Assembly: GCA_018335585.1 (NCBI GenBank)
Contig: JAGXRZ010000040.1
Location: 23,906 to 87,905, forward strand
Length of the DNA stretch: 64,000 nucleotides
Origin: Selenomonadales bacterium
GTDB taxonomy: Bacteria > Bacillota > UBA994
Direction: 5' to 3'
The notes beneath the pieces were generated by a model. It was not told the origin of the DNA. It did not search any database and saw nothing but the letters and a program-made list of their open reading frames with translations. Positions 1-64,000 of this stretch are shown here, piece by piece; within the stretch, counting starts at the first letter, position 1, and each line of letters begins with the position of its first letter. The translations under genes were made by a program, and so were the position numbers.

Positions 1-1
1 A

Positions 2-1405
2 GAGGTGGCCACCAAGACGCAGGACGTAGCGGGCGACGGCACCACTACCGCTACTTTGTTGGCACAGGCACTTGTGCGCGAAGGGCTAAAGAACGTAACC
101 GCTGGGGCTAACCCCATGATCATCAAGCGCGGCATCGAGAAGGCTGTCGAGGCCGTAGTTGCTGAGATTAAGAGCATGGCCGTGCCCGTAAAGGACAAGG
201 CCGCCATTTCTCAAGTCGCCTCGATTGCTGCTTCTGACGAAGAAATCGGCGCCATCATCGCCGACGCCATGGAGAAGGTCGGCAAAGACGGCGTCATTAC
301 CGTCGAAGAATCCAAGACCTTCACCACCGAGCTGGAAGTTGTCGAAGGCATGGAGTTTGACCGCGGCTATGTTTCCCCCTACATGGTAACCGATGCCGAA
401 AAAATGGAAGCCGTGTTAGAGGAGCCTTACATCCTGGTAACCGACCGCAAGATTAGCGCCATCCACGACATTCTGCCTGTACTAGAAAAGCTCGTACAGC
501 GCGGCAAGCCTTTGCTCATTATTGCCGAAGATGTAGAAGGCGAAGCCCTCGCTACCCTCGTAGTGAACAAGCTGCGCGGTACCTTCACCTGCGTCGCCGT
601 TAAGGCGCCTGGGTTTGGCGACCGCCGCAAGGCTATGCTCGCCGACATCGCTGTACTTACTAAGGCCCAAGTTATCTCCGAAGAGCTCGGCCTCGAGCTT
701 AAGAACACCGACATCTCTATGCTCGGCCGCGCTCGCCAAGTGCGCATCGGCAAAGAGGAAACCGTTATCGTCGAAGGCTACGGCTCAACCGACGAGATTC
801 AAAAGCGCGTAGGCCAGATTAAGGTGCAAATCGAGGAGACTACGTCCGACTTTGACCGCGAGAAGCTACAAGAGCGCCTTGCTAAGCTCGCCGGCGGCGT
901 AGCCGTTATCCGCGTCGGTGCAGCTACCGAAGTCGAAATGAAGGAAAAGAAGCTGCGCATTGAAGACGCTCTGTCGGCGACGCGCGCTGCCGTGGAAGAG
1001 GGCATCGTTCCCGGCGGTGGAATTGCTCTTCTCTCCTCCATCCCCGCACTTGATAAGATTGTGGCCGAAGGCGATATGAAGACAGGGGTAGACATCGTTC
1101 GTCGTGCCCTAGAGTATCCGGTAAAGCAGATTGCCGATAACGCCGGTCTGGAAGGTGCCGTAATCGTGGGTAAGGCCAAAGAGCAGCCTAAGGGCCATGG
1201 CTTTGACGCCCTGCGCACTCGCTGGGTAGACATGATCGAAGTCGGTATCGTCGACCCCGCCAAGGTTACCCGCAGCGCTCTGCAGAACGCCGCGTCTATC
1301 GCCGCCATGATTCTCACGACCGAGACGCTAGTCTCCGACAAGCCTGAGCCTAAGTCCGCTATGCCTAACCCCGGTATGGGTGGCATGGGCGGCATGGACA
1401 TGTAA
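2..1405 (+). CDS. groL: Chaperonin GroEL (60 kDa), 5'-truncated by window edge
   Basis: Translation matches GroEL from ~residue 80 ([15 protein letters not shown]...) to the C-terminal GGM repeat tail GGMGGMDM; frame open to window start. Confidence 0.95.
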
Positions 1406-1420
1406 GAAACAAGCGCCCGC

Positions 1421-1455
1421 GATAGCCGCCCGAAAAGGGCGGCTATCTTGCACTT
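1421..1455 (+). terminator. Rho-independent terminator after groEL
   Basis: Perfect 11-bp stem gatagccgccc/gggcggctatc with gaaaa loop, then a short T-containing tail. Confidence 0.55.
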
Positions 1456-1504
1456 AACGCCGTCCTCGCATATAGTGGAGTAAGGCAAGGCAGGAGGTGT
1501 GGGA

Positions 1505-2074
1505 GTGGACTTATTTCTCGTGGCGCGACCCACAGGGCGTCTCCTGAGCCTTGCGGCAGAAGTGCAGGAGATGCTAAACAAGCGTTATAGGCTATATGCC
1601 GGGATTCTCCCTCCCCTTCATCTGACGTTAGCACGCATGCAGTTTGCCGATGCGGACGAGCGCAGGCTAGCCCTAGAGCGGACTGCCGAAGCCGCGCGTA
1701 AGACCGACGCTTTCTACGTGCAGGCTAATGGGTATCTTCGCTTTGGCCCGCCGCATCTGGCGATTGGCGCGGCCGTGGTAGGGGATGAGAACCTGTTTCG
1801 CCTGCGCGCGGACTTAGTTACCCACTTAGCCGAGCAACTTGTCGTGCAGCCTAACGACTATTGGAAGCCGCACATCACTCTGGTCTCCGCGACGCACGGG
1901 CGGGCCTGGAGTGAGCAGGAGTGGAAGGCTGCTTATACATCGGTGCTAGATTATGCTTTACAGGCCGAATGTCTCGTCGAAGAGCTAGAGTTATGGTATC
2001 CGCAGTACGACCCTAGCGTACGCTTGTTGGCTAAGTTTAGAATGGGACTTGGGCTAGTGGAGCTCTTAGACTAG
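1505..2074 (+). CDS. 2H phosphoesterase (LigT/ThpR-like RNA 2',3'-cyclic phosphodiesterase)
   Basis: Two H-x-T-x motifs (PLHLTLA and PHITLVS) typical of the 2H superfamily; AGGAGG RBS 7 nt before GTG 1505 (ORF frame opens at 1499). Confidence 0.65.
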   Translation: MDLFLVARPTGRLLSLAAEVQEMLNKRYRLYAGILPPLHLTLARMQFADADERRLALERTAEAARKTDAFYVQANGYLRFGPPHLAIGAAVVGDENLFRLRADLVTHLAEQLVVQPNDYWKPHITLVSATHGRAWSEQEWKAAYTSVLDYALQAECLVEELELWYPQYDPSVRLLAKFRMGLGLVELLD

Positions 2075-2098
2075 AAGGATAGGCAGTTATGGGAGGTA

Positions 2099-2872
2099 GT
2101 GTGGGACATGCTGTTTGCGATTGATGTTGGGAACACAAATATCGTCCTGGGGTTAGCAGATAACGGCAAATGGCTAGACACCTGGCGTATTTCCACGGAC
2201 ATTAAACGCACGGTGGACGAGTACTTTACAATTGTCTCAGCCTTGCTCGCGGCCGCGTCCTATCACCCCGCCGCAGTAAGCGGGGTTATAATCACTAATG
2301 TCGTGCCGCCTATCCAGGGCACGCTCGAACAGGTGGTACATAAGCTCTTTAAGCGCACGCCGTTAGTCGTAGGCGAAGGTGCCCGCACAGGGATTAAAAT
2401 CCGCACCGACAACCCGCGGGAGGTAGGTGCGGACAGGATTGTTAACTCGGTGGCTGCGTATCACCTCTACGGCGGCCCGGCGATTGTGGTAGATTTCGGT
2501 ACGGCGACGACTTTCGATGTCGTCTCTGCGCAAGGGGAATACTTAGGTGGAGCCATTGCGCCCGGCATCGGCATCTCCGCTGAGGCGCTCTTTTTGCGCG
2601 CTTCTAAGCTTAGCCGCGTCGAGCTCGAGCGTCCTAAGCGCGCCATCGGCAAAAACACGGTGGAAAGCATGCAGTCTGGTCTTGTCTTTGGCTATGCCGG
2701 GCTGGTAGAAGGCATGATCGCGCGGCTACAACGCGAATTAGGCCACAAGGCGCAAGTTATCGCGACCGGCGGTCTGGCACGGGTGGTGGCAGCAGAAACG
2801 CAGTGCATTGACCGCATTGACGACTTGCTGACACTAGAGGGGTTGAGGATAATTTGGGGGATGAATGCGTAG
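2099..2872 (+). CDS. coaX: Type III pantothenate kinase CoaX
   Basis: N-terminal AIDVGNTN motif and overall ASKHA-fold CoaX pattern; first gene of a CoA biosynthesis cluster. Confidence 0.85.
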   Translation: MWDMLFAIDVGNTNIVLGLADNGKWLDTWRISTDIKRTVDEYFTIVSALLAAASYHPAAVSGVIITNVVPPIQGTLEQVVHKLFKRTPLVVGEGARTGIKIRTDNPREVGADRIVNSVAAYHLYGGPAIVVDFGTATTFDVVSAQGEYLGGAIAPGIGISAEALFLRASKLSRVELERPKRAIGKNTVESMQSGLVFGYAGLVEGMIARLQRELGHKAQVIATGGLARVVAAETQCIDRIDDLLTLEGLRIIWGMNA

Positions 2873-2879
2873 TAGGGGT

Positions 2880-2992
2880 GCAGTTTGCACTTCGCACTTT
2901 GCACTTTGCACTTCGTAGTGTAATGCTCCAACTGCGAGCAGAGAACGCTACTTTCTCCACTAAGTGCTAAGTGCCAAGTGCCTAGTGCTACC
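2880..2992. repeat. Heptamer tandem-repeat locus A: [GCACTTN]x5, 43-bp spacer, inverted [NAAGTGC]x4
   Basis: gcagttt gcacttc gcacttt gcacttt gcacttc, then ctaagtg ctaagtg ccaagtg cctagtg in opposite orientation; lies between coaX stop and coaBC RBS. Confidence 0.8.
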
Positions 2993-3012
2993 ACGAGACA
3001 AGGAGGCCTCCC

Positions 3013-4191
3013 ATGAGCAAACAACACATCGTCCTCGGCGTAACCGGCAGTATTGCCGTGTATAAGGCAGCTGACTTAACCAGCCGCCTCGTTAAGGCTG
3101 GCTACATTGTCGACGTGATAATGACCAAGGCGGCGCAGGAGTTTGTGCAGCCGCTTACGTTTCAGGCGCTGACGCACCGCCCTGTAGTTACCGAAATGTT
3201 TACGCTGCACAACGAAATGTCGGTTGAGCATATTGCCTTGGCGGAGCGGGCGAATGTGCTCCTCATTGCCCCCGCGACGGCAAACATTATTGCCAAGCTT
3301 AGGCACGGCCTAGCGGACGATATGCTAAGCTGCACGGCGCTGGCCACACGGGCGCCGCTTGTTATCGCTCCCGCCATGAATAACGGCATGTACGAGAATC
3401 CGGTAACGCAAGAGAACATCGCGGTGCTAAAGGCGCGCGGCGTTACTTTTGTCGGCCCGGGCGAAGGGTATCTCGCCTGCGGCACCGTCGGGCGCGGGCG
3501 CCTTACGGAGATTTTGGATATCTTTGATACCGTAAAGATGGTGCTTGGGCGAAGCGGGGACTTAGCGGGACGAAAAGTCGTGATTACAGCGGGAGGTACA
3601 GAAGAACCGATTGATCCTGTGCGCTGTATTACTAACCGCTCCTCCGGCAAAATGGGCTATGCCTTAGCCGAGGCGGCGCGCGACCGCGGCGCGTCTGTGA
3701 CGCTAATCGCAGGCCCCACCAGCCTCCGCGCTCCCTACGGCGTCAACTGCGTTCCCGTACGCACCGCCCTGGAGATGCTTGCGGCAGTGCAGGCAGCCAC
3801 ACGCGACTGCGACGCCTTGGTGATGGCCGCCGCCGTCGCCGATTACCGCGTGGCCGAGGTGGCCGAACAAAAGATAAAGAAAGCCGCCAAAACTCTCAGC
3901 CTAGAGCTAGTAAAGAACCCGGACATTCTCGCTAGTCTTACCGGCGACTTTGCTAAAATAGGCTTTGCCGCCGAAAGCCAAGACCTCTTGGCTAACGCCG
4001 CGGCCAAACTAGAAGCCAAAGGACTGCACATGATTGTAGCTAACGACATCACACGCGCGGGTAGCGGCTTTGGCACAGAAACCAACGAAGCCACCCTGCT
4101 CTACCGGGGCGGCCGCCGCGAAGCTTTGCCGCTGATGACAAAAGAACGCCTAGCGCATATAATACTGGATAGACTAACCGACCTATACTAG
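3013..4191 (+). CDS. coaBC: Bifunctional phosphopantothenoylcysteine decarboxylase / phosphopantothenate-cysteine ligase CoaBC
   Basis: N-terminal flavoprotein domain (GVTGSIAVYK...) plus C-terminal CoaB ligase domain; 392 aa; GGAGG RBS. Confidence 0.9.
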   Translation: MSKQHIVLGVTGSIAVYKAADLTSRLVKAGYIVDVIMTKAAQEFVQPLTFQALTHRPVVTEMFTLHNEMSVEHIALAERANVLLIAPATANIIAKLRHGLADDMLSCTALATRAPLVIAPAMNNGMYENPVTQENIAVLKARGVTFVGPGEGYLACGTVGRGRLTEILDIFDTVKMVLGRSGDLAGRKVVITAGGTEEPIDPVRCITNRSSGKMGYALAEAARDRGASVTLIAGPTSLRAPYGVNCVPVRTALEMLAAVQAATRDCDALVMAAAVADYRVAEVAEQKIKKAAKTLSLELVKNPDILASLTGDFAKIGFAAESQDLLANAAAKLEAKGLHMIVANDITRAGSGFGTETNEATLLYRGGRREALPLMTKERLAHIILDRLTDLY

Positions 4192-4234
4192 TTTCGTCGT
4201 GCGCTTGGATCATTTATGACCGAGACGTTTGCGA

Positions 4235-4271
4235 AGCGGCTCTTAAGCCCATGCCAACGTTTGGCGTGGGC
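4235..4271 (+). terminator. Rho-independent terminator after coaBC
   Basis: Stem gcccatgccaa/ttggcgtgggc (one G.U) followed by TTTTTTATT; the upstream part of ORF 4216.. overlaps it and is not coding. Confidence 0.6.
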
Positions 4272-4308
4272 TTTTTTATTAACTTTAGGTAAAGGGGTGC
4301 GAGGCGCC

Positions 4309-5271
4309 ATGAGCGAGATACCGTCCGTCGGCGTTATTGGCGTTGGGCGGTTAGGCACAGCACTGTGCGCGTGCTTAGCGCAGGCCGGCCTGCCGCTTGC
4401 CGCAATAGCCAGCCGACGCAGAGAACGTGCCGAAGAGCTTGCGCGGGCTTTGGCTGCGAACTACGGCTGCCAGGTACGCGCGGTAGAGACAAGCGACATG
4501 GCAAGCTACGCCGACCTTATCTTTGTGGCGACTCCGGACGGGGCCATCTCTCTGGTTGCAGGCTGCGTGGCCTGGCGTAAAGGACAGATCGCCGTACACG
4601 TAAGCGGCGCCGAGACGTTAGGGGTGCTCGGGGAGGCAGCACAAGCAGGCGCAAGTCGCGCTTCGTTTCACCCCCTTAACACCTTCCCTGCGGTGCCGTG
4701 GGACAAGCCCGGTCTGGCTTTTGCGGCAGCTACGTTGGCCCACTCTTACGTCGCCTTAGCCGCAGACCAGGCACAGGCGGAAGAGACGCTCAAGCAGCTC
4801 GCTTCGTCCATTTGCCGTGGGTACTTCACGGTGCGAGAAAGCGACCGCGTGCTCTACCACGCGGCGGCCGTCTTTGCCTCTAATTTCGTCACGGGGCTAG
4901 TGGGGGCAAGTCTTGGTCTGTGGCAGACTATAGGGTACGGTGAGCGCGAGGCCCTCGCCTTTATGGCCCCCCTTATGAGTAGCGCCTGCGCAAATATACT
5001 TCGCCTAGGCCCTGTGCAGGCTCTAACCGGGCCTGCGGCGCGAGGGGACGTCGCCACGGTGGCCAAGCACTTAGAGGCCCTCGCAGCATTGCCCGCGGAG
5101 GCCGGCCTAGCGGAACTTTACCGCGCCCTAACCTTAGCCCTGCTGCCGCTAGCGCGAGGAGCGGGGACTTTAAGCCAAGCGTCCGACGTGAAAGTACGAC
5201 AACTACTGATAAAGGAGCATGAACATGCGCGAAATGATGAAGTCCAAAATTCACCGTGCCACAGTAATTGA
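4309..5271 (+). CDS. Rossmann-fold DUF2520 family protein, PanG-like putative ketopantoate reductase
   Basis: GVIGVGRLG dinucleotide-binding motif at N-terminus; ATG 4309 lies just after the terminator; embedded between coaBC and panDBC where no panE is present. Confidence 0.5.
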
Positions 5272-5590
5272 CTCGAACCTAAACTACGAAGGGAGCATCA
5301 CTGTAGACCCCGACTTGTTAGACTTAGCCGATATCTTGCCGCACGAGAAGGTGCAGGTGGTAGTAGTCAACAACGGTGCACGCTTTGAAACCTACGCCAT
5401 TACCGGCGAGCGCGGTTCCGGGATGATTTGCGTCAACGGTGCGGCAGCAAGGCTTGTGCAGCCAGGGGACACGATTATTATCATTAGTTATCAACTGATG
5501 TCGACGCAAGAGGCGCGGGTACACGTGCCGCGCGTGGTGCACGTCGACAGCAATAACCGACCAATGCGGGGAGGGGATGGCAAGAAATGA
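5225..5590 (+). CDS. panD: Aspartate 1-decarboxylase PanD (pyruvoyl-dependent)
   Basis: [14 protein letters not shown]...[10 protein letters not shown]... matches PanD including the self-cleavage GS site; AAGGAG RBS 8 nt upstream of ATG 5225. Confidence 0.9.
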
Positions 5591-6363
5591 GGATTTCTAT
5601 CCATGAGTTAAAAAAGATGAAGGCGGCAGGTCAGAAGATAGCCGCCTTAACCGCTTACGACTACCCTACCGCCAAGCTCGTCGATGAGTGTGGCATCCCC
5701 ATCATCCTAGTAGGCGATAGCCTAGGCATGGTCGTACTCGGCCTTGAGTCCACTATTCCTGTGACCATGGAGGTTATGCTGCACCATGTGGCTGCTGTAG
5801 CGCGTGGGGCGAAGCGCGCCATTATCGTCGGCGATATGCCGTTTGGCACATACCACTTGTCGTCTGAGGACGCTCTGCGTAACGCCATACGCCTAGTGCA
5901 GCAAGGAGGCGCTACGGCCGTAAAGCTTGAGGGCGGCGTCACGGTCGCAGCTCAGGTAGAAAGAATCGTCTCGTCAGGCATTCCTGTCATGGGACATATC
6001 GGTCTAACCCCGCAATACGTGCATCAACTTGGCGGGTACAAAGTCCAAGGCAAATCAGCCGATGCGGCAGAACGATTGCTCGCCGATGCTAAGGCGCTCG
6101 AGAGCGCTGGCGTCTTCTCTGTGGTGCTTGAGTGCATGCCAAGCAGCCTTGCGGCAGAGATAAGCCAAAGCGTCGCCGTGCCGACGATTGGCATTGGCGC
6201 CGGGCCGCACTGCGACGGCCAAATCCAAGTGATTAGCGATGTGTTAGGGTTAAGCGACTACATCCCCAAACACGCCAAGCAGTTTGTTAAGCTGCCTGAC
6301 GTAATCCGCGGAGTGGTGCAAGCGTATGCCGATGAGGTGACGCGGGGAGTATTTGGCGCATGA
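5587..6363 (+). CDS. panB: 3-methyl-2-oxobutanoate hydroxymethyltransferase PanB
   Basis: 258 aa, TAYDYPTAK...VGDSLGMV motif region typical of PanB; start overlaps panD stop. Confidence 0.9.
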
Positions 6364-7217
6364 AAATAGTCACGACCATAGCTGAACTGCGTTCCCTCCG
6401 GTCTACCTATGGGGCGGACGACCTTGGTCTTGTACCTACCATGGGGTATCTGCATGCCGGGCATCTTAGTCTCGTAGAGCGCTCTGTGGCCGAGAACAAG
6501 CACACGATAGCGAGCATCTTTGTTAACCCTACGCAGTTTGGGCCAAACGAGGACCTAGCGCGTTACCCACGCGACTTAGAACGTGACTTAGCTCTCCTTA
6601 ATCCACTTGGCCTCGACTGCGTTTTCGCACCTAGCCCCAGCGAAATATACCCGACAGGGCCGGCACTTGGCACCACTGTAACTGTGCATGGGCCAACCGA
6701 GCGTCTTGAGGGGGCGGCTCGGCCCGGTCATTTCGAGGGTGTCGCCACCGTTGTAGCCAAGCTCTTTAACATCATATGTCCTACGCGTGCCTACTTCGGC
6801 CAAAAGGACGCACAGCAAGTCGCGGTCATTACTAAGATGGTGCAAGACCTTAACTTCCCTGTCGAGATGGTGGTCTGCCCCACCGTGCGCGAGGCAGACG
6901 GCCTAGCCATGAGCAGCCGGAACGTCTTTCTTACCCCCACCGACCGCGCGACGGCTAGGCTTATTTCCGCTGGCTTGTTTGCGGCAAAGGCGCTGTGGCA
7001 AGTGGGGGAGCGCAATGCGGATGCTCTAGAGGCTGCGGTGGCGCGGTGCATGCGGCCGGGCAACTTTGTTAGCATTGATTACATCGCGGTTGTTGACCCA
7101 CTCACGTTTCTGCCCTACGCGGGGGACGCGCCTACCGCCCTAATTGCCGTGGCGGCGCGCGTAGGGACAACGCGCTTGATAGACAACGTCTTGCTTTCGT
7201 GCCCCTCGCCCATGTGA
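6360..7217 (+). CDS. panC: Pantoate--beta-alanine ligase PanC
   Basis: VPTMGYLHAGHLSL HIGH-type nucleotidyltransferase motif and FGQKD motif; overlaps panB stop. Confidence 0.9.
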   Translation: MKIVTTIAELRSLRSTYGADDLGLVPTMGYLHAGHLSLVERSVAENKHTIASIFVNPTQFGPNEDLARYPRDLERDLALLNPLGLDCVFAPSPSEIYPTGPALGTTVTVHGPTERLEGAARPGHFEGVATVVAKLFNIICPTRAYFGQKDAQQVAVITKMVQDLNFPVEMVVCPTVREADGLAMSSRNVFLTPTDRATARLISAGLFAAKALWQVGERNADALEAAVARCMRPGNFVSIDYIAVVDPLTFLPYAGDAPTALIAVAARVGTTRLIDNVLLSCPSPM

Positions 7218-7250
7218 TATAATTTCCCCAAGCGGAAGGGGGAAGGCGCT

Positions 7251-8792
7251 ATGCAGGGCAAGCACCAGCTCGTAATTATTCTCGATTTTGGCGGCCAATA
7301 CGCGCAGCTTATCGCCCGGCGCACCCGTGAGCTTGGAGTCTATTCTGAGATTTGGTCGCACCAGACGGGAGCTGTGGCCATTAAAGAGGCGCGTCCGCTG
7401 GCCGTTATCTTTTCCGGCGGGCCTAACTCGGTCTACGCCGACCATGCGCCCGGAGTGGACGAAGACATCTTCCACCTCGGCATCCCCATTCTCGGCATCT
7501 GCTACGGCATGCAGCTAATGGCGCGAGCGCTTGGCGGAGAGGTTGCCCCTACGCTACATAAGAGGGAGTACGGCCGCGCCGACGTAGTTGTCACCGAGCA
7601 AAGCGGCATCTTTGCCGGCCTGCCCGACCGTTTCCCGGTGTGGATGAGCCACGGCGATTCCGTAGTTAAACTGCCGCCCGAGTTTGTTAACGCGGCTCAC
7701 ACTGCAAACACGCCGGTCGCAGCCATGTACAGCTCTGCACTCAAAATGGTAGGCACACAGTTTCATCCCGAGGTTACACACGGCGCGTACGGCATGGATA
7801 TGTTAAAGAATTTCCTCTTTGACATTGCCGGGGCGGCAGGCGACTGGGGCATGAAGTCGTTTGTGTCCGAGGCTACTGCGGAAATTCAGCGCCTCGTTGG
7901 GGATAGCCAAGTTATGTGCGGCTTAAGTGGCGGTGTGGACTCGGCGGTGGCGGCAGTGCTTGTGCATCGCGCCGTAGGCCAGAAGCTCACCTCTATCTTT
8001 GTTGACCACGGCATGTTGCGCAAGGGCGAGGCCGAGCAAGTAGTAAAGACGTTTCGCGACCAATTAGGCATGAAATTAATCCACGTCGACGCGAGCGACC
8101 GTTTTCTTGCCAAGCTAGAAGGCATTACCGACCCAGAGCAAAAGCGCAAGATTATCGGGACGGAGTTCATTCGCGTCTTTGAGGAACAAGCCAAAGAAGT
8201 GAGTGCGGCTAAGTTCCTGGTGCAAGGCACGCTCTATCCCGACGTCATCGAGAGCGGTACCGCGACCGCAGCGACGATTAAGACTCATCACAATGTCGGC
8301 GGTCTCCCTAAGGACATGAAGTTTGAGCTGCTTGAGCCGCTTCGTCAGCTTTTTAAGGACGAAGTGCGTGCAATCGGGCGCAAGCTTGGATTGCCCGACG
8401 CCGTGGTGGACAGGCATCCGTTCCCAGGCCCCGGGCTAGCCGTACGCATTGTAGGCGAGATTACGCGGCCAAAGCTCGCCGTGTTGCGCGAGGCCGACCA
8501 CATCGTGCGCGAGGAGGTCGTGCGGGCCGGGCTGCACAAGGAGATATGGCAGTGCTTTGCCGTGCTCCCAGGCGTCCGCACTGTCGGGGTAATGGGGGAT
8601 GAGCGTACATATGCCGAGGTTATCGCGGTGCGCGCGGTGTCGTCGGTCGACGCCATGACCGCCGATTGGTACCGTATGCCGCACGAAGTGCTAGACGTCA
8701 TCTCCCGCCGGATTGTCAACGAAGTAAAGGGCGTAAACCGTGTCGTCTACGACATAACGTCCAAACCGCCCGGAACTATCGAGTGGGAATAA
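7251..8792 (+). CDS. guaA: GMP synthase (glutamine-hydrolysing) GuaA
   Basis: N-terminal class I glutamine amidotransferase plus SGGVDS PP-loop ATP pyrophosphatase motif; C-terminal ...PGTIEWE; TATAAT-like -10 and GGAAGGGGGAAGG RBS upstream. Confidence 0.95.
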
Positions 8793-8805
8793 TCTAGACG
8801 CACCA

Positions 8806-8843
8806 AAGTCCTGCAGGGAACGCTCTGCAGGACTTTGTTTTTT
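8806..8843 (+). terminator. Rho-independent terminator after guaA
   Basis: aagtcctgcag / ctgcaggactt 11-bp stem with 8-nt loop followed by TGTTTTTT. Confidence 0.8.
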
Positions 8844-8995
8844 GGGAAAATTGCGCCTCTTTGCAGGATATCCAACCGGCGGTAGCGAATAGTGCTCTAC
8901 CACAATGGAGGTGAGAAGTGTCAGCACGGTGTACAGGGTGGCGAATTTGTTGTGGGCTTACCAAATAGTTGCCATCTACTAAGGGAGGAGACGCA

Positions 8996-9514
8996 TTGGA
9001 GAACAGGGGGAGCGCGCCTAAGTTTGTGACGTTTCTGCACGAGCGGCTCGAGGCCATCCTGATGTGGCTAGTCTACCCGCTAGTCGCCGTCATGGTAGCA
9101 GAAATTGTTGCGCGGTATTTTTTCTTGCGCCCATTGCCGTGGGTGCGGGACGTGTCAGTTTGGCTTTTCGCTGTACCTTTTTTGCTCACAGTCGCGCACT
9201 ACTACAACAAGCGCGCCCACATCTCAGCTGAGGACTTGGTTTACGCCTTTCGCTTAAACGATGCGCAGCGCGCCACTATCGACCTAATTCACAACCTCAT
9301 CCTGCTAGCGGTGGCCGGGTTTCTCTTCTGGCCCGCGACGCAGGCGGTGCTGCGCTCATTTGCGCTGCAGGAGCTTTCCGGCATGACCACCTGGCGGCCC
9401 ATACTCTGGCCGTTTCGCGCCGTCATCCCCGCGGCCATGCTCTTGCTTGGGGCTCAGGCTGTAGTTGGGATCCTGGAGTCCGTACAGAAACTGCGGGGGG
9501 TGGATAAGCCGTGA
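8996..9514 (+). CDS. dctQ: TRAP transporter small permease (DctQ family)
   Basis: ~170 aa, four hydrophobic helices, precedes DctM; AGGGAGGAG RBS before TTG 8996 (ORF opens at 8969). Confidence 0.7.
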   Translation: MENRGSAPKFVTFLHERLEAILMWLVYPLVAVMVAEIVARYFFLRPLPWVRDVSVWLFAVPFLLTVAHYYNKRAHISAEDLVYAFRLNDAQRATIDLIHNLILLAVAGFLFWPATQAVLRSFALQELSGMTTWRPILWPFRAVIPAAMLLLGAQAVVGILESVQKLRGVDKP

Positions 9515-10839
9515 ATCCTGCAGTGCTTACGGCGGTGATGTTCGTCCTCCTCTTGGCTGGCATCGGCTCCGGCATGCCGGTAGCTTCAGTCTTAGCGGGT
9601 TTGGGTTTGTTCACTGGATTGGCCACCTGGGGTATGCGCTCCATGCCGATTATGGTTTCGGCCATCTTTGGCACGATGACCAGCGACGTGCTTATTGCCT
9701 TGCCGCTCTTTGTGTTTATGGGCTGTATGATGGAGGCCTCCGGTGTAGCGGACCGGCTCTTTATGAATCTGCGCGTGTTGTTAGGCTCTATGCGCGGCGG
9801 CTTAGGTATTGTGGCTATCTTGTTGGCTACAGTCTTGGCCGCAACCACTGGCATTATCGGGGCCTCGATAGTGATGATGGCGGCACTCGCACTGCCAAGC
9901 ATGCTAAAGGCCGAGTACGATAAGCCTTTGGCCGCGGGCATCATTTGCGCAGGCGGCAGTCTAGGCATCCTTATCCCGCCAAGTAACATGCTGATCATCT
10001 ATGCTCTGTCGGCAGGCGTTTCGGTCGTGTCGCTGTTTGCTGCGGCTGTTATTCCCGGCTTGTTGCTCGCTGCCTTGTATGTAGCTTATGTGGCTATTCG
10101 CTGTCACCTGCGGCCGGAGCTAGGTCCGCCGCTGCCGCCAGAAGAAAGAGGGAAAATCCGATTGATGCCTTTTCTGGGCGATTTGCTCACCTCCCTAGTG
10201 CCGCCCGTGCTGCTTATTGTCGCAGTGCTTGGCACTATCTTTCTAGGGATTGCCGCGCCGGTCGAAGCATCGGCGGCAGGCGCGTTTGGCGCGACGCTGC
10301 TAGCGGCCATGAACAAGCGGGTCAGCTTGGACGTGTTGAAAAAGGCTGCCCAGCATACCCTGCAGATCTCAAGCACCATTTTGTGGTTAGTGGTAGGCGC
10401 GAGTATGTTTACCTCGATCTTCCTCGTGCTCGGGGGAGGGCGGGTAGTGCACGATGCGATGATGAGTGTAGCTGGGGGCAATGCCTGGGTCGTTCTCGCC
10501 ATAATGATGGTCCTCCTCTTTGTCCTAGGTAAACTCATCTGTTGGGTAGGTATTCTGCTCATTACCGTCCCCATCTTCACCCCGATAGCGACCAGCCTCG
10601 GATTTAACCCGATTTGGTTTGCCTTGCTCGTGTGCGTTAACCTGCAGATGTCGCTCTTGACACCGCCTTTTGCTTACTCCATCTTCTACCTCAAGCAGGC
10701 GGCACCACCCGAAGTCACGCTGTTTCATATGTACAAGGGCGTGTGGCCGTTTATTGCGCTGCAGGCGGTGGGCTTACTACTCATCATCATTTTCCCAGAC
10801 TTGGTGCTCTGGCTTCCTAGCTTGCTCTATCAACGCTGA
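9511..10839 (+). CDS. dctM: TRAP transporter large permease (DctM family)
   Basis: 442 aa polytopic membrane protein with DctM-like pattern; start overlaps dctQ stop (translational coupling). Confidence 0.85.
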   Translation: MNPAVLTAVMFVLLLAGIGSGMPVASVLAGLGLFTGLATWGMRSMPIMVSAIFGTMTSDVLIALPLFVFMGCMMEASGVADRLFMNLRVLLGSMRGGLGIVAILLATVLAATTGIIGASIVMMAALALPSMLKAEYDKPLAAGIICAGGSLGILIPPSNMLIIYALSAGVSVVSLFAAAVIPGLLLAALYVAYVAIRCHLRPELGPPLPPEERGKIRLMPFLGDLLTSLVPPVLLIVAVLGTIFLGIAAPVEASAAGAFGATLLAAMNKRVSLDVLKKAAQHTLQISSTILWLVVGASMFTSIFLVLGGGRVVHDAMMSVAGGNAWVVLAIMMVLLFVLGKLICWVGILLITVPIFTPIATSLGFNPIWFALLVCVNLQMSLLTPPFAYSIFYLKQAAPPEVTLFHMYKGVWPFIALQAVGLLLIIIFPDLVLWLPSLLYQR

Positions 10840-10924
10840 CGTTTCCCGGCCTACCTTCATGGCAGTAAAGAACAGCAGTGTTCTTTGACGCACTACTCAT
10901 TCTACGAATGGAGGTTTGAATCAG

Positions 10925-11998
10925 TTGAAAAAATCCCAACTAATCGTCTACGTTGCTATTGCCTTGGTCACATTCCTTGTCGGGTACGCGGTGCGGCCGA
11001 TGATTGCACCTGTCGCCGAAGGGCCCGAGGCGCAAGTATTCAACTGGACGTTCCAGATGCATGGCACGTCTGCTCACCCTGCCTTCCCCATTTACCAACG
11101 GTGGGCTAAAGACATCGCGGAAATGTCGGGTGGGCGCCTAAATATAACCGTGCATCCGGTGAACACGGCCGTGCCGCTCATGGAGACGCTAGGAGCGGTG
11201 ACGGCTGGTACGCTAGACGGCGCAATTATGTGGGGGCCTTTCTGGCGCGGGGTCGACCCTGTACTCGCGCTCTCTTGCGGGCAGACTTCGGGGCTGACTG
11301 CCGCTGAGTTTGACGCGTGGCTACACAGCCACGGCGGACTTGCGCTCGTACAAGAGGCGTATGCGCGTCACAAAATTCACTGGTTGCCGGCCGTGCCGAT
11401 GCCGCCGGAGACTTTCCTGTGGGCGCACAAGCCCATTCGCACCTCGGCAGACCTGCGTGGTCTGAAACTGCGCGCCGGCGGATTCTCGCTTGACACATTT
11501 ACCGCCATGGGCGCTGCAGCCTCCTTCCTTCCCGGGGGCGAGACTCCTCCGGCGCTGATGAAGAAGGTAGTAGATGCCGCCGAGTTTGGCGCATTGGTGC
11601 AAGACATAGCAGTAGGCTTCCACGACGCCGCTAAGTATGCCATGGTCGGCCCGCGCGCGCCGGTCATCTCAGATGACGTCATGATTAACATGGACAAATG
11701 GAACGCGCTCCCGCCGGACCTGCAAGGCATCGTCAACGCTTCCCTAGCCCGTCATGCTACCATAGGGTATATGGAGCTTTTACGGCAGGAAAAGCAGGCC
11801 ATGCAAACGGCTCTAGGTGCCGGAGTACGATTTATCCCTGTCTCCGAGGCGTTAATGAACGAGTTCCGCACCACGTTGGACGGTATTCTCGATACCCAAG
11901 CCGCGACTAACGCCAACTTTGCTAAAATATGGACTTCACTACGCGCCTTCCGCGACGACTATCGCGACTTTACGGAAACCTTGTATCCTTGGAACTAA
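10925..11998 (+). CDS. dctP: TRAP transporter solute-binding protein (DctP family), N-terminally membrane anchored
   Basis: Single N-terminal hydrophobic segment then DctP-family SBP domain; TTG 10925 sits 10 nt after GGAGG (ORF opens at 10916). Confidence 0.7.
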   Translation: MKKSQLIVYVAIALVTFLVGYAVRPMIAPVAEGPEAQVFNWTFQMHGTSAHPAFPIYQRWAKDIAEMSGGRLNITVHPVNTAVPLMETLGAVTAGTLDGAIMWGPFWRGVDPVLALSCGQTSGLTAAEFDAWLHSHGGLALVQEAYARHKIHWLPAVPMPPETFLWAHKPIRTSADLRGLKLRAGGFSLDTFTAMGAAASFLPGGETPPALMKKVVDAAEFGALVQDIAVGFHDAAKYAMVGPRAPVISDDVMINMDKWNALPPDLQGIVNASLARHATIGYMELLRQEKQAMQTALGAGVRFIPVSEALMNEFRTTLDGILDTQAATNANFAKIWTSLRAFRDDYRDFTETLYPWN

Positions 11999-12020
11999 GC
12001 TCTAGGCATTTCTTTGTGGC

Positions 12021-12066
12021 AAAAGAGCGGGTCCCACCGGGACGCCGCTCTTTGCTCTGTTTTTGC
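12021..12066 (+). terminator. Rho-independent terminator after dctP
   Basis: aaagagcgg...ccgctcttt long stem (inner gtccc/gggac) followed by gctctgttttt. Confidence 0.7.
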
Positions 12067-12119
12067 GGGCTCTCCGTTTTCCGCCTTCCTCTTTCCTCCT
12101 CCGCTCGGGGCCGTAAGCT

Positions 12120-12182
12120 GTGAGTTGTGAGTTGTGAGTTATGAGTTGCGAGTTGTGAGTTGTGAGTTGTGAGTTGTGAGCC
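12120..12182. repeat. Heptamer tandem-repeat locus B: [GTGAGTT]x9
   Basis: gtgagtt x3, atgagtt, gcgagtt, gtgagtt x3, gtgagcc; preceded by a CT-rich tract; immediately upstream of the fur-family promoter. Confidence 0.9.
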
Positions 12183-12191
12183 GTAACCTGT

Positions 12192-12243
12192 CCTTGACAT
12201 GTGTGCTTCTACATGACATAATCTTGACTGAACAGTAACTGTT
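12192..12243 (+). promoter_or_regulatory. Sigma-A-type promoter (TTGACA-17-CATAAT) with 6-1-6 palindrome AACAGTaACTGTT at the transcription start
   Basis: ttgacatgtgtgcttctacatgacataat followed by aacagtaactgtt; its position fits an autoregulatory Fur-family operator. Confidence 0.5.
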
Positions 12244-12266
12244 ACTAAAAAAATGAGGTGGCTATG

Positions 12267-12680
12267 ATGAGCGGTATGGTGCAAACGCTGCGAGAGAAAG
12301 GCCTGAAGGTGACGCCGCAACGCATGGCCATCTATAACATGCTTATGGCGACGACAGCGCATCCCACGGCAGAGGCAGTGTGGGAGCACGTCAAGGAGGA
12401 ATACCCAGCAGTGAGTTTTAACACCGTCTATACGACCTTAAACACCCTAGAGCAGGCGGGGCTCGTACAGCGCCTGCACATCGGCGGCGTCGCGCACTTT
12501 GACGCCAAGGTGCAGCCGCACGCTCACCTCTACTGTAACCACTGCGGCTTCGTAGAAGATCACCATGCCTTTATCGGTGTAGACTACGAAGATGTCGCGC
12601 GTCAGGTCAACGCCCAAACCGGCTTTGCCGTAGGACGCTTAGAGCTCAACTTCTACGGTTTGTGTCGGGAGTGTATGTAG
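12267..12680 (+). CDS. Fur-family metal-responsive transcriptional regulator (Fur/PerR/Zur type)
   Basis: Winged-helix N-terminus (VTPQRMAIY), C-terminal CxxC pairs (YCNHCGF and LCRECM); GAGGTGG RBS before ATG 12267 (ORF opens at GTG 12258). Confidence 0.8.
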   Translation: MSGMVQTLREKGLKVTPQRMAIYNMLMATTAHPTAEAVWEHVKEEYPAVSFNTVYTTLNTLEQAGLVQRLHIGGVAHFDAKVQPHAHLYCNHCGFVEDHHAFIGVDYEDVARQVNAQTGFAVGRLELNFYGLCRECM

Positions 12681-12686
12681 GTTTGT

Positions 12687-14822
12687 CTACATCCCCTTCA
12701 TCGACAGGCCGATGCGTTTGCGCTTTAGGTCAACGCTGAGAATCCTTACTTTTACTACATCGCCGACAGATAGGGCCTCGGACGGGTGCTTAATGTACTT
12801 GTCGCTTATCTCCGAGATATGCACTAGGCCGTCCTGCTTAACACCGATGTCTACAAACGCGCCGAAATCTATGACGTTGCGCACTACGCCGCTTAGCACC
12901 ATGCCCTCGGCGAGGTCTTCCATTTGCAGCACGTCGCTGCGAAACACGGGCCCGGCGACATCTTCGCGCGGATCCCTGCCCGGCTTTTTCAGGGCGTGGT
13001 AGATATCCCGCAGCGTGGGGAGACCGGCATTAAGCTCCTCTGCGGCTTTAGCGAGAGCCCCTTCGTTTAGCTGCACTTGTCCGGTGGTGAGCGACTCAAG
13101 GTTCCCTACAAGGCGCAAGAACTTCTCGGCTAGGTCATAGGATTCCGGGTGAACGGGCGTATTGTCCAGTATGTTTTTAGCGGCAGGTATCCTAGTAAAC
13201 CCTGCGCACTGCGTGTATGTGGCCGGGCCTAAGCGCGGCACTTTCCTTAGCTGCTCGCGGGAGGAAAACGCGCCGTGCTCGTCGCGAAACGCCACGATGT
13301 TCTTTGCCACCGTCGGGCTAACTCCCGCTACATAGCGCAAGAGCGCGGGTGAGGCGGTGTTAAGGTCAACGCCTACGCTGTTCACGCAGTCCTCAACTAC
13401 ACCCGTTAGCTTGCCGGCCAGCTGCTTTTGGTCGACATCGTGTTGGTATTGCCCGACCCCAATTGCTTTGGGGTCGATTTTTACTAGTTCGGCCAGCGGG
13501 TCGAGCACGCGGCGGCCGATCGACACCGCGCCGCGGAGGGTAACGTCTAAATCCGGCAGTTCTTGACCGGCTAGCTCGGACGCCGAGTAAACGGATGCCC
13601 CCGCCTCATTCACAATCGTATAGGACACGCGGAGATTATGCTCGCGGATTAGATTGGCGATAAAGTCCTCTGTTTCCCGGCTACCCGTGCCGTTGCCGAT
13701 GGCTATGGCTTGCACCCCATGGGTTTCTATCAGTTGCTTAACTAAGCGCGCGCCCCCGCTCCGGTCGTTTTGGGGCGGGGTAAAGTACGCCACGGCGGTG
13801 GCCAAAACTTTGCCTGTAGTGCCGACCACCGCCATTTTGCAGCCGGTGCGGTAGGCAGGGTCGATGGCGAGAAACGTCTTGCCCTTGACCGGGGCCAGTA
13901 ACAGCAACTGCTTAAGGTTCTGCCCAAACACCTTAATGGCTTGTTCCTCTGCTTGCTCGGTTAGGGTAGCCCTTAGCTCTCGCTCAATAGAGGGCAGCAG
14001 CAACCGCTTGCAGCCGTCGCGAATGGCGTCAACGAGGACCTGGCCAACTCCCGTCTGCGCGCCCATAAACCTTAGCGTCGCAACCTGATACGCCTTCTCC
14101 TCGGGATAGGTGAGCGTTACCTTGAGGACTTCCTCCCGTTCGCCGCGGTTAAGGGCGAGCACGCGGTGGGGCGGGATTTTGCGCACCGGTTCGCTGTAAT
14201 CGTAGTACATTTCGTACACGGATGTCTGCTCAGTGCCGATAGCTTTGGAAGCGATGCTCGCCTCCTGACGCAAGAAAGCGCGCACGGCTTCGCGTACGGC
14301 AAATGTTTCGCTCATGCGTTCGGCTAGGATGTCCTGTGCACCTTCGATGGCCGCCTCGACATCCAAAACGCCTAGTTCGGTGTTGACATAGGTCGAAGCA
14401 ACAGACAGAAGGCCGGCATAATCTAACCCGGGGTTAGCGGCTAGGTAGTCCGCTAAAGGTTCAAGGCCCTTTTCCTTGGCAATCGTCGCCTTGGTGCGCC
14501 GTTTGGGGCGGAAGGGCAGGTATATGTCTTCGACCTGCTGTAGTGTAGTGGCCCCGCGCAGGTTGCTTTCCACTTCAGGCGTGAGTTTGCCCTGCTCGGC
14601 GATAAGCCGCGCTACCTCTGCTTTGCGGGAGGCGAGGTTCTTAAGGTATGTAAGTCGCTCGTCAACTTCGCGCAGTTTAACTTCGTCAAGTTCCCCGGTT
14701 ACCTCCTTGCGGTAGCGGGCGATAAAAGGAATGGTGTTCCCCTCTGCTAGCAGCTTGTCTACGCTTTCTACTTGCTCGCGCTTAAGGCCAAGTTCATGCG
14801 CTATCTTTATGTGCAGATCCAT
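12687..14822 (-). CDS. tex: Transcription accessory protein Tex (S1 RNA-binding, YqgF/RNase H-like and HhH domains)
   Basis: 711 aa; C-terminal S1 domain (GMVLSGVVRNVIDFGAFVDIG), central YqgF and helix-hairpin-helix regions; convergent with the fur-family gene, 6 bp apart. Confidence 0.9.
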   Translation of the reverse strand: MDLHIKIAHELGLKREQVESVDKLLAEGNTIPFIARYRKEVTGELDEVKLREVDERLTYLKNLASRKAEVARLIAEQGKLTPEVESNLRGATTLQQVEDIYLPFRPKRRTKATIAKEKGLEPLADYLAANPGLDYAGLLSVASTYVNTELGVLDVEAAIEGAQDILAERMSETFAVREAVRAFLRQEASIASKAIGTEQTSVYEMYYDYSEPVRKIPPHRVLALNRGEREEVLKVTLTYPEEKAYQVATLRFMGAQTGVGQVLVDAIRDGCKRLLLPSIERELRATLTEQAEEQAIKVFGQNLKQLLLLAPVKGKTFLAIDPAYRTGCKMAVVGTTGKVLATAVAYFTPPQNDRSGGARLVKQLIETHGVQAIAIGNGTGSRETEDFIANLIREHNLRVSYTIVNEAGASVYSASELAGQELPDLDVTLRGAVSIGRRVLDPLAELVKIDPKAIGVGQYQHDVDQKQLAGKLTGVVEDCVNSVGVDLNTASPALLRYVAGVSPTVAKNIVAFRDEHGAFSSREQLRKVPRLGPATYTQCAGFTRIPAAKNILDNTPVHPESYDLAEKFLRLVGNLESLTTGQVQLNEGALAKAAEELNAGLPTLRDIYHALKKPGRDPREDVAGPVFRSDVLQMEDLAEGMVLSGVVRNVIDFGAFVDIGVKQDGLVHISEISDKYIKHPSEALSVGDVVKVRILSVDLKRKRIGLSMKGM

Positions 14823-14957
14823 AAACTACCTCCACAACAAAGTCTGCCGCACGGGCGCGGCACAGCCTATTATACCGGATTTTTGACACTTAGTCCGACT
14901 GAATAAACGGAGCCTTATATCCGTCCTGCCCAAATTTTAATGCACAGAGGCGGCCGC

Positions 14958-14986
14958 TTGACACGGGTAGGGCGCAATGCTATAGT
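14958..14986 (+). promoter_or_regulatory. Consensus-like sigma-A promoter TTGACA-17-TATAGT
   Basis: ttgaca cgggtagggcgcaatgc tatagt; drives a short leader that ends at an intrinsic terminator. Confidence 0.6.
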
Positions 14987-14992
14987 CGAGGC

Positions 14993-15146
14993 GAAAAGAA
15001 TAGTGGTCACGAGCTAAAGTGTGTCTAGGGTTCCGTAGCCTAAAGCTAGCCTGGACCGAGCGACACTAGCGCGTTGCGCTACACCGAAGGGATAAAAGCC
15101 CGGGCGGGGATGTTTTCTCGTAAACATCCCCGCCCGTTTTCTTTTT
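14993..15146 (+). ncRNA. Candidate structured leader / cis-regulatory RNA (~150 nt) upstream of the pur operon; class unassigned
   Basis: Bounded by the promoter above and a strong terminator (gggcggggatgttt...aaacatccccgccc + GTTTTCTTTTT at 15102-15146). Internal helices GUGUC..GACAC and UAGCGC-GUU-GCGCUA. Loop CUCGU is complementary to upstream ACGAG, suggesting a terminator/antiterminator switch. Confidence 0.35.
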
Positions 15147-15147
15147 C

Positions 15148-15528
15148 GCCAGCCGCCAGCCGCCAGCCGCCAGCCGCCAGCCGCCAGCCGCCAGCCGCCA
15201 GCCGCCAGCCGCCAGCCGCTGGCCGGCAGCGGAGCAGTGACGGGGTGGAAAGGTGGAAAGGTGGAAAAGTTAAAGGGGTAAGGGCTGTGAGCTGTGAGCT
15301 GTGAGGATAGGCTTTAGGCGTTAGGCGCTAGGGGAACGGGCTGTGAGCTTAAGCATTGAGCTGTGCACGAAGAGGAAGCGGATACCGCGGCGACGCGCTC
15401 TACTGGGCACTGAGCACTGGGCACTTCCCTACCAGGAGTCAGGAGCCAGCAGCTAGGAGCCCCTCGTCCTTCACGGAGCACGAAGCACGCTCCCTACTAG
15501 GATCCAGTAGCCAGTAGCCAGCCGCCCT
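15148..15528. repeat. Heptamer tandem-repeat locus C (~380 bp mosaic array)
   Basis: Blocks [GCCAGCC]x10, [GGTGGAAA]x3, [GTGAGCT]x3, [TAGGCNN]x3, [CTGGGCA/CTGAGCA]x3, [CAGGAGN]x4, [AGCACGN]x3, [CCAGTAG]x2; fills the whole interval between the leader terminator and the purB RBS. Confidence 0.9.
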
Positions 15529-15546
15529 ACAAAGGAGGAAGAACGA

Positions 15547-16839
15547 GTGATTGACCGCTACACCTCTCCCGCCATGTCTCGCCTGTGGGGCGCGGAGAAA
15601 AAGTTCGCGAAGTGGCTCGAAATTGAGATTCTCGCCTGCGAAGCGTGGAGTAAACTCGGCGTAATACCCGCTAGCGACGTCGACCTAATTCGCGCGCAGG
15701 CGAAGTTTAGCGTCGCACGCATCGACGAGCTAGAGCGCGAGACAAATCACGACGTCGTAGCCTTTACGCGTTGTGTCAGCGAATCGCTGGGGCCGGAAAA
15801 AAAGTGGGTGCACTACGGCCTTACCTCTACCGACGTTGTCGACACGGCGCTCTCTAGCCTTATCGTCGAGGCGCTAGACTTAGTAGCCGAAAAGCTCGGT
15901 TCCCTCCGCGATATCTGCGCCGCACAGGCGCGCCGCCATAAGTACACCCTCATCATGGGACGCACGCATGGCGTACATGCCGAGCCCACCACCTTTGGGC
16001 TAAAGCTTGCCGTATGGTACGCAGAAATCGAGCGTCATCTAGAGCGCCTTGCCGCCGCCCGCACGACTATGGCCGTTGGCAAGCTCTCGGGCGCTGTCGG
16101 CACGTACGCCAATATTGAGCCCTTTGTTGAGGAGTACGTTTGCACCCGTTTGGGCCTAACTCCGGCCAAAGCCGCCACTCAGACGCTACAGCGCGACCGC
16201 CACGCCTTCTTGTTATCTACTTTAGCCCTTGTCGGCTGTTCGCTTGAGAAGTTCGCCACCGAGATACGCGCCCTGCAAAAGACCGAGACGCGCGAAGTAG
16301 AGGAACCCTTTACCGCCGGGCAGAAGGGAAGCTCCGCCATGCCGCATAAACGTAATCCCATCATGTCTGAGCGCATCGTGGGCTTGTCGCGGGTTTTGCG
16401 CGGCTATGCGCTTACCGCCATGGAAAACGTAGCGCTCTGGCACGAACGCGACATCTCGCATTCCTCGGCGGAGCGCATTATTATCCCCGACGCCTTCCAC
16501 CTCCTCTACTACATGCTCGGTGTGCAGTGCCGCATCCTAGACGGACTTAACGTCTACCCCGAGCAGATGCGCGCGAACATGGAGCGCTCCTACGACCTTA
16601 CTTATTCACAGCAGGTTTTGCTTAAGCTGATTGAGTCCGGTCTGTCGCGCGAGGCCGCGTATGACCTTGTGCAGCGCCTCGCCATGCAGGCGTGGCGGGA
16701 AGGCTCTAGCTTTAAGACATTAGTCTTTGGCGAGCCCGAGATTACGGCACGCTTAGATGCGCCTACGCTCCTGCACTTGTTTGATATCTCCGCCCATACC
16801 AAGCACGTCGACACCATTTTTGCCCGCCTAGGGTTGTAG
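15547..16839 (+). CDS. purB: Adenylosuccinate lyase PurB
   Basis: 430 aa fumarase/aspartase fold with [11 protein letters not shown] signature; AAAGGAGGA RBS before GTG 15547. Confidence 0.9.
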
Positions 16840-16868
16840 ACAAGGGGATTGTAGACGAGGAGGTTAAC

Positions 16869-17588
16869 ATGGAAAAGCGAAAGTTGCTCTACTCCGGCAA
16901 AGCCAAAGAAGTATATGCCACCGACGACCCAGACTTGTGCGTAGTCTACTTTAGGGATTCGGCCACGGCGTTTAACGCGCAAAAGAAGGGCGAAATCGCG
17001 GGCAAAGGCGAGCTCAACAACCTAATTTCGGCCCATTTCTTCCGGCTACTTGAGGCTCACGGCGTAAAGACGCACTTCCTGAGCGTTTTAACGCCACGCG
17101 AAATGCTAGTGCGTCGCCTCGAAATCATTAAGGTAGAGGTGGTAGTGCGCAACGTCGCCGCCGGGTCGCTTAGCCAGCGGCTGGGGCTGCCGGAAGGAAC
17201 GCAGTTAGCGCAGCCGGTGCTCGAATACTACTACAAGGACGACGCGCTCGGCGACCCGCTGGTAAACGACTATCACATTCAGGCGCTAGGGTGGGCCTCG
17301 CGCGACGAGATGAATGAGATTGCGGCTACGGCGCTTCGCATCAACGACATCCTCCTGCCAGCGCTTAAGGCCAGCGGCGTCCTCTTGGTAGACTTTAAGC
17401 TTGAATTCGGGCGTTTCGCCGGACAAGTCCTCCTCGGTGACGAAATTTCCCCCGACACTTGTCGCTTTTGGGACGCCACTACCCAGGAAAAACTAGATAA
17501 GGACAGATTCCGCCGCGACTTAGGCGGCGTCGCGGAAGCTTACCAAGAGATTTATCGGCGACTTAAAGGAGGCAAGGCAGATGTATAA
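16869..17588 (+). CDS. purC: SAICAR synthetase PurC
   Basis: 239 aa, [16 protein letters not shown]... typical PurC N-terminus; GAGGAGG RBS. Confidence 0.9.
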
Positions 17589-17832
17589 AGCAAAAATCTA
17601 CGTTACGCTGCGGCAAGGTATCCTCGACCCAGCCGGACAAGCCGTGCGAAAGGGCTTACACAGTCAAGGCTTTGGCTGTGTGCTGGACGTACGCATGGGC
17701 AAGTTTATGGAACTGACGCTAGAGGCAGGAAGTGAACGCGAGGCAAGTAGCCTAGTGCGCGAGACTTGCGAGCGGCTACTGGTTAATCCGGTTATGGAGG
17801 ACTACAACTTTACCCTTGAGGCTTTAGCATGA
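17581..17832 (+). CDS. purS: FGAM synthase PurS subunit
   Basis: 83-aa protein; position between purC and purQ, overlapping both. Confidence 0.85.
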
Positions 17833-18530
17833 GGTTTGGCATAGTCGTCTTCCCCGGCTCAAACTGCGACCTCGACTGCTATCATGCCGCCAAAGAGGTC
17901 TTAGGACAACCCACGGACTACGTCTGGCATGAAAGTAGCGACGTTTCCGACTATGACTGCATTGTCTTGCCGGGCGGCTTTTCCTACGGCGACTATTTGC
18001 GCGCCGGCGCTATCGCCCGCTTCTCGCCCGTGATGCAGGCGGTAGCCGAGGCGGCGGAGCGCGGCAAACTTGTGCTTGGTATCTGTAACGGCTTTCAGAT
18101 TCTATTAGAAGCCGGCCTGCTGCCCGGTGCCATGCGTAGAAACGACCACCTGCAGTTTCGCTGTGAAACGCGCTATGTACGTCTGGAAAACAACCGCACC
18201 CCCTTTACTCATCTAGGTGAGGCGGGGCAAGTGCTTAGCTTGCCTATCGCGCATGCCGAAGGCAACTACTATATTGGGAGCGACGAGCTTTTGGAACTTA
18301 AGCGGCACAGCCAAATTGTGCTGCGCTATTGCGACCAAGCGGGCAACATTACGCCCGCCGCCAACCCAAACGGCGCACTCGAGAATATTGCCGGGATTGT
18401 CAACAAGCGCGGCAACGTCTTTGGCTTAATGCCGCACCCTGAGCGCGCCTGCGAAGCTATAACCGGCGGCACCGATGGAAAACTTGTCTGGGATTCAATC
18501 TTTAGGTGGTGGGAGGAGCGACATGCTTAA
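17829..18530 (+). CDS. purQ: FGAM synthase glutamine amidotransferase subunit PurQ
   Basis: 233 aa class I GATase with Cys (GICNGFQ) and His (HPE) catalytic residues. Confidence 0.9.
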
Positions 18531-20754
18531 GACTTACCTTAGTCTGCAGGACGAAAACGCCGCGCGCAGCATGGGGCTTAAGCCGCGTGAGTGGGAGCTT
18601 GTGCTTAAGCACCTCAGCCGTACGCCTAACCTCACGGAGCTTGGCATGTTTGCCGTCATGTGGAGCGAGCACTGCAGCTACAAACACAGCAAGCTCGCCC
18701 TGCGCCAGTTTCCCACCACCGGCCCGCGCGTCCTGGTGGGGCCGGGAGAAAACGCTGGCGTAGTAGACATTGGCGACGGCCAAGCGGTAGTGTTTAAAAT
18801 CGAGAGCCATAACCACCCCTCCGCCATCGAGCCCTACCAAGGCGCGGCTACAGGCGTAGGCGGTATAGTGCGGGACGTCTTCGCCATGGGGGCGAGGCCA
18901 ATCGCGCTCCTTAACAGCTTGCGCTTTGGGGAGCTTAGCTCGCCGCATCAGCGCTACTTGTTCGCCAGCGTAGTAGCAGGCATTGCGGGCTACGGCAACT
19001 GCTTAGGCATTCCCACTGTCGGCGGCGAGGTCTACTTTAACCAAAGCTACACCGGCAACTGCCTGGTTAATGCCATGTGCGTGGGTACCATTGCGCACGA
19101 CAAACTCGCGCGCGGCAAGGCGGCCGGTCTTGGCAACCGCGTGCTGCTAGTCGGCGCGCTTACCGGACGCGACGGCATTCATGGGGCTACCTTTGCCTCA
19201 GAGGAGCTGTCCGAGCGCTCGAACGAGAAGCGGCCGATGGTGCAGGTAGGCGACCCCTTTATGGAAAAGCTGCTTATTGAGGCTTGCCTGGAGCTTATCG
19301 ACAAGAAAGCTATCGTCGGCATGCAAGACCTTGGCGCGGCGGGCCTGACTTCCGCCAGCAGCGAGATGGCGGCGCGGGCCGGTACGGGTGTAGACATTGA
19401 CGTGTCTCGCGTGCCGCGCCGCGAAACCGGCATGAACCCCTATGAAGTCATGCTTTCCGAATCACAGGAGCGCATGTTGCTCGTAGTCGAACCTGAGCGC
19501 GTGAGCGGGGTCTTAGAAATTTGCCGACACTGGGGACTAGCAGCCACCGACATTGGCGAGGTAACCGACACAGGCCTCGTGCGTGTGTTTGACGGCAGCG
19601 AATTAGTGGCCGAGGTGCCGGCTAAAGCTCTAGCCTCTTTAGGGCCGATATATAACCCGGCGGCGACCGAGCCGCCATGGCAAAGAGATGCGCAAACACT
19701 TGACCTAGACTCTCTGCCGTTGCCAAGCGACTACGGGCAGGTGCTAAAGTCTCTACTGGCGTCACCTAACATCGCCAGCAAAGAGTGGGTTTATCGGCAG
19801 TACGACCATATGGTGCGGGGAGACACGGTAGTATTGCCCGGCTCGGACGCGGCAGTGCTCCGCATTAAGGGGACTAAGAAGGGCCTAGCCATGACGGTCG
19901 ACTGCAACAGCCGCTACGTCTATCTAGACCCGTATCGCGGCGGGGCTATCGCGGTAGCCGAGGCTGCCCGCAACCTAGCGGTGAGCGGTGCGGAGCCCTT
20001 AGCGGTCACTAACTGCCTTAACTTTGGCAACCCAGAGCGGCCGGAGATTTTCTACCAGTTTACACAGGCCATCGCCGGCATGGCGGCAGCGTGTCAGGCA
20101 CTAGGCACGCCGGTTACCGGCGGCAACGTCAGCCTCTACAACGAAACAAGCGGTAAAGCCGTTTATCCCACGCCGACGGTAGGCATGGTCGGGCTGCTGT
20201 CGGATATTAGCTCGCGCGTGACGCTCTCCTTTAAGCAAGCGGGCGATGTCGTGCTCCTCCTCGGCACAACCGAGGAAGAGCTTGGGGGGAGCGAGTACCT
20301 AAAGGTTATGCACGACCGCGAGTGCGGCTCGCCGCCGGCACTCGACTTCGCGCGTGAGCGCGCGCTGCAAGGGCTCTTGCTGGCCGCGGCTTCGGCTAAG
20401 CTCTTGTCTTCGGCCCACGACTGTGCGGAAGGCGGCTTAGCAGTGGCCTTGTGCGAGTCAGCCTTCCCGCTCGGGTTAGGCGCGGAAGTCACTATCCCCA
20501 ATGAGCGCGGCCTGCGCCTAGACGCACTGCTGTTCGGAGAGTCGCAGTCGCGAGTCGTTGTAACAACGAAAGCCGACTCCCTGCCCGCGCTCGCGGCGTT
20601 ATGCAGCGAGTATGGCGTCCCCTGCACCGAATTAGGACGAGTGAACCGCGGTTCGCTGGTCATTCGCGTAGAGGAGAGCACCCTGATTGACCTGCCCGTA
20701 GCAGATTTAGCGCAAAGTTGGAGGGACGCTATCCCATGCCTTATGTCGCAGTAG
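18523..20754 (+). CDS. purL: FGAM synthase large subunit PurL
   Basis: ~743 aa AIR-synthase-related duplication typical of small-type PurL; GGGAGGAG RBS before ATG 18523 (ORF opens at 18475). Confidence 0.9.
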
Positions 20755-22184
20755 ACGGTAAGCTCAGGGAAGAGTGCGGTGTGCTCGGCCTCTATGGGCA
20801 TGGTCTAGACGTGGCCCGGTTAGGATACTTTGGCCTGTTCGCCCTACAGCACCGCGGGCAGGAAAGCGCCGGCCTCGCGGTGATAAACGGCAAAGAAATT
20901 AAGACCCACCGAGGACTTGGCTTAGTGGCGGATGTCTTCACAGAAGACGATGTCGCCGCTTTGGGGGATGTAGGGGCACATATGGCCGTCGGCCATGTGC
21001 GTTACTCCACCGCAGGGGGCGGCGGCTTAGCTAACAGCCAGCCGCTAGTAGCCAGTCACCTGCGCGGACACATTGCGCTTGCACACAACGGCAACCTCGT
21101 TAACAATGACCAACTGCGCGAGGAGCTTGAGGGTCAGGGAGCCATATTTCACACCACCAGCGACACGGAAGTTATTCTTAGCCTAATGGCGCGCTACCGC
21201 CAAAGCGGCAACGAAAACGCGCTGCTGCAATCACTCACCCATGTACAGGGGGCTTATAGCCTAGTGCTCGGCACGGAGACGGAGCTGATTGGCGTGCGCG
21301 ACCCGCATGGCTTTCGTCCCTTGGCCTTAGGACGGTTAGGGCCGGCGGGCTATGTACTGGCTTCGGAGAGTGCCGCGATTGACGCCATAGGCGGCGAGTT
21401 TGTGCGCGATATTCGCCCCGGCGAAATCGTGGTTATCGACCAAAGTGGCGTGCGCTTCCGCCGCTTTAGCGACAGCGCTGTTTCGGCCTGCATCTTTGAG
21501 TACATTTACTTCGCCCGAAACGACAGCACTATCGACGGCCTAAACGTCTATCGCGCGCGAGAAGCTTTAGGGCTCTGCCTAAGCCAGGAACATCCGGTAG
21601 CGGCCGATGTCGTAATCCCCGTGCCCGACTCCGGCACTCCGGCAGCACTAGGCTATGCCAGAGGGGCAAACCTTCCTTTCGCGGAAGGCTTGGTGAAAAA
21701 CCGCTATGTCGGACGCACGTTTATTGAGCCGGGGCAGGCGTTGCGTGAGCTTAAAGTTAGGCTCAAACTTACGGCCAACACCGAAGTAATTGCCGGTAAG
21801 CGCGTAATCATGGTCGACGATTCCATTGTGCGCGGCACCACCACGCAAATCCTAGTAAAGATGCTGCGGCAAGCCGGGGCCAGTGAAGTACATGTGCGCA
21901 TAAGCTGTCCGCCTTACTTGAGCCCCTGCTACTTTGGTATAGACACACCCTCTAGCGCCGAGCTCGTGGCGGCGCGCTGTAACGTCGACGAAATGTGTGC
22001 GTTGCTCGGTGCCGACAGCCTTGGGTTCTTAAGCCTCGCGGGGACGCTCTCCGCCCTGGCGACCAGAGAGACGCCCGCTTGCGTCAGTTGTTTTACCGGG
22101 GTCTATCCCATGCCCATTTTGAAAGTAAAGCAGGGGGCGCCAAAGCCAGACCAAAGAGAGGAGTGGGGTGACGTGCGTGGGTAA
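20736..22184 (+). CDS. purF: Amidophosphoribosyltransferase PurF (with N-terminal propeptide)
   Basis: [10 protein letters not shown] Ntn-hydrolase catalytic Cys after a ~13-aa propeptide; PRT domain downstream; GGAGGGA RBS before ATG 20736. Confidence 0.9.
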
Positions 22185-23223
22185 GGAAGTAGGGGGCAGG
22201 GGAGCGGGTCTCACGTACCGCGACGCAGGCGTAGATGTCGCAGCCGGTCATCAAGCGGTTGACCTTATGCGGGCGCACGTGCGCTCTACCTTTCGCCGCG
22301 AGGTGCTGGGGGATATCGGCGGTTTCGGCGGGCTGTTTGCCTTAGGCAAGTACGAGGAGCCGGTCTTAGTGTCCGGCACGGACGGCGTCGGCAGCAAGCT
22401 TAAGGTAGCCTTTATGCTTGGGCGTCACAACACAGTCGGCATCGACCTCGTAGCCATGTCGGCCAACGACATCTTGGTCTCAGGTGCAGAGCCGCTGTTT
22501 TTCCTCGACTACATCGGCATTGCCCGCTTAGACCCCATTTTGGTGGCCGAGATTGTGGCCGGCGTTGCCGCAGGCTGCCAAGCCGCGGGGTGCGCGCTTA
22601 TAGGCGGCGAAACAGCCGAACTGCCAGACCTCTACAGCGCGGGCGAGTACGACCTAGCCGGGTTTGCCGTAGGTGTAGCGGAGAAAAAGCGTCTTATCGA
22701 CGGTAAAACAATTAGCTGTGGCGATATGCTGCTTGGGCTTGCGTCTAGCGGACTGCATAGCAACGGCTATTCGCTGGCGCGCAAACTAGTATTCGAAGTC
22801 GGCGGGTTTACCTGTGCCGATGTGCCGCCGGCACTAGGCGTAGCAGTCGGGGAAGAACTGCTCCGTCCGACGCGCATCTATGTGCGACCCGTACTGCCGC
22901 TAGTACGGCTAGGCTTAGTTAAAGGCATGGCCCACATTACAGGCGGCGGGTTTATCGACAATATTCCGCGCATGCTCCCCGCCGGTCTTGGCGTGGAAGT
23001 AACGCGCGGGAGCTGGCCTGTTTTGCCCGTTTTTGGCTGGCTCCAAGAACTTGGTCAGGTAGCCGAGAGCGAAATGTACCGCACGTTTAATATGGGAATT
23101 GGCTTTGTGCTCTTTGTGGCCGCAACAGACGTAGCCGCAGTACGCGAGCGGCTTGCAGGCTTTGGCGAAGAAAGCTATGTCATAGGGAAAGTAATCGCGG
23201 GTGAGGGGGTTTCGCTTGTCTGA
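22168..23223 (+). CDS. purM: AIR synthetase PurM
   Basis: 351 aa; YRDAGVDV N-terminal motif and PurM fold. Confidence 0.9.
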
Positions 23224-23224
23224 T

Positions 23225-23920
23225 GTGACACAACACTTCCCCAAGCGACAAGCGACAAGCGACAAGCGACATACGCCAAGCGACAAGCGACATCCCCCCC
23301 CCTTACGCCTTGCCGTCCTAGTCTCAGGCGGCGGAACTACTTTGCAGGGGCTAATAGACGCCATAGCGGCAGGCTCGCTCGGCGCGGAAATCGCCTTGGT
23401 CGTCAGTTCGCGGCGCGATGCTTTCGCCCTTGAGCGCGCGCGCCGCTCCGACATTCCTACCTGCGTACTTAGCAGGCGCGCTTTCACAACGCCCGAGCAA
23501 CACGATGCGGCCCTCGCCGGGCTACTGCAGCAACACCAAGTTGACCTCGTCGTCTTAGCGGGCTACTTGCTGCCCATAGGCCAAGCGACGCTAAGTGCGT
23601 TCCCGGGGCGGATTATAAACATTCATCCCAGTCTCCTGCCCGCCTTTGGCGGACGGGGATATTACGGGTCACGCGTACATACCGAAGTTCTGGAGCACGG
23701 CTGTAAGATTACCGGGGCTACCGTGCACTTTGTGGAGGCCGAGCTCGACACAGGACCCATAATTTTGCAGGGAGCCGTAGAAATAGAGGACGACGACACG
23801 AGCGAGTCGCTCGCAGCTAAGGTAGGAGAACTCGAGCGCGAGCTGTACCCAAGAGCCATTCAACTTTTTGCCGACGGCAAGCTCCGGCAAGTCGGGCGCA
23901 GGGTAACGATTCTAAAGTGA
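23225..23920 (+). CDS. purN: GAR formyltransferase PurN, with repeat-encoded N-terminal extension
   Basis: Conserved PurN core starts at LRLAVLVSGGG (~23303) and contains the HPSLLP motif. The only in-frame starts (GTG 23201, TTG 23216, GTG 23225) lie upstream of the heptamer array. ~26 extra residues (TQHFPKRQATSDKRHTPSDKRHPPP) are therefore translated from the CAAGCGA repeats and a C9 tract. Confidence 0.8.
   Translation: MTQHFPKRQATSDKRHTPSDKRHPPPLRLAVLVSGGGTTLQGLIDAIAAGSLGAEIALVVSSRRDAFALERARRSDIPTCVLSRRAFTTPEQHDAALAGLLQQHQVDLVVLAGYLLPIGQATLSAFPGRIINIHPSLLPAFGGRGYYGSRVHTEVLEHGCKITGATVHFVEAELDTGPIILQGAVEIEDDDTSESLAAKVGELERELYPRAIQLFADGKLRQVGRRVTILK
23242..23302. repeat. Heptamer tandem-repeat locus D: [CAAGCGA]x4, catacgc, [CAAGCGA]x2, then cat+C9, inside the purN 5' coding region
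   Basis: Copy number taken from the ORF-track translation (KRQATSDKRHTPSDKRHPPP), which requires four plus two units followed by nine C. Confidence 0.8.
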
Positions 23921-23929
23921 GGTGGAAGT

Positions 23930-25468
23930 ATGCAGCCTAGACGTGCACTGCTAAGTGTCTGGGATAAGACAGATTTAGTGCCTTTTGCGCGTGGTCTTAT
24001 GGACTTAGGATTTACCATCCTTTCTACCGGCAAGACGGCGGAGCATTTGCGGCAAGCGGGCGTTCTGGTAACCGACGTCGAGCAGGTGACAGGCTTCCCG
24101 TCCATGATGAGTGGGCGAGTCAAGACTTTGCACCCCAGTATTCACGGCGGAATTCTGCTCCGCCGCGACCACGCCGAAGATGTCGCGCAGGCGGCGAGCC
24201 TCGGCATTCTTCCCATCGACTTAGTTTGCGTTAACCTCTACCCCTTTCAGGCGACGATTAGGCGACAGCATACATTAGAAGACGCTATCGAGAATATCGA
24301 CATCGGCGGGCCGACGCTTATTCGCGCCGCGGCTAAGAACCAGGCCTTCGTGACTACAGTGACTAATCCCAGGCAGTATGCAAATGTGCTTACCGAGCTT
24401 TGCGAACAAGGAGAAGTTAGCCCGGCATTACGCTCCACACTCGCTGCCGAGGCCTTCTTTCACACTGCCCATTACGATAGCACCATCAGCCTGTACTTCC
24501 ACCGCGCTTTCGAGCTGCCGAACTTCCCGCGGGAAATGGCGTTGCCGATGGAGCTGGCTCAAGAGCTTCGCTACGGCGAAAATCCCCACCAAAAAGGGGC
24601 CTACTATCGCCATCCCGGCGCAGGCGAAGGTTTGGCCGGTATGCGCCAACTACAGGGAAAAGAGCTTTCGTACTGCAACATTAACGACGTCAGCGCGGCG
24701 CTCGCAGTCTTAGGCGAGCTTGACCAACCGGCAGCTGTGGCCATTAAGCACGCTAATCCTTGCGGCGTAGCCGTAAGCCACTCGGCCGCCACCGCCTATG
24801 CCAAAGCCTACGCTGCGGATACAGTCTCTATCTTTGGCGGCATTGTCGCGCTAAACCGCGAAGTGGACTTAACTACTGCCGCGCTCCTTGGCGAGACATT
24901 TCTGGAGGTAGTCGTAGCACCTAAGTTTTCGTGCGAAGCGCGCGAGCACCTCGGCAAACGCAGGAACTTAAGGCTACTCGAAGTAAGTTTAAAGCAAGAA
25001 AAATCACGACTACCCGCGTGGGATGTGCGGCGCGTAGAGGGCGGGTATCTCGTGCAGACGCCCGACGCCACAGGGCCTAAGCGCAACTGGCGCGTCGTCA
25101 CTTCCGCCATGCCTACCGACAGTCAACTTGACGACCTCAAGCTAGCTTGGCAGGTAGTGCGGCACGTAAGCTCGAATGCGATTGTGTTGGTTAAAAATGG
25201 GGCTACGGTAGGTATAGGTGGGGGCCAAACCAACCGCATAGACGCCGCCACGCAGGCCATACAGCGCGCGGGCGAGCAGGCGCGCGGTGCGGTACTCGCC
25301 TCGGATGCCTTTTTCCCCATGCCGGATGTGTTAGAGCAGTGCGCTCTAGCAGGTGTTGCGGCCGTAATTCAGCCAGGCGGCTCCATTAGGGACAGCGATT
25401 CGCTTGCTGTAGCCGAGCGCGTAGGTATATGCATGATCTATACTGGGGAGAGACATTTTCGTCATTAA
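23930..25468 (+). CDS. purH: Bifunctional AICAR transformylase / IMP cyclohydrolase PurH
   Basis: 512 aa, N-terminal MGS-like IMPCH domain and C-terminal AICARFT domain; RBS GAGGTGGAAG. Confidence 0.9.
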   Translation: MQPRRALLSVWDKTDLVPFARGLMDLGFTILSTGKTAEHLRQAGVLVTDVEQVTGFPSMMSGRVKTLHPSIHGGILLRRDHAEDVAQAASLGILPIDLVCVNLYPFQATIRRQHTLEDAIENIDIGGPTLIRAAAKNQAFVTTVTNPRQYANVLTELCEQGEVSPALRSTLAAEAFFHTAHYDSTISLYFHRAFELPNFPREMALPMELAQELRYGENPHQKGAYYRHPGAGEGLAGMRQLQGKELSYCNINDVSAALAVLGELDQPAAVAIKHANPCGVAVSHSAATAYAKAYAADTVSIFGGIVALNREVDLTTAALLGETFLEVVVAPKFSCEAREHLGKRRNLRLLEVSLKQEKSRLPAWDVRRVEGGYLVQTPDATGPKRNWRVVTSAMPTDSQLDDLKLAWQVVRHVSSNAIVLVKNGATVGIGGGQTNRIDAATQAIQRAGEQARGAVLASDAFFPMPDVLEQCALAGVAAVIQPGGSIRDSDSLAVAERVGICMIYTGERHFRH

Positions 25469-25485
25469 CCGAGGGAGGGCTCTGT

Positions 25486-26733
25486 GTGCGGGTTTTACTT
25501 TTGGGGAACGGTGCGCGTGAACACGCCTTGGCCTGGAAGATAGCCGAAAGTCCTTTGCTTTCCGCGCTTTACACGGCGCCGGGGAACCCAGGCACGGCAC
25601 TTTTCGGCGAAAACATCGCCTGCGACATTTGCGACCCGGCCGCAGTTACCGCGCTGGTGCGGCAGTTAGAAGTAGACTTATTAGTCGTCGGAGGCGAAGC
25701 CCCGTTAGCGGCCGGCGTTGCCGATGCCGTCAGGCAAGGCTACCCCGCTTGTGTAGTGTTTGGCCCGGGTAAGCTCGGTGCCGAGCTCGAGTGGAGCAAA
25801 GCCTACGCTAAAGCCTTTATGCGGCGATACCACTTGCCGACGGCAGATTACCGCTGCTTTGCTAACGCCGCCAAAGCGCGTAAGTTTCTGGCCACAGCGC
25901 CGCTGCCCATCGTGGTAAAAGCAGACGGTTTGGCGCAAGGCAAGGGCGTAGTGATTGCTAAGACGCGCGAAGAAGCGCTAGCCGCGCCGGATGCCTTGCC
26001 GGCGGGAGGAAAAGTCATTGTCGAGGAATATCTCGTAGGGCGCGAGGCTTCGGTGTTTGTGCTTACCGACGGGCAGCGCTTTCACGTGCTGCCGCCCACA
26101 GAAGACCACAAACAGCTCGGCGACGGCGATACGGGCCCGAATACAGGCGGCATGGGGGCTTACGCTCCGGTGAGTTATTGGAATGAAGAGTTGCAGGCAG
26201 AGGTTGAAGAAATTGTTATGCAGATCATAGTAGGCCTCTGCGCTGAGGACAGGGACTATCGCGGCGTGATTTTCCTTGGGTTAATGATAACAGCCACCGG
26301 CATTAAGCTCCTGGAGTTTAACGCGCGTTTTGGCGACCCCGAGTGCCAAGTGCTGATGGCTAAGCTTGCTGACGACGTGTTGCCTTACTTGTACCAAGCG
26401 GCAAGCGGGAAATTACCACTTAGCCCTCCACAGTGGAGTCACGAGTACGTAGCCCTGGTGGTGGCCTGCGGGGCGGAGTACCCGGCGGCCCCGTCGCGCG
26501 GCGTGCCGATTACGGGCATCAGAGCGGCGGAGGCCTCAGGTTGTCTGATATTTCACGCCGGTACAGCGCGCGCGGGCGAGACGCTTGTCACCAACGGCGG
26601 ACGCATTCTTAATGTCGTGGGACGCGGCGAGACCCTAGCGTCCGCCCTCGCTAAAGCCTACAATGGAATTGGCGCGATTAGTTTTCCCGGCATGCACTAT
26701 CGGCGAGATATTGGCAGACGAAAGGAAGCGTGA
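25486..26733 (+). CDS. purD: Phosphoribosylamine--glycine ligase PurD
   Basis: ATP-grasp enzyme with VRVLLLGNGAREHALAWK N-terminus; GAGGGAGGG RBS 6 nt before GTG 25486 (ORF opens at 25429 inside purH). Confidence 0.9.
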   Translation: MRVLLLGNGAREHALAWKIAESPLLSALYTAPGNPGTALFGENIACDICDPAAVTALVRQLEVDLLVVGGEAPLAAGVADAVRQGYPACVVFGPGKLGAELEWSKAYAKAFMRRYHLPTADYRCFANAAKARKFLATAPLPIVVKADGLAQGKGVVIAKTREEALAAPDALPAGGKVIVEEYLVGREASVFVLTDGQRFHVLPPTEDHKQLGDGDTGPNTGGMGAYAPVSYWNEELQAEVEEIVMQIIVGLCAEDRDYRGVIFLGLMITATGIKLLEFNARFGDPECQVLMAKLADDVLPYLYQAASGKLPLSPPQWSHEYVALVVACGAEYPAAPSRGVPITGIRAAEASGCLIFHAGTARAGETLVTNGGRILNVVGRGETLASALAKAYNGIGAISFPGMHYRRDIGRRKEA

Positions 26734-26737
26734 GTAC

Positions 26738-27229
26738 ATGCAAACGCTAGTTGCCGTGATTATGGGCAGTACCTCAGACTGGCCGATTATGCAGGAAGCT
26801 TGCCGCATTTTGCGCGAGCTAGAGGTACCTTACTTAGCTAAAGTCGTCTCTGCCCACCGCACGCCGGAACTGATGGCCGATTTTGGCCGCGCGGCTGTCG
26901 CGCAGGGACTCCGCGTGATTATTGCCGGAGCGGGCGGCGCCGCACACTTGCCGGGCATGGTAGCAAGCCACACAGTGTTGCCCGTTATCGGGGTGCCTAT
27001 CCCGACCGAGCATTTGCGCGGGCTAGACTCGCTGCTCTCGATTGTACAAATGCCGGCCGGAGTCACCGTAGCCACGGTAGCCGTAGGCACAGCCGGGGCG
27101 AAAAATGCGGCGCTCTTGGCCTGCCAGATACTAGCCCTTTCGGACACGCACCTTCGTGATAAGCTCACGGCGCGGCGAGCGACGGCGCGCGAACAAGTCA
27201 TGGCGACAGAGCTGGAGCTCCTGCCATGA
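26738..27229 (+). CDS. purE: N5-CAIR mutase PurE
   Basis: MQTLVAVIMGSTSDW..., AGGAAHLPG motif; AAAGGAAG RBS before ATG 26738 (ORF opens at 26663 inside purD). Confidence 0.9.
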   Translation: MQTLVAVIMGSTSDWPIMQEACRILRELEVPYLAKVVSAHRTPELMADFGRAAVAQGLRVIIAGAGGAAHLPGMVASHTVLPVIGVPIPTEHLRGLDSLLSIVQMPAGVTVATVAVGTAGAKNAALLACQILALSDTHLRDKLTARRATAREQVMATELELLP

Positions 27230-28359
27230 CTAAACCAAACTCGTCCGCCGCTCTGCGCACAATCCTACCCGGGGGAACCATCGGTATCCTTGGCGGCGGT
27301 CAACTGGGGCGTATGACGGCCATGGCCGCTAAGCAAATGGGTTACCGGGTGGTCTGTTTAGACCCGCAGCCAAACTCCCCCTGCGGGCAGGTCTGTGACG
27401 CCCAGATTCAAGGGTCGTTTGACGATTACACCGCGGCGCGCGCACTGGCGAAGCAGTCCGACGTCTGTGTGTATGAATTTGAGAATATCAATGCTGATGT
27501 AGTGGCAGAGCTAGAGCGAGAGTTTAACGTGCCGCAGGGAAGTTTCCTGTTGCGCGTGACGCAAAACCGCATCAGCGAGAAAGCGCACCTCCGAGAACAG
27601 GGCTTCCCCGTGGTGCCTTATCGCGTGGTTGACGGCCGCGCGGAATTAGCGGCGGCGGCAGAGGAGTTAAAGTACCCGGTCGTGCTTAAGTCTGCTACCG
27701 GCGGCTACGACGGCAAGGGCCAAGCGGTGCTTAGGTCGCCGGCTGACTTAGGAAACGTTACTATCAGCGGCCTCCAGGTGCTAGAAAAGTTCTTGACGTT
27801 AACGGGTGAGGTTTCTGTCGTCGTGGCGCGACGTAGAGATGGTGAAACCGCAGCCTTTCCGGTTGGGGAGAATGTGCATCGCCACAATATCTTACATACT
27901 ACCGTCGTTCCTGCCCGTTTAAGCCAAGCATTGCAGGCCCAAGCCACCGAACTGGCCATAGGCATTGCCGAGTCGCTCGGTGTAGTTGGGCTCCTGGCAG
28001 TAGAGATGTTTCTTACGCCGGAAGGCATTATCGTAAACGAGCTCGCGCCGCGCCCCCATAACTCCGGCCACTACACCCTCGGCGCCTGCGAGACCTCGCA
28101 GTTTGAGCAGTTTGTGCGTGCGGTGTGTAACCTGCCGCTAGGCCCTACAACTCTCCTCTACCCCGCGGTGATGGTCAACATCTTAGGCGAGCATATGGCT
28201 GGTCTTATGACCCAGTTCGCTACACTCCCCCCAAACGTCAAAGTCCACCTTTACGGCAAAAGCGGTACACCTGTCCCGCGACGCAAGATGGGGCATCTGT
28301 TGATTAGGACTGACACTCCAGACCAGACAACCGCTTGGGCGGAAGAGGTGTTAGTCTAA
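27226..28359 (+). CDS. purK: N5-CAIR synthetase PurK
   Basis: 377 aa ATP-grasp protein; overlaps purE stop. Confidence 0.9.
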   Translation: MTKPNSSAALRTILPGGTIGILGGGQLGRMTAMAAKQMGYRVVCLDPQPNSPCGQVCDAQIQGSFDDYTAARALAKQSDVCVYEFENINADVVAELEREFNVPQGSFLLRVTQNRISEKAHLREQGFPVVPYRVVDGRAELAAAAEELKYPVVLKSATGGYDGKGQAVLRSPADLGNVTISGLQVLEKFLTLTGEVSVVVARRRDGETAAFPVGENVHRHNILHTTVVPARLSQALQAQATELAIGIAESLGVVGLLAVEMFLTPEGIIVNELAPRPHNSGHYTLGACETSQFEQFVRAVCNLPLGPTTLLYPAVMVNILGEHMAGLMTQFATLPPNVKVHLYGKSGTPVPRRKMGHLLIRTDTPDQTTAWAEEVLV

Positions 28360-28370
28360 AACACAAAACT

Positions 28371-28399
28371 TTGACATAGGTAAAAAAGAGCAGTATAAT
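28371..28399 (+). promoter_or_regulatory. Consensus sigma-A promoter TTGACA-17-TATAAT driving fic
   Basis: ttgaca taggtaaaaaagagcag tataat, 25 nt upstream of the fic start, immediately after the purK stop. Confidence 0.65.
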
Positions 28400-28423
28400 A
28401 CCTACGTTGAGGAGGTGTGGGTC

Positions 28424-29494
28424 GTGAACGAGCCAAAATTACCTATGTTGCCGCCTCGTGCCGATCTGGAAAGCAGGGCGGCACTTAAGCAGTTGGCCAG
28501 GGCTAACCGCGCTTTAGCTGAACTAAAAGGTTATGCGAGTACGATTCCTAATCAACATATGTTGATTAATGCGGTCATGATTAAGGAGGCCAAGGATAGT
28601 TCAGCTATCGAAAACATAATAACTACACACGACGACCTCTATCGGGCGATGAGTAACGCTGGTAAAGCGAGTATCGCCGCTAAGGAAGTCGTCAGCTATA
28701 GGGAAGCCTTATGGCATGGCTATCAATCGGTCAGAGCAAGGCAAGTGCTCACAACCTCGATGATCATCGAAATCCAAGAAATGATAGAGAAGAATACTGC
28801 TGGTTTAAGGAAGTTGCCTGGAACAGTCTTGCGCAACGAAGCTACTGGTGAGATCGTTTATACTCCACCATCTACCGAGCACGACATTAAACAACTACTG
28901 GCAAATCTAGAGACATACATCAATGAAGACGACGATGATGTAGATCATCTGATTAAGCTCGCGGTCCTGCATTACCAATTTGAAGTTATCCATCCTTTTT
29001 ATGATGGCAATGGGCGCACCGGCAGGATAGTCAACGTCCTGTATCTAGTCTTGAAAGGCCTGCTTGAGAGCCCGGTACTCTATCTGAGTAGTTTTATTAT
29101 CAGGAACAAGCCTGCCTATTACCGTCTGTTACAGGAAGTGCGCACGCATGACAACTGGGAAGAATGGATTCTATACATTCTGACTGGCATAGAACAGACT
29201 GCTGCGGAGACCTTGTTCTTGATAAGAAAGATCAATCAAGAAGCAGAAGCAATGAGCGCAGAGATTCAGGCTAGGCTGCCCAAGATATATTCACAAGAAC
29301 TGATGAGTCTGCTTTTCTATGAGTTCTATACTAAGACCCACTATATAGAGAAGGGCTTGGCGGTAACCAGAAAGACAGCCGTTAGCTACCTATCAGCGTT
29401 AGAGAGGGAAGGCTTTTTGAGCTCAGAAAGAATCGGCAAAGAGCGCATCTACCTCAACCGGAGACTCTACGATTTGGTGAGGGCGGGGCAATAA
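28424..29494 (+). CDS. fic: Fic/Doc family protein, class II (N-terminal inhibitory helix), C-terminal winged HTH
   Basis: Canonical HPFYDGNGRTGR Fic motif; SSAIEN matches the [ST]xxxE[GN] inhibitory motif N-terminal of the Fic core; gene is visibly AT-richer than its flanks; GAGGAGG RBS 8 nt before GTG 28424. Confidence 0.85.
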   Translation: MNEPKLPMLPPRADLESRAALKQLARANRALAELKGYASTIPNQHMLINAVMIKEAKDSSAIENIITTHDDLYRAMSNAGKASIAAKEVVSYREALWHGYQSVRARQVLTTSMIIEIQEMIEKNTAGLRKLPGTVLRNEATGEIVYTPPSTEHDIKQLLANLETYINEDDDDVDHLIKLAVLHYQFEVIHPFYDGNGRTGRIVNVLYLVLKGLLESPVLYLSSFIIRNKPAYYRLLQEVRTHDNWEEWILYILTGIEQTAAETLFLIRKINQEAEAMSAEIQARLPKIYSQELMSLLFYEFYTKTHYIEKGLAVTRKTAVSYLSALEREGFLSSERIGKERIYLNRRLYDLVRAGQ

Positions 29495-29495
29495 G

Positions 29496-30515
29496 ATGAA
29501 CTTCACAAAAATGCACGGCTTAGGAAACGACTTTATCGTCGTCGATATGTTTGACGGGATGGAAATTCTCAAGCCGCATGGTGTTGCGCGCGCTATCTGC
29601 CACCGCCACTTTGGCGTGGGCGCTGATGGGCTGGTGCTAGTCCACCCGTCTGAGCGCGCCGATTGTCGCATGCAAATCTTTAATTCCGACGGCAGCGAGG
29701 CCGAGTCTTGCGGCAACGCCTTGCGCTGTGTGGCGCGGTTTATGCAGCTTAAAGGTAGGGTGCAGGGCACTGCCGTCCGCGTGGAGGCGTTAGCCGGCGT
29801 CTACAGCGCTGAGCTTGTGCCTGCGGCGCACGGCGAGACGCTTGTCAAAGTCAACATGGGTGCGCCATTGCTTCATCCTGCGGCTATCCCAGCCAACGTG
29901 GCAGGCGATGGACCTGTCTTAGACCTGAGTATCTCGACACCCCACGGGGACTTCTCCGGCGTATTAATTAACAGCGGCGTGCCGCATGTCGTCATCTTCG
30001 TCCCGGACCTAGCTGCCTTTGACTTTGTTCCCGCCGGGCAGGCCATTGAGAAGCATCCGCTCTTCCCGGCCGGCATTAACGTAGATTTTGTGCAAGTTAT
30101 TAGCCGCGACTATTTAAAGGTGCTGGTGTGGGAGCGCGGCGCAGGCGCGACGCTAGCCTGCGGCACGGGAGCCGCTGCCGTGGCTGTGGCCGCTAACCTT
30201 ACCGGGCGCGCCGACCGCCGCCTAACGGTAGAGCTGCCGGGTGGTGAGCTCTATATGGAGTGGGACGAAAAGACCGGCCATGTCTATATGACCGGTCCCG
30301 CAGCCGTAGCCTTTACAGGGCATGTGCCACTAGCAATGCTTGTAAAATCATATGTCGTTTGTCCCGACCACCTCGACGAAGCCATTGAGGAATTTCTCGA
30401 TGCCTTCGAGTCGCCCCCGGACATCCACCGGCTAAAAGACATTACCTTTACAGAGTGGACGGCGCCTCCTGCCTGCCACTTTTGTTCACGTGCGCCGGAG
30501 TTTTTGGTGGTCTAA
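29496..30515 (+). CDS. dapF: Diaminopimelate epimerase DapF (with ~55-aa C-terminal extension)
   Basis: NSDGSEAESCGNALRC and GTGAAAVAVAA DapF catalytic-Cys regions; ATG 1 nt after the fic stop with no obvious RBS; continues ~55 aa past the usual DapF C-terminus. Confidence 0.85.
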   Translation: MNFTKMHGLGNDFIVVDMFDGMEILKPHGVARAICHRHFGVGADGLVLVHPSERADCRMQIFNSDGSEAESCGNALRCVARFMQLKGRVQGTAVRVEALAGVYSAELVPAAHGETLVKVNMGAPLLHPAAIPANVAGDGPVLDLSISTPHGDFSGVLINSGVPHVVIFVPDLAAFDFVPAGQAIEKHPLFPAGINVDFVQVISRDYLKVLVWERGAGATLACGTGAAAVAVAANLTGRADRRLTVELPGGELYMEWDEKTGHVYMTGPAAVAFTGHVPLAMLVKSYVVCPDHLDEAIEEFLDAFESPPDIHRLKDITFTEWTAPPACHFCSRAPEFLVV

Positions 30516-30995
30516 GTGAAGATTACGATTGTCGCCGTAGGCACCTTAAAAGAAATCTTCTGGCGAGAAGCGGCTAAGGAATACCTAAAGCGCCTTGCCG
30601 GCTATGCGCACGTCGCGATTACAGAGCTTCCCGAATGCCGCGTAGGGCAAGACGCAAACGCCGGCGACGAGGCGCGAGCGCGCGCAGCGGAAGCACAGGC
30701 CATCGCTAAGGCCGTACCCCAAGGGAGCGTGCCAGTCCTTTTGGCCATTAACGGCGAGCAGCGGAGCTCCGAGCAATGGGCCGAATTTTTCGCCGCAGAG
30801 CAACTCGCGTCGCGCTCACATCTCACCTTTATAGTCGGCGGCTCGACCGGCGTCGCCGACAGCGTGAAATCTTTGTCTCACCACCAGTTCTCCCTCGGCC
30901 CGCTTACTCTTCCCCACCAACTCGCACGCATCGTCCTGCTCGAGCAAATCTACCGCGCGTTTCGCATTCTGCGGAATGAGCCGTACCATAAGTAA
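30516..30995 (+). CDS. rlmH: 23S rRNA (pseudouridine1915-N3)-methyltransferase RlmH
   Basis: 159 aa SPOUT protein ending ...QIYRAFRILRNEPYHK, typical of RlmH; GTG start abuts the dapF stop. Confidence 0.85.
   Translation: MKITIVAVGTLKEIFWREAAKEYLKRLAGYAHVAITELPECRVGQDANAGDEARARAAEAQAIAKAVPQGSVPVLLAINGEQRSSEQWAEFFAAEQLASRSHLTFIVGGSTGVADSVKSLSHHQFSLGPLTLPHQLARIVLLEQIYRAFRILRNEPYHK
30840..30865. repeat. Direct repeat copy 1 (ggctcgaccggcgtcgccgacagcgt), inside rlmH 3' region
   Basis: 21-bp exact (26-bp near-exact) match to 31960-31985. Confidence 0.8.
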
Positions 30996-30996
30996 C

Positions 30997-31030
30997 GGCG
31001 AGCCCTGACAGGACTCGTCATTTTTTCTCT
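30997..31030 (+). terminator. Rho-independent terminator after rlmH
   Basis: Imperfect stem ggcgagccctg / caggactcgtc followed by ATTTTTTCTCTT. Confidence 0.55.
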
Positions 31031-31148
31031 TGTAGGCTATATTCTCCCTACACATTCAGCTCAGTTGAAGATACTTACTGCTATTGCGTTCTAGAGAAGG
31101 GAAATAGTAAGCCTTCGACGAATAGAGCTTTGATAGGGAGGTGTTGTG

Positions 31149-31943
31149 ATGGAAGCTAAGTGGAAGCGCGACGCCATCATACGCTACAGTGCGGTCGTAT
31201 GTATTGCGGCTCTAGTCATGTCTAATGTCTGGTTGATGATTAAGGTAAACGATCTTATACGTGCGATTGGTTCTTTGCCGAGGCATATTCCGAGTCCTAC
31301 CACCTACGTCAACCTCAGCCCCTTGTATACAGGGGTTGTTGACGAGCGTGTTCTGATGGTCTCGGAAACGATGGGCGAAAAACTAATAGTTAGATACAAC
31401 TTCACCCTCACGGAACGAATTCCCGGTTACGTCTTAGTTGTCCGCTTTAGAGCAAGTCAGACAGCCGCTTGGGAACAAGTTCGCCCCGCGCCTCTCTACG
31501 GGCTGGAATACGAAGCCTTCCTTCACGTGAATCCGGCTCTCAGCTATGAGTACCAAGTTGTTCAAATGCTTGGAGACCAAGTCATGAGGGCCACCACCCC
31601 AGGCTTCATCAAAGTTGGTGAATGGGTGGGGACCTCCACCTTAAACATCGTGCGGTCCGGTTATCCCAACGAACGTAAGGTGCGAGTCGCTGTGTACCAG
31701 CCGCAATTTTCGGCGCTTAGAGCTTGGCAGGTAGATAAGGTCACTATCAAGCTCGACAATGCGCCTGAGGCAGTCGTTCTCGAAATGTTTCGCGGCGATC
31801 TAACCGGTTACAAGTTCGATGAAACAGTCTACCAGGCAGCTAGAGCGGTGACAGTCACCGCCTACTACGGGGATGGCGAGACCCGTAGTGTGACATTCGA
31901 CCCGCACAACCATTTCGAGCAACCGATAATAAGACGCGATTAG
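31149..31943 (+). CDS. Hypothetical membrane-anchored exported protein
   Basis: N-terminal hydrophobic anchor (YSAVVCIAALVMSNVWLMI) then ~230-aa domain with no recognisable motif; AGGGAG RBS; AT-richer than core genome. Confidence 0.55.
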   Translation: MEAKWKRDAIIRYSAVVCIAALVMSNVWLMIKVNDLIRAIGSLPRHIPSPTTYVNLSPLYTGVVDERVLMVSETMGEKLIVRYNFTLTERIPGYVLVVRFRASQTAAWEQVRPAPLYGLEYEAFLHVNPALSYEYQVVQMLGDQVMRATTPGFIKVGEWVGTSTLNIVRSGYPNERKVRVAVYQPQFSALRAWQVDKVTIKLDNAPEAVVLEMFRGDLTGYKFDETVYQAARAVTVTAYYGDGETRSVTFDPHNHFEQPIIRRD

Positions 31944-31959
31944 GAATAGGCGGTGGGAC

Positions 31960-31985
31960 GGCCTGACCGGCGTCGCCGACAGCGT
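31960..31985. repeat. Direct repeat copy 2 (ggcctgaccggcgtcgccgacagcgt)
   Basis: Matches 30840-30865; together they bracket the rlmH 3' end plus the hypothetical gene 31149-31943. Confidence 0.8.
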
Positions 31986-32041
31986 TTTGCGATCATGTCC
32001 CCGCTCAATACGGGGTGTGTTCCGGAAGGAGTCTTGGATTA

Positions 32042-32773
32042 ATGAAGAACAGCGACATTCTTGAGGATGTTTCTTGTCTGACTGCGAAGGCTGTTGCTCA
32101 CTATTGGGGAACGCGAACAACGCAGAGACAGAAACAAGAACATAGCGGTAAGATCGACCAGGGCCTACGCAGCGCAGTAACCGGAGGAGCCCAGATGGAC
32201 GGTTTCATTGATCTGGTTGTTGAACTAGTAGTGCGAGCCGGAATCCCTGAACGATGCATATTTAGAAAGAAGTCTGTTGAGCTCCCCGGCTACTTTAGGC
32301 CAACCAAAGAGTGGGATCTACTTGTTGTTAAAGAACAGACTTTGGTTGCTGCAGTTGAAGCTAAGTCACAGGTGGGCCCTTCATTCGGTAACAACTTTAA
32401 CAATCGAACTGAGGAAGCGCTAGGTAGCGCGGTTGATCTCTGGACTGCCTATCGAGAGAATCTTTATCTATCAAGTCCTCAACCGTTCTTAGGTTTCCTC
32501 TTCATGCTGGAAGACTGCAAGGCCTCGAACAGACCTGTCATGGTTCAGGAACCGCATTTCGAGGTTGCCAAGGAGTTTATCGGGGCGTCCTATAAGCGCA
32601 GATACGAGTTGCTTTGCCGAAAACTAGTCCTTGAAAGGCACTACACAGCCTCCGCATTTCTCGTATCGTCAACTGACAGAGGTAGTGCAGGAACCTTTAC
32701 CGTACCGGCGGAGGATCTATCTGTTGAGCGTTTCGCTAGAGTGTTAGTCAGCCATCTCGGAGCATTTGTATGA
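32042..32773 (+). CDS. Type II restriction endonuclease-like protein (PD-(D/E)xK fold, BamHI/BglII-like)
   Basis: WDLLVV...VEAKSQ acidic/EAK block and SFGNNFNNRTEEALG resembling the BamHI catalytic region; directly coupled (ATGA overlap) to a DNA methyltransferase; GGAAGGAG RBS before ATG 32042. Confidence 0.5.
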   Translation: MKNSDILEDVSCLTAKAVAHYWGTRTTQRQKQEHSGKIDQGLRSAVTGGAQMDGFIDLVVELVVRAGIPERCIFRKKSVELPGYFRPTKEWDLLVVKEQTLVAAVEAKSQVGPSFGNNFNNRTEEALGSAVDLWTAYRENLYLSSPQPFLGFLFMLEDCKASNRPVMVQEPHFEVAKEFIGASYKRRYELLCRKLVLERHYTASAFLVSSTDRGSAGTFTVPAEDLSVERFARVLVSHLGAFV

Positions 32774-33687
32774 AGCCAGTACAGACGACGCACAGGCTTG
32801 TCAATGGCGACGCACGAGATCTCTCATTCCTCAGTGATGCGTCTGTCCATCTGGTGGTAACTTCGCCCCCCTACTGGAATCTCAAGCGGTATAACGAGAG
32901 CCCCGGTCAGATGGGCCACATACAAGATTATGAGACGTTTCTCCTAGAGCTTGAGAAAGTGTGGAAGCAGGTGTACCGTGTCCTAGTTCCGGGCGGTCGC
33001 CTGGTGTGCGTTGTTGGCGACGTCTGTGTTTCTAGGCGCGAGTTCGGACGCCACTTAGTTTTCCCGCTCCATGCGGACATTGCAGTTATCTGCCGCCGTA
33101 TGGGGTTTGACAACCTTAACCCGATAATTTGGCATAAGATTACCAACGCTTCTTATGAAGTTGCCAATGGCTCGAAATTCCTCGGCAAGCCGTATGAGCC
33201 GAATGCGATTATCAAGAATGACATTGAGTTCATCTTGATGCAACGCAAACCTGGAGGTTATAGGAAGCCAAGCGAGTCGCAACGAGAGGCAAGCAAGATC
33301 AGCAAAGAAGACTTTGACCGCTGGTTTCAACAAATGTGGCACATTCCCGGCGCGTCAACAAAGCACCATCCAGCACCGTATCCATTAGAGCTCGCAGCGC
33401 GTCTGGTGCAAATGTTCTCATTTACCGAAGACACAGTGCTCGACCCCTTTTGTGGCTCCGGCACCACTATGGTCGCCGCACTAAGGGCCGGACGTAACAG
33501 CATTGGGATTGAGATTGACCCCCTCTATTGCCGCATGGCGGCGCAGTATCTAAAGGCTGAGAGCAACAACCTGTTCTCTGCTAACAGCACACTGCTCTTT
33601 GAGAGGTCTTCCGTTGAAGCTACCGGAGCCCTAAGAGAGGACGATGCCCTTTATGAAGTACGCGCTGCCAAGAAGAGACTCGAATAG
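32770..33687 (+). CDS. DNA methyltransferase, beta-class (motif IV SPPY before motif I DPFCGSGTT), probably N4-cytosine
   Basis: TSPPYWN (motif IV) near N-terminus and VLDPFCGSGTT (motif I) near C-terminus; this order defines beta-group amino-MTases, and SPPY is usual for N4C enzymes. Confidence 0.8.
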   Translation: MKPVQTTHRLVNGDARDLSFLSDASVHLVVTSPPYWNLKRYNESPGQMGHIQDYETFLLELEKVWKQVYRVLVPGGRLVCVVGDVCVSRREFGRHLVFPLHADIAVICRRMGFDNLNPIIWHKITNASYEVANGSKFLGKPYEPNAIIKNDIEFILMQRKPGGYRKPSESQREASKISKEDFDRWFQQMWHIPGASTKHHPAPYPLELAARLVQMFSFTEDTVLDPFCGSGTTMVAALRAGRNSIGIEIDPLYCRMAAQYLKAESNNLFSANSTLLFERSSVEATGALREDDALYEVRAAKKRLE

Positions 33688-33717
33688 GATGCGCTGTCCG
33701 CCACAGCGATGGTGGGC

Positions 33718-34116
33718 TTACTTTACCGCCACCGTCTTCGTCCAGCCGGTGAAACCTAGCACGTACCGCACTACTACCGCCCGCCCGTCCTTCTGTAGAT
33801 AACCAACCAACAGCACTCGGCGGTCCTCATCGTGTAGGATAAGTGGCGGAAACCGCGTCGTTTCCCGATACTCCCTTTGAGCGTCTTGAATGGCTGCATG
33901 CATTAAGGCCTCTCCTGTTAGACCTGCCACATGGAGTGTCGGCATCTGGCTCCAGTTTGTGACAACCTCGTACCTGCCGAGGTCAATTTCGTGCTTTTCC
34001 ACGAGCTGGCGGTGCGCTTCCCTGACCTGGTCCTCCGTAGGCTCTAGGGTGTTAGGAGCGATTGGGCTGCCGAGGTCAGGAGCGGCGGCATCCCACTCTG
34101 GCAAAGAGAACCCCAA
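33718..34116 (-). CDS. Hypothetical protein (132 aa)
   Basis: Open frame convergent with the MTase; no recognisable motif; overlaps the protease-like fragment by ~40 bp. Confidence 0.35.
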   Translation of the reverse strand: MGFSLPEWDAAAPDLGSPIAPNTLEPTEDQVREAHRQLVEKHEIDLGRYEVVTNWSQMPTLHVAGLTGEALMHAAIQDAQREYRETTRFPPLILHDEDRRVLLVGYLQKDGRAVVVRYVLGFTGWTKTVAVK

Positions 34117-34626
34117 TCAGCTTGCCGTTCTGCACGATTGGGCTACCGCTCATGCCTGGCTCAATTCTATCCTTCGCATGTAGCGGAGATACGAGTAGCA
34201 ACTGCTCGCCGCGGAACTGCATATACCCGACTACCCTTACCGTAAAAGGGCCAGCAGCTCCCGGGAGAACTGTGGCAACCTCTCCCACAACGATGTCCGC
34301 GGTGCCGCCTAGCCGAATAAGTTCCGTGTTGACGCGGGTTCCTTTAGGCATGCCCAGTGTAACGCCCTGGTCGCTATTGACCAGCACCTTGACATTGCAG
34401 AAGATGACGTTGTCGCTCTCTGCCCGCCAAGTCCGACTTCTCGGTCCGGGGCCTGCACTTCCCAGTAGGGAGAAAGCGTTGGATCTGTGGCCATAGATAG
34501 TGCCATGCTCCACCCAAGCAGCAGAAGCCCTAAGACGTTAAGGCCAACGAAAGCCAGCACGAGCTGAGTAGTTCTTCGCATGAAACACCACCCCCAAACG
34601 ACTGAAGTGCATGTAATATATTCCAC
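34076..34626 (-). pseudogene. SpoIVB-like (peptidase S55) serine peptidase fragment, apparently frameshifted/truncated
   Basis: Two overlapping same-strand ORFs in different frames. 34309-34626 encodes a signal/TM segment (MRRTTQLVLAFVGLNVLGLLLLGW). 34076-34513 encodes EPGMSGSPIVQNGKLIGV, matching the SpoIVB catalytic-Ser block (GMSGSPIIQNGKVIG), but ends ~20 aa later. No single intact frame. Confidence 0.4.
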
Positions 34627-34721
34627 TCACAGGCGGATAACTCCTTCATAATTAACAAACAGCTCCTCTACGCCCAATAGGCATATCCCGTGTCATTGTC
34701 CGCCTTAAACACAACCCCCTG

Positions 34722-34756
34722 CAGTAATCTCCTGCAGGGGGGTCTGTTATCTTGAT
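34722..34756 (-). terminator. Hairpin terminator downstream of the FMN-binding gene
   Basis: ccccctgcag..ctgcaggggg 10-bp stem; on the minus strand followed by TTGTGTTTAA. Confidence 0.4.
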
Positions 34757-34809
34757 GGCCAGAGGGGGCTCAGTTCATGTAGGCTGCGCCGCAGCCTTTA
34801 TTTTGTCTA

Positions 34810-35250
34810 TCAGGTGGGGCAAGCTGGGGCGTGCTTTAGAGCTTGTTCAATGGCCTTAAGAATGCCAATACTTGAGGTAGTCGCGCCGCTTACGGTATCG
34901 ACACTGACATTGCCGCGCGCCACAACTCTTTCGATGATGCCCTCCGCGGCCATGCGTGCATAGCGATTACTGCGATTCCTAATAATCTCCACGCCTGTAA
35001 TGCGGCGGTTGTGAACCTCAACCTCAACTTTGTACTTAGTGAGCCCAAGGCGGTACTCACCTATGTAGTGGCCCTCATGAATAGAAGAGAAGTCAATAGG
35101 TTCAATTGTCACCGCTAGCGCCGCGGTGGCCTCATAGCTGAGCTGGAACATATAGCCGATGCCAAGAAGTGCCACCAGCACAACTACAGCCACACCTGCA
35201 TAGATCATGTGCTTGTTCGTGACTGCTTTAGATTTTGCCAAACATATCAC
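34810..35250 (-). CDS. FMN-binding domain protein (NqrC/RnfG-like, membrane anchored)
   Basis: N-terminal TM helix and the flavin-attachment motif VDTVSGATTSS. Confidence 0.7.
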   Translation of the reverse strand: MICLAKSKAVTNKHMIYAGVAVVVLVALLGIGYMFQLSYEATAALAVTIEPIDFSSIHEGHYIGEYRLGLTKYKVEVEVHNRRITGVEIIRNRSNRYARMAAEGIIERVVARGNVSVDTVSGATTSSIGILKAIEQALKHAPACPT

Positions 35251-35313
35251 CTCGCTCTCGCTCTTGCTTAAGAATACTATTCGCTAGTTGCGCGAATAAT
35301 CCTGCTTCTGCTG

Positions 35314-35922
35314 CTAAAGCGAAACTACTTTGTGCGCAGTGCGCATTAGCTCCACAATCGAGTACATGTTGGTAATCTCACCTATAGCTAGCTTGTCCTT
35401 AAGTGCATAGAAATCTAGGCAAGCGCCGCAAGTGGCGATGCTCCAGCCGTTGGCTTCTAGTCTTTGCAGGCTCGGGAGCAGGGGGGAGCCTTCGCAGGTA
35501 ACGTGTGCGCCGCCGTGGAGAAAAACAAGGCGGTTCGCTTGCTCACCTGTTTCGGCTAAGGCATAGAGAAAAGTCTTAAGCAGAGCGCGGCCGAGTTCGG
35601 CGCTGCCGCGGCCGACTTCTTCCGCGGCAATGACGTAGAGTGTAAAGCCGAGCGGAGCAGGGGCAGCTTTTGGTGCGATGGCAACCGCGCTCAGCTCAAC
35701 GGGCTCAGGCTCACCAGGACGTATGGCAATGTAATAGGCTGTCCCCTCTTGCCGCACATCGGTACGGTAGCCAAGGCTACGGGCGAGCTTTTCTACGTTG
35801 CTTTTTGCGGCGTCGTTGTCGACCACAGAGACGAGCGGCTCGCTTCCATGTTCCTCTAGCGCCCGCTTAGTGTTTATGACAGGTAGCGGGCAGTTTAAAC
35901 CACGGTTATCTACGATGCGCAC
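35314..35922 (-). CDS. yedF: YedF-family protein (TusA-like domain fused to DsrE/DsrF-like domain)
   Basis: N-terminal GLNCPLPV (TusA CPxP motif); C-terminal DsrE-like region with conserved Cys; GAGGAGGG RBS before GTG. Confidence 0.7.
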   Translation of the reverse strand: MRIVDNRGLNCPLPVINTKRALEEHGSEPLVSVVDNDAAKSNVEKLARSLGYRTDVRQEGTAYYIAIRPGEPEPVELSAVAIAPKAAPAPLGFTLYVIAAEEVGRGSAELGRALLKTFLYALAETGEQANRLVFLHGGAHVTCEGSPLLPSLQRLEANGWSIATCGACLDFYALKDKLAIGEITNMYSIVELMRTAHKVVSL

Positions 35923-35937
35923 TTATATCCCTCCTCA

Positions 35938-35966
35938 GATAAAAAGCCGGGGTCGACGACCCCGGT
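35938..35966 (-). terminator. Rho-independent terminator after the nfeD-stomatin operon
   Basis: ccgggg/ccccgg stem with tcgacga loop; minus-strand transcript continues into TTTTTAT. Confidence 0.65.
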
Positions 35967-36004
35967 TAGATTATAACAGCTTATGCGAGCTCTAACAAAT
36001 GCTT

Positions 36005-36913
36005 TTACTTTATAACCACTCCCGCTAAGGCGGCAAGGCTACCGGCTAATCCGGCTAAGTCGTTAGGCACTACAATCTTCGTGGCTTGCCCATGCGCGAC
36101 TTCCTTCAGGGCGTCAAAACCTTGGATGGTGAGCAAGGCGGCGTCCGGCTGCACTTCTTTAATCATCGTAAGGCCGCGGGCACGGGCTTCGTTCACCTTG
36201 AGTATGGCCGCGGCTTCACCCTCGGCCTCAAGTATGCGTTGTTGCCGGGTGGCCTCTGCCGCTAATATGGCGCGTGTCTTCTCGGCTTCGGCCGCGAGGA
36301 TGGTAGCTTCTTTGCGCCCCTCCGCAGTTAGGATGTTAGCCGCGCGCTCGCCTTCCGCCGCGAGAATTTGCGCCCGCTTGTCGCGCTCGGCTCGCATCTG
36401 CTTTTCCATGGCGTCTTTAATGTCCTTAGGCGGCTCAATCGACTTTAGCTCCACGCGGTTAACCCTGACACCCCACTTGTCAGTCGCTTGGTCGAGGGTG
36501 AGGCGCAGCTGCGCATTAATGCGCTCGCGCGAGGTCAACGTTTCGTCTAAGGCCAGTTCGCCGATTACGTTTCTAATCGTCGTCTGCGTAAGCGTTTCGA
36601 TGCCTACGCGCAGCTTGGCAATTTCATACGTAGCCTTGACGGGGTCAGTGATTTGGTAGTAAATCACGGTATCAATCTGCATGGTGACATTGTCCTTGGT
36701 GATGACCGGCTGCGGGGGGTAATCCATTACCTGCTCGCGCAGGTCGATCAAGGGCAGAACGCGGTCAATAAAAGGAACGATGAATTGCAGTCCGTTAGGT
36801 AAGAGGCGGTGGTAGCTGCCAAGGCGCTCCACCACGCCCACCGTTGACTGACGGATAACCCGGAAAGAAAACAGAGCGACAATCAGGACAAAAGCTAGCA
36901 GTACCCAAAGCAT
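36005..36913 (-). CDS. SPFH/band-7 (stomatin-like) protein
   Basis: N-terminal TM helix, SPFH core, C-terminal A/E-rich coiled coil (AERDKRAQILAAEGERAANIL...). Confidence 0.85.
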   Translation of the reverse strand: MLWVLLAFVLIVALFSFRVIRQSTVGVVERLGSYHRLLPNGLQFIVPFIDRVLPLIDLREQVMDYPPQPVITKDNVTMQIDTVIYYQITDPVKATYEIAKLRVGIETLTQTTIRNVIGELALDETLTSRERINAQLRLTLDQATDKWGVRVNRVELKSIEPPKDIKDAMEKQMRAERDKRAQILAAEGERAANILTAEGRKEATILAAEAEKTRAILAAEATRQQRILEAEGEAAAILKVNEARARGLTMIKEVQPDAALLTIQGFDALKEVAHGQATKIVVPNDLAGLAGSLAALAGVVIK

Positions 36914-37389
36914 TAACTGATTCCCTCCTTATTTTGGTTTGTGTTAAGTGTAAGCGCGCGGACCACCAGCCTGACACCGATAACCCCGAGCACCTCCACC
37001 TTTTCACCTACGTCAATGTCGCGCGGCGTCTCCGCCAAGGCTGACCATTCTTCGCCCAGGACTTTAACCACGCCGAGGCCGCTCGCGGCAGAGATGCGCT
37101 GCGTGACCGTCGCCTTCGTGCCCACCATGGCGTTGTAGTTGGTCTTTGTCTCTTTAGCCTCGCTGCGCACACGTGCCGCGAGACTGCGGCTACAGGCAAG
37201 CAGCACTACGGTCGTCAGGATAAACGACACCAGTTGTACCGCCATAGACAATTCAAGGTAGGCCGCCAATGCCGCCGCTAAAGCTCCTATACCAAACCAA
37301 ATAATTACAAACCCGGGCGTAATCATCTCGAAGCCGATCAGCGCCAGACCGACTATAAGCCAAGTCAGCCACACGTCCACGCCAAGCAC
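36913..37389 (-). CDS. NfeD-like membrane protein (short form, stomatin operon partner)
   Basis: Three N-terminal TM helices plus C-terminal OB-fold-like soluble domain; stop/start overlap with the stomatin gene. Confidence 0.75.
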   Translation of the reverse strand: MLGVDVWLTWLIVGLALIGFEMITPGFVIIWFGIGALAAALAAYLELSMAVQLVSFILTTVVLLACSRSLAARVRSEAKETKTNYNAMVGTKATVTQRISAASGLGVVKVLGEEWSALAETPRDIDVGEKVEVLGVIGVRLVVRALTLNTNQNKEGIS

Positions 37390-37513
37390 CTCCCAAAGTA
37401 CGCGTTATTCACGTTATCATCTACTACGCGAGCGGTAGGGCAAAGTTTCTCACCGGCGGCATGTTTTCGCACTGCCTGGCGGAGCTTCCCGACACTTCGA
37501 CCTTCTTGTCGTA

Positions 37514-37527
37514 ATTTCCCGGGAAAT
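37514..37527. promoter_or_regulatory. Perfect 14-bp palindrome ATTTCCCGGGAAAT
   Basis: ~125 bp upstream of the nfeD start (minus strand) in the divergent intergenic region. Confidence 0.3.
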
Positions 37528-37653
37528 AGGGTTTTTGCGGGACAGAAACATGTCACAATACAGCAGTTGATTGCCCTCGTCGTCGAACAAACACGCCTGA
37601 TGCCGAACCATACCACTACAGCTAGTGGTGTGAGAAAATTGTACCACAAAATA

Positions 37654-37681
37654 TTGACATTGCCATGTTCTGTGGTAGAAT
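37654..37681 (+). promoter_or_regulatory. Sigma-A promoter TTGACA-16-TAGAAT for the response-regulator gene
   Basis: ttgaca ttgccatgttctgtgg tagaat ~20 nt before RBS TAGGGGG; TGTGGTA/TACCACA inverted repeats overlap it. Confidence 0.55.
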
Positions 37682-37700
37682 TTATGTAGGGGTATAGGGG

Positions 37701-38102
37701 GTGAGCAGCCTGACAAACAAGCGAGTGCTGATCATCGACGACCAAGCTGGGATTAGGGCGTTGTTTCGCGAAGTGTTTGGCATTTTCGGTTGTGAAGTAG
37801 TGGAAGCAGGAAATGGCTATGAGGGCGTAGAGGTCGCTTCCGAGTGTGCGCCCGATATTATCTTTCTTGATATGAAAATGCCCGGGCTCTCCGGCATTGA
37901 GACGCTACGCATCTTGCGGCGCGACAAAGAAGTAGGCGTGCCGGTGGTGCTAGTAACTGCTTACCAAGAGGCAGATATGATCAACGAAGCCGAGCGCCTC
38001 GGTGTGGCGGCGAGCCTTTTGAAGCCCTTTGACGTAGAAGAGCTGTGCGGCCTGATGCGCAGTCTAACCACTCCGCTCCCGCGAAAAGTTGCCGGGATGT
38101 AA
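37701..38102 (+). CDS. Single-domain response regulator (CheY-like receiver)
   Basis: 133 aa REC domain with conserved DD...D (phospho-acceptor in FLDMKMPG) ...T...K pattern; no output domain. Confidence 0.85.
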   Translation: MSSLTNKRVLIIDDQAGIRALFREVFGIFGCEVVEAGNGYEGVEVASECAPDIIFLDMKMPGLSGIETLRILRRDKEVGVPVVLVTAYQEADMINEAERLGVAASLLKPFDVEELCGLMRSLTTPLPRKVAGM

Positions 38103-38187
38103 AGTGCTCTGGTAAGATGAATATGGCGACGGACACCCGTACCCTGCTAGGCCGCGCGGTGTCTTTTGTTTTAAGGAGTTGACAGCG

Positions 38188-42562
<4,375 letters not shown>

Positions 42563-42607
42563 ACGAATTTATCCGGATAGGCCGGATTGCTCTGATAGGA
42601 CGGATGA

Positions 42608-42656
42608 AAGGGACGATTCCACAGAGAACCGTCCCTTTTGTTTTTCTTTTGTTTTT
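42608..42656 (+). terminator. Rho-independent terminator after ligA
   Basis: aagggacg...cgtccctt stem followed by TTTGTTTTTCTTTTGTTTTT; the T-run abuts the convergent oppF stop. Confidence 0.75.
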
Positions 42657-43647
42657 ACTTTGCTAGGTGGCAGGCCACGAAGTGGTCGGGGCGAATTTCG
42701 CGCCATACGGGGTCGTCGACTTTGCACTGGTCTACCGCAATCGGACAGCGCGTGTGGAAGCGGCAGCCGGAAGGCGGGTTAACCGGGCTTGGCACGTCCC
42801 CTTTGAGCCTTTGCCTGTCCATGCTCATATCCGGGTCGGCATGGGGAATGGCCGAAAGCAGCGCCTGCGTATACGGGTGAGTCGGCTGCGCGTAGAGGTT
42901 TCTTGACGTAGTAAGCTCCACGAGTTTGCCGAGGTACATAACCCCTACCCGGTCACTAATGTGCTTGACGACACTTAAGTTATGGGCAATAAAGAGGTAC
43001 GTGAGGTCATGCTTCTGCTGTAGCTCTTTTAAGAGATTTAGAATTTGTGACTGGATAGAAACGTCAAGGGCCGATACCGGCTCGTCACAGACAATGAGCT
43101 TCGGGTTATAGATGACAGAGCGGGCAATACCGATACGCTGGCGCTGTCCACCGCTAAACTCGTGCGGGAAGCGGCGGTAGTGGTATGGCGCTAGGCCAAC
43201 TTCCTCAAGCATAGCGTGCACGCGTTCCGTGCGCTCCCGAACATTCGTCATTCCCTGCACCAAGAGCGGCTCCCCGATAATATCGCCTACCATCATGCGG
43301 GGGTTAAGCGAGGAGTATGGGTCTTGGAAGATGATGCCGAGGTCCTTGCGCTTCTTGCGCAGTTCTTCGGTGCGCAGCCTGCGCAGGTCAGTGCCTTCAA
43401 AGAGAATCTGACCGGCGGTCGGCTCGTGTAAGCGCAGGATAGTGCGCCCCGTCGTTGTTTTGCCGCAGCCGCTCTCGCCGACGAGCCCTAGTGTTTCTCC
43501 CTTGCGAATAAAGAAGCTTACGCCGTCGACAGCGCGGACGTAGTTCTTGGGCTTGCCAAACCAGCCGCCCTTAATGGGGAAGTGCTTTACAAGATTGTTA
43601 ACTTCTAAGAGATTAGGTGAATCGGTCTCTAGTCTCATTGCCATCAC
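42655..43647 (-). CDS. oppF: Oligopeptide/dipeptide ABC transporter ATP-binding protein (OppF/DppF type)
   Basis: Walker [13 protein letters not shown] signature LSGGQRQR, Walker B LIVCDEP, C-terminal oligopeptide-transporter extension with Cys. Confidence 0.9.
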
Positions 43648-43650
43648 GCT

Positions 43651-44634
43651 CTACCCCCTTGCCTCCCTGATAGGATACCAACAGCTAACTTTGTGCCCGG
43701 GCGCAGCCTCCACCAGTGTCGGCTGCTCGGCGCGGCACTTGTCTTGTACATAGGGGCAGCGCGGCCCAAAGCGGCATCCTTCCGGCAGGTACAAGAGGTT
43801 TGGCACCGTGCCGGAGATAACGTGCAGCTTCTCGACCTCGCGCGCGAGGTGCGGGATAGAATCAAGTAGACCGTGCGTATAAGGGTGCATCGGTTTCTTG
43901 AAGGTGTCGCGCACTGTAGCTTCTTCCACAACCTTACCTGCGTACATAACGACCACGCGGTCAGCCATGCTCGCGACTACGCCGAGGTCATGCGTAATGA
44001 GCATGATGCTCATGCCGAGCGTCTTGCGCAGGCCCCGCATCAGGTCGAGAATTTGCGCTTGAATAGTCACGTCTAGCGCTGTTGTCGGCTCATCCGCGAT
44101 TAAAAGCTTAGGGTTACAGGAGAGCGCCATGGCAATCATCACTCTTTGCCGCATGCCTCCCGAAAGCTGATGCGGGAACTCGTCAAAGCGGCGCTCGGCA
44201 AGTGGTATTTCAACTTTGCGCAGCATTTCAACCGTGCGCGCACGCGCCTCGCTCTTAGATACCTTTTGGTGCAGGATTATCGCCTCGGCAATTTGGTCGC
44301 CCACCGTATAGACAGGGTTAAGGCTGGTCATCGGCTCTTGGAAAATCATGCCGATGTCGTTGCCGCGGATTTCGCGCATTTCTTTTATGCTTAGCTTAAG
44401 CAGGTCTTTGCCGTCGAAGATAATCTCGCCGCGCTCAATCTTACCGGGCGGGCTCTTAATTAGGCGCATAATTGACAGCGCCGTTACGCTCTTGCCGCAA
44501 CCGCTCTCGCCCACTACGGCTAACGTTTCATCCTTGTCAATGTGCAGGGATACGCCGTCAACTGCGGGGACGATTCCTTCGCGAATGTGGAACGCGGTAC
44601 GGATATCTTTAACTTCAAGCATGGGACTAGACAT
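43651..44634 (-). CDS. oppD: Oligopeptide/dipeptide ABC transporter ATP-binding protein (OppD/DppD type)
   Basis: Walker [18 protein letters not shown] signature, Walker [13 protein letters not shown]; 4-bp gap to oppF. Confidence 0.9.
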
Positions 44635-44857
44635 TACGGGCCTCCTCTCGCTGCGCTACCCATTTGCGATAACGCGCATCTACTACTGCTAGAACAAACA
44701 ACACGACTACCACTATAATATACCAAGGGCGGAAGTTAATGGCGAGGCCCTGGTGTTGCACCGAAAAGAAGACCATTAAAAAGCCAACTAACATGGGTAG
44801 AGTGAGGACAATCAACCATGCGACCATGCGCACGCACTTCGTCAGTTGCTCTACCAT
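44627..44857 (-). CDS. Small hypothetical membrane protein (76 aa, two TM helices)
   Basis: Overlaps the oppD start by 8 bp and the upstream 558-aa gene stop by 7 bp, a translational-coupling arrangement. Confidence 0.5.
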
Positions 44858-46527
44858 CGCCCCACCCCCGCCATAAACAAACTAGTAAAGGAATCACCTA
44901 TCACAAACAGCAAGCCGGCAAACGAGAGGGTAAGGAAATCGTCTGCGGGCATATCTGCCAAGTGAATTACGGCCACGGTAAGTGAGGCTGCCGCAAGCCA
45001 CGACACCACCGCCGTCCAACCCGGCAACATTACCGCGCCAAAGTACAGCAGGCTTCCCGGTTCTTTCAGCGCAACGATAATCGCAAACTGCAGGGCAAGA
45101 CGCAAGTAGCTGCCAAGTCTGCTGGATGAAAACAGGCCAAAGTGGCTCATCAACCAAATTGCGACCAAGCTAATTGCCATAGCGCCGGTTGCGCCAAAGG
45201 CGACAAACACTGCGCCGGTGAGCAGGCTCATGTACTTATACAGAGCGTCAGCCCATGGGGAATGCGGATTCAGGCCAACGCGAAAAGCTAGCGTGCGCTG
45301 TGCGGGCGTAGCGGTCTGGACGACATACAACTGGGAACGTCCGGCATTGTCGTGGCTGAAGAAGGATATGACGCCGACATTACCCACTAACAGCGGTCGC
45401 GCACCTAAGGCATGGCCACGCGTTATCGTGGCATATCCGGCTCGCACTGTATTGCCTGCACCGTCCCTAAGAATGCTCTTCACCTGCCAAGCGCGACCCA
45501 CCTCGACCATGGCGGCCACTAGGGTGCGCCCATCGTCGCTACGGGCTCCGCGTGCAGATAGAATTCGACCACGTAAATGTATGAGGCTGCTAAGTGGCTC
45601 TACCCATTCACCGTTAAGCAATCGTCCCTGTACCGGTTCCATGGGGATGACGCGTGCTGGGGTAACATGCATACGTTGCCAGATCACTGAAACTGATCCG
45701 TCAGGGTTGGCGAGGAGCGTAGGTGCGTGCTCATAGTCTTGGGGTATCGCTCCAAGCTCGGTTGTGGCTAAACGTGTGAGCATGGGCAGTTCATAGAGGT
45801 GATAGCGCGCCCAAGAGAGATGCTGTCGATGCCTGTGAAACACCAAATGCAGTCTATCGCCGGCAAGGGCGATGGTAGGTACGGTAGCCAGCTCATCCGG
45901 CGTGGTGAGGCGTGTCACCAGAGGTGTTTCGCTGCCGGACGTGAAACTCAGCAGATGAATCGCGTGGTGACCGTCAATCGCGGCACTCAGTGCGATGTAA
46001 AATGTGTCGTCATCGGCGGCGGCTACGGCAGGGGAGTCGGCAAGTGCCGGGGTACGCCAGAGGATGTCCTGCCGCAAAAGCTGTCCATTTGTGTCCAACT
46101 TTGCCCTGTGTAGAGTGCTCTCGATGCCTTCTTGCCGCTCTATCCAAAACACAGATAGTCCGGCATCAGATTCTAGCAAGGTGAACCCGCGCAATAGGTG
46201 TGTTACGGGGAGCGTGATATTGGTCACGGCCGCATTTCTCTCTAGGCTGAAGAGTGTAACTTGAAGTACGGTTGCAGGCCCCTGATAACCCACCGAAGCT
46301 AACCACAGGCTGTCGAACCCAGCCGGAGCGCTGAGGTGCCCGTAGTGCGGCCTTGCTTCAATGACACTTTGTTCGCGTGACCAGCCATCCGGCCAAGCTG
46401 ACGGAGCTGCCGCATGGGCAGTTGTACTAAGCATGGCGACTGACAGCAGTACGAGTACAACCAGCGCTAGAGCGGCTTGGCGACTATTTAAGTTTCGGGT
46501 CGAGCGCATCGCGTAAACCATCACCAA
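44851..46527 (-). CDS. Hypothetical exported beta-rich protein with C-terminal polytopic membrane domain (558 aa)
   Basis: N-terminal signal/anchor (AALALVVLVLLSVAMLSTTAHAAAP), ~400-aa region of recurring hydrophobic/His-containing strands (LHLVFHRH, VSVIWQR, LSVFWIERQ, HAIHLLSF), then four to five C-terminal TM helices. No recognisable catalytic motif. Overlaps the oppC 3' end by ~44 bp; true start may be a downstream ATG/GTG. Confidence 0.55.
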   Translation of the reverse strand: MVMVYAMRSTRNLNSRQAALALVVLVLLSVAMLSTTAHAAAPSAWPDGWSREQSVIEARPHYGHLSAPAGFDSLWLASVGYQGPATVLQVTLFSLERNAAVTNITLPVTHLLRGFTLLESDAGLSVFWIERQEGIESTLHRAKLDTNGQLLRQDILWRTPALADSPAVAAADDDTFYIALSAAIDGHHAIHLLSFTSGSETPLVTRLTTPDELATVPTIALAGDRLHLVFHRHRQHLSWARYHLYELPMLTRLATTELGAIPQDYEHAPTLLANPDGSVSVIWQRMHVTPARVIPMEPVQGRLLNGEWVEPLSSLIHLRGRILSARGARSDDGRTLVAAMVEVGRAWQVKSILRDGAGNTVRAGYATITRGHALGARPLLVGNVGVISFFSHDNAGRSQLYVVQTATPAQRTLAFRVGLNPHSPWADALYKYMSLLTGAVFVAFGATGAMAISLVAIWLMSHFGLFSSSRLGSYLRLALQFAIIVALKEPGSLLYFGAVMLPGWTAVVSWLAAASLTVAVIHLADMPADDFLTLSFAGLLFVIGDSFTSLFMAGVGRW

Positions 46528-47374
46528 TATAGTTGTACGCCAAGACGGTAAGGAAGATTAGCAGGCCGGGGATATACGTCATATGCGGGGCAAAGCGTAG
46601 CGTATGGCGCCCGGCTTCCATTAAGGAGCCCCAGCTTGGAGGGTCTGTTACGCCGAGGCCAATAAAGGCCAACCCGGCTTCGGTCAACATAGCGCCGCCG
46701 ACGCGAAGCGTGGTCGATACAATGATGGGGGCCATGCAGTTTGGAAGAATGTGCTGCATGACGATGCGCGAGTTGCGTGCCCCTACCGAGCGTGCCGCTT
46801 CAACGTAGTCCATCTCGCGTAAGGATAGGAACTGTCCGCGCACCAGACGCGCCGCAGAAGGCCACGTCGTAAACCCGATAACCAACATAATATTGAGCAA
46901 GCTGCGCTCAAACACAGCTACTACGGTAAGTAGCAAGAAGAAGGTGGGAATAGCCATCATAACTTCGCAGATGCGCATAATCACATCGTCGATTACGCCG
47001 CCAAAGTAGCCAGCCACTGCGCCTGCTAAAGTCCCAAGCGACATGGCAATGCCGGCCGCTACAAAGCCTACCATTAGACTAATGCGAGCGCCATGCAAGG
47101 TGCGGCTGTAGAGGTCGCGACCCAAACGGTCAGTTCCGAAAGGGAATTCGCGGCTCATCGGCTCAAAGCGGCCGCCGACGTGGATGGCCATGGGGTCGTG
47201 CGGTGCGATATAGGGGGCGATGATGGCGATAAAGTACAGCAACACTAAGACGCCGGTGAAGAACATAGCCAACTTATGTCGACGGAAGCGGTACCAGGTA
47301 AGTGACCAGAAGGTTTCTTCTTTCGCGCTCATCCCGGTAAAAGGTTTTGTCACCTGTGGGTTTGCCGTAGCCAT
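46484..47374 (-). CDS. oppC: Oligopeptide ABC transporter permease (OppC/DppC type)
   Basis: 296 aa, six TM helices, BPD-transporter EAA-like loop (SVGARNSRIVMQHILPN). Confidence 0.9.
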   Translation of the reverse strand: MATANPQVTKPFTGMSAKEETFWSLTWYRFRRHKLAMFFTGVLVLLYFIAIIAPYIAPHDPMAIHVGGRFEPMSREFPFGTDRLGRDLYSRTLHGARISLMVGFVAAGIAMSLGTLAGAVAGYFGGVIDDVIMRICEVMMAIPTFFLLLTVVAVFERSLLNIMLVIGFTTWPSAARLVRGQFLSLREMDYVEAARSVGARNSRIVMQHILPNCMAPIIVSTTLRVGGAMLTEAGLAFIGLGVTDPPSWGSLMEAGRHTLRFAPHMTYIPGLLIFLTVLAYNYIGDGLRDALDPKLK

Positions 47375-47386
47375 TATGTCACCTAC

Positions 47387-48364
47387 CTAATACTTAATGC
47401 GTGGATCAACCACAACGTAGAGAATATCCGCAATGAGCATGCCAAGCACTAGCATGGTCGCCCCCATGAGGTTAAAGGCCATAATAACCTGGTAGTCTCG
47501 CGTGAATATCGCACTTAACGCTAACAGACCGACGCCAGGCCAAGCAAATATACTCTCGATTACAATCTGCCCACCCAACATGCCGCTAAATGTAAAGCCA
47601 AGAGTAGTTACAATAGGCAGCAAGCTGTTACGGAGAGCATGCTTAAAGATTACGACGCGCTCAGACAAACCCTTGGCCCGCGCTGTGCGCACATAGTCTT
47701 GGTTAACTTCGTCGAGCATGCTAGCGCGCATAAAGCGGACAAGCCCTGCCAAACCTCCAAATACGCCGACAGTCAGAGGCAGGATCAAATAGCGCAGTCG
47801 GTCGCTAAACCACTCCATAAAGGGTACTTGGCCCCACTCTACGCCAAACGTAGCCAAACCAGAAATAGGAATGAACTCAACATTCATCGCGACATAATAG
47901 ATAAGCATCATCGCAAAAAAGAATCCGGGCATAGCGCTCCCAATAAAAGCCATGAAGGTCATGATATGGTCAAACCATGAATACTGCTTCACAGCGGAGA
48001 TGATGCCTATTGGCAGAGCAATTAGGTACACAAAGAACACAATCAAGAGATTCAGAACAATGGTCGCTGGCATGCGCTCCATAATCATATCAAAGACTGG
48101 TCGCGCCGTGATTAAGGAGTGGCCGAAATTGCCGCTCACAACATTCCGCAACCAACGGAAATATTGGATGTGAACGGGTTGGTCTAAACCCCACAAGGCT
48201 ATCAGGCGTGCATTGTCTTCAGCTGTAGCGTCAATAGACTCACCAACCATATCGGCAAAGCTACCTGGGGCCAATTGGATAATGGTGAAGGTCAAGATAG
48301 ATACGCCGATAAGGAGAAAGATTGACTGGAGGAGTCTCCCCGCAATATAGCGTCCCAAGCTCAA
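47387..48364 (-). CDS. oppB: Oligopeptide ABC transporter permease (OppB/DppB type)
   Basis: 325 aa permease with EAA motif region (TARAKGLSERVVIFKHALRN); TTG start with AGGAAGGAG RBS. Confidence 0.9.
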   Translation of the reverse strand: MSLGRYIAGRLLQSIFLLIGVSILTFTIIQLAPGSFADMVGESIDATAEDNARLIALWGLDQPVHIQYFRWLRNVVSGNFGHSLITARPVFDMIMERMPATIVLNLLIVFFVYLIALPIGIISAVKQYSWFDHIMTFMAFIGSAMPGFFFAMMLIYYVAMNVEFIPISGLATFGVEWGQVPFMEWFSDRLRYLILPLTVGVFGGLAGLVRFMRASMLDEVNQDYVRTARAKGLSERVVIFKHALRNSLLPIVTTLGFTFSGMLGGQIVIESIFAWPGVGLLALSAIFTRDYQVIMAFNLMGATMLVLGMLIADILYVVVDPRIKY

Positions 48365-48396
48365 AGCTCCTTCCTAGGTATAGATTTGCACAAAGG

Positions 48397-48420
48397 AGGG
48401 GCAGAGCGTAGCTCTGCCCC
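48397..48420 (-). promoter_or_regulatory. Intercistronic stem-loop between oppA and oppB
   Basis: Perfect 10-bp stem ggggcagagc/gctctgcccc with 4-nt loop, 14 nt after the oppA stop and before the oppB RBS; no U-tract. The classical arrangement for differential SBP/permease expression in opp operons. Confidence 0.6.
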
Positions 48421-48433
48421 TTCGCAGAAGTGG

Positions 48434-50410
48434 CTACCTTCTAATAAAACGGGCCTCTGCAATGATCGTGCCAATGGGCGACTCTATGATGCCGTCGACC
48501 CGCTTTGCGACACCACGAACCAGTGTCCGCTGCCACAGCCAGATGTAGGGCAGTTCACGGTTAAGGATTTGGTCAACCTGCTGGTACATGGCGCGGCGCT
48601 CGGCCACGTCGACTGTAAGACGACCAGCCTCAAGCAACCTGTCTACTTCTGCGTTGACGAATGGCTGGCGGTTGAACCCGCGGATATGACCGTCAGCACC
48701 ACGTACAGCCTGAGAGGAATGGAAGAAGGGGAACGGATCGGGATCAAGGCCAAGCGCCCAACCAATGATGACGACCTCAAAGCGGCTGAGAGTGAGGTCA
48801 TCAAGCATAACCGACCACTCAGTCGGACGGTCGGCCGCGTCTACACCAATCTCTCTCCACTGCCTTACAGCCATGGCGGCGGTGTCCTGGCGAATGGCGT
48901 TGCCGGTGTTCCATTGCACGCCGAGGCGCATAGGATCGCCGGTGGGGGAACCGTCGCGGCGGCGCATTGTTTGCCCGGCGGGTATACGCCAGCCGGCTTC
49001 ATCAAGCAACTGACGGGCGCGTGTCTGGTTAAAGGCATAGGTGTTGAGGTTTGCCGCGCCGCTGGCCCAAGTAGTTGGAATCTGGTGGGAGTTAACTACG
49101 GTGCCGAGACCATTAAGAATGCTCCTAACCATAGCGGGCCTGTCGAGAGCAAGCTTCAGCGCCTCACGTACACGGCGGTCACGCAGAATTGGGTTCTCAA
49201 GGTTGAGCGACATATAGTCGTAGCCGTGGTTGGGGATATCGCGGAAGTTAGCGCGGGTTGCCATCTCCCGTCGTACGCGGTCAACTGCATCGGGGGTGAT
49301 AGTCATCCAGTCGATATCGCCTGCTTCAAACGCTGCCTGCATAACGTTAATGTCGGCGTAGCGCCTAAAGACGATCTGGTCGATGTAAGGACGAGGAGCC
49401 ATCCAGAAATGTGGATTACGCCGCAATGCGGCGAATTGCCCGGGGATAATACGGTCGAGTAAGTATGGACCTGCGCCAATCGGTTGGCGGCTAAAGGAGT
49501 GTGCGCGATGTTCACGCACAGGTACGTTGCCGAGGATGTGGTGGGGGATAATCCCAAGGCCAATGTTAAGGAGGAAGGGCGCGTCTACTTGGCGCATTCT
49601 AAAGCGCACGATGTGGTCGCCTGAGGTAGTAATTTCGGCAACATGCTGCACGTTAGTGCGACGCACGCCGTCATAGTCAGGGTGCAGGATAGTGTCATAC
49701 GTGAACTTAACGTCGCGCGCGGTAAGCGGACGACCGTCGCTCCACCGGACATCCGGCCGCAGCCAGAAGGTCCAAGTGAGGCTAGCCTGATCCCACGACC
49801 AACGATCAGCAATAGAATTGCGCACCGTCAAGTCCACTGCTGTGCGGACAAGGCCATAGCTAATCCAACCATGGATGTCTGATGAAGCGGTGTCTGTGCT
49901 CAGAATCGGGTTTAGAATAACAGGCTCGGATATAGCACCAAAAGTAATAGTGCCGCCGATTGGCTTTGCTGTGTAGGGGGTATGTTGTACGGTTACGGTG
50001 CGAGTAGCGTCAACCCAAGCGACCTCTGCACCTAGGGCTTCAGCTACAAAGCGGAGCGGCACCATCGTGCGGCCGCCGACGGCTACCGGGGCTACGTCGA
50101 GTTGGCGGGAGGGGCCGTTCACCCAAGCCGTGCGGTTACCAAGCTGCAGGACAATGGCGTCCTCGCGGCGGTAGGCGCGGATGGTGCTAGTGGCGTCATC
50201 CCAGTGTACTTGAGCGCCAAGCGCTTCGAAGATTGCGCGCATCGGCACGAGAGTACGGCCGTTTTGAATGGTGGGAGCTACGTCCATCGTCAGGGGAGCG
50301 CCGTTAATCGTTACGCGAATGGGGGTGTTAGCTTGGGCTAGGGGTAGCCCTAAGAACATCGTCGCCACCATTGCCAACACGGCAAAACCAACCAGAGATT
50401 TTCTTAGCAA
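48434..50410 (-). CDS. oppA: Oligopeptide-binding protein OppA (SBP family 5) with two N-terminal copper-amine-oxidase-N-like stalk domains
   Basis: Signal peptide, then two ~45-aa repeats (TLVPMRAIFEALGAQVHWDDATSTI / TMVPLRFVAEALGAEVAWVDATRTV), then a ~500-aa family-5 SBP domain. Confidence 0.85.
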   Translation of the reverse strand: MLRKSLVGFAVLAMVATMFLGLPLAQANTPIRVTINGAPLTMDVAPTIQNGRTLVPMRAIFEALGAQVHWDDATSTIRAYRREDAIVLQLGNRTAWVNGPSRQLDVAPVAVGGRTMVPLRFVAEALGAEVAWVDATRTVTVQHTPYTAKPIGGTITFGAISEPVILNPILSTDTASSDIHGWISYGLVRTAVDLTVRNSIADRWSWDQASLTWTFWLRPDVRWSDGRPLTARDVKFTYDTILHPDYDGVRRTNVQHVAEITTSGDHIVRFRMRQVDAPFLLNIGLGIIPHHILGNVPVREHRAHSFSRQPIGAGPYLLDRIIPGQFAALRRNPHFWMAPRPYIDQIVFRRYADINVMQAAFEAGDIDWMTITPDAVDRVRREMATRANFRDIPNHGYDYMSLNLENPILRDRRVREALKLALDRPAMVRSILNGLGTVVNSHQIPTTWASGAANLNTYAFNQTRARQLLDEAGWRIPAGQTMRRRDGSPTGDPMRLGVQWNTGNAIRQDTAAMAVRQWREIGVDAADRPTEWSVMLDDLTLSRFEVVIIGWALGLDPDPFPFFHSSQAVRGADGHIRGFNRQPFVNAEVDRLLEAGRLTVDVAERRAMYQQVDQILNRELPYIWLWQRTLVRGVAKRVDGIIESPIGTIIAEARFIRR

Positions 50411-50608
50411 CTTTCTTCACTCCTTTTTCTTTTGTTGGGCATCTAGGAAAAAGCCTATGTAGTGGCCGAAACCACCTCCTAAAGATGATAAGAATAAGAC
50501 TGCTCTCGCTTTATTCTACATGCTAATTTGGAATCCTGCTATAATTCTCGCACTTCTAATCCGTGAATTTTTTGTTACTTTTAACGCGGGCCAAATATGA
50601 AGTTTCCG

Positions 50609-50899
50609 TCATAAAAAGGCTTGCCTGACTGCGGTGATAGCATAGTATGAAACAAAGTAGAAGAAGAGCGCAAAGTAGGCGAGGAGCACCAAGCGCGCTA
50701 ACCGTGCCTTAGCGCCTCGCGGGTACCGAAAGACGAACTCGTCACACAGAAGCTTAGATATAGCTATAGACAGCAGCCCAACCAACATATTTACCCAATA
50801 GGCGGCAACAAAGTCAATCACCAAAAACGGCATCGCCAGCCCTCCTTTGACAGTCCATTGCTGTGGTATTCTTTCATTGATATGCTTACAGTGAACCAA
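50609..50899 (-). CDS. Hypothetical small membrane protein (96 aa)
   Basis: Three predicted TM segments; AT-rich promoter region; divergent from plsY, upstream of oppA. Confidence 0.35.
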   Translation of the reverse strand: MVHCKHINERIPQQWTVKGGLAMPFLVIDFVAAYWVNMLVGLLSIAISKLLCDEFVFRYPRGAKARLARLVLLAYFALFFYFVSYYAITAVRQAFL

Positions 50900-50925
50900 T
50901 TAGGAATTTGAGGAGGAAGGAATAG

Positions 50926-51561
50926 ATGGTTGATGCACTTGTCGCGGTGTTAGCGGCCTATCTTTGTGGCTCCTTGTTGTTTGGCGTGATTTTAAGCAAG
51001 TGGCTTAAAGGCGTTGACATCCGCGGCTTAGATAATCCCGGCGGCACAGGCTCCATTCGCAAGTTTGGTTGGCGCTTTGGGCTTATGGTAGGCGTCCTTG
51101 ATGCGCTAAAGGGGGTAGCGGCAACTTATCTCGCTCACACGCTTACAGGCGACCCAATTGTCGTGATGCTTAGTGCAATGGCGGTAGTGGCAGGGCACAA
51201 CTGGCCAATCTATTTTTCCTTTCGCGGCGGCGGCGGGTTGGCACCGGCATTTGGCGTGATTATCTACCACTACCCGTTGGAGTTTGCGCTGGGGCTGATT
51301 CCGGCGCTACTTATGCTCGCGCTCTATAAGCGCACGCCTATACGCCGCTGGTTGCCGTTCATCGGACCGGTCCCGATTATAAGCGTAGTGGGCTTACTTA
51401 CTACCTTGGCCTTCGTCTGGCAACGGTACGGTTTTTTCCCCGGCAGCGCAACAATAATAGCTATGGGCATTCCCATAGCTATCGGTGGGTACGTTATGCT
51501 GTTGCGGGATAGAGAGAGGCGGAGGAGTGGAGTTGAGGGACGGAGGAGTGCGACATCCTAG
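50926..51561 (+). CDS. plsY: Glycerol-3-phosphate acyltransferase PlsY
   Basis: ~200 aa, five TM helices, conserved DxxxxNPGGTGSxR and GHNWP motifs; RBS GAGGAGGAAGG. Confidence 0.8.
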   Translation: MVDALVAVLAAYLCGSLLFGVILSKWLKGVDIRGLDNPGGTGSIRKFGWRFGLMVGVLDALKGVAATYLAHTLTGDPIVVMLSAMAVVAGHNWPIYFSFRGGGGLAPAFGVIIYHYPLEFALGLIPALLMLALYKRTPIRRWLPFIGPVPIISVVGLLTTLAFVWQRYGFFPGSATIIAMGIPIAIGGYVMLLRDRERRRSGVEGRRSATS

Positions 51562-51565
51562 GGGA

Positions 51566-52168
51566 CTACGCAGCTGGCTGCACAGCCGCGCGGATACTTG
51601 CGCTACACACGTAATATGCGGCAGCAGTGCCTGCGGCTAGGGCAAAGCGCAGGTCGGCCTGCGGGGACATGGGGGTAGCTAGGTAGCGGCGATGTAGCCG
51701 CTCGAGGTGACTTTCTAGGTCACCGACTGTCGCCAGGGTACCATGCTTTAGCTCGGTTAGCGATTCTTGCGCTAGGGTGTCTAAAGGCATAGTGCGGCTT
51801 ACGAGGTGTAGGTTGGCCTCATAGGCAAAGTGTAGCGGCAGGGAGTCGTCCTGCCGCTGGTTGTGCACGGCGCAGAAGAAGTCCGTCAAAAAGTGTATGA
51901 CCACGCCGAGGCGCGTAGCGAAGGTTTCACGCGCGGTGTTGTCGATGGGAAGCACGTTGTTGGCTAGCTCGGCAATTGCGCGCAGCACAAAGGCGAAGGA
52001 TTTCTCCTTTATATGCGGAGTATAGAAGACACCAAGCGAAAAGTCCGGTTGGATACAGCCAAACAGGAAGTCATCCACCGATATTTTGCAGACCTCCGAC
52101 CGCGATTGCAGGGCGCTAAGTATGGCGAGACCGACGCGCTGGTGCGTTCCCGAAAGCAATGTACTCAC
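51566..52168 (-). CDS. Hypothetical protein, possibly zinc-dependent phospholipase C-like hydrolase
   Basis: GTHQRV near N-terminus and HFLTDFFCAVHNQ resembling the H-x-x-x-D...H metal site of the PLC/P1-nuclease fold; weak assignment. Confidence 0.35.
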   Translation of the reverse strand: MSTLLSGTHQRVGLAILSALQSRSEVCKISVDDFLFGCIQPDFSLGVFYTPHIKEKSFAFVLRAIAELANNVLPIDNTARETFATRLGVVIHFLTDFFCAVHNQRQDDSLPLHFAYEANLHLVSRTMPLDTLAQESLTELKHGTLATVGDLESHLERLHRRYLATPMSPQADLRFALAAGTAAAYYVCSASIRAAVQPAA

Positions 52169-52250
52169 TCCTGTTTCTTTGCTTAAGCAAATGCTAACGC
52201 AGAAAGATTAAGCCGGCATCAAACAGAAGTTAACCTTAGGTAAACATTAA

Positions 52251-52286
52251 CACATAAAAAGTCCCCGCCGTGGTACGCGGCGGGGC
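52251..52286 (-). terminator. Rho-independent terminator after maoC (end of bcd-etfBA-maoC operon)
   Basis: ccccgccg/cggcgggg stem with 6-nt loop; minus-strand transcript continues into TTTTTATGTG. Confidence 0.7.
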
Positions 52287-52319
52287 AAATGAGTGTAGAT
52301 GAGGGGAAAGAGAAAAATA

Positions 52320-52736
52320 CTACTTCTTCATGACGGTTGCTTTGCCGTCAATAACTAACGTGCCGTCTTGCGTGGTCGCGGTGGTCCTAAGGACAATGCG
52401 GTTCTTTCCCTCGATTTTCTCTAGGACTTCCACTGTGGCGGTGACAGTGTCGCCAATCCTTACCGGGGCCTTAAACGAGAGCTCTTGCGCGAGGTAAATG
52501 GTGTTTACGCCGGGGAGTGAAGTGCCGAGGACGGCAGAAATCATCCCGACCGAGAGCATGCCGTGCGCTATGCGACCTTTGAACATAGTGTCCTTCGCGA
52601 ACTCGGCGTTAACATGGACGGGGTTAAAATCTCCCGTCAGGCCGGCGAAAGCGTAGACGTCGTACTCGCTGATGGTCTTAGACATAGAGGCCGTGTCGCC
52701 TACCTTGATGTCGGCAAACTTTACATCTCGAATCAT
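52320..52736 (-). CDS. MaoC-like (R)-specific enoyl-CoA hydratase, hot-dog fold
   Basis: 138 aa with FAGLTGDFNPVHVNAEFA hydratase motif and catalytic His. Confidence 0.8.
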   Translation of the reverse strand: MIRDVKFADIKVGDTASMSKTISEYDVYAFAGLTGDFNPVHVNAEFAKDTMFKGRIAHGMLSVGMISAVLGTSLPGVNTIYLAQELSFKAPVRIGDTVTATVEVLEKIEGKNRIVLRTTATTQDGTLVIDGKATVMKK

Positions 52737-52773
52737 TAACTTATTACCTCCTCGTTATTCTTGTCCTCCAAAG

Positions 52774-53970
52774 TCACGCCGAGCGCAGCTTGCGTAGCTC
52801 CTCGATTAGGACGGGCAGAACATCTAGCACGTCGCCGACGATGCCGTAATCGGCAGCCTTAAAGATGGGCGCGTCCGCATCTTTGTTTATGGCGATAACG
52901 ATGTCCGAGGAGGACATCCCCGCAAGGTGCTGAATCGCGCCGGAGATGCCGCAGGCAATGTAGATTTTGGGGCCGACGGTCTTACCGGTCTGACCAACTT
53001 GGTGTAGCGCGTGTTTCCAGCCAGCATCTACAGCCGCGCGGGAAGCGCCGACTGCGCCGCCTAGCACTTCTGCCAGCTCTTCAATCAAGGCAAAGTTTTC
53101 TGGCCTGCCCATGCCGCGCCCGCCGGAAACGATGACCTCTGCTTCCTCGAGGTTGACACTCGCCGTGGTCACCTGAATTACGTCCACCAGTTTCGTGCGA
53201 ATGTCACTCCACTTTACTTTGCTTGTGACGCGCACAAGTTCCCCGGTACGATTGTAGTTCTCTGCCGGGCGCTTAAACACCTTTGGCCTGACCGAGCCCA
53301 TTTGCGGGCGGTGGTCGGGGCAGAGGATGGTTGCCATAATGTTGCCGCCAAACGCGGGTCGCGTCCATTCAACGAGCCCGGTCTCGGCTTGGATGCTAAG
53401 CCCGGTGCAGTCGGCGGTAAGCCCGGTGCCTAAGCGTCCGGCTACCCGCGGTGCAAGGTCCCGCCCGTCGGTCGTCGCGCCAAGCAGCACCACCGAGGGC
53501 TTATAGGTGTTAATCAAGTCGACGCAGGCGATGGTGTAGGCATCGGTGCTATAATGCTTGTATTCAGGACCTTCTACTAGATAGACTTTGTCAGCGCCGC
53601 TGGCGATAGCTTCGCGTGCGAGCGTGTCTAAGTTTTCACCTAGCAGCACAGCCGCAAGCTCCTGCCCTAACGTGTCAGCCAACAGCCTGCCCTGACCGAG
53701 CAGCTCGTGCCCGACGCTGCGCGTCTTGTCGCCGACGCGCTCCATGTATACCCACACGCCGCTGTAAGCGCTCTTGTCAACTAGAACCTCGCGCGCTTCG
53801 TCCTCACGCACAATCGCGGTCACCGGGCAGAGAGGCACGCAAGCGCCGCAAAGCGTACACCTTTCGTCGATGTAAGCTTTGTCGTCTCGCCACACAATCG
53901 CCCCAAACGGACAGGCTGGGAGGCAAATGCCGCAACTAATACATTCGTCGCTAATTACTCTAATCGTCAT
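52774..53970 (-). CDS. etfA: Electron transfer flavoprotein alpha subunit with N-terminal 2x[4Fe-4S] ferredoxin domain (FixB-like)
   Basis: [12 protein letters not shown] and [12 protein letters not shown] clusters in the first 60 aa, then EtfA FAD-binding domain. Confidence 0.85.
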
Positions 53971-53984
53971 GTCGCTCTCCTCCC

Positions 53985-54770
53985 TTAAACTAGCTTGGCT
54001 TCGGCTAGTTTGCCAAGCAGCTCAAGCACTGCCGCCCGCGCCGTGTCTTTGTAAATTATTTCGCCTTGCGTGCGCTGCTTTGGGGTAAAGATGCGGACAA
54101 CTTGGGTGGGCGAGCCTTTAAGTCCCAACCGCTTGTGTTCCACATCGAGGTCGTTAACTGTCCAGACAGGAATTACTTTGCGCGCTGCCTTCATCGTGCC
54201 TTTTACAGTCGGCAGACGCGGCTCGTTAATAGACTTAACCACGCTGATAAGCAGGGGCAGTGAGGTCTCAATGACCTCAATCCCTTCCTCATGCTCGCGC
54301 TCAAGGCGCGCGGTTTTGCCGCCAATATCAATGCGGGAGACGTAAGTGGCTTGCGGAATGTCCAGACACTCGGCTATTTCCGGCCCGACTTGCGCCGTAT
54401 CGCCGTCTATAGCTTGCTTGCCGCAGATAATTAGGTCAAACCGGCCCATTTTCCTGATGGCGGCGGCTAATGTATAGCTTGTGGCTAGAGTGTCGGCCCC
54501 GGCAAAGGCGCGGTCGCTAACTAGAATGGCTTCATCCGCACCCATGGCGATACACTCGCGTAACGCCTCCTCGGCCTGCGGTGGCCCCATGGAGAGTGCG
54601 GTCACCTTGCCCCCGTGCTGCTCGCGCAGGCGAAGCGCCGCCTCAACGGCATTTTTGTCGAAGGGGTTAACGATGCTCGGCACGCCTTGGCGAATCAGCG
54701 TATTTGTCTCCGGGTCTATTTTAACCTCCGTGGTATTGGGCACTTGTTTAATGCAGACGACGATTTCCAT
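53985..54770 (-). CDS. etfB: Electron transfer flavoprotein beta subunit
   Basis: 261 aa EtfB fold (MEIVVCIKQVPNT...). Confidence 0.85.
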   Translation of the reverse strand: MEIVVCIKQVPNTTEVKIDPETNTLIRQGVPSIVNPFDKNAVEAALRLREQHGGKVTALSMGPPQAEEALRECIAMGADEAILVSDRAFAGADTLATSYTLAAAIRKMGRFDLIICGKQAIDGDTAQVGPEIAECLDIPQATYVSRIDIGGKTARLEREHEEGIEVIETSLPLLISVVKSINEPRLPTVKGTMKAARKVIPVWTVNDLDVEHKRLGLKGSPTQVVRIFTPKQRTQGEIIYKDTARAAVLELLGKLAEAKLV

Positions 54771-54802
54771 GCTTGTCCTCCTTGCGGTGATGGTAAATGT
54801 AT

Positions 54803-55951
54803 TTACTTGCTGTCGCGCAAGAGGGCGCTAGACACGACCATGCGCTGCACCTGATTCGTTCCTTCATAGATTTGCGTAATCTTGGCGTTACGCATTAAGC
54901 GCTCTACCGGGTACTCGCGGCTGTAGCCATAGCCACCAAAGATTTGCACGGCATCGGTTGTTACGCTCATGGCCGTATCCGAGGCAAACATTTTAGCCAT
55001 GGCAGCTTCCTTGGCATAGGGGAGGCCCATGTCCTTTAGGTACGCGGCGCGATAGGTTAAGAGCCGGGCGGCTTCAATTTGGGTGGCCATATCTGCTAAC
55101 ATAAAGGCAATAGCTTGGTTGTGGGAAATGGGCTTGCCAAACTGCACCCGTTCCTTGGAGTACTTTACGGCGTGGTCTAAAGCAGCTTGGGCAATGCCAA
55201 GCGCTTGCGCGGCCACACCGATGCGCCCGCCGTCAAGCGTGGTCATGGCAATCTTGAAGCCGTCGCCTTCGTTGCCAAGCAGGTTGGCTTTGGGAATGCG
55301 ACAGTCTTGGAAGATAAGCTCCGTCGTTATCGAAGTGCGGATGCCCATTTTGTGTTCCTTCTTGCCGAAGGTAAATCCGGGAGTATCCTTCTCCACAATA
55401 AAGGCAGACATGCCCTTTACGCCCTTGCTCTTATCTGTCATCGCAAAGACGATGTTAATCTCAGCCTCTCCGGCGTTGGTGATAAAAATCTTGCTGCCGT
55501 TTAGCACGTAGTGGTCGCCGTCTAAACTCGCGATAGTCTGCTGCGCTGCGGCGTCGGTGCCGGCATTTGGCTCGGTGAGCGCAAACGCGCCCAGTTTAGT
55601 CCCCTCGGCGAGCGGAACAAGGAACTTCTTTTTCTGCTCCTCGCTGCCGTACTGGAAGATAGGCCACGCACCCAGCGAAACGTCGGCCGACAGTGTGATG
55701 CCAAGGCCGTCATCAACGCGTGACAACTCCTCGACGGCTAGAATGTAGGTAAGCGTGTCGCCGTCTGCTCCGCCGTACTTTTCCGGGAAACAGATGCCGG
55801 CTAGCCCGAGCTCCAACAGGGAGTCGAACAATTCGCGGCTAAAGTGCTCGTTTTCATCGCGTTCGGCCACAGAAGGGGCGATAGACTTGGCAGCAAACTC
55901 GCGCACCATTTGCAGGAGCATTTTTTGTTCGGCGGATAGATTAAACTCCAT
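54803..55951 (-). CDS. Acyl-CoA dehydrogenase (short-chain/butyryl-CoA type)
   Basis: 382 aa ACAD with conserved C-terminal catalytic-Glu region ([16 protein letters not shown]) and YEGTNQVQR. Confidence 0.85.
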
Positions 55952-56137
55952 TTGTGAGGACCTCCCTACAAAATCTCTTTGCTATTTGTCACGATACTAT
56001 TGTGCACCGAGTTCGTCCGATTTTCAAGGACTTTGCGAAATAAATATCAATAGATGTGAAATAAATAGCAGACAATACATCAACCCCGGGTTCGTGTCGC
56101 CGACAGTGCCAAAGTAGAGATTGCCCGAAGTCCGCGT

Positions 56138-56143
56138 TATAAT
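56138..56143 (+). promoter_or_regulatory. -10 element TATAAT upstream of the COG2509 gene (-35 unclear)
   Basis: gcgttataatg 28 nt before RBS GGAGGAG; no good -35 at 17-bp spacing. Confidence 0.3.
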
Positions 56144-56170
56144 GAGGCAAGCAATCTGGAGGAGAAGACG

Positions 56171-57760
56171 ATGATTCGAGTCACAAACATAAAGGTCGCT
56201 TTAGACGAGCGCGGCGAAGTGTTGCCAGCCCTCCTTAAAAAGCTTGGCGTTGCGGGAAGCTCCCTCTCGCATTACTACATCTACAAAGAGGCTATCGACG
56301 CTCGCCGCAAAGATAGGATTCAGTTTGTCTACACCGTAGACGTTGCCCTGCCGAGCGAGCAGAAGTTCCTGCAGAAGACGCGTCATCCCGACATTTCGCT
56401 TGCGCCCACGGGGACCTATCAACTGCCGCAGCCGGGGGAGCAAAGGCTTAAGCACCGCCCGGTAATTGTCGGCACGGGGCCTGCCGGGCTCTTTGCCGGG
56501 CTCATTCTGTCGGAACTTGGTTTTCGCCCGCTACTACTCGAGCGCGGCGACGACGTCGATGCTCGCGCCGCAAAGGTGCGCGATTTCTGGCTGGGGGGAG
56601 AGCTAGACCCAAGCTCCAACGTGCAGTTTGGCGAGGGTGGGGCGGGCACTTTCTCGGACGGCAAACTAACGACCAATATTAAGGACCCGCGCTGCCGTAA
56701 AGTGTTGGCAGACTTAGTCGCGGCCGGTGCGCCGGCAAATATCCTCTACAGCTACAAGCCCCATGTCGGCACAGATATCCTGCGGCGCGTGGTGAAGGGG
56801 CTGCGGCAGACCATCGTGCAGCGCGGCGGGGAGGTGCGCTTTCGCGCTACCGTGACAGATTTCCGCTCAGATAGGGGGGCGGTGTCCGGCGTAATCGTGA
56901 ACGGACAAGAAGTAGTACCGGCTGACCTAGTCATTGTCGCGCCGGGGCACAGCGCACGGGACACCTTTTCAGCCCTGCTCGCCCGTGGTGTAGACATGAT
57001 CCCTAAGCCTTTTGCTATCGGCGCGCGCATAGAGCATCCCCAAGCTCTGATTGACGAAGCGCAGTATGGCCAAGCCGCAGGTCACCCAAATCTAGGCGCG
57101 GCTGACTACAAACTAAGCCATCACCCGGAAAGCGGACGCTCGGTGTACACTTTTTGCATGTGTCCGGGCGGACAAGTTGTTGCCGCGGCCTCGGAACAAG
57201 GCGGCGTAGTCACCAACGGCATGAGCGAGCACGCGCGTGCTAGCGGGCAAGCCAACAGCGCTATCCTAGTTGAAGTATCTCCGGCAGACTACGGCGGTAC
57301 ACACCCTCTAGCCGGGGCCCTCTTTCAGCGTCAGTGGGAGGAGAAGGCGTGGCAATTAGGCGGGAGAACACACCGCGCTCCGGCTCAACTGGTGGGCGAC
57401 TTTCTCAAGAACCGCAAATCATCTTCTGTAGGCAGCAGCCGGCCTTCCTATCTTCCCGGCGTCGAGCCAAGCGACCTCCGCCTATGCTTGCCAGACTGCA
57501 TCTCGGCGTCTCTGCAGGCCGGCCTACTGGCTTTTGACAAACAGCTCTCTGGCTTCGCGCACCCAGCGGCGCTCCTCACCGGGGTGGAAACGCGCAGCTC
57601 CTCCCCGGTAAGAATGGCCAGGAACAGCGACGGAGAAAGCACGGTCTTGGGGCTCTGCGTTGCGGGTGAGGGTGCGGGCTACGCCGGCGGCATTATGTCC
57701 GCGGCCGTGGATGGGTTGCGCGTGGCGGAAGGGGTCGCAGGCAAGTACCGCATTCATTAG
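56171..57760 (+). CDS. Uncharacterised FAD-dependent dehydrogenase (COG2509 family)
   Basis: VIVGTGPAGLFAG dinucleotide motif after a ~90-aa N-terminal domain; 529 aa. Confidence 0.7.
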   Translation: MIRVTNIKVALDERGEVLPALLKKLGVAGSSLSHYYIYKEAIDARRKDRIQFVYTVDVALPSEQKFLQKTRHPDISLAPTGTYQLPQPGEQRLKHRPVIVGTGPAGLFAGLILSELGFRPLLLERGDDVDARAAKVRDFWLGGELDPSSNVQFGEGGAGTFSDGKLTTNIKDPRCRKVLADLVAAGAPANILYSYKPHVGTDILRRVVKGLRQTIVQRGGEVRFRATVTDFRSDRGAVSGVIVNGQEVVPADLVIVAPGHSARDTFSALLARGVDMIPKPFAIGARIEHPQALIDEAQYGQAAGHPNLGAADYKLSHHPESGRSVYTFCMCPGGQVVAAASEQGGVVTNGMSEHARASGQANSAILVEVSPADYGGTHPLAGALFQRQWEEKAWQLGGRTHRAPAQLVGDFLKNRKSSSVGSSRPSYLPGVEPSDLRLCLPDCISASLQAGLLAFDKQLSGFAHPAALLTGVETRSSSPVRMARNSDGESTVLGLCVAGEGAGYAGGIMSAAVDGLRVAEGVAGKYRIH

Positions 57761-57855
57761 GGTAGTGCAGGCGCAAGCAGGAGGTAGTCAAGCTGTCTAG
57801 AAATAAGTACAATTAGAACAGGGAGTAGGGCGAAGGAGGATGGGGTGGTGGCTAC

Positions 57856-59472
57856 ATGTCAAGGTTAGTCAAGAGCTATCTTGCCTTCTACTTAGTCATG
57901 CTGGCGGTCGTGCTCATTTGGGGCGCACCCATTTTGTTTCCTACCCTTGCTTACACATTTACCGAAGAAGAAGTGCGCTATCTTGCGGCACTAGGTGAAC
58001 TGCGTGTCCTGGCTGACCGCGACTTTCCTCCCTTTACCTATGTGCGCGAGGGCAAAGCCGTAGGCTACGAACTTGACTTGATGCGCGAACTAGAGCGTGT
58101 ACTGCTCATCCCGGTAAAAGTGGAGCAAGACATGTGGTTAAATGTGCGCGAACGCCTGATGCTTGGGGAAGCTCACCTTGTCTCCGGTATGCGCATTACG
58201 CCAGAGCGGCGCAGGCTCTATCAGTTTACAGATCCTTATCTCTACACCCTGCATGCGGTTATTACTAGGCGCGAGGCACGAGCCGACGACTTAGAGGCGC
58301 TGCGCGGGCTTCCCGTGGCGGCGCAGGCAGGCTCGGCGACGGCCGAACGCTTAGTCGGTGAAGGCCACACAATTATACCTAAGGCCACCCCGGCCGAAGC
58401 TTTTGCTGCTTTGGCGCGGGGCGAGGTCGCGGGGTGGGTGGAGCAGCTCTGGGTAGCTAGGTACATAATAGGTGCCAAAGATTTGCCGTTTTACACCCTA
58501 ACGCCGCTGCCGGACACACAGGGCGAGTACGCCATGGCGCTGTGGGGGCAAGCCGACCCGCGGTTACGCCGCATACTTAACAAAGCGCTGTATCGTTTGC
58601 ATCGGCACGGTGTGATGGCGGAGATTAACGCGCGTTGGTTTGGCCCTGCCGTTACGCGCGTGGCGCATGACGAGGACAGGCTGCGCCAAGCCTTGTTTCT
58701 TTTTCTGGGTGTAGGCACGCTAGGCGTAGGGTTAGTCTTTAGTAACGCTTACCTGCAGCGCCGTGTGGAAACGCAAACGCGGGCCTTGCGCCTTTCCAAC
58801 GCGGCGTTAGCGCGGCAACATGAGCGCGTGCAAGACATGCTTATCAACACGGCACGTGCCTTTGGGGTGGCTATCGAAGTAAAGGACATTTACACGGGCG
58901 GACACAGCCACCGTGTGGCGGGCGTGGCTTACTTTATTGCCAAGCAACTTGGGCTGACGGAGAGGCAGATGTTTGAGCTGTGCCTCGGTTCCTTGATGCA
59001 TGATATCGGCAAAGTAGGGGTGCCTGAGGCTATCCTTACCAAGAACGGAAACCTCACTCCTGCCGAATACGAGTATGTCAAACAGCACCCGCGCATTGGG
59101 CACGAGATTTTGCGCGCTGTAGACGGGTATGAGGCCGTGCGGGACATTGTTCTCTACCACCATGAACGGTGGGACGGACAAACCACAGGGCAATATCCGG
59201 GCTATCCCGGGCTGCGCAGGGGCACAGCTATCCCATTGGGGGCGCGCATTGTGGCCGTTGCCGACGCTTTTGACGCCATGACGTCCGAACGCCCCTACCG
59301 CACGGCCCGTTCCGTCAGCGAAGCGGTGGCAGTAATCCAAAGAGAAGCTGGCGGGCAGTTTGACCCAGACATTGCGGTTACCCTAATCGGTGCGGAGGCA
59401 GAGTTAGCGGCGACAGAGCCGCACAGCTTGCCTATGATACTTAAGGAGTTAGCCATGCGGTTGCGCGTATAA
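57856..59472 (+). CDS. HD-GYP phosphodiesterase with periplasmic solute-binding (SBP_bac_3-like) sensor domain
   Basis: TM1, ~230-aa periplasmic domain, TM2, then HD-GYP domain with HSHRVAG, HDIGK, HHERWDG and GYPG motifs. Confidence 0.8.
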   Translation: MSRLVKSYLAFYLVMLAVVLIWGAPILFPTLAYTFTEEEVRYLAALGELRVLADRDFPPFTYVREGKAVGYELDLMRELERVLLIPVKVEQDMWLNVRERLMLGEAHLVSGMRITPERRRLYQFTDPYLYTLHAVITRREARADDLEALRGLPVAAQAGSATAERLVGEGHTIIPKATPAEAFAALARGEVAGWVEQLWVARYIIGAKDLPFYTLTPLPDTQGEYAMALWGQADPRLRRILNKALYRLHRHGVMAEINARWFGPAVTRVAHDEDRLRQALFLFLGVGTLGVGLVFSNAYLQRRVETQTRALRLSNAALARQHERVQDMLINTARAFGVAIEVKDIYTGGHSHRVAGVAYFIAKQLGLTERQMFELCLGSLMHDIGKVGVPEAILTKNGNLTPAEYEYVKQHPRIGHEILRAVDGYEAVRDIVLYHHERWDGQTTGQYPGYPGLRRGTAIPLGARIVAVADAFDAMTSERPYRTARSVSEAVAVIQREAGGQFDPDIAVTLIGAEAELAATEPHSLPMILKELAMRLRV

Positions 59473-59491
59473 ACACGCGGGAGGTCTCTCT

Positions 59492-60010
59492 ATGGATAAG
59501 CGGCGCCTCCGGCAGCTAAGGGCCATCATGCAGCTAGTCGAAGCGTTCGATCGGCAGGGTGTGCAAGCTTGGCTGGGCGGAGGATGGGCACTTGAGGCTC
59601 TCGATAGTACTTACCAACGGGATCACGCGGATGTCGATTTTCACATCTTCGCATCTGATGCCCCGCTGGTCCGCGTGCTGCTCGAGGAGCTTGGGTACAA
59701 CATCGTGGAGATTACGGCCAGTTCGTTTGCTGCCGAGCGCGGCAAACTTCGCGTTGATTGGGAGCTCCTGTGGGAGGAAGATGGGGCAGTCGTCACTTAC
59801 GACAGCTATGTTGACGCAACGTATGTGTGGCCCGCTGGAGCTTTCCCGCAAGAGAAAACAGGTGTAATTAACGGCGTCGGGGTTCGAGTCATGAGTCCTA
59901 GCGCGCAACGCCAACTAAAACTCGACTATGATAAGAAGCAGAAACGCTTGCGGCAAAAAGATATGCGTGATTTGTCGCGGCTCCGCTCACTGATTCACGA
60001 TCGCCTGTAA
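59492..60010 (+). CDS. ANT(2'')-Ia / AadB-like nucleotidyltransferase family protein
   Basis: AWLGGGWALEALDSTYQRDHADVDF closely parallels the AadB active-site block (LWIGGGWAIDARLGRVTRKHDDIDL); 172 aa, similar length. Confidence 0.6.
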   Translation: MDKRRLRQLRAIMQLVEAFDRQGVQAWLGGGWALEALDSTYQRDHADVDFHIFASDAPLVRVLLEELGYNIVEITASSFAAERGKLRVDWELLWEEDGAVVTYDSYVDATYVWPAGAFPQEKTGVINGVGVRVMSPSAQRQLKLDYDKKQKRLRQKDMRDLSRLRSLIHDRL

Positions 60011-60017
60011 AGACAAA

Positions 60018-60048
60018 AGTCCTTGGCCGCAAGTTAGGGCCAAGGACT
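60018..60048 (-). terminator. Hairpin terminator after the NlpC/P60 gene
   Basis: Perfect 11-bp stem agtccttggcc/ggccaaggact; minus-strand continuation TTTGTCTTTA. Confidence 0.55.
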
Positions 60049-60071
60049 CTCGAGCTTAGACGGGCTGAGAT

Positions 60072-60539
60072 CTATCGCAGCACGGTGCGGCTGCTGTGGT
60101 ACCTAGATGCTAGGTAACGCTGGCTGAGGCGATCTATTGTTACGCCTCGCCTTGGGAAAGCGTGCACCATGCGACCATCACCCATGGCGATGCCGACGTG
60201 TGAAACGCCCCGCCTCCAGGTGTTCTCGAAAAACACGAGATCCCCGGGTTGTAGCGCTGTACGTGCGATGCGACGTCCTACTCTAGACTGCGACAGCGAG
60301 GTGCGCGGCAAACGAATGCCGACGGCGCGAGCCATCACGTGGCGTGTAAAGCTACTGCAGTCAAAAGCGCGCGGCCCATTAGCGCCAAAGACGTAGGGGC
60401 GGCCTAGGTAGCTTAGAGCCATGCGCACAACGCGCACTCCTCTGGTTCCGTTGCTGGTGGCAGCCATGGCTGGCAGGGGAATAACAGCGACAGATGCTAC
60501 TAGCACGAGTGTGGCAATGATTTTTTTCATGAGATTCAT
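60072..60539 (-). CDS. NlpC/P60 family cell-wall peptidase (C40), secreted
   Basis: Signal peptide, YVFGANGPRAFDCSSF (catalytic Cys) and SHVGI (His) motifs. Confidence 0.85.
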   Translation of the reverse strand: MNLMKKIIATLVLVASVAVIPLPAMAATSNGTRGVRVVRMALSYLGRPYVFGANGPRAFDCSSFTRHVMARAVGIRLPRTSLSQSRVGRRIARTALQPGDLVFFENTWRRGVSHVGIAMGDGRMVHAFPRRGVTIDRLSQRYLASRYHSSRTVLR

Positions 60540-60728
60540 CAGTGTTGTCTCCTCTCCTTTATTTTGCTGTCACCTATGCTGAGCTTTAGCTCTGCAAAAC
60601 TGAACTTTAAGCTCTGCATGCTTGAATTGTAAGTGATGATTCTTGATGCGAAAACAAGTAAATATTAACAACACACAGAAGAGCCTTGCCGTTGCTGGTT
60701 GTGTTATTTTTTACTAGGAGTGAAAAAT

Positions 60729-61229
60729 ATGTACCGCAGAGAAAAACTTGACGACACACACCCCGATTTTTATCCCGTTTTGGCCAAAGAGCTTCACCAT
60801 TTAGTAGAGTTCGAAGCAGAGTGGTTAGCGTCGCTCAGTAACGCGGCTGCGCTACTTGGGCATCAGCTAGGGCGCATTAACTGGGCGGGGTTCTATCTGG
60901 TTAAAGAAGGCCTATTGGTGCTTGGCCCTTTTTGGGGCAAGCCGGCCTGTTCTGCGATTGTCTTGGGAGAGGGTGTCTGTGGCGCTGCTGCTCTAAGGCG
61001 CGAGACAATAGTCGTGCCCGATGTGCACGCCTTCCCCGGACACATTGCCTGCGACGAAGCCTCGCAGTCTGAAATCGTAGTGCCGATAATCTACCGCGGC
61101 GAACTTAAAGGCGTGCTCGATATCGACAGCCCAGAAAAAAACCGCTTCCTCCCCCGCGACCAAGCAGGGTTAGAAGCGTTTGTGGCTGTACTGGCGAGTG
61201 TGCTGCCGTGGGATAGGGTGGTGTTTTAG
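60729..61229 (+). CDS. GAF-domain free methionine-(R)-sulfoxide reductase (fRMsr)
   Basis: ~166 aa GAF fold with NWAGFYL and the conserved Cys triad region (CSAIVLGEGVCGAAA ... HIACD). Confidence 0.75.
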   Translation: MYRREKLDDTHPDFYPVLAKELHHLVEFEAEWLASLSNAAALLGHQLGRINWAGFYLVKEGLLVLGPFWGKPACSAIVLGEGVCGAAALRRETIVVPDVHAFPGHIACDEASQSEIVVPIIYRGELKGVLDIDSPEKNRFLPRDQAGLEAFVAVLASVLPWDRVVF

Positions 61230-61530
61230 GCGCCAGCCGCCGGGAGAGATTGCACTTCGCACTTGGCACTTAGCACTTAGTGGAGGACGAGGGGTTGCTG
61301 GCTGCTGGCTCCTGGCTCCTGGTAGAGAAGGTGCCCAGTGCCCAGTGCCCAGTAGAGCGCGTCGCAGCGGTTTCGGTTTCCCTTTGACCTTTCCACCCTC
61401 CATGCTCACAACTCACAACTCACAACTCACAATTCACAACTCACAAGCGACAAGGGACAAGCGACAAGGGACAAGCGACAAGGGACAAGCGACAAGGGAC
61501 AAGCGACATGCGACAAGCGACAAGCCACCA
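61230..61530. repeat. Heptamer tandem-repeat locus E (~300 bp mosaic array)
   Basis: gccagccgcc, [GCACTTN]x4, [GCTGGCT/GCTCCTG]x4, [GTGCCCA]x3, ggtttcggtttcc, cctttccacc, [CACAACT]x5, then alternating [CAAGCGA/CAAGGGA]x11; spans from the fRMsr stop to 80 bp before nrdD. Confidence 0.9.
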
Positions 61531-61545
61531 AACAATTGCCCCTAA

Positions 61546-61592
61546 GCACAATATGTAGTATACTTGCTTACAACGATATCCCACTAATAGTG
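61546..61592. promoter_or_regulatory. Putative tandem NrdR boxes upstream of nrdD
   Basis: cacaatatgtagtata and ccactaatagtgca, near-palindromic, centres ~33 bp apart, ~25-70 bp upstream of the nrdD start. Confidence 0.45.
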
Positions 61593-61616
61593 CATAAGGC
61601 TTAGGAGGAACAGCAC

Positions 61617-63737
61617 GTGTTTGCAGAAATTAGAAAACGAGACAAGACCGTTGTGCAGTTTAAGCCCGAGAAAATCACCTTAGCTATCCTAAGCGCACTT
61701 GTCGCTAACTACCCGGAGCGCACCCGCGCGGAGCTGCGTAAGCTAGCCGAGGTCATTTCCGAGCGCGTTATCTTTACGCTTAGCAAGCGGCGGCTAGCCG
61801 AAAGTTGCCCTTCCGTGGAAGAGGTGCAAGATACGGTAGAAGAAGTGCTGATGGAAGTAGGCGAACGCCAAACTGCTCGCCGCTACATACGTTACCGCCT
61901 GCAGCACGAGGAGATTCGTCAGAACAAGAAGTCGTTCGTAGACGCGCAGCGCATCGTCTTAGACTACGTCACGCGCGAGGACTGGCGCGTCAACGAAAAT
62001 TCCAACATGGATTTCTCGCTGCAGGGGCTAAACAACCACGTTATCGCCGAGGTGACGAAAGGCTTCTGGCTGTACCAGCTATATCCTCCTGAGGTGCGCG
62101 AGGCGCATGTAGGGGGAGATTTTCACCTGCACGACCTTGGTCTCTTGGCCCCTTATTGCTGTGGTTGGAGCCTAGAGGACCTTCTGTTGCTTGGGTTTAG
62201 AGGTGTGCCGGGCAAAGTAGAAAGTGCGCCGCCGCGTCATTTCCGCACCGCACTCCTGCAACTAGTCAACTTCTTCTATACGCTGCAGGGCGAGGCTGCC
62301 GGGGCACAGGCCGTAAGTTCGTTTGACACGTATTTAGCTCCTTTTGTGCGCCACGACAACCTAACCTACAAGGAAGTGCGCCAAGCCATCCAGGAGTTTG
62401 TCTACAATCTAAACGTGCCGACGCGCGTAGGGTTCCAGACGCCGTTTGTTAACCTTACCATGGATCTCAATTGTCCCGCGACCTTAGCTTCTGTTCCGGT
62501 AATTATTGGTGGAGAACACGGTGAGTCTACCTATGGCGAGTACCAAGCCGAGATGAACATGATTAACCGCGCTTTCTGTGATGTCATGATGAAAGGCGAC
62601 GCCCGAGGCAGAATTTTTACCTTCCCAATACCGACCTACAACATCACCAAGGATTTTGACTGGGACAACCCCGTCGTTGACGCCGTAATGGAGATGACGG
62701 CACGCTACGGCATCCCTTATTTCGCCAACTTCGTCAACAGTGACATGTCGCCGGAAGATGCGCGCAGCATGTGCTGCCGCTTGCGCCTTGACAACCGCGA
62801 GCTGCGCAAGCGCGGCGGGGGCTTGTTTGGCGCTAATCCTCTCACCGGCTCTATCGGCGTAGTTACTATTAACATGGCGCGTATCGGCTATTTAGCCACT
62901 AACGAAGATGAGTTCTATACTCGTTTACGTCGCCTAATGGACCTAGCTAAGTCCTCGCTAGACATTAAGCGCAAAGTGCTTGAAAAGAACACAGACCTAG
63001 GGCTTTATCCCTATAGCCGATTTTATCTAAAGTCGGTCAAGGAGAGATTCGGCGAGTACTGGAAAAATCACTTCAACACTATTGGCATTAACGGCATGAA
63101 TGAAGCTGTAGCTAATCTGTTAGGCCTCGCAGAGAACATCGCTACCGCGCGCGGACAAGCCTTCTCTCTGCGCGTGCTCGAGTACATGCGAGATGTCTTA
63201 GCCGAATACCAAGAAGAAACAGGCGACCTCTTTAACTTAGAAGCCACTCCAGCGGAGGGGACAGGCTATCGCTTGGCCAAGCTTGACCGCGAAAATTACC
63301 CCGCCATGTATATTCCTGGCAACAGGGAGCCATACTACACCAATTCGACACACCTGCCGGTAAATTTAACCACTGATATCTTTGATGCGCTAGACCTGCA
63401 GGAGCAGCTACAGATTCGTTATACCGGGGGAACCGTGTTTCATGGCTTTTTGGGAGAAGCAATCGAGGACTTAGCCACGTGCAAACGCCTCGTGCAGAAA
63501 GTTATGGAGAACTACAGCATACCGTATTTCACGGTCTCGCCCACATTTTCGGTATGCCCAGACCACGGCTACATTCGAGGGGAACATCGCACCTGCCCAA
63601 GTTGCGGCGCACCTGCGGAAATCTGGACGCGCGTGGTTGGCTTCCATCGACCCGTGCAGAATTGGAACCCCGGTAAGAAAGAGGAGTTTGCCGACAGGTT
63701 AGAGTACATTGTCCGGCAGGAGGCCGCTAATGACTAG
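61617..63737 (+). CDS. nrdD: Anaerobic ribonucleoside-triphosphate reductase NrdD (class III)
   Basis: N-terminal ATP-cone, large glycyl-radical fold, C-terminal Zn ribbon (CPDHG...CPSCG) and glycyl-radical region; TAGGAGGA RBS before GTG. Confidence 0.9.
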   Translation: MFAEIRKRDKTVVQFKPEKITLAILSALVANYPERTRAELRKLAEVISERVIFTLSKRRLAESCPSVEEVQDTVEEVLMEVGERQTARRYIRYRLQHEEIRQNKKSFVDAQRIVLDYVTREDWRVNENSNMDFSLQGLNNHVIAEVTKGFWLYQLYPPEVREAHVGGDFHLHDLGLLAPYCCGWSLEDLLLLGFRGVPGKVESAPPRHFRTALLQLVNFFYTLQGEAAGAQAVSSFDTYLAPFVRHDNLTYKEVRQAIQEFVYNLNVPTRVGFQTPFVNLTMDLNCPATLASVPVIIGGEHGESTYGEYQAEMNMINRAFCDVMMKGDARGRIFTFPIPTYNITKDFDWDNPVVDAVMEMTARYGIPYFANFVNSDMSPEDARSMCCRLRLDNRELRKRGGGLFGANPLTGSIGVVTINMARIGYLATNEDEFYTRLRRLMDLAKSSLDIKRKVLEKNTDLGLYPYSRFYLKSVKERFGEYWKNHFNTIGINGMNEAVANLLGLAENIATARGQAFSLRVLEYMRDVLAEYQEETGDLFNLEATPAEGTGYRLAKLDRENYPAMYIPGNREPYYTNSTHLPVNLTTDIFDALDLQEQLQIRYTGGTVFHGFLGEAIEDLATCKRLVQKVMENYSIPYFTVSPTFSVCPDHGYIRGEHRTCPSCGAPAEIWTRVVGFHRPVQNWNPGKKEEFADRLEYIVRQEAAND

Positions 63738-64000
63738 CCAAGAGAAGTGCTTCCGCGGCCTGCAGAAGACTACGCTGCTAGATTTCCCGGGTAAAGTGGC
63801 CTGTGTGCTGTTTGTCGGCGGGTGTAGCTTTAACTGCCCCTACTGCTACAACTGCTCGCTGGTGAAACGCGAGGAACCGGAGCTCTCGTGGGACGCAGTC
63901 TGGGATTTTCTCGCACAGCGGCGCAAGGTCTTAGACGGAGTGTGTATCAGCGGCGGGGAGCCTACGCTGGCCCCCTTCCTTGCCGAATTTCTTGGCGAGG
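63730..64000 (+). CDS. nrdG: Anaerobic RNR activating protein NrdG (radical SAM), 3'-truncated by window edge
   Basis: DFPGKVACVLFVGGCSFNCPYCYN = CxxxCxxC radical-SAM cluster; overlaps the nrdD stop. Confidence 0.8.
   Translation, partial: MTSQEKCFRGLQKTTLLDFPGKVACVLFVGGCSFNCPYCYNCSLVKREEPELSWDAVWDFLAQRRKVLDGVCISGGEPTLAPFLAEFLGE

Follow-up and report, generated by a model that had tools for sequence, protein, structure and literature searches.

A probable horizontally acquired SoFic-type fic cassette between purK and dapF in an uncultured Bacillota organism

RESULTS

Organization of the purK–dapF junction

The site studied is the purK–dapF junction of an uncultured member of the Bacillota (labelled 'Selenomonadales bacterium' at NCBI), lying in a 64-kb stretch of DNA which we call the window. 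As listed in Table 1, purK is followed by a fic gene with its own promoter, which begins 11 nt past the purK stop codon, and then by dapF, here fused to yyzF, and by rlmH. We placed the fic start at the GTG at 28424 because the ATG of the homologues aligns there, and the first start given in the ORF list is at 28415. In 24 contigs read, drawn from many samples, the gene was intact and encodes 356 aa. Two strain haplotypes of it differ in only 12 codons (7 synonymous and 5 non-synonymous). Relatives were gathered through DapF homologues and exact-protein look-ups, and three of the contigs obtained, L095, L096 and L097, have no fic; their DapF proteins are 89%, 78% and 81% identical to that of the window, respectively. 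In a PurK scan of reference genomes the relatives among the matches listed were mostly Bacillales with at most 58% identity, and those listed had neither dapF nor fic after purEK within 10 kb. Moreover, an Rfam scan of the whole window gave zero matches, and so offers neither a purine riboswitch nor another known RNA as an explanation of regulation.

Table 1. Coordinates of features at the purK–dapF junction
Feature	Position in window	Strand	Details
purK	27226..28359	+	Last pur operon gene; Pfam ATP-grasp/PurK_C; TAA at 28357–28359
Inserted segment, 1143 bp	28353..29495	+	blastn breakpoints against L095; empty sites L095, L096, L097
Sigma-70-type promoter TTGACA-17-TATAAT	28371..28399	+	12/12; TTGACA 28371–28376, TATAAT 28394–28399
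Candidate operator, inverted repeat	28374..28407	.	Arms ACATAGGTA (28374–28382) and TACCTACGT (28399–28407), 16-nt spacer; overlaps −35 and −10
fic Shine-Dalgarno AGGAGG	28410..28415	+	8 nt before GTG; −15.3 kcal/mol; GGAGG conserved in alignment A1
fic, SoFic-type class II, 356 aa	28424..29494	+	Fic_N aa 21–101, Fic aa 109–208, SoFic-like_C wHTH aa 275–348 (Pfam)
Inhibitory-helix motif SSAIEN (SxxxEN), aa 59–64	28598..28615	+	Within Fic_N match; aligns with SoFic SSEIEN, Glu63 = SoFic E73
Fic active-site motif HPFYDGNGRTGR, aa 190–201	28991..29026	+	Fits HxFx(D/E)GNGRxxR; His190 = SoFic H198
G-rich SD-like tract GGTGAGGGCGGGG	29476..29488	+	In last fic codons (VRAG), 7 nt before dapF ATG
Stop/start junction TAA-G-ATG	29492..29498	+	TAA 29492–29494, G 29495, dapF ATG 29496
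dapF::yyzF fusion	29496..30515	+	DapF core to about 30331; novel 19-nt joint 30332–30350; YyzF/CxxH-CxxC domain 30351–30515
rlmH, SPOUT methyltransferase	30516..30995	+	GTG directly after dapF::yyzF stop; end of block common with L185 at 89–99%

Fic is a member of the SoFic family

A sequence-only reading of this DNA had described the product of fic as an auto-inhibited class II Fic protein, and this description is borne out by the N-terminal SxxxEN motif and the intact HxFx(D/E)GNGRxxR motif. What that reading missed is that the protein belongs, to judge by its sequence, to the known SoFic family as an ordinary member; this family is described as anti-phage and EF-Tu-AMPylating. Its three domains matched PF13784 (E 4.8e-28), PF02661 (E 1.4e-18) and PF21248 (E 1.9e-19); the PADLOC SoFic model scored 378.5 bits (E 9e-114) with model positions 11–359 of 361 covered, and SoFic in the PDB (3eqx/9tc4) was matched at E about 1e-81 with 43% identity over 345 residues. 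The score against the NCBIfam SoFic equivalog NF046030 was 393.2 bits, below the curated cutoff of 550; the window Fic belongs to the SoFic family by its architecture, without being an 'equivalog' of the S. oneidensis protein. As a gene it is unremarkable. SoFic-type Fic proteins are common and are catalogued as defence genes. The protein is already deposited as 'Fic family protein', and several of its homologues are annotated 'addiction module protein'.

Residues E26, L28, L31, K32 and L50 of the SoFic dimerization helices are needed for AMPylation and DNA binding (10.64898/2026.07.09.737422). The salt-bridge residues E26 and K32, together with L31, are kept in the window Fic (E16, K22 and L21), whereas the dimer or hinge residues L28, I35 and L50 are replaced by R18, A25 and T40, suggesting that dimer-dependent regulation may differ in the window Fic.

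The fic promoter and a candidate operator

The textbook promoter that had been noted right after purK matches the consensus at all 12 positions, and it was the sole exact match in the 64 kb, with 0 found in 100 shuffles. This consensus promoter appears to be part of the transferred cassette and to overlap a conserved palindromic operator, both of which the sequence-only reading had overlooked. An identical perfect promoter precedes the fic homologues L101–L106, L108, L111 and L126. Moreover, the window promoter is bracketed by the inverted repeat ACATAGGTA-N16-TACCTATGT, a motif unique in the window (0 expected), and the same arrangement accompanies homologous fic genes in unrelated genomes. 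In an alignment of the 77 nt upstream of 24 fic loci from unrelated contexts (A1), mean column identity was 72%, and the −35 box, both repeat arms, the −10 box and GGAGG were 90–100% conserved. In L110 both arms have changed together (CATGGGTA / TACCCATG). The operator deduced from this comparison is (A)CATAGGTA-N16-TACCTATG, and it frequently occurs as a pair spaced by about 41 bp; the second, upstream copy is present in most homologues and absent in the window. A generic count of repeats (8 nt, at most 1 mismatch) in 61 homologues gave 52 loci, against some 28 predicted from shuffled AT-rich sequence, which is weak evidence, and hence the argument for an operator rests on the position-specific conservation in A1. 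Among strains whose purK and dapF differ by 3–4%, the fic promoter region was 100% identical.

CccR, a FIC toxin and transcription factor of Yersinia pseudotuberculosis, represses its own promoter via inverted repeats near −35 and −10 (PMC9755527), and SoFic, as a dimer, binds the 100 bp immediately upstream of its gene and also AMPylates EF-Tu (bioRxiv 10.64898/2026.07.09.737422). By analogy, the promoter and its bracketing repeat fit this published self-repression of wHTH-Fic proteins. The comparison offers a concrete, testable operator; the literature so far locates binding by S. oneidensis SoFic no more precisely than within the 100 bp preceding its gene.

The fic segment stands in place of the purK–dapF spacer

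The nucleotide alignment of the window with fic-less L095 stops at 28352 and resumes at 29496 (blastn), so that the last two purK codons and the stop codon lie at or inside the left junction. The segment stands in place of a 73-bp stretch consisting of the purK tail and a 56–57 nt spacer that holds the dapF SD; in all three nearest fic-less relatives the order is purK, this spacer and AGGAG(G)-N5-ATG of dapF. Because these three related lineages without fic keep the purK–spacer–dapF arrangement, we regard the segment as an insertion, as the sequence-only reading had proposed. Its further proposal, that fic is AT-richer than its flanks, also agrees with the composition profile, which gave GC and GC3 of 0.462 and 0.521 for fic compared with 0.576 and 0.643 for purK and 0.584 and 0.650 for dapF (46% against about 58% GC). 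The closest Fic homologues, in Clostridia, Heliophilum and Eubacteriales, are 75–78% identical, and DapF is ∼50% identical to the same groups. Elsewhere, fic homologues are solitary genes with unrelated neighbours.

Neither in the window nor in four homologous contexts is there an integrase or transposase domain beside fic, and the insert, which starts at about the −35 box and ends with the stop codon, holds one gene. In plasmid and phage collections the family is present, with 354 plasmid records at ≥80% coverage; none of these plasmid and phage records is >60% identical to the window Fic, and no vector or donor was found among them.

In lineage L185 the fic junctions are the same as in the window, and the fic–dapF–rlmH block is 89–99% identical whereas the pur genes are 70–78% identical. 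From left to right, identity is 89–92% in the last 150 nt of purK, 99% in the promoter, 95.5% in fic, 91% in dapF and 89% in rlmH. This difference between block and pur genes suggests that the block was exchanged by recombination; the cassette and its dapF–rlmH flank would have moved between related lineages by homologous recombination, in either direction.

The fic–dapF junction and expression of dapF

The fic stop codon lies 1 nt before the dapF ATG, as reported before, which puts the cassette unusually close to a core gene. L185 and every same-species contig have the identical TAA-G-ATG junction. We computed SD energies with the canonical Bacillota anti-SD, which was assumed for the host rather than taken from its 16S rRNA. 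The window has no canonical AGGAGG ahead of dapF. The tract GGTGAGGGCGGGG, however, pairs with this assumed anti-SD at −10.2 kcal/mol, a value reached by 2.7% of random window 20-mers and inside the range of the 21 other genes scored (−4.0 to −16.4), so the earlier statement that dapF has no RBS of its own does not stand. At the corresponding position 25 fic homologues gave only −0.7 to −7.1 kcal/mol. The tract is lineage-specific and arose through the changes KYGQ to KAGQ to RAGQ in the Fic tail, which none of these 25 homologues has. The dependence of dapF translation on fic had been argued from the missing RBS; with that basis gone, the sequence makes translational coupling of fic and dapF plausible but not obligatory. 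RNA folding at the junction (z = 0.38) gave no sign that structure hides or frees the dapF start. The thought that the dapF ATG and second codon came from the donor (AAC in the window, CAA in relatives, and TAAGATG also in L110) was dropped, since in L185 an identical junction is followed by CAG, the native codon. The TAAgATG junction with its overprinted SD is a compact, reporter-testable example of how an insertion may create coupling.

No promoter-like or terminator-like site was found on the + strand between 28400 and 29500, nor was any found in the empty site of L095. In the fic-less relatives dapF directly follows purK without its own promoter. As there is no terminator after purK or fic, dapF–yyzF–rlmH is probably transcribed from both the pur operon and the fic promoter (P_fic).

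DISCUSSION

The best joint explanation of these observations, which we consider probable, is that 28353–29495 is a minimal, horizontally acquired SoFic-type cassette put in place of the purK–dapF spacer in one lineage, together with self-repression, an EF-Tu/anti-phage role, shared transcription, coupling to dapF and block exchange. The cassette would consist of promoter/operator, SD and fic, with the −35 box at one end and the stop codon at the other, without mobility genes. By homology, its product would be a dimeric class II AMP-transferase in which the N-terminal SxxxEN helix holds AMPylation in check, and the C-terminal wHTH would bind the palindrome over its own −35/−10, so that a promoter of consensus strength is self-repressed. 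By analogy with characterized SoFic proteins, Fic may AMPylate a core translation factor (EF-Tu switch I) and act as a toxic, abortive-infection-type anti-phage effector. Translation of dapF would probably proceed by termination–reinitiation at TAAgATG, aided by the SD-like tract evolved in the last fic codons. SoFic is a defence gene whose family members protected against phage when tested (10.1101/2022.05.11.491447; PMC12249575), and EcSofic is toxic (PMC12249575). Phage protection and AMPylation of EF-Tu switch I are known from the proteins of E. coli and S. oneidensis alone (10.1101/2022.05.11.491447; PMC12249575; 10.64898/2026.07.09.737422). For the window Fic, anti-phage activity, EF-Tu target and operator binding are predicted by analogy with SoFic, at only 43% identity, and with the more distant CccR.

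The window Fic has its three-domain layout (Fic_N with dimerization and inhibitory helices, Fic core and SoFic-like C-terminal wHTH) in common with SoFic of Shewanella oneidensis (SO_4266/MloA) and E. coli (EcSofic), as well as the SxxxEN glutamate and the HPFxDGNGRTGR histidine. The SoFic gene stands alone, with an AT-rich upstream region reportedly bound by the protein, and the window fic also stands alone behind AT-rich DNA. Apart from the equivalog score and the replaced dimer residues given above, the window gene differs in that its candidate operator comes from comparative sequence and that it lies inside a core operon, not in a defence island. EcSofic has a small antitoxic gene (Sofic-AS1, about 47 aa) directly downstream, whereas in the window no AS1-like antitoxin was found downstream of fic, where dapF begins 1 nt past the stop codon and the sole nearby small ORF on the + strand is a 29-aa TTG ORF inside dapF; the fic homologues have unrelated genes downstream. 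CccR is likewise a class II Fic with a C-terminal HTH, and its dimer represses its own promoter via two inverted repeats, a logic that the 9-bp arms over −35/−10 in the window would follow at the level of sequence; its boxes are 10 bp long and 26 bp apart rather than 9 bp and 16 bp apart, and CccR is a T6SS-secreted effector. The PDB entry 7xux, a 380-aa 'Fido domain-containing protein', matches aa 55–258 of the window Fic (E 1.3e-12); if this entry is CccR, the sequence relation between CccR and the window Fic is distant. In Doc/Phd of phage P1 and class I FicT/FicA, too, a toxin with the Fido fold modifies a core factor and so stops growth (EF-Tu is phosphorylated by Doc), and their expression is self-regulated, as proposed here. 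They differ in being two genes with a separate antitoxin, whereas the window Fic has inhibitory helix and DNA-binding domain in one polypeptide.

Other histories and roles can be weighed against acquisition of a defence cassette. The identical fic junctions in the window and L185, despite quite different pur genes, might be read as old vertical inheritance, with fic ancestral at this site and precisely lost from the fic-less relatives. Such a deletion would have had to rebuild the same 56–57 nt spacer with AGGAG(G)-N5-ATG in three lineages, and the composition of fic is foreign. Moreover, on the pur genes L095 is closer to the window than L185 is, yet it has no fic, and identity between the window and L185 jumps from ∼72% to 89–99% some 150 nt ahead of the purK stop codon and remains high through rlmH, which marks a recombination tract and not common descent. 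Ancestral fic, already disfavoured by these comparisons, is therefore extremely unlikely.

If the cassette was acquired, its value to the host could lie in the promoter: P_fic, the only perfect consensus promoter in the 64 kb, would free dapF–yyzF–rlmH from purine regulation in a lineage whose fic-less relatives have no separate dapF promoter, and Fic would chiefly be its repressor, a transcription factor and not an anti-phage toxin. Transcription-factor activity is indeed known for wHTH-Fic proteins (PMC9755527), the promoter region is fully conserved among strains, and the missing upstream operator copy could weaken repression. We nevertheless find this role as promoter donor distinctly unlikely, given that the catalytic and inhibitory motifs are intact, that the two haplotypes differ at so few codons, and that the same cassette beside unrelated genes elsewhere points to a selective value not tied to dapF. 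Fic might alternatively be a housekeeping, reversible translation regulator (EF-Tu AMPylation/deAMPylation) or a selfish single-protein toxin–antitoxin 'addiction' gene, without a phage-defence role in the host. SoFic has been reported to deAMPylate efficiently and to AMPylate in a dimer-dependent manner (10.64898/2026.07.09.737422), the annotation of several homologues points to addiction, and the tight dapF junction would make clean loss costly, an addiction-like property. The phage protection by tested family members (10.1101/2022.05.11.491447; PMC12249575) speaks against it, as does the presence, 1.5 kb downstream, of a type II restriction-modification islet that the same lineage gained by a separate insertion and that fits a defence-gene neighbourhood, and we regard this role as very unlikely.

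Returning to the defence cassette, a stronger version is possible but unlikely, namely that the gene has become locked to an essential one. Trimming of the spacer to 1 nt and rewriting of the Fic C-terminus (KYGQ to KAGQ to RAGQ) would have re-created the dapF RBS inside fic, clean loss of fic would strip dapF of SD and promoter, and the fic–dapF–rlmH block would spread between species in one piece by homologous recombination. If true, genomic entanglement would be a mechanism of addiction and dissemination for a cassette without mobility genes. The empty sites, the filled site, the filled site with a re-evolved SD and the recombinant lineage form a clean natural before/after series, which would show how a defence cassette free of mobility genes gets into a core operon and is passed on along with its flanks.

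The extension of ∼55 aa at the C-terminus of DapF that had been noticed before measures 54 aa in a protein of 339 aa, and is a YyzF / CxxH_BA5709 (CxxH/CxxC) domain (PF14116, E 5.5e-11; TIGR04129, 44 bits with a cutoff of 35), an identity the earlier reading did not reach. In L095, L096, L097 and L186 dapF and yyzF are separate genes, and the extension appears to be YyzF fused by deletion in some strains only, unrelated to fic. We rejected an assembly error as the source of the 339-aa DapF, as independent assemblies show the fusion again, one version of it being 96% identical to that of the window at the protein level.

Replacement of the purK–dapF spacer by a fic gene

The fic region lies at the end of the purine operon purF-M-N-H-D-E-K on the + strand, and exact-protein look-ups found contigs of the window's species in many metagenomes, all of them with the order purK-fic-dapF. 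By stepping outward through DapF homologues we reached three relatives in which fic is absent: contig L095 (DapF 89% identical; purK, 57 nt, dapF, yyzF, rlmH), contig L096 of a ‘Firmicutes bacterium’ MAG (78%; purK, 56 nt, dapF, oadB) and contig L097 (81%; dapF, oadB, a 44-aa gene, rlmH). In nucleotide sequence the window is homologous to L095 up to 28352 and again exactly from 29496, thus 1143 bp stand in place of 73 bp. The best matches of the Fic protein are 75–78% identical and come from Clostridia, Heliophilum and Eubacteriales-type sources, and for DapF identity to these groups is only about 50%; for PurK it does not exceed 58% among the matches listed from the reference genomes scanned. 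The sequence-only reading is largely right: the insertion that it proposed is well supported, and several other anatomical claims of it, a textbook promoter right after the purK stop, a fic stop 1 nt ahead of the dapF ATG and a fic gene AT-richer than its core neighbours, were borne out (Table). GC and GC3 are 0.462 and 0.521 for fic, 0.576 and 0.643 for purK, and 0.584 and 0.650 for dapF; among 22 genes scored, only a nearby XhoI-type endonuclease gene has a lower GC3. The four homologous fic genes examined in long contigs are solitary amid unrelated housekeeping genes, and no recombinase gene was found near fic in these four contexts.

Because homologues align their ATG with the GTG at 28424, we took the 356-aa frame as fic, and rejected both the 359-aa longest ORF and the 349-aa NCBI product as the full protein. 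The latter, MBS3985286.1 (annotated ‘Fic family protein’, from a Selenomonadales bacterium MAG), begins 7 codons after the AGGAGG-preceded GTG, and its deposited start is probably too short. An Rfam search over window positions 1–64000 gave no family at the gathering threshold, hence neither a purine riboswitch upstream of the long pur operon nor a hit to any tRNA or rRNA family.

Features of the fic locus and its surroundings (window positions unless marked aa, residues of Fic)
Feature	Position	Strand	Remark
purK stop TAA	28357–28359	+	
TTGACA	28371–28376	+	11 nt after purK stop
Left arm ACATAGGTA	28374–28382		inverted repeat
TATAAT	28394–28399	+	17-nt spacer after TTGACA
Right arm TACCTACGT	28399–28407		16 nt from left arm
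AGGAGG	28410–28415	+	ahead of fic GTG 28424
fic	28424–29494	+	356 aa; GTG start
fic stop TAA	29492–29494	+	then one G, then dapF ATG 29496
Fic_N	aa 21–101		Pfam
SSAIEN	aa 59–64		
Fic	aa 109–208		Pfam
HPFYDGNGRTGR	aa 190–201		
SoFic-like_C	aa 275–348		Pfam; winged helix
Joint	30332–30350		19 nt, left by deletion; in-frame dapF::yyzF fusion
Fusion region	30332–30515		compared with L082 7092–8578, L095 4701–4981, L186 1744–3305
265-aa protein	31146–31943		second islet; no family match
XhoI-type restriction endonuclease	32042–32773		second islet
N4/N6 DNA methyltransferase	32770–33687		second islet

Transcription and translation across the fic/dapF junction

No promoter-like or terminator-like site was found between the fic promoter and dapF, nor in the empty site of L095; thus dapF was probably transcribed with the pur operon beforehand, and probably now from the fic promoter as well. 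The sequence-only reading had given dapF no RBS, which does not hold, because the 20 nt in front of its start codon pair at −10.2 kcal/mol with the canonical Bacillota anti-SD, which we assume for this organism. Of random 20-mers drawn from the window, just 2.7% reach this value; the same scoring gave −12.1 to −12.4 for the fic-less relatives, all three of which carry AGGAG(G), 5 nt and ATG at dapF. The SD-like tract, GGTGAGGGCGGGG, codes for the Fic tail ...VRAGQ*, and the same position in 25 homologues scores only −0.7 to −7.1. The commonest tail among these is ...VKYGQ* (5 of 25); the Fic tail is KAGQ in L185, a contig of a second lineage with fic, and RAGQ in the window. These weak scores and tail changes suggest that the SD of dapF was lost on replacement and then rebuilt inside fic, although GC amelioration alone might also have produced such a tract in the fic 3′ end. 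As for the proposed dependence of dapF on fic, termination-reinitiation at TAAgATG is plausible, but with the SD-like tract present dapF need not rely on coupling. RNA folding at the junction is not unusual (z = 0.38). Tight junctions are common in this operon (purE and purK overlap as ATGA, 27226–27229, and dapF::yyzF and rlmH abut as TAAGTG, 30513–30518), so that the 1-nt gap fits the local style.

Exchange of the block between lineages

The second lineage (contigs L185 and L186) has the same fic junctions, with the order purK-fic-dapF-oadB-44aa-yyzF-rlmH, and its purK stops at the TGA contained in the fic promoter's −35 box, TTGACA. Identity between L185 (5746–10896) and the window (27226–31002) is mosaic: 70–78% in purH, purD, purE and purK, 89–92% in the last ~150 nt of purK, 99% in the promoter, 95.5% in fic, 91% in dapF and 89% in rlmH, with homology stopping exactly at the rlmH stop. 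The fic-less L095, in contrast, is closer to the window in the pur genes (79–83%) and reaches only 83–84% in dapF and rlmH. By this pattern, the segment that reaches from the 3′ end of purK to rlmH was exchanged between lineages by homologous recombination, and fic was carried along.

Within the window's species, haplotypes differ by 1.1% in fic and 3.3–4.3% in purK and dapF, and the haplotypes compared show no difference in the promoter region. Against L081, window 25486–30330 is 99.9–100% identical in purD and purE, 96.7% in purK, 98.9% in fic and 96.6% in dapF; such patchy divergence points to frequent recombination in the population.

A fic promoter with a candidate operator

The fic promoter matches the consensus at 12 of 12 positions and is the sole exact match in the 64-kb window, with none in 100 shuffles. 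For 24 homologous fic genes (Fic 65–78% identical, different genomic contexts), the upstream 77 nt can be aligned at 72% mean column identity, with the consensus TTTTACCTATAT..A-TTGACATAGGTAAAA-ATAGCGATATAATACCTATGTAATGGAGGTG..ATG, in which the −35 box, −10 box, SD and two inverted-repeat arms are conserved. ATAGGTA-N12–16-TACCTA occurs once in the window, with 0 expected by chance. In the homologous locus L110 both arms are changed together (CATGGGTA / TACCCATG), and more distant subfamilies have other palindromes in this position, such as ACGTGTCGCC...GGCGACACGT at 42–45% protein identity. Most homologues carry the repeat twice, with the second one about 41 bp farther upstream; the window lacks it because the purK 3′ end occupies that position. 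Hence the promoter belongs to the fic cassette and carries a candidate operator.

The protein has Fic_N, Fic and winged-helix domains and the two motifs noted by the sequence-only reading. It matches the PADLOC SoFic model over the full length (378.5 bits, E 9e-114) and the solved structures of Shewanella oneidensis SoFic over aa 4–351 (E about 1e-81, 43% identity), with SoFic E73 and H198 aligned to E63 and H190. Its score with the NCBIfam SoFic equivalog model, however, is 393 bits, under the cutoff of 550, and of the SoFic dimerisation residues E26, L31 and K32 are kept, whereas L28, I35 and L50, the last a hinge residue, are replaced. It thus belongs to the SoFic architecture family and to the class II Fic proteins, yet S. 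oneidensis SoFic is no close orthologue.

SoFic is a stand-alone Fic-domain anti-phage system that a sizeable share of genomes carry (10.1101/2022.05.11.491447), and E. coli Sofic is toxic, requires dimerisation and is countered by AS1, a small protein encoded downstream (PMC12249575). In S. oneidensis, SoFic both AMPylates switch I of EF-Tu and removes the modification, and its dimer binds the DNA in front of its own gene, in the first 100 bp (10.64898/2026.07.09.737422); CccR, a related wHTH-Fic, represses its own promoter via inverted repeats near −35 and −10 (PMC9755527). In view of these results, and because fic is the sole gene that always accompanies the palindrome, the site would most likely be bound by the wHTH domains of a Fic dimer, which would repress an otherwise very strong promoter. 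We infer all functions of this Fic (defence, EF-Tu AMPylation, self-repression, coupling) from homology and anatomy only. The self-regulatory architecture is already described in outline for relatives and the family is known and catalogued, the member itself being new; of modest interest are the exact replacement of an intergenic spacer by the cassette, an operator defined by comparative sequence, the apparent re-creation of an SD inside a foreign gene, and the evidence of a cassette travelling with its core-gene flank.

A more distant SoFic subfamily (L143–L160, Fic 50–54% identical), mostly from samples with contig names starting Ga0209755, JGI24694 or Ga0099364, carries 2–4 tandem copies of a TTGACAACGTGGGTAAAAAACGGCAAAATTTGGACA-like unit about 130 nt upstream of fic, and a TAAAAT box precedes the ATG by about 6 nt; these features point to a leaderless mRNA and to more than one operator.

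The DapF extension and a neighbouring islet

The C-terminal extension that had been noticed in DapF is real: residues 286–339 are a YyzF / CxxH-CxxC domain (PF14116/TIGR04129) fused in frame. In L095, L096, L097 and L186 yyzF stands on its own, coding for 55 aa immediately ahead of rlmH and in most cases behind oadB and the 44-aa gene. The window's strain group has lost by deletion the stop codon of dapF, oadB, the 44-aa gene, and the SD and start of yyzF. Independent assemblies show the same fusion, which among the best 120 DapF homologues is confined to the window's cluster. The fusion has no relation to the fic insertion; in other strains whose Fic is identical, an unfused dapF (281 aa) is followed by oadB.

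A second low-GC islet, at 30999–34781, is absent from L095 (86 bp there instead), so that two defence-type insertions flank dapF-rlmH. It also contains small minus-strand ORFs, which vary between strains.

What the first reader, a model, noticed from the sequence alone, without database searches (positions are those of the whole stretch)
30840..34760. Low-GC accessory islet after rlmH: exported unknown, type II R-M pair, unknown ORF, degraded SpoIVB-like peptidase
Between rlmH and the FMN-binding/yedF genes, composition drops visibly and the genes are non-core. They are a membrane-anchored exported protein (31149-31943), a PD-(D/E)xK endonuclease-like gene ATGA-coupled to a beta-class SPPY methyltransferase (32042-33687), a convergent 132-aa unknown (33718-34116), and a frameshifted/truncated S55 SpoIVB-like peptidase (34076-34626). 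The left end is marked by a 21-26-bp direct repeat whose first copy lies inside the rlmH 3' end. This pattern is typical of integration at the 3' end of a housekeeping gene, but no integrase remains. Either a decayed mobile element or a compact defence islet.
Basis: partly seen in the sequence, partly recalled or inferred. Interest (0 to 1): 0.6.

Follow-up and report, generated by a model that had tools for sequence, protein, structure and literature searches.

The report
Ordinary restriction-modification cassette in variable islet
The 3.7 kb after rlmH is a real strain-variable insert. It holds an ordinary XhoI/PaeR7I-type restriction-modification gene pair wedged between a rare membrane-protein gene and a dead protease gene, and it is not the relic of an integrase-driven element.

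Summary
About 3.7 kb (window ~31000-34695) lies between the rlmH stop codon and a terminator hairpin. Relatives go straight from rlmH to the FMN-binding gene, across 86-116 nt. GC is 0.525 against 0.569 for the rest of the window.

The islet is composite.
- An older pair consists of a membrane-anchored protein with two FN3-like domains and a convergent S55-like serine peptidase. This pair also occurs elsewhere, intact and without R-M.
- It is split by a 1.77-kb cassette: an XhoI/PaeR7I-family endonuclease, ATGA-coupled to a class-beta SPPY methyltransferase (TTHA0409-like).

The "132-aa unknown" is not a separate gene. [quoted passage not shown]

The 27-nt repeat is real but does not bracket the islet. 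Its second copy sits at the left junction of the R-M cassette. It is missing from a sister arrangement in which R-M abuts rlmH directly.

rlmH is neither interrupted nor replaced, and there is no att pair and no integrase.

Verdict: an ordinary, apparently intact type II R-M module in an intergenic hot spot for accessory and defence genes. Low novelty.

The parts
30516..30995 (+). rlmH, the intact left flank (not part of the insert)
   Evidence: PF02590 at E 6.6e-48. It is colinear with the L167 orthologue up to and including the stop codon.
30839..30865 (+). Copy 1 of the 27-nt direct repeat, inside rlmH. It encodes GSTGVADSV.
   Evidence: Orthologous rlmH genes carry it with 1-3 mismatches.
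31013..34693 (.). The accessory islet as a whole, about 3.7 kb. It is absent from L167, L189 and L190. The boundaries are good to about +/-15 nt.
   Evidence: Empty-site alignments. In L170 a further gene is inserted exactly at 34692|34694.
31149..31943 (+). Rare membrane-anchored protein: an N-terminal transmembrane helix followed by two FN3/Ig-like beta-sandwich domains
   Evidence: No family hit. Only 19 representative clusters among 1.84 billion proteins. AlphaFold2 pLDDT 92.4, with tandem FN3 matches in the PDB. dN/dS 0.14 against L173.
31953..33720 (+). R-M cassette as an insertion unit. It is absent from L173/L174, where the membrane-protein gene and the peptidase gene are 18 nt apart.
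31959..31985 (+). Copy 2 of the 27-nt repeat, at the left junction of the R-M cassette. Weaker similarity to rlmH extends back to about 31950.
   Evidence: It is absent from the L170/L172 arrangement, where rlmH 30992 is joined to 31991.
32042..32773 (+). Type II restriction endonuclease of the XhoI/PaeR7I family, apparently intact
   Evidence: PF04555 at E 2.5e-89. At least 8000 homologues, 71-78% identical at the same 243-aa length, some named 'PaeR7I family' by NCBI. 50% identical to plasmid-borne homologues. dN/dS 0.12 against L175.
32770..33687 (+). Class-beta N6A/N4C DNA methyltransferase (SPPY ... DPFCGSG), overlapping the R gene in ATGA
   Evidence: PF01555 at E 9.4e-43. PDB 2zie (TTHA0409) at E 1.9e-119. 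Motif positions. dN/dS 0.03-0.19.
33696..33717 (+). Hairpin plus T-rich tail after the M gene, terminator-like, at the right junction of the cassette
33718..34581 (-). Pseudogene of a signal-anchored S55-like serine peptidase with a C-terminal domain. The reading frame switches -2 / -1 / -2.
   Evidence: tblastn of intact P0123 matches residues 1-55, 98-205 and 233-357 in three frames. Alignment.
34416..34420 (-). Lesion A: deletion of about 130 nt (P0123 residues 56-97, including the invariant His of ...VAxAHA...), with a frameshift
   Evidence: L170/L172 lack this lesion.
34097..34099 (-). Lesion B: deletion of about 83 nt (P0123 residues 206-232) with a frameshift. It produces the stop at 34076 and the apparent separate 132-aa ORF.
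   Evidence: It is shared by every R-M-bearing variant and absent from the R-M-less L173.
34059..34134 (.). Polymorphic 76-nt segment bounded by a 14-nt direct repeat, CGATTGGGCT(G/A)CCG, which encodes GSPI on the minus strand. It is deleted in L166, L169 and L184-187, giving an in-frame fusion ORF.
   Evidence: (family D7)
34708..34748 (.). Bidirectional terminator hairpin (CCCCCTGCAG...CTGCAGGGGG). It is native spacer shared with the empty site and marks the right flank.
   Evidence: (pair I5)
34810..35250 (-). FMN-binding protein gene, the right flank (not part of the insert)
   Evidence: PF04205. It lies directly next to rlmH in L167, L189 and L190.

Best explanation
The rlmH / FMN-binding-gene spacer is a hot spot for gene insertion in this Bacillota (Peptococcaceae-like) lineage. 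The islet was built in steps, by recombination that left no att sites and needed no integrase.

Proposed order of events:
1. A two-gene module landed between the rlmH stop codon and the shared terminator hairpin. It holds a membrane-anchored FN3-like protein gene and a convergent signal-anchored S55-like peptidase gene.
2. A bare two-gene type II R-M unit was inserted into the roughly 20-nt gap between those two genes. The unit is an XhoI/PaeR7I-family endonuclease followed by a class-beta methyltransferase. Its left junction carries 27-36 nt copied from rlmH, about 1.1 kb away. I read this as junction filler (template switching or illegitimate recombination), not a recombinase site.
3. The peptidase gene then decayed through two frameshifting deletions, while R, M and the membrane-protein gene stayed intact under purifying selection.
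4. Sister strains diversified the locus further.
   - One lost the membrane-protein gene and the rlmH stop codon in a 998-nt deletion, and gained a DUF234 ATPase gene at the right boundary.
   - Others lost 76 nt more of the peptidase.

Functionally, the active part is a conventional R-M system. The methyltransferase protects host sites and the endonuclease cuts unmodified incoming DNA. The site is probably CTCGAG by family, which is inferred and not shown.

The gene content, the empty site, the variant arrangements, the lesions and the junction sequences are shown. The order of events, the filler mechanism, enzyme activity and specificity are inferred.
For: Empty site and polarity
- L167 has no islet.
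- L189 and L190, which are more distant, also have none. The empty arrangement is therefore ancestral.

Composite nature
- L173 and L174 carry the membrane-protein gene and an intact 386-aa peptidase gene 18 nt apart. They have no R-M and sit in a different neighbourhood, next to GNAT and Big_2 genes.
- The R-M pair recurs as a unit in unrelated contexts, L175 and L176. Nucleotide homology there is limited to the two ORFs.

R-M identity and integrity
- Pfam, PADLOC and PDB matches.
- At least 8000 homologues of the same length across phyla.
- R and M are full-length in every variant.
- dN/dS is 0.03-0.19, apart from one very close pair.

Pseudogene
-.

Repeat as junction feature
- Copy 2 lies at the cassette's left edge.
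- It is missing in L170/L172, which share the same right junction.
- It is closest to the window's own rlmH copy.

Hot spot
- Four arrangements occupy one site.
- In L170 a DUF234/ATPase_2 gene is inserted at 34692|34694.

Recent sharing
- 31006-34058 differs by 1 SNP in 3053 nt between the window and L166 or L169.
- The flanks differ by 3-6%.

Composition
-.

Precedent
- R-M units that insert without mobility genes are documented (PMC2853133).
Against: - No activity or methylation data exist.
- CTCGAG is not avoided in the window: 16 sites against 17.4 expected. This fits recent arrival, full protection or a different specificity, but it gives no positive support.
- The filler interpretation of the 27-nt repeat is an inference from three arrangements. 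A donor-flank origin is not excluded.
- The GGTGGG found on both sides of the cassette could be a short target duplication, a microhomology, or part of the rlmH-like patch.
- All relatives are metagenome contigs. Some mosaic identity could reflect strain-mixed assembly. Long near-identical tracts also occur elsewhere, for example 37851-40350, so the identical tract is not specific to the islet.
- The unit of step 1 is seen in only one other context.
Confidence: 0.78

Rival explanations
1. The islet is the decayed remnant of an integrative element that entered the 3' end of rlmH by site-specific recombination. The 27-nt repeat is its att core and the integrase has since been lost.
For: - There is a highly significant direct repeat with one copy inside a housekeeping gene.
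- GC is low.
- Gene content is accessory.
Against: - The repeat brackets only the rlmH 3' end plus the membrane-protein gene (1120 nt), not the islet.
- The rlmH 3' end after copy 1 is the orthologous one, about 84% identical to L167 like the rest of the gene. No displaced rlmH 3' end follows copy 2.
- The empty site shows the insertion lies after the stop codon.
- There is no third copy in the 64 kb at up to 3 mismatches.
- No recombinase domain occurs in any islet ORF or in the variants.
Confidence: 0.04
2. The 27-36-nt rlmH-like patch came in with the cassette. In a closely related donor strain the R-M pair had been inserted inside rlmH. The fragment that later recombined into the spacer between the membrane-protein and peptidase genes carried that donor flank. 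This could have happened by homology-facilitated illegitimate recombination.
For: - The patch is directly contiguous with the cassette.
- R-M sits directly against rlmH in L170/L172.
- There is microhomology (GGTGGG) at both cassette ends.
Against: - In L170/L172 the junction is at the last sense codon of rlmH, 127 nt downstream of the 27-mer. That arrangement cannot be the donor as it stands.
- L170-type shares the window's right junction and lesion B, so it is most simply derived from the window type by deletion.
- No contig with rlmH truncated at the 27-mer was found among 58 database blocks holding this exact R protein. Only 21 contigs were read and 10 places shown.
Confidence: 0.2
3. The islet is ancestral to the group and was precisely deleted in the 'empty' relatives. 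In that case it would be a lost core region rather than a gained accessory one.
For: The rlmH to FMN-binding-gene synteny could not be polarised beyond relatives with about 72% RlmH identity. More distant genomes lack the synteny altogether.
Against: - Three empty contigs come from two divergence levels (86% and 72% RlmH), each with a short spacer.
- GC is lower than in the flanks.
- The two-gene module sits in a different neighbourhood in L173.
- The R-M homologues are spread over unrelated phyla at 71-78% identity. That pattern does not fit vertical descent.
Confidence: 0.04
4. The strain-level patterns are artefacts of assembling mixed populations. This covers the near-identical 3-kb tract, the 76-nt polymorphism and the different pseudogene states. 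On this view they are not real recombination or decay events.
For: - All sequences are metagenome contigs.
- Blocks of identity alternate with blocks of 3-6% divergence along the contigs. This is typical of consensus assemblies of co-existing strains.
Against: - The window sequence is reproduced exactly in four assemblies made with different pipelines and samples.
- The alternative states recur in several independent runs: L166, L169, L184-187 against L180 and L182.
- The gene-level conclusions (R-M identity, pseudogene, empty site) do not depend on these patterns.
Confidence: 0.1

Closest known systems
XhoI / PaeR7I family type II restriction-modification systems (Pfam PF04555; characterised members recognise CTCGAG, stated from general knowledge of the family)
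   Same: - The endonuclease matches the family profile end to end at E 2.5e-89.
- It is 50% identical to the homologues on mobilizable Pseudomonas, Aeromonas and Klebsiella plasmids.
- It has a D...EAK (PD-(D/E)xK-type) motif.
- It forms a two-gene unit with a methyltransferase.
   Different: - On the plasmid examined (pOXA-198), the methyltransferase is a 555-aa protein with an Eco57I-type methylase domain and precedes R.
- Here R comes first and is ATGA-coupled to an unrelated 305-aa class-beta enzyme.
- Specificity is untested here.
TTHA0409 of Thermus thermophilus HB8 (PDB 2ZIE/2ZIF/2ZIG), a class-beta amino-methyltransferase
   Same: - E 1.9e-119 over residues 7-261.
- Class-beta motif order, with SPPY as motif IV. 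TTHA0409 is treated as a dimeric class-beta enzyme in PMC7544214.
   Different: - The depositors call TTHA0409 a 'putative modification methylase', and its target was not checked here.
- The present protein has a C-terminal tail of about 45 aa beyond the match.
- Whether it makes N4-methylcytosine or N6-methyladenine cannot be read from SPPY alone.
Bare R-M units that behave as mobile elements without linked mobility genes (Furuta, Abe and Kobayashi 2010, PMC2853133)
   Same: - Only R and M are inserted.
- An empty site exists in a relative.
- The insert has lower GC.
- No integrase or transposase is present.
- Rearrangements occur next to the insert.
   Different: - The class best described there has a duplication longer than 30 bp flanking the R-M on both sides.
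- Here the only long repeat has one copy at the cassette's left edge and the other 1.1 kb upstream in rlmH. At most 6 bp (GGTGGG) flank the cassette.
SpoIVB (peptidase family S55)
   Same: - GMSGSPIVQNGKLIG motif around the presumed catalytic Ser.
- Invariant His and Asp upstream.
- Three of five intact homologues pass the Pfam gathering score, at 25.3-28.9 bits.
- The best PDB sequence hit is SpoIVB, 9lnf, at E 0.005.
   Different: - No PDZ domain was detected.
- There is an unrelated C-terminal domain of about 125 aa.
- Similarity to S55 is marginal.
- The window copy is a pseudogene that lacks the His segment.
Defence-gene hot spots or islands at conserved intergenic positions
   Same: - One conserved spacer carries different cargo in different strains: nothing; membrane protein + peptidase; the same plus R-M; or R-M + DUF234 ATPase.
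- A SoFic gene is inserted 2.5 kb upstream.
   Different: - It is very small, with 0-4 genes.
- Only the R-M pair, and the nearby SoFic, match known defence models.
- The membrane protein and the peptidase have no defence annotation.

Membership tests
Type II R-M system, XhoI/PaeR7I endonuclease family | Full-length match of the endonuclease to the family profile | tested here: met
   PF04555 at E 2.5e-89, profile positions 1-190 of 191. PADLOC REase_II at 4.1e-89.
Type II R-M system, XhoI/PaeR7I endonuclease family | A cognate DNA methyltransferase gene adjacent to and co-oriented with R, with catalytic motif IV and the SAM-binding motif I | tested here: met
   ATGA overlap at 32770-32773. 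SPPY at residue 32 and DPFCGSG at residue 225. PF01555. PDB 2zie at 1.9e-119.
Type II R-M system, XhoI/PaeR7I endonuclease family | Cleavage and protective methylation at a defined site (CTCGAG for characterised members) | not testable with these tools
   This needs a methylome or enzyme assays. The indirect test, site avoidance, was uninformative: 16 observed against 17.4 expected.
Integrative genomic island at the 3' end of a housekeeping gene | Direct repeats (attL/attR) bracketing the whole inserted segment | tested here: not met
   The repeat copies lie at 30839-30865 and 31959-31985, whereas the islet runs to about 34693. There is no further copy at up to 3 mismatches.
Integrative genomic island at the 3' end of a housekeeping gene | The insertion point lies inside the target gene, with the gene's 3' end supplied by the element | tested here: not met
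   rlmH is orthologous and colinear to its stop codon. Homology to the empty site ends after the stop.
Integrative genomic island at the 3' end of a housekeeping gene | An integrase or recombinase gene, or a recognisable remnant of one | tested here: not met
   No such domain occurs in any islet ORF or in the variant loci L166, L169, L170 and L173.
Peptidase family S55 (SpoIVB) | Pfam PF05580 score at or above the gathering threshold (25 bits) | tested here: inconclusive
   The window fragment scores 23.2 bits. Intact homologues score 22.0-28.9 bits, and three of five pass.
Peptidase family S55 (SpoIVB) | Intact catalytic residues (Ser and His) | tested here: not met
   The Ser motif is present. 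The segment with the invariant His (P0123 residues 56-97) is deleted and the frame is broken twice.
Peptidase family S55 (SpoIVB) | A PDZ domain N-terminal to the protease domain, as in SpoIVB (stated from general knowledge) | tested here: not met
   No PDZ hit in five intact homologues at E up to 1.
R-M insertion with long target duplication (Furuta et al. 2010) | A repeat longer than 30 bp flanking the R-M on both sides, single-copy in the empty site | tested here: not met
   Only GGTGGG (6 bp) lies on both sides of the cassette. The 27-nt repeat does not flank it.

The most novel reading that the evidence does not exclude
The rlmH-derived 27-36-nt patch fused to the left end of the cassette could be the footprint of how integrase-less R-M units move. 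The mechanism would be template switching or homology-facilitated illegitimate recombination seeded from a nearby conserved gene. The series of natural intermediates seen here would then make that mechanism directly testable: the empty site, the module without R-M, the module with R-M, and R-M abutting rlmH. A second, independent possibility concerns the rare FN3-like membrane protein and the S55-like signal-anchored peptidase. They could form a previously undescribed extracytoplasmic two-gene module that became dispensable once the R-M pair arrived.
Probability: 0.12. Interest if true: 0.45.

Novelty: new member of a known kind. Interest (0 to 1): 0.2.

Why it matters
- **Annotation.** Three points need correcting. 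The 132-aa ORF should not be called a gene. The peptidase is a pseudogene. The region should not be labelled an integrative-element remnant.
- **Biology.** This is a compact, well-resolved natural example of a bare type II R-M pair settling into a strain-variable spacer. The empty site and several intermediate arrangements are available from public metagenomes.
- **Wider significance.** It illustrates known behaviour of R-M systems and small defence hot spots and does not reveal a new one. The R-M pair is likely to be a barrier to genetic manipulation if the organism is ever cultivated.

Tried and rejected
- **Metagenome scan with RlmH.** It returned only relatives at 52% identity or less, which were useless for synteny. 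Close relatives had to be reached through the protein search plus contig look-ups.
- **Genome scan with DapF.** The closest MAG contigs (L005-L007) end within about 1.5 kb of dapF, before rlmH. They showed only the oadB and Fic differences.
- **CTCGAG avoidance.** None was found, and a 64-kb window gives little statistical power.
- **PDB sequence search for the endonuclease.** No solved relative was found.
- **Rfam on the whole window.** No hits, so no RNA gene explains the repeat.
- **Promoter scan.** There is no convincing sigma-70-like site upstream of R. The one hit (31015-43) lies upstream of the membrane-protein gene.
- **AlphaFold2 model of the intact peptidase homologue from five sequences.** The pLDDT was 49, so the model was not used for fold search.
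- **Copy 2 as a relic of a second rlmH gene.** In-frame translation after the 27-mer shows no RlmH similarity, and there is no nucleotide similarity beyond about 36 nt. Rejected.
- **Terminal inverted repeats of the cassette.** Only a 10-mer, G(C/G)(C/G)GACAGCG, is shared in inverted orientation. This is too weak to claim.
- **Co-occurrence of the peptidase with the membrane protein in distant homologues (L177/L178).** Not found.

Full report
**What is in the sequence**

- The region 30999-34700 has GC 0.525. The rest of the window has 0.569 +/- 0.017 for stretches of the same length. That gives z -2.65, and no background stretch is as low.
- The drop is carried by the first gene (0.505) and the R-M pair (0.516). 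The peptidase remnant (0.557) is not unusual.
- The window is a metagenome contig. Four separately produced assemblies are 100% identical to it over 12-21 kb around the locus. The frameshifts are therefore unlikely to be errors of one assembly.

**The genes**

- **31149-31943.**
  - It has no Pfam, NCBIfam or PADLOC match.
  - It has only 19 related clusters among 1.84 billion representative proteins.
  - An AlphaFold2 model from those relatives is confident (pLDDT 92.4). It shows an N-terminal transmembrane helix and two FN3/Ig-like beta sandwiches.
- **32042-32773.**
  - It is a full-length XhoI/PaeR7I-family endonuclease: PF04555 at E 2.5e-89 and PADLOC REase_II at 4e-89.
  - More than 8000 homologues exist. 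The top 120 listed hits are mostly 243 aa and mostly 71-78% identical. They include Planctomycetota, Thermodesulfobacteriota and Nitrospirota.
  - It is 50% identical to plasmid-borne homologues.
- **32770-33687.**
  - It overlaps the R gene in ATGA.
  - It is a class-beta amino-methyltransferase with SPPY at residue 32 and DPFCGSG at residue 225.
  - It is very close to the crystallised TTHA0409, PDB 2zie, at E 1.9e-119.
- **Integrity.** R and M are full-length in every variant of the locus. They show purifying selection, with dN/dS 0.03-0.19 in the informative comparisons.
- **Site avoidance.** CTCGAG is not avoided: 16 sites against 17.4 expected.

**The minus-strand ORFs are one pseudogene**

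A conceptual translation found intact homologues of 358-438 aa. They have this layout:
- a signal anchor (MRKTTQLVLAFVGLNVLGLLLLGW);
- a protease core with an invariant His (..MVAxAHA..), an invariant Asp and GMSGSPIVQNGKLIG;
- a C-terminal domain of about 125 aa.

Three of the five intact homologues pass the Pfam S55 threshold. The best PDB sequence hit is SpoIVB, at E 0.005.

The window matches residues 1-55, 98-205 and 233-357 in three successive frames.
- One deletion of about 130 nt removes the His segment.
- A second deletion of about 83 nt creates the stop at 34076. It also creates the illusion of a separate 132-aa gene.

**Comparison with relatives**

- **L167** (RlmH 86% identical, flanks 81-84% nt) has purK-dapF-yyzF-rlmH. 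Then come 86 nt containing the hairpin CCCCTGCAG...CTGCAGGGG, then the FMN-binding gene, yedF and the rest in the same order as the window.
- **L189 and L190** (RlmH 72%) show the same rlmH / FMN-binding-gene adjacency. The empty state is therefore ancestral.
- **The islet** is an insertion of about 3.7 kb. It lies between the rlmH stop codon and the hairpin found in the window at 34708-34748.
- **rlmH** is not interrupted.

**Four arrangements of the same site**

1. Empty: L167, L189, L190.
2. Membrane protein + R + M + peptidase pseudogene: the window, L166, L169 and L180-187.
3. L170-172.
   - rlmH is joined at its last sense codon to the sequence just upstream of R. RlmH is thereby extended to 183 aa.
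   - R and M follow, then a peptidase gene with only the second lesion.
   - A DUF234/ATPase_2 gene is inserted exactly at the islet's right boundary.
4. L173/L174, in a different neighbourhood (GNAT, Big_2). The membrane-protein gene and an intact 386-aa peptidase gene are convergent and 18 nt apart, with no R-M.

From these arrangements I draw three conclusions.
- The R-M cassette (window about 31953-33720) was inserted between two older neighbours.
- L170-type shares the window's right junction and the second lesion. It is most simply a 998-nt deletion derivative of the window type.
- Close R-M homologues elsewhere (L175 at 87% nt, L176 at 74% nt) share nucleotide similarity only within the two ORFs. 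This is the pattern expected of a minimal mobile R-M unit (PMC2853133).

**The repeat**

- The repeat is real: 25 of 27 positions match, and none of 100 shuffles produced a match.
- Its second copy (31959-31985) sits at the left junction of the R-M cassette.
- It is absent from L170-type, and the empty site has only the rlmH copy.
- No RlmH-like sequence follows it.
- It is closest to the window's own rlmH copy.
- I therefore read it as junction filler copied from nearby DNA during an illegitimate insertion event.
- A donor-flank origin remains possible, with probability about 0.2.
- It is not an att site of the islet.

**Population pattern**

- Between the window and L166 or L169, positions 31006-34058 differ by one SNP in 3053 nt. 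rlmH and the 5' part of the peptidase gene differ by 3-6%. This points to recent recombinational sharing of the segment.
- The right end of the tract coincides with a 76-nt polymorphism bounded by a 14-nt repeat.
- Two caveats apply. Similar identical tracts occur elsewhere on the contigs, and all the data come from metagenome assemblies.

**Verdict**

- The finding is real as an accessory islet.
- Its active content is an ordinary type II R-M system.
- The integrative-element interpretation fails its defining tests.
- Novelty is low. The locus is a tidy example of known R-M mobility and of a small insertion hot spot.

Noticed in passing
window 28415-29494 (+): A SoFic-type Fic/DOC gene (PADLOC SoFic E 6e-114) with GC 0.458 (z -4.4) is inserted between purK and dapF. 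It is absent from L006, L007, L167 and L170. It is present in L005 at 93% nt identity although that contig's pur genes are only 71% identical. It is a second defence-type insertion, 2.5 kb from the islet.
   Followed up: partly
window 29496-30515 (+): dapF is fused in frame to a YyzF-like peptide (PF14116), giving a 339-aa ORF. Relatives have separate genes: dapF, oadB (OAD_beta) and yyzF in L005-7, L189, L191 and L192, or dapF and yyzF without oadB in L167. The window lineage therefore lost oadB and about 97 nt of spacer.
   Followed up: partly
window 12119-12180, 15147-15230, 23242-23292, 40387-40432, 61405-61525; also 2880-2988 and 15374-15485: Many intergenic spacers carry tandem arrays of different heptanucleotides (TGTGAGT, CGCCAGC, CAAGCGA, CGTGCGT, CTCACAA, ACAAGCG), with 6-12 copies each. 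A composite array of this kind fills the purK-dapF spacer in L170, where the window has the Fic gene. They resemble the heptamer STRR repeats of cyanobacteria, a comparison made from memory.
   Followed up: no
L170 (reverse complement) 8748-10155, equivalent to window 34692|34694: A 459-aa ATPase_2 + DUF234 gene (GC 0.511) is inserted exactly at the right boundary of the islet in a sister strain. A DUF234 fragment also lies upstream of the 87%-identical R-M pair in L175.
   Followed up: partly
L170 (reverse complement) ~5900-5990 and L172 (reverse complement) 1-130, equivalent to window 30992|31991: In these strains the rlmH stop codon is deleted. RlmH is predicted to carry a 24-aa C-terminal extension (183 aa) that reads into the leader of the R gene.
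   Followed up: no
L169 ~503-520, equivalent to window ~30785: One extra T in a T-run of rlmH shortens the predicted protein to 154 aa in one Logan assembly. It could be an assembly error or a real frameshift.
   Followed up: no
window 27266-31015 vs L165; window 37851-40350 vs L169: Contigs from related samples alternate between long stretches identical to the window and stretches 3-6% diverged. This indicates either frequent recombination among co-existing strains or strain-mixed consensus assembly.
   Followed up: no

Follow-up and report, generated by a model that had tools for sequence, protein, structure and literature searches.

The window, by which we mean the whole 64,000-nucleotide stretch of Selenomonadales DNA analyzed here, contains two exact copies of a 21-bp sequence in direct orientation, the first inside the housekeeping gene rlmH and the second just beyond the next gene. 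This arrangement raises the question of whether the two copies are the ends of an integrated element or the trace of some other rearrangement, and an initial reading of the sequence alone had left the choice between an attL/attR-type duplication and a recombination scar. The main value of the present analysis is a corrected annotation, in that this att-like exact repeat touching rlmH is no att pair; strain comparison resolves the locus into a native rlmH, a 3.7-kb defense-type islet in the terminator between rlmH and a gene for an FMN_bind protein, and a restriction-modification (R-M) cassette inside the islet. The features are as follows.

30516–30995, + strand: rlmH, 23S rRNA pseudouridine1915 N3-methyltransferase, SPOUT family, 159 amino acids, intact
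30845–30865, + strand: copy 1 of the 21-mer, native rlmH coding sequence and source of the duplication
30997–31037, + strand: intrinsic terminator of rlmH, a hairpin (-11.4 kcal/mol) followed by a T-run; left islet edge
31058–31958, + strand: hypothetical-gene (hyp) module, promoter region and open reading frame (31146–31943)
31959–31990, + strand: junction seam, ACGGCCT, 21-mer, and TTTGC
31965–31985, + strand: copy 2 of the 21-mer, exact; ectopic patch of rlmH sequence
32042–32773, + strand: type II restriction endonuclease, XhoI/PaeR7I family (Pfam PF04555, 2.5e-89; PADLOC REase_II, 3.6e-89)
32770–33687, + strand: cognate N4/N6 DNA methyltransferase (Pfam PF01555, 9.4e-43; PADLOC MTase_II, 6.2e-66)
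33690–33717, + strand: right-hand cassette junction with hairpin GTCCGCCAC..GTGGTGGGC, terminator-like match
33718–34513, - strand: ORF132 and ORF145, split remnants of a 239-residue islet gene of unknown function
34715–34741, no strand assigned: intact copy of the ancestral bidirectional terminator hairpin (-24 kcal/mol, z = -5.3); right islet edge

The 21-bp Repeat

The repeat, GACCGGCGTCGCCGACAGCGT, is present twice in the window, as first reported, with both copies on the + strand and a start-to-start distance of 1120 nt. It is the longest non-tandem exact direct repeat of the window, the runners-up being 17, 17, and 16 nt, and there is no third copy at three or fewer mismatches in the 64 kb and no further copy elsewhere in ~60 kb of related loci. 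A match to the 21-mer was found in 0 of 100 shuffled sequences, and a direct repeat of at least 21 nt arose in none of 150 windows simulated with an order-1 Markov chain and in one of 150 simulated with an order-3 chain. The original judgment that the repeat is far beyond chance is upheld by these simulations, which put the chance probability at ≤0.7%, and the proximity of the copies, 1.1 kb, makes a chance origin still less likely. The pair recurs in >10 independent assemblies and is therefore not an assembly artefact.

Upstream of the 21-mer the match between the copies is weak, with five of eight bases identical (GGCGGCTC versus GACGGCCT), giving 26 identical positions of 29 for the 21-mer plus its upstream flank. 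Downstream the identity is zero, with TTTGC following copy 2 and GAAAT... following copy 1. The shorter related core that had been noticed near 56.1 kb does exist (GTCGCCGACAG at 56096, + strand) but, like a 13-mer sub-match at position 971 of the minus strand, it is at or near noise level; counts of such 11–13-nt sub-cores are near expectation.

rlmH and Copy 1

The RlmH protein matches Pfam PF02590 (SPOUT_MTase, 6.6e-48) over its full length. It is 86% and 72–73% identical to the proteins of relatives with an empty site (see below), and the nearest RlmH among GTDB representative genomes is only 56% identical. Copy 1 is within the coding sequence, where the sequence-only reading had placed it; it comprises the third base of codon 110 and codons 111–117 (TGVADSV) and is located 130 nt upstream of the stop codon. 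In comparison with the empty-site contig L109, rlmH is 87% identical at the nucleotide level 3' of copy 1 and 82% identical in its 5' part, and the 3' end beyond copy 1 is the native one. An apparently chimeric RlmH, P0134, was rejected as a homopolymer frameshift in one assembly. A CTCGAG site is present within rlmH at 30939, 74 nt from copy 1.

The bases of copy 1 are largely kept in relatives, with 19 of 21 in L109, L123, and L087 and 20 of 21 in L107, L108, and L111; 19 of 21 are retained in relatives down to 73% RlmH protein identity. This conservation indicates that the direction of copying was from rlmH to the junction. The substitutions in copy 1 are G18A in L107, L108, and L111 and C7T with C10T in L087. 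Copy 2 retains the ancestral bases where copy 1 has diverged in these two lineages, and it is invariant in all W-type assemblies, which carry both hyp and the R-M cassette, even in those with a substitution in copy 1. The two copies therefore evolve independently and are neither homogenized nor used.

Organization of the Islet

In the related contigs L109 and L121, the FMN_bind gene directly follows rlmH and represents the empty site of the whole islet, which relative to these strains extends from ~31038 to ~34715 (3.7 kb). An empty site in relatives, which had been proposed as a check, was thus found for the islet as a whole, but its edges are not at the 21-mers. The rlmH terminator aligns with the L109 spacer (TTTTTCTCT-GCAGG) to ~31037 and represents the left copy, now degenerate, of the hairpin ancestrally located between rlmH and FMN_bind; the hairpin at 34715–34741 is homologous to the one located 20 nt after rlmH in L109 and L121. 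The resulting duplication of ~30 nt around the islet (31003–31037 versus 34715–34745) is degenerate and suggestive only. The islet region is strain-variable and lower in G+C, and among W-type strains the islet is near-invariant, with 3 SNPs in 3 kb. A recently exchanged tract has its SNP boundary at 31005/31006 and not at copy 1.

The hyp open reading frame encodes 265 residues with an N-terminal transmembrane helix and a β-rich domain. The protein is lineage-restricted, with only three protein clusters among 5.8 billion proteins, and has no match in Pfam or PADLOC. A low-confidence structure model (pLDDT 61) predicts a transmembrane helix and a β-sandwich with only weak Ig/FN3-like matches, and the idea that hyp might be a cryptic recombinase was rejected on this model.

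The endonuclease and methyltransferase genes, which overlap by 4 nt, are predicted from their sequences to form a type II system of the PaeR7I/XhoI family. Homologs of the endonuclease number in the thousands at 71–78% identity and are found in unrelated phyla. The CTCGAG sequence is not depleted (16 observed versus 17.6 expected). The junctions of the cassette were deduced by aligning both window junctions with the empty site of L086, AAGTAGGCGCAAGGTGGGTG, and correspond to an insertion of 1.76 kb. GGTGGG at the right junction repeats GTGGG at 31953–31957, either as a 5-nt target duplication or as microhomology, and the presence of this motif at the two junctions is typical of illegitimate joining. 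The fold of the right-junction hairpin is not significant. Two other candidates for cassette termini were rejected. Putative terminal inverted repeats, GTCGCCGACAGCG and GTGGCGGACAGCG, match at 11 of 13 positions, but they are asymmetric, being 14 nt and 1–2 nt from the ends; the right member is explained by the hairpin after the methyltransferase gene, and the likeness is unproven and post hoc. A target-site duplication, GAATAGG, was discounted since its right copy is the stop region of the methyltransferase gene itself and is also found in L092.

Beyond the cassette, the homolog of ORF132 and ORF145 in L111 is a single 239-residue open reading frame; L111 lacks 76 nt (34073–34148) that lie between 12-nt direct repeats. 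This gene was considered as a conserved partner of hyp and rejected because the pairing is seen in L086 only and not in L085.

Strain Breakpoints and the Junction Seam

Two groups of relatives define the joint between hyp and the R-M genes. In L086, a single 1.2-kb contig, there are no R-M genes and hyp directly adjoins the C-terminal end of the ORF132 homolog; homology to the window extends from 31058/31135 to 31952 (31958 at most) and resumes at 33721–33871, placing the breakpoints at 31952–58/33706–20. In the four assemblies L087–L090, the last rlmH codon (159) and an A are joined directly to position 31991 and the R-M genes (breakpoints 30992/31991), with loss of the rlmH stop codon, the terminator, the hyp gene, and copy 2. 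The closest other R-M loci, L091 and L092, have nothing in common with the window upstream of 32057.

Between the hyp and R-M modules is a seam of 32–38 nt (about 31953/59–31990) that occurs only in strains that have both, and 31959–31990 is the only stretch missing from both the R-M-less L086 and the hyp-less L087–L090. Copy 2 is intergenic, as originally described, 21 nt after the hyp stop codon and 56 nt before the ATG of the endonuclease gene, and it falls exactly in this seam between independently varying modules. Of the two initial proposals, the recombination scar is thereby borne out, and the evidence supports copy 2 being such a scar. No variant breakpoint was found at 30845–65 or 31965–85 among L086, L087–90, L109, and L121, and the segment bracketed by the repeat (30866–31985) never behaves as a unit in related strains. 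As to the order of events, either the W-type arrangement came first and was followed by deletion, or an S-type arrangement came first and hyp was re-inserted.

Origin of Copy 2

On balance, copy 2 is probably an ectopic patch derived from rlmH by templated filling or short-patch illegitimate recombination at the hyp/R-M joint, which we infer to be its most likely origin. A PaeR7I/XhoI-type cassette would have been joined illegitimately to the 3' spacer of hyp; both are part of the islet that interrupts the terminator separating rlmH from the FMN_bind gene. During break repair or replication at the joint, a strand end or an rlmH-derived single strand may have annealed via microhomology, so that the joint acquired a copy of ~21–29 nt of rlmH from a distance of 1.1 kb on that molecule. 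The abrupt end of the identity, with 21 of 21 positions, then five of eight upstream and none downstream, favors a discrete patch over a decayed long duplication. Against this, filler of >20 nt is rarely documented at bacterial junctions, and the breakpoints of the hyp-less strains coincide precisely with the rlmH stop codon and with a point 5 nt beyond copy 2, which hints at formerly longer rlmH homology at copy 2. The pre-event allele, a hyp/R-M junction with no patch, was not found among >20 related contigs.

Templated junction insertions are described for synthesis-dependent MMEJ (PMC2943611). In SPDIR, a process that experiments in Acinetobacter baylyi defined from intragenic microindels, 3 to ~100 bp of intragenomic DNA are pasted at ectopic sites via microhomologies (10.1101/2023.11.22.568220). 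Copy 2 resembles the SPDIR products in that a 21–29-nt stretch with abrupt ends matches an ectopic intragenomic sequence, here 1.1 kb upstream, and that there is no mobile-element machinery. It differs in being located in a module seam at the joint of a 1.76-kb cassette insertion, and the flanking microhomologies that are diagnostic of SPDIR need the pre-event allele. That the patch is a naturally fixed SPDIR or template-switch event during capture of the R-M cassette, perhaps triggered by cleavage of the chromosome by the cassette itself, for which rlmH offers the CTCGAG site at 30939, is a tentative proposal that we regard as possible rather than probable. If it were true, the locus would be a rare natural link between R-M acquisition and short-patch templated mutagenesis, with the source, the product, and both of the "parental" arrangements that flank it still present in wild strains. 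The broader templated-patch reading, if true, would make the locus a clean case, found in nature, of short-patch copying to an ectopic site at the joint of an R-M insertion, and would also illustrate how R-M cassettes that lack mobility genes move and rearrange their surroundings. The patch is ordinary in kind and is a passive scar. It has no role that could be detected in recombination, as a promoter or terminator, or as RNA, and its sole likely consequence is a low-rate slippage deletion that would truncate rlmH.

A different and rather unlikely origin is from a longer duplicate of the rlmH 3' end, extending from the 21- or 29-mer to the last codon, of which copy 2 would be all that is left. 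Such a fragment could have arisen by insertion with long target duplication or have been carried as a flank from an earlier rlmH-adjacent location, and it would once have flanked the cassette or the hyp segment. Homologous recombination between rlmH and the fragment would then account for the hyp-less strains and their stopless fusion of rlmH to the R-M leader, and an internal deletion in the lineage of the window would have trimmed the fragment to 21–29 nt. L087–L090 keep rlmH exactly through codon 159 but lose the stop codon, and on the right their breakpoint is located 5 nt beyond copy 2; these two coincidences would be expected had rlmH homology formerly continued from copy 2 as far as the R-M leader. 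Mobile cassettes made up of R-M units are also documented (Furuta, Abe & Kobayashi 2010, PMC2853133), and they include cases of "insertion with long target duplication," which are recognized by R and M genes, an insert of <20 kb, and a target duplication of >30 bp on both sides (PMC2853133). The cassette described here is similar to these in having an R and M pair and no mobility gene, in being present or absent between close relatives in a variable region, and in its insertion into a spacer with a short duplication or microhomology (GTGGG); the degenerate ~30-nt duplication of the target terminator hairpin around the whole islet is a further likeness. The 21-mers themselves, however, are shorter than 30 bp, both are upstream of the R-M genes and so do not flank them, and one is inside a gene 1.1 kb away and not at the target site. 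In addition, no rlmH similarity is left downstream of copy 2, an extra deletion is needed that ends on the right just where the duplicate ends, and no strain among >20 contigs has a longer fragment.

It is considerably less likely that copy 2 is a functional cis element, such as an R-M operator or promoter or a protein-binding palindrome, whose identity to rlmH is convergent or co-opted. Its position 56 nt upstream of the endonuclease gene, its overlapping palindromes (CGGCG-T-CGCCG and GTCG-C-CGAC), its invariance across W-type strains, and a palindrome at the opposite cassette end that loosely resembles it, CGCTGTCCGCCACAGCG, are consistent with such a function. However, the R-M operon of the hyp-less strains is intact and lacks copy 2, related R-M loci also lack it, and the near-invariance of the islet makes the invariance of copy 2 uninformative. 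Copy 2 has no σ70-like promoter, terminator match, Rfam match, or fold signal (z = 0.34).

The attL/attR reading, in which the copies would bound a site-specific integrative element consisting of the rlmH 3' end with hyp, or of the islet, is rejected as highly improbable. It draws on the exactness of the repeat, the location of one copy in a conserved housekeeping gene, and the strain-variable islet of lower G+C. Elements that use att sites inside coding genes, such as e14 and phage 21 at icd, bring a surrogate 3' end with them, and the displaced one is preserved on the far side of attR. The present locus is like these in that one member of a direct repeat is within a coding region and accessory DNA comes after it, but the 3' end after copy 1 is the native one and nothing rlmH-like is present past copy 2, where the in-frame translation, VLRSCPRSIRGVF..., is not RlmH-like and a replacement rlmH 3' end was therefore rejected. 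The real edges of the islet, after the rlmH stop codon and terminator and at ~34715, are away from the 21-mers, as is the SNP boundary of the exchanged tract, and L086 has hyp yet no 21-mer within three mismatches. Pfam and PADLOC scans identified no integrase, recombinase, or transposase in the open reading frames from 27226 to 47374 or in the strain-specific extra genes.

The reading also draws on rlmH being the classical target of staphylococcal SCC elements, which integrate at the 3' end of this gene (orfX) (PMC4723332). As in staphylococci, a variable accessory or defense islet is immediately downstream of rlmH, and in one strain group a junction is exactly at the rlmH stop codon. In contrast to SCC, the 21-mer is away from the attB position, 130 nt before the stop codon, and the host is of a different lineage. 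No ccrAB or ccrC large serine recombinase genes were found in the islet or in the 15 kb flanking it on each side. The ISS-like sequence at the end of rlmH, GAGCCGTACCATAAGTAA, has no second copy at three or fewer mismatches (ISS as defined in PMC4723332), and TAYCAYAAR occurs only at chance frequency and is absent from the islet borders.

Equally implausible is membership of the 21-mer in a dispersed, genome-wide REP-like family, which the sequence-only reading had named beforehand as the finding that would count against it, or a match by chance: the 21-mer is GC-rich and partly palindromic, has the sub-cores at 971 and 56096, and has 14 exact matches in a metagenome collection, but the available data show two copies in 64 kb and a simulated probability that does not yet count proximity, and the 14 matches are each single-copy, in unrelated high-GC coding contexts whose flanks differ.

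Features of the Repeat Locus

The exact 21-mer GACCGGCGTCGCCGACAGCGT occurs twice in the window, both times on the + strand, with copy 1 inside the rlmH coding sequence and copy 2 1.1 kb downstream, past a hypothetical gene, as the sequence-only reading had placed them. The features concerned are:

30516–30995, rlmH (SPOUT_MTase, 6.6e-48)
30845–30865 (+), copy 1, within rlmH, coding for TGVADSV
31146–31943, hypothetical ORF, 265 aa
31965–31985 (+), copy 2, intergenic
32042–32773, endonuclease gene, XhoI/PaeR7I family
32770–33687, DNA methyltransferase gene, next after the endonuclease gene

Copy 2 lies 21 nt past the stop of the hypothetical ORF and 56 nt ahead of the endonuclease ATG. A low confidence model of the hypothetical protein predicts a TM helix and a β-sandwich, with only weak Ig/FN3-like fold matches. 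Upstream of rlmH, the window and the sister strain L087 encode a diaminopimelate epimerase with a fused C-terminal YyzF-like domain (29496–30515, 339 aa); in the related contigs L109 and L111 a 55-aa YyzF gene is called separately, between dapF and rlmH.

No other non-tandem exact direct repeat in the 64 kb is as long as this pair (those ranking next measure 17, 17, and 16 nt), and direct repeats of at least 21 nt appeared in 0/150 and 1/150 sequences in Markov simulations; the repeat is therefore real and, as first remarked, beyond chance. Its recovery in >10 independent assemblies excludes an assembly artefact. No third copy was found in the window at ≤3 mismatches, and shuffled sequences gave no match at all. 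The related core noted near 56.1 kb is present as an 11-mer, but its count is near expectation, as is that of a 13-mer sub-core at 971 (−). The 14 exact matches in a metagenome collection are each single and unrelated and lie in high-GC contigs, and with two copies in 64 kb a wider repeat family is unlikely.

Original and Derived Copies

The copy 1 stretch retains 19/21 bases in the rlmH genes of L109 (86% protein identity), L123 (73% protein identity), and L087, and 20/21 in L107, L108, and L111. This conservation among relatives shows that copy 1 is native, constrained coding sequence and that copy 2 is derived. Across lineages, copy 1 has changed at three positions; at all of them copy 2 holds the ancestral base, and it is without variation in every strain that carries it. 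The strain comparison gave no sign of homogenization between the copies, which evolve independently.

In a 72% identical relative, L121, rlmH (P0127, 1672–2076) has an in-frame deletion of 25 codons that joins …EQWA to DSV…, equivalent to 30780–30859 of the window and with its right end inside the 21-mer. At the matching ends in the window stands a 5-nt direct repeat, GCCGA, at 30780 and again 75 nt further on at 30855, so this stretch of rlmH seems to be slippage-prone.

Empty Site and Boundaries of the Islet

The source lineage is uncultured and the GTDB representatives are too distant, and four informative arrangements were recovered by protein look-ups. An empty site, whose existence in relatives the sequence-only reading had raised, is present in L109 (81–84% nucleotide identity) and in two remoter relatives, L121 and L122, and it covers the whole islet: only 86–116 nt separate rlmH from the oppositely oriented FMN_bind gene downstream, and the spacer contains a strong hairpin, CCCCTGCAG-TTTTTCTC-TGCAGGGG. 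The window has two copies of this hairpin region: a degenerate one directly 3′ of rlmH (∼31003–31037), now acting as its terminator, and an intact one at 34715–34741. Hairpin copies at both edges, together with the empty-site relatives, identify the segment ∼31038–34715 as an islet inserted into the terminator. Its G + C content is 0.51–0.53, as against 0.59 next door. The flanking sequences (31003–31037 and 34715–34745) appear to form an imperfect ∼30-nt duplication of the ancestral rlmH/FMN_bind terminator hairpin, and this could represent a "long target duplication" for the whole islet.

As far as 31005 the window is separated from L107, L108, and L111 by dense SNPs (64 over 1.9 kb for L108), whereas 31006–34072 contains nearly none (3 in 3.07 kb), a contrast that indicates that strains have recently exchanged the islet horizontally by recombination. 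On the left the exchanged tract ends ∼10 nt past the rlmH stop rather than at copy 1. Relative to the same three contigs, the core genes to the left of this boundary diverge by ∼3–4% and form a mosaic. Within the islet, ORF132 and ORF145 (33718–34513, −) are two overlapping pieces of what is one 239-aa ORF in L111; the 76-nt indel (34073–34148) is bounded by 12-nt direct repeats (34061–34072 and 34137–34148) and is a slippage-type event.

Strain Arrangements and the Junction

The window arrangement (W-type) is found in every contig that codes for an identical hypothetical protein. In L086 (85% nucleotide identity), which lacks the R-M cassette, the hypothetical gene is followed by 21 nt and then the end of the ORF132 homolog. 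Homology to the window covers 31058/31135–31952 and then 33721–33871, and the cassette (∼31953/59 to 33705/11, ∼1.76 kb) is therefore an insertion in a tiny spacer; it has GTGGG (31953–57) on one side and GGTGGG (33711–16) on the other. The 21-mer was not found in L086 at ≤3 mismatches. In four assemblies without the hypothetical gene (L087–L090, 96–98% nucleotide identity), rlmH runs to its last sense codon (30992) and is followed by one A and then by 31991 onward, so that 30993–31990, comprising the stop codon, terminator, hypothetical gene, and copy 2, is missing. In all four, RlmH (9472–10023 in L087) reads through for 24 extra codons, to 183 aa, into the endonuclease gene leader, overlapping its start, and the R-M operon in these strains is probably transcribed from rlmH.

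Of the whole locus, only the seam at 31959–31990 (ACGGCCT, the 21-mer, and TTTGC) is missing from both of these arrangements, and the closest other R-M loci, L091 (87%) and L092 (74% identity), have nothing in common with the window upstream of 32057. Copy 2 therefore belongs to the joint between two independently varying modules, in support of the earlier suggestion of a recombination scar. It matches rlmH at 21/21 positions and at 5/8 upstream, beyond which there is nothing; so abrupt a loss of identity marks it as a discrete patch and argues against a decayed long duplicate. No promoter, terminator, Rfam, or folding signals were found at copy 2.

Origin of Copy 2

The best-supported reading is that copy 2 is a scar of illegitimate recombination. 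As the spacer of the hypothetical-gene module was joined to the R-M leader, the joint would have received a copy of ∼21–29 nt of rlmH, a gene 1.1 kb distant on the same molecule. Synthesis-dependent microhomology-mediated joining reportedly gives rise to templated insertions. In SPDIR, intragenomic single-stranded DNA of 3 to ∼100 bp is pasted at microhomologies (10.1101/2023.11.22.568220). Both are documented processes that would fit the patch.

Two orders of events can be proposed. In the first, the cassette would have entered the gap between the hypothetical and 239-aa genes, giving the W-type, and a 998-bp deletion would then have produced the arrangement without the hypothetical gene. In the second, a primary substitution would have set the R-M genes directly after rlmH, so that the arrangement without the hypothetical gene came first, followed by homology-anchored re-insertion of the rlmH-terminator-hypothetical gene segment with an illegitimate, filler-containing right joint; this order would place the patch exactly at the breakpoint automatically. 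The rlmH terminator of the window shares its ancestry with the spacer of the empty site, so the rlmH-terminator junction is ancestral, which favors the first order without proving it.

As the main rival, a longer duplicated 3′ fragment of rlmH may have left copy 2 as its stump, which would neatly account for the breakpoints of L087–L090, one falling precisely on the stop codon of rlmH and the other 5 nt beyond copy 2. However, no rlmH-like sequence is left downstream of copy 2, an additional, oddly precise deletion would be required, and no strain with a longer rlmH fragment was found among the contigs compared. An attL/attR-type duplication, as originally proposed, was rejected: the 21-mers bound none of the observed strain variants, neither the 27–47 kb region nor the extra genes of particular strains encode an integrase, recombinase, or transposase, and the 3′ end of rlmH is native rather than element-supplied because its identity to the empty-site L109 is 87% after copy 1 and 82% in the 5′ part. 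An SCC-type organization (as defined in PMC4723332) was likewise rejected, for although the islet lies right after rlmH, no ccr gene was found and the terminal sequence of rlmH has no second copy.

The finding adds one more case to a kind of event already known; it is of value because the natural intermediates around an R-M cassette insertion form an unusually complete set. R-M units that are polymorphic for presence or absence without mobility genes were catalogued by Furuta et al. 2010 (PMC2853133), and the present cassette resembles them in both respects. The 21-mer pair falls outside their definition of a "long target duplication", since it measures 21 bp and has both copies on the upstream side of the R-M genes.

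The R-M Cassette and Its Neighborhood

As a type II R-M pair of the PaeR7I/XhoI family the cassette is ordinary: its homologs at 71–78% identity number in the thousands across phyla. The neighborhood is defense-flavored. Upstream of dapF, a Fic gene (28415–29494) encodes a SoFic-type defense protein (PADLOC 6.1e-114). W-type strains have this gene whereas L087 and L109 lack it, which makes it a second strain-variable defense insertion; the gene contains a perfect 20-nt palindrome, TAATCAACATATGTTGATTA (28549–28568). Strains without the hypothetical gene have an extra ATPase_2/DUF234 gene (L087 12741–14120, between window positions 34416 and 34694) that matches the PADLOC candidate defense family PDC-S27 (1.6e-51), and a DUF234 fragment also lies upstream of L091, the R-M locus of 87% identity.

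The XhoI/PaeR7I site CTCGAG is not depleted (16 observed, 17.6 expected); rlmH itself contains one such site, at 30939. The palindromic hexamers ATCGAT (7.2 expected) and TTGCAA (5.7 expected) are absent from the 64 kb, which suggests pressure by other R-M systems.

Intergenic tandem heptamer arrays occur at 2880–2990, 12119–12180, 15147–15425, 23242–23292, 40387–40439, and 61252–61525, with units that include TGTGAGT (×9), CGCCAGC (×12), CAAGCGA (×7), ACAAGCG (×12), GCACTTA, GTGCCCA, and others. Their flanks are partly related as inverted copies (15374–15485 and 61269–61381), and L087 has a heptamer-type element (8267–8432) in place of the SoFic gene; the arrays look like a dispersed heptamer-repeat element family.

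Follow-up and report, generated by a model that had tools for sequence, protein, structure and literature searches.

Few bacterial transporters have been studied as thoroughly as the Opp/Dpp importers, which are regarded as having exactly five components. The locus described here, part of a 64,000-nucleotide stretch of DNA (the window) from an uncultivated Bacillota genome, raises the question of what two additional membrane-protein genes are doing between oppC and oppD of such an operon. We denote the two genes and their products X and Y.

Operon composition and gene junctions

The open reading frames confirmed the gene order given in the initial annotation, oppA-oppB-oppC-X-Y-oppD-oppF, on the minus strand:

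48434..50410, minus strand: oppA, secreted substrate-binding protein (SBP); Pfam SBP_bac_5 (9e-77) and, N-terminal, Cu_amine_oxidN1 (3e-38)
47387..48364, minus strand: oppB permease; Pfam BPD_transp_1_N and BPD_transp_1
46484..47374, minus strand: oppC permease; Pfam OppC_N and BPD_transp_1; 3' end overlaps the start of X
44851..46509, minus strand: X, propeller and membrane-anchor protein of 552 amino acids; open reading frame
44627..44857, minus strand: Y, two-TM hairpin of 76 amino acids; hydropathy and orthologues
43651..44634, minus strand: oppD ATPase; Pfam ABC_tran and oligo_HPY
42655..43647, minus strand: oppF ATPase; Pfam ABC_tran and oligo_HPY

The five canonical parts carry the domains expected of an Opp/Dpp-type (PepT) importer such as OppABCDF or B. 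subtilis AppABCDF, namely a family-5 SBP, two BPD_transp_1 permeases (one with OppC_N) and two oligo_HPY ATPases. The closest solved relative of OppA is B. subtilis AppA (1xoc, E 5e-73), and OppA is much closer to peptide binders than to sugar binders. Because OppA is AppA-like, the substrates of the importer are probably peptides. The system differs from OppABCDF in that its composition is not restricted to five components: two extra membrane-protein genes stand between the permease and ATPase genes, giving seven coupled genes here and in relatives. A further difference lies in the SBP, which has the Cu_amine_oxidN1 domain and no lipid anchor; its N-terminus shows an SPase-I signal without a lipobox, and the SBP is non-lipidated in the close clade.

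Gene overlaps at every stop/start junction tie X and Y into the operon. The previously reported overlaps of 44, 7 and 8 nt can all be read from the sequence, the first of them depending on the start codon of X. The longest reading frame opens at TTG 46527 (558 amino acids); the NCBI start is ATG 46509 (552 amino acids), which is preceded by GGTGATGG and is common to the N-termini of most homologues. With the oppC stop at 46484, the overlap amounts to 44 nt from the TTG and 26 nt from the ATG. X and Y share 7 nt (ATGGTAG), and Y and oppD share 8 nt (ATGTCTAG), with GAGAGGAGG standing before the junction. A scan of the operon for internal promoters and terminators yielded no signal above chance, and an Rfam search of the whole window yielded no RNA element.

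Architecture of X and Y

X matches the NCBI entry 'hypothetical protein KGZ66_06845' (552 amino acids) at 100%. Its parts are as follows:

46411..46509, minus strand: predicted signal peptide of X, residues 1-33; basic n-region, hydrophobic core with a hydropathy peak at residues 16-27, AHA/A
45310..46389, minus strand: extracytoplasmic seven-bladed beta-propeller of X, residues ~41-400; structure model
44854..45300, minus strand: juxtamembrane motif (LAFRVGLNPHSPWAD) and four-helix bundle of X, residues 404-552; most conserved part of the family

Cleavage of the signal peptide is predicted at AHA/A by the -3/-1 rule. The model of the extracytoplasmic region (pLDDT ~90) contains 28 beta-strands arranged in seven four-stranded sheets, or blades, and gives strong structural matches to solved propellers. 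Hydropathy and structure models agree on four C-terminal TM helices. The N-terminal signal, the possible beta-propeller and the C-terminal membrane domain of four to five helices that had been proposed for this protein are thus all borne out. By comparison with solved membrane-domain folds, residues 404-552 gave no meaningful structural match.

Within the X family, the juxtamembrane and TM part holds most of the conserved positions, among them D421, P418, Y489, K482, PG496-497 and D539; the two most conserved motifs are LAFRxGLDPxxPxxD and LKxxGxxLYYGAxxxPG. The propeller is the fastest-diverging part, and what it retains across the family is almost entirely Gly, Trp and Pro. The family sequence alignment reveals neither an acid/base set nor a His/Tyr/Arg set common to the propellers. 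That the conserved residues are mainly structural Gly and Trp argues against a catalytic site. The His-containing segments noted in the initial annotation are a property of the close clade, in which GHHAIHL and LHLVFHRHRQH are invariant, but not of the wider family. Since the histidines are replaced in distant members, we rejected metal binding by a His-rich propeller as a function of the whole family; in the close clade, these residues may have a role in metal binding or pH response.

Y has two TM helices by hydropathy, as previously suggested. Its Pfam search returned sub-threshold noise only (for example DUF7942 and holin-like models), and neither X nor Y contains a cytoplasmic signalling domain according to Pfam and the structure models.

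Distribution, gene context and divergence

X has no match in Pfam or NCBIfam, and PDB sequence searches with the X profile and the TM-domain profile were equally negative. Database names of X and Y relatives read only 'hypothetical protein', and the description of both proteins as uncharacterised stands, as homology searches (Pfam, NCBIfam, PDB) place neither in a known family. Searching with an X-family profile yielded 161 matches at E<=1e-3, and the neighbourhoods of 17 independent loci were read. All X relatives, down to 18-25% identity, come from uncultivated Bacillota. A metagenome scan with a narrower X alignment gave 6 loci; a word-indexed profile search with a diverse X alignment returned the close clade only. 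In the open-access literature we found no paper describing such an opp insert or an Opp system with such components, and papers on NPL-UPA2 and serpentinites contain no discussion of an opp insert.

In all 17 independent loci, X is located inside or next to an Opp-type operon, in most of them directly after oppC, and a Y-like hairpin then follows in most. The synteny check proposed in the initial annotation turned up, among the loci read, no relative with X away from an Opp-type operon, those at 18-37% identity included. The order oppA-B-C-X-Y-D-F of the close clade is kept in the P0017 group (37% identity) and in P0034 and P0028 (~24% identity), whose Y-like reading frames encode 71 and 62 amino acids. 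The P0026 locus reads oppC-X-Y, and the P0036, P0023 and P0037 loci read oppA-B-C-X; at P0020, the order is oppD-oppF-X-Y, with X-Y placed after oppF instead of oppC. Directly after X, the close clade and L014, L015, L019, L021, L024 and L026 have Y orthologues or Y-like hairpins of 62-76 amino acids, and Y was not found in three lineages. In the majority of loci, the X reading frame begins within the end of oppC, and the W-stop/ATG-GTA junction between X and Y is seen again even in distant members. At L017, a PepX/S15 peptidase gene adjoins the operon. Two distant lineages (L017/L018 and L025) have X although their SBP is a lipoprotein without Cu_amine_oxidN1.

Conservation in orthologous loci with dN/dS values of 0.09-0.14 for X and 0.17-0.25 for Y identifies both as real genes rather than chance reading frames; both are under purifying selection. 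Identities of X and Y track those of OppB, OppC and OppD (Spearman 0.63-0.85), indicating co-divergence, and X and Y evolve ~5x faster than OppC and OppD (dN ~0.25 vs ~0.05). Between two genomes that are otherwise 99-100% identical, no gene of the locus diverges more than X (67% amino-acid identity), and the valley of divergence takes in the whole opp cassette, not X alone. This strong allelic divergence of the cassette suggests an ecologically important role of the locus at the cell surface.

Candidate roles of X and Y

The reading that we favour, and to which we would give an even chance, assigns X and Y to a distinct seven-gene subclass of Opp/App-type peptide importers in uncultivated Bacillota, as membrane components with a dedicated accessory function, the propeller being a non-catalytic platform. 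What points to a physical association of X and Y with OppBCDF is gene order, translational coupling and co-divergence. X would be translated in step with OppC, and its four-helix bundle, aided by the Y hairpin, would pack on the OppB/OppC transmembrane dimer and so keep the propeller at the external membrane face, next to the OppA docking site. The motifs LAFRxGLDPxxPxxD and LKxxGxxLYYGAxxxPG, predicted to lie at the outer membrane surface, are candidates for the contact with OppBC. As a capture or docking platform beside OppBC, the propeller might retain and position OppA, which is secreted and non-lipidated, or more than one OppA paralogue; alternatively, it might pre-capture ligand from the wall zone. 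Either arrangement would increase delivery to the translocator. A strict tether role, in which X would hold non-lipidated Cu_amine_oxidN1 SBPs, is weakened by the pairing of X with lipoprotein SBPs in two distant lineages. Three observations count against the favoured reading more broadly: X-Y stands after oppF in one lineage, Y is missing from three, and the propeller folds closest to that of X belong to glycan-acting enzymes and lectins.

In the maltose importer MalFGK2, the membrane subunit MalF uses its extracytoplasmic P2 loop to grip the binding protein. The loop offers a possible functional analogy to the proposed mechanism, that of a domain at the translocator helping the SBP to dock. 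The MalF domain is, however, an insertion in the permease and no propeller, whereas X is encoded separately, has a four-helix anchor of its own and is accompanied by a mini-protein. NikK and NikL, lineage-specific extra components of the NikMNQO uptake system, show that transporter operons of restricted lineages can encode additional membrane proteins of small or bitopic type; NikMNQO is of the ECF type and is presumably unrelated to X and Y in sequence and fold.

Because the structural matches closest to the X propeller are glycan lyases and hydrolases (the sialidase-like seven-bladed GH145, PL42 and PL24/PL25), the main rival to the accessory-component reading is a substrate-processing role. 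X would then be an extracytoplasmic membrane-tethered enzyme or lectin that processes or binds a wall or environmental polymer, for instance a glycopeptide, a muropeptide or a uronate-containing glycan; Opp would import the product, and Y would only stabilise the anchor. Enzymes encoded within dpp/opp operons have a precedent in B. subtilis dppA, a D-aminopeptidase encoded inside the dpp operon, and the peptidase gene beside the operon at L017 fits this picture. The X profile also matches blades of long secreted proteins with BNR_4 and SBBP repeats, but X matches neither Pfam BNR_4 nor another catalytic family at E<=1, its distant relatives gave no Pfam BNR_4 match, and no PDB sequence match was obtained. 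The GH145, PL42 and PL24/PL25 enzymes, which are soluble or secreted, lack the four-helix membrane anchor of X. The rapid divergence of the propeller relative to the membrane part, its conservation of little but Gly, Trp and Pro with no visible catalytic-type residue set, and the far greater closeness of OppA to peptide than to sugar binders likewise weigh against an enzyme or lectin, which we regard as unlikely. A peptidase-like role, one of the options in the initial annotation, finds no support because X has no catalytic domain and the family alignment shows no conserved catalytic-type residues. The propeller resembles that of prolyl-oligopeptidase S9 no more closely than it does generic WD40 propellers, and Pfam and the model show no alpha/beta-hydrolase domain with a Ser-Asp-His triad in X; Pfam WD40 and PD40 (TolB-like) repeats gave no match either.

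It is equally improbable, in our estimate, that X-Y is an independent envelope module merely co-transcribed with opp, such as a sensor or regulator of the transporter, a cell-wall or S-layer anchor, or a variable surface protein under phage pressure. The fast evolution of X and Y and the 67% identity of X between near-identical genomes form a pattern typical of surface-exposed proteins under external pressure, but the divergence valley spans the whole cassette. The signal/anchor, large ectodomain and C-terminal multi-helix anchor of X recall YhgE/Pip-type phage receptors in topology only, with no YhgE/Pip match in Pfam. Although Y is missing in some lineages, X accompanies Opp permease genes in every locus examined across very deep divergence, the overlapping-codon coupling is conserved, and neither X nor Y has a cytoplasmic signalling domain. 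Finally, a fortuitous insertion or non-functional remnants in the operon of one lineage, for which only the absence of annotation speaks, can be dismissed as refuted by the family search, the dN/dS values and the locus comparison, given purifying selection on both genes, confident predicted folds, and sequence, topology and operon position kept in 17 or more loci that span several deep lineages.

More tentatively, and with clearly less confidence than in the accessory-component reading, the locus may represent a type I ABC importer of a class not recognised before: OppBC would have two extra integral-membrane subunits, one of which presents a large surface propeller and is required for, or gates, the delivery of substrate or SBP, and the whole would be encoded by a rapidly diversifying surface cassette of subsurface- and serpentinite-associated Bacillota. 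Of the four related genomes that the genome scan gave, three bear the isolate codes or lineage names HKB, GPS and NPL-UPA2, which suggest hyperalkaline serpentinising springs, the sites being deduced from the names. In such springs, scavenging of organic nitrogen and carbon, both in short supply, is considered critical. If the proposed role is true, the conserved pair of extra membrane subunits would extend the architecture of type I ABC importers by a new principle, that of a separately encoded accessory platform outside the cytoplasm, with X as a surface propeller on a membrane fold that has no solved counterpart; it would also provide names and a testable role for two protein families that have neither.

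Two genes embedded in a complete Opp operon

Reading of the ORFs revealed seven consecutive genes on the minus strand at window positions 42655-50410. By Pfam, five of them constitute a complete Opp/Dpp-type ABC importer. The other two, denoted X and Y, lie between oppC and oppD, which confirms the observation made in the initial annotation.

Genes of the opp-X-Y unit (window positions, strand, product)
48434-50410, minus: oppA, Cu_amine_oxidN1 domain followed by SBP_bac_5 (Pfam)
47387-48364, minus: oppB (Pfam)
46484-47374, minus: oppC, OppC_N and BPD_transp_1 (Pfam)
44851-46527 (longest ORF), minus: X, between oppC and oppD
44627-44857, minus: Y, between oppC and oppD
43651-44634, minus: oppD, ABC_tran and oligo_HPY (Pfam)
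42655-43647, minus: oppF, ABC_tran and oligo_HPY (Pfam)

The junction sequences agree with the overlapping stops and starts described initially. The X stop and the Y start overlap by 7 nt (ATGGTAG), and the Y stop and the oppD start by 8 nt (ATGTCTAG, with GAGAGGAGG immediately upstream). The final codons of oppC contain the start of the X ORF; the most likely X start is the ATG at 46509, giving 552 residues and a 26-nt overlap with oppC. NCBI calls this start for the identical protein P0001, and the resulting N-terminus is common to most homologues. Within the opp-X-Y unit, no Rfam elements were found, nor any promoter- or terminator-like sites above chance.

The first 33 residues of X form a typical Sec signal that ends AHA|A. 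The following ~360 residues were modelled by AlphaFold2 as 28 strands arranged in seven four-stranded blades (pLDDT ~90), and four long helices lie C-terminal to this propeller. The top Foldseek matches were the PL42 rhamnose-glucuronate lyase, GH145, PL24/25 ulvan lyases and bacterial pseud-/neuraminidases (E 5e-9 to 1e-6, TM 0.4-0.6); the predicted fold is that of a generic seven-bladed propeller. Profile tests did not place X in the BNR_4, WD40/PD40, S9 or YhgE/Pip families. Y consists of a hairpin of two helices, and its C-terminus is basic. Neither protein matched Pfam, NCBIfam or PDB sequences, and no known relatives of the X membrane domain or of Y were found.

OppA is AppA-like and hence probably peptide-binding. 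In this clade it is secreted without a lipid anchor; its signal is of the SPase-I type, with no lipobox, and the Cu_amine_oxidN1 domain is N-terminal. Related loci vary around this gene: L002 (1-6065) contains three tandem Cu_amine_oxidN1 SBP genes upstream of oppB, and L012 (5392-8422) a second oppA-oppB pair after oppF. OppD and OppF each have four Cys residues in the oligo_HPY tail (...SC in OppD and ...AC in OppF), a pattern that appears similar to the motif by which some Opp ATPases are reported to bind Fe-S clusters. Directly upstream of oppA is a 74-residue two-helix membrane ORF (MPFLVIDFVAAYW...; 50609-50833, minus), preceded by AAAGGAGGG and without a Pfam hit. Its DNA and protein, plus ~150 nt of flanking non-coding sequence, are 100% identical in the related contigs L006 and L007; L001 and L002 have small opposite-strand ORFs at this position instead. 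The ORF could encode either an eighth small component or a protein that regulates the operon.

Conservation of X and Y across related loci

A word-indexed search for X yielded only 14 proteins, all unnamed, at identities of at least 52%. When 1.84 billion representatives were searched exhaustively with a profile, 161 hits were obtained at E ≤ 1e-3, ~20 of which are full-length relatives of the same architecture (E 1e-157 to 1e-17); the others match by the C-terminal domain alone or are long multi-repeat secreted proteins with BNR_4/SBBP blades. The named sources of X relatives are exclusively Bacillota MAGs, among them isolates HKB212 and GPS119 ('candidate division NPL-UPA2'), UBA994 and a Peptococcaceae MAG. 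From the isolate names and the study that produced such MAGs, we infer that the serpentinising springs Hakuba Happo and The Cedars are the source of several of them.

Gene neighbourhoods, read at 17 independent X loci and summarized with tblastn, showed X within an Opp-type operon or next to one in every case (17/17). The order oppA-B-C-X-Y-D-F is seen in the close clade of nearest relatives, in the group of the X homologue P0017 (37% identity) and for P0034 and P0028 (~24% identity; Y-like ORFs of 71 and 62 residues). The arrangement is oppC-X-Y for P0026, oppA-B-C-X for P0036, P0023 and P0037, and oppD-oppF-X-Y for P0020; tblastn located the ATPase genes of the P0023 lineage in convergent orientation 1.5-2.4 kb downstream. 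Among distant members, too, one finds X starts that overlap the oppC end and X/Y junctions of the form 'W-stop / ATG-GTA'. The Y-like proteins keep size, position and two-helix topology, and little sequence. At locus L017 of the P0023 lineage, a PepX/Peptidase_S15 gene (2514-4151, minus) and a TrmB-family regulator (1624-2505, minus) divergently adjoin oppA-B-C-X.

In pairwise comparisons, X and Y identities follow those of OppB, OppC and OppD (Spearman 0.63-0.85), yet they are far lower: at 92% OppC identity, X retains 66-67% and Y 72-75%, and at 55-60% OppC identity X retains ~24%. The dN/dS ratios were 0.09-0.14 for X, 0.17-0.25 for Y and 0.02-0.045 for OppC/D, with dS saturated in several pairs. 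Collectively, these data demonstrate that X and Y are functional genes that are inherited together with the transporter and evolve ~5 times faster.

Family-wide conservation of X is concentrated at four places. One is the N-terminal motif WPxGWSxP, and another comprises a small number of Gly and Trp residues of the blades. The third pairs the juxtamembrane motif LAFRxGLDPxxPxxDAxFK, whose D421 is invariant, with the TM2-TM3 loop LKxxGxxLYYGAxxxPG, both at the outer membrane surface by topology; the fourth is an Asp of the final helix. The His residues highlighted initially are invariant in the close clade but not conserved in the wider family.

Divergence of the cassette in a near-clonal background

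We compared window positions 42655-50600 with positions 3900-11900 of L006, a near-identical genome fragment, using window positions 50600-54485 and 40511-42562 as flanks. The left flank, from etfA to plsY and including the 74-residue membrane ORF, matches L006 at 99-100% DNA identity. Over the opp cassette, identity collapses; it is lowest in the X propeller (63-66% nt in 300-nt sliding windows) and recovers only partially through oppD/F and ligA.

Identity of window genes to L006 (nucleotide; amino acid)
oppA: 78.5%; 84.9%
oppB: 76.0%; 85.1%
oppC: 80.9%; 91.9%
X, whole gene: 69.8%; 67.2%
Y: 75% (nucleotide)
oppD: 88.5%; 96.3%
oppF: 89.5%; 95.4%
ligA: 92.0%; 93.6%

Accordingly, the cassette behaves as one exchanged or divergent-allele unit, which suggests allelic replacement of the whole cassette or long-maintained divergent alleles in an otherwise near-clonal backbone. 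Its most variable portions are surface-exposed. The pattern fits a surface-located X whose function is linked to that of the transporter; external pressure on the locus, for example by phage, may also be at work.

The longest LigA ORF (40388-42562, plus) has a 64-residue N-terminal extension from GTG 40388 that looks non-native; matching to the 660-668-residue homologues in related loci places the native start probably at a Met at ~40580. Elsewhere in the window, a Fic/SoFic-like protein (28415-29494, plus) lies between purK and dapF, and an N6_N4 DNA methylase (32770-33687, plus; region 31146-33687) follows two ORFs (31146-31943 and 32015-32773) without Pfam hits; this arrangement could reflect a small insert, either mobile or of restriction-modification type, among housekeeping genes. 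Positions 57856-59472 (plus) encode a 538-residue fusion of a family-3 solute-binding domain and an HD_5/HD domain, an extracytoplasmic-sensor-type phosphohydrolase.

Proposed role of X and Y

The association of X and Y with Opp permease genes is deeply conserved and translationally coupled, X being a propeller that is exported and has a novel anchor of four helices, and Y a companion hairpin. From these features and the AppA-like SBP, we infer an accessory role for both proteins as membrane subunits of the Opp transporter, in support of the interpretation offered initially. X and Y would form an assembly with OppBC, and the propeller would be held as a non-catalytic platform next to the site at which the SBP docks, where it would retain or position OppA, or pre-capture ligand. 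The strict version, a tether for a non-lipidated SBP, is weakened by two distant lineages in which X occurs together with ordinary lipoprotein SBPs. A rival to the accessory-subunit reading is that X-Y is an independent surface module merely co-transcribed with opp. Another would make X a tethered glycan- or glycopeptide-processing enzyme or a lectin; the fold neighbours of the propeller are the one point in its favour, and neither the X sequence nor its conserved residues support it. Since no polar residues of the propeller are conserved family-wide and conservation is concentrated at the outer membrane surface, a scaffold is favoured over an enzyme.

All five canonical parts identify the operon as one of the Opp/Dpp class, but it departs from the description of that class as having five components only; a search of the open-access literature found no paper on an Opp operon with such inserts. 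We therefore regard the operon as an Opp system of seven genes, two of which represent unnamed, putatively accessory families.
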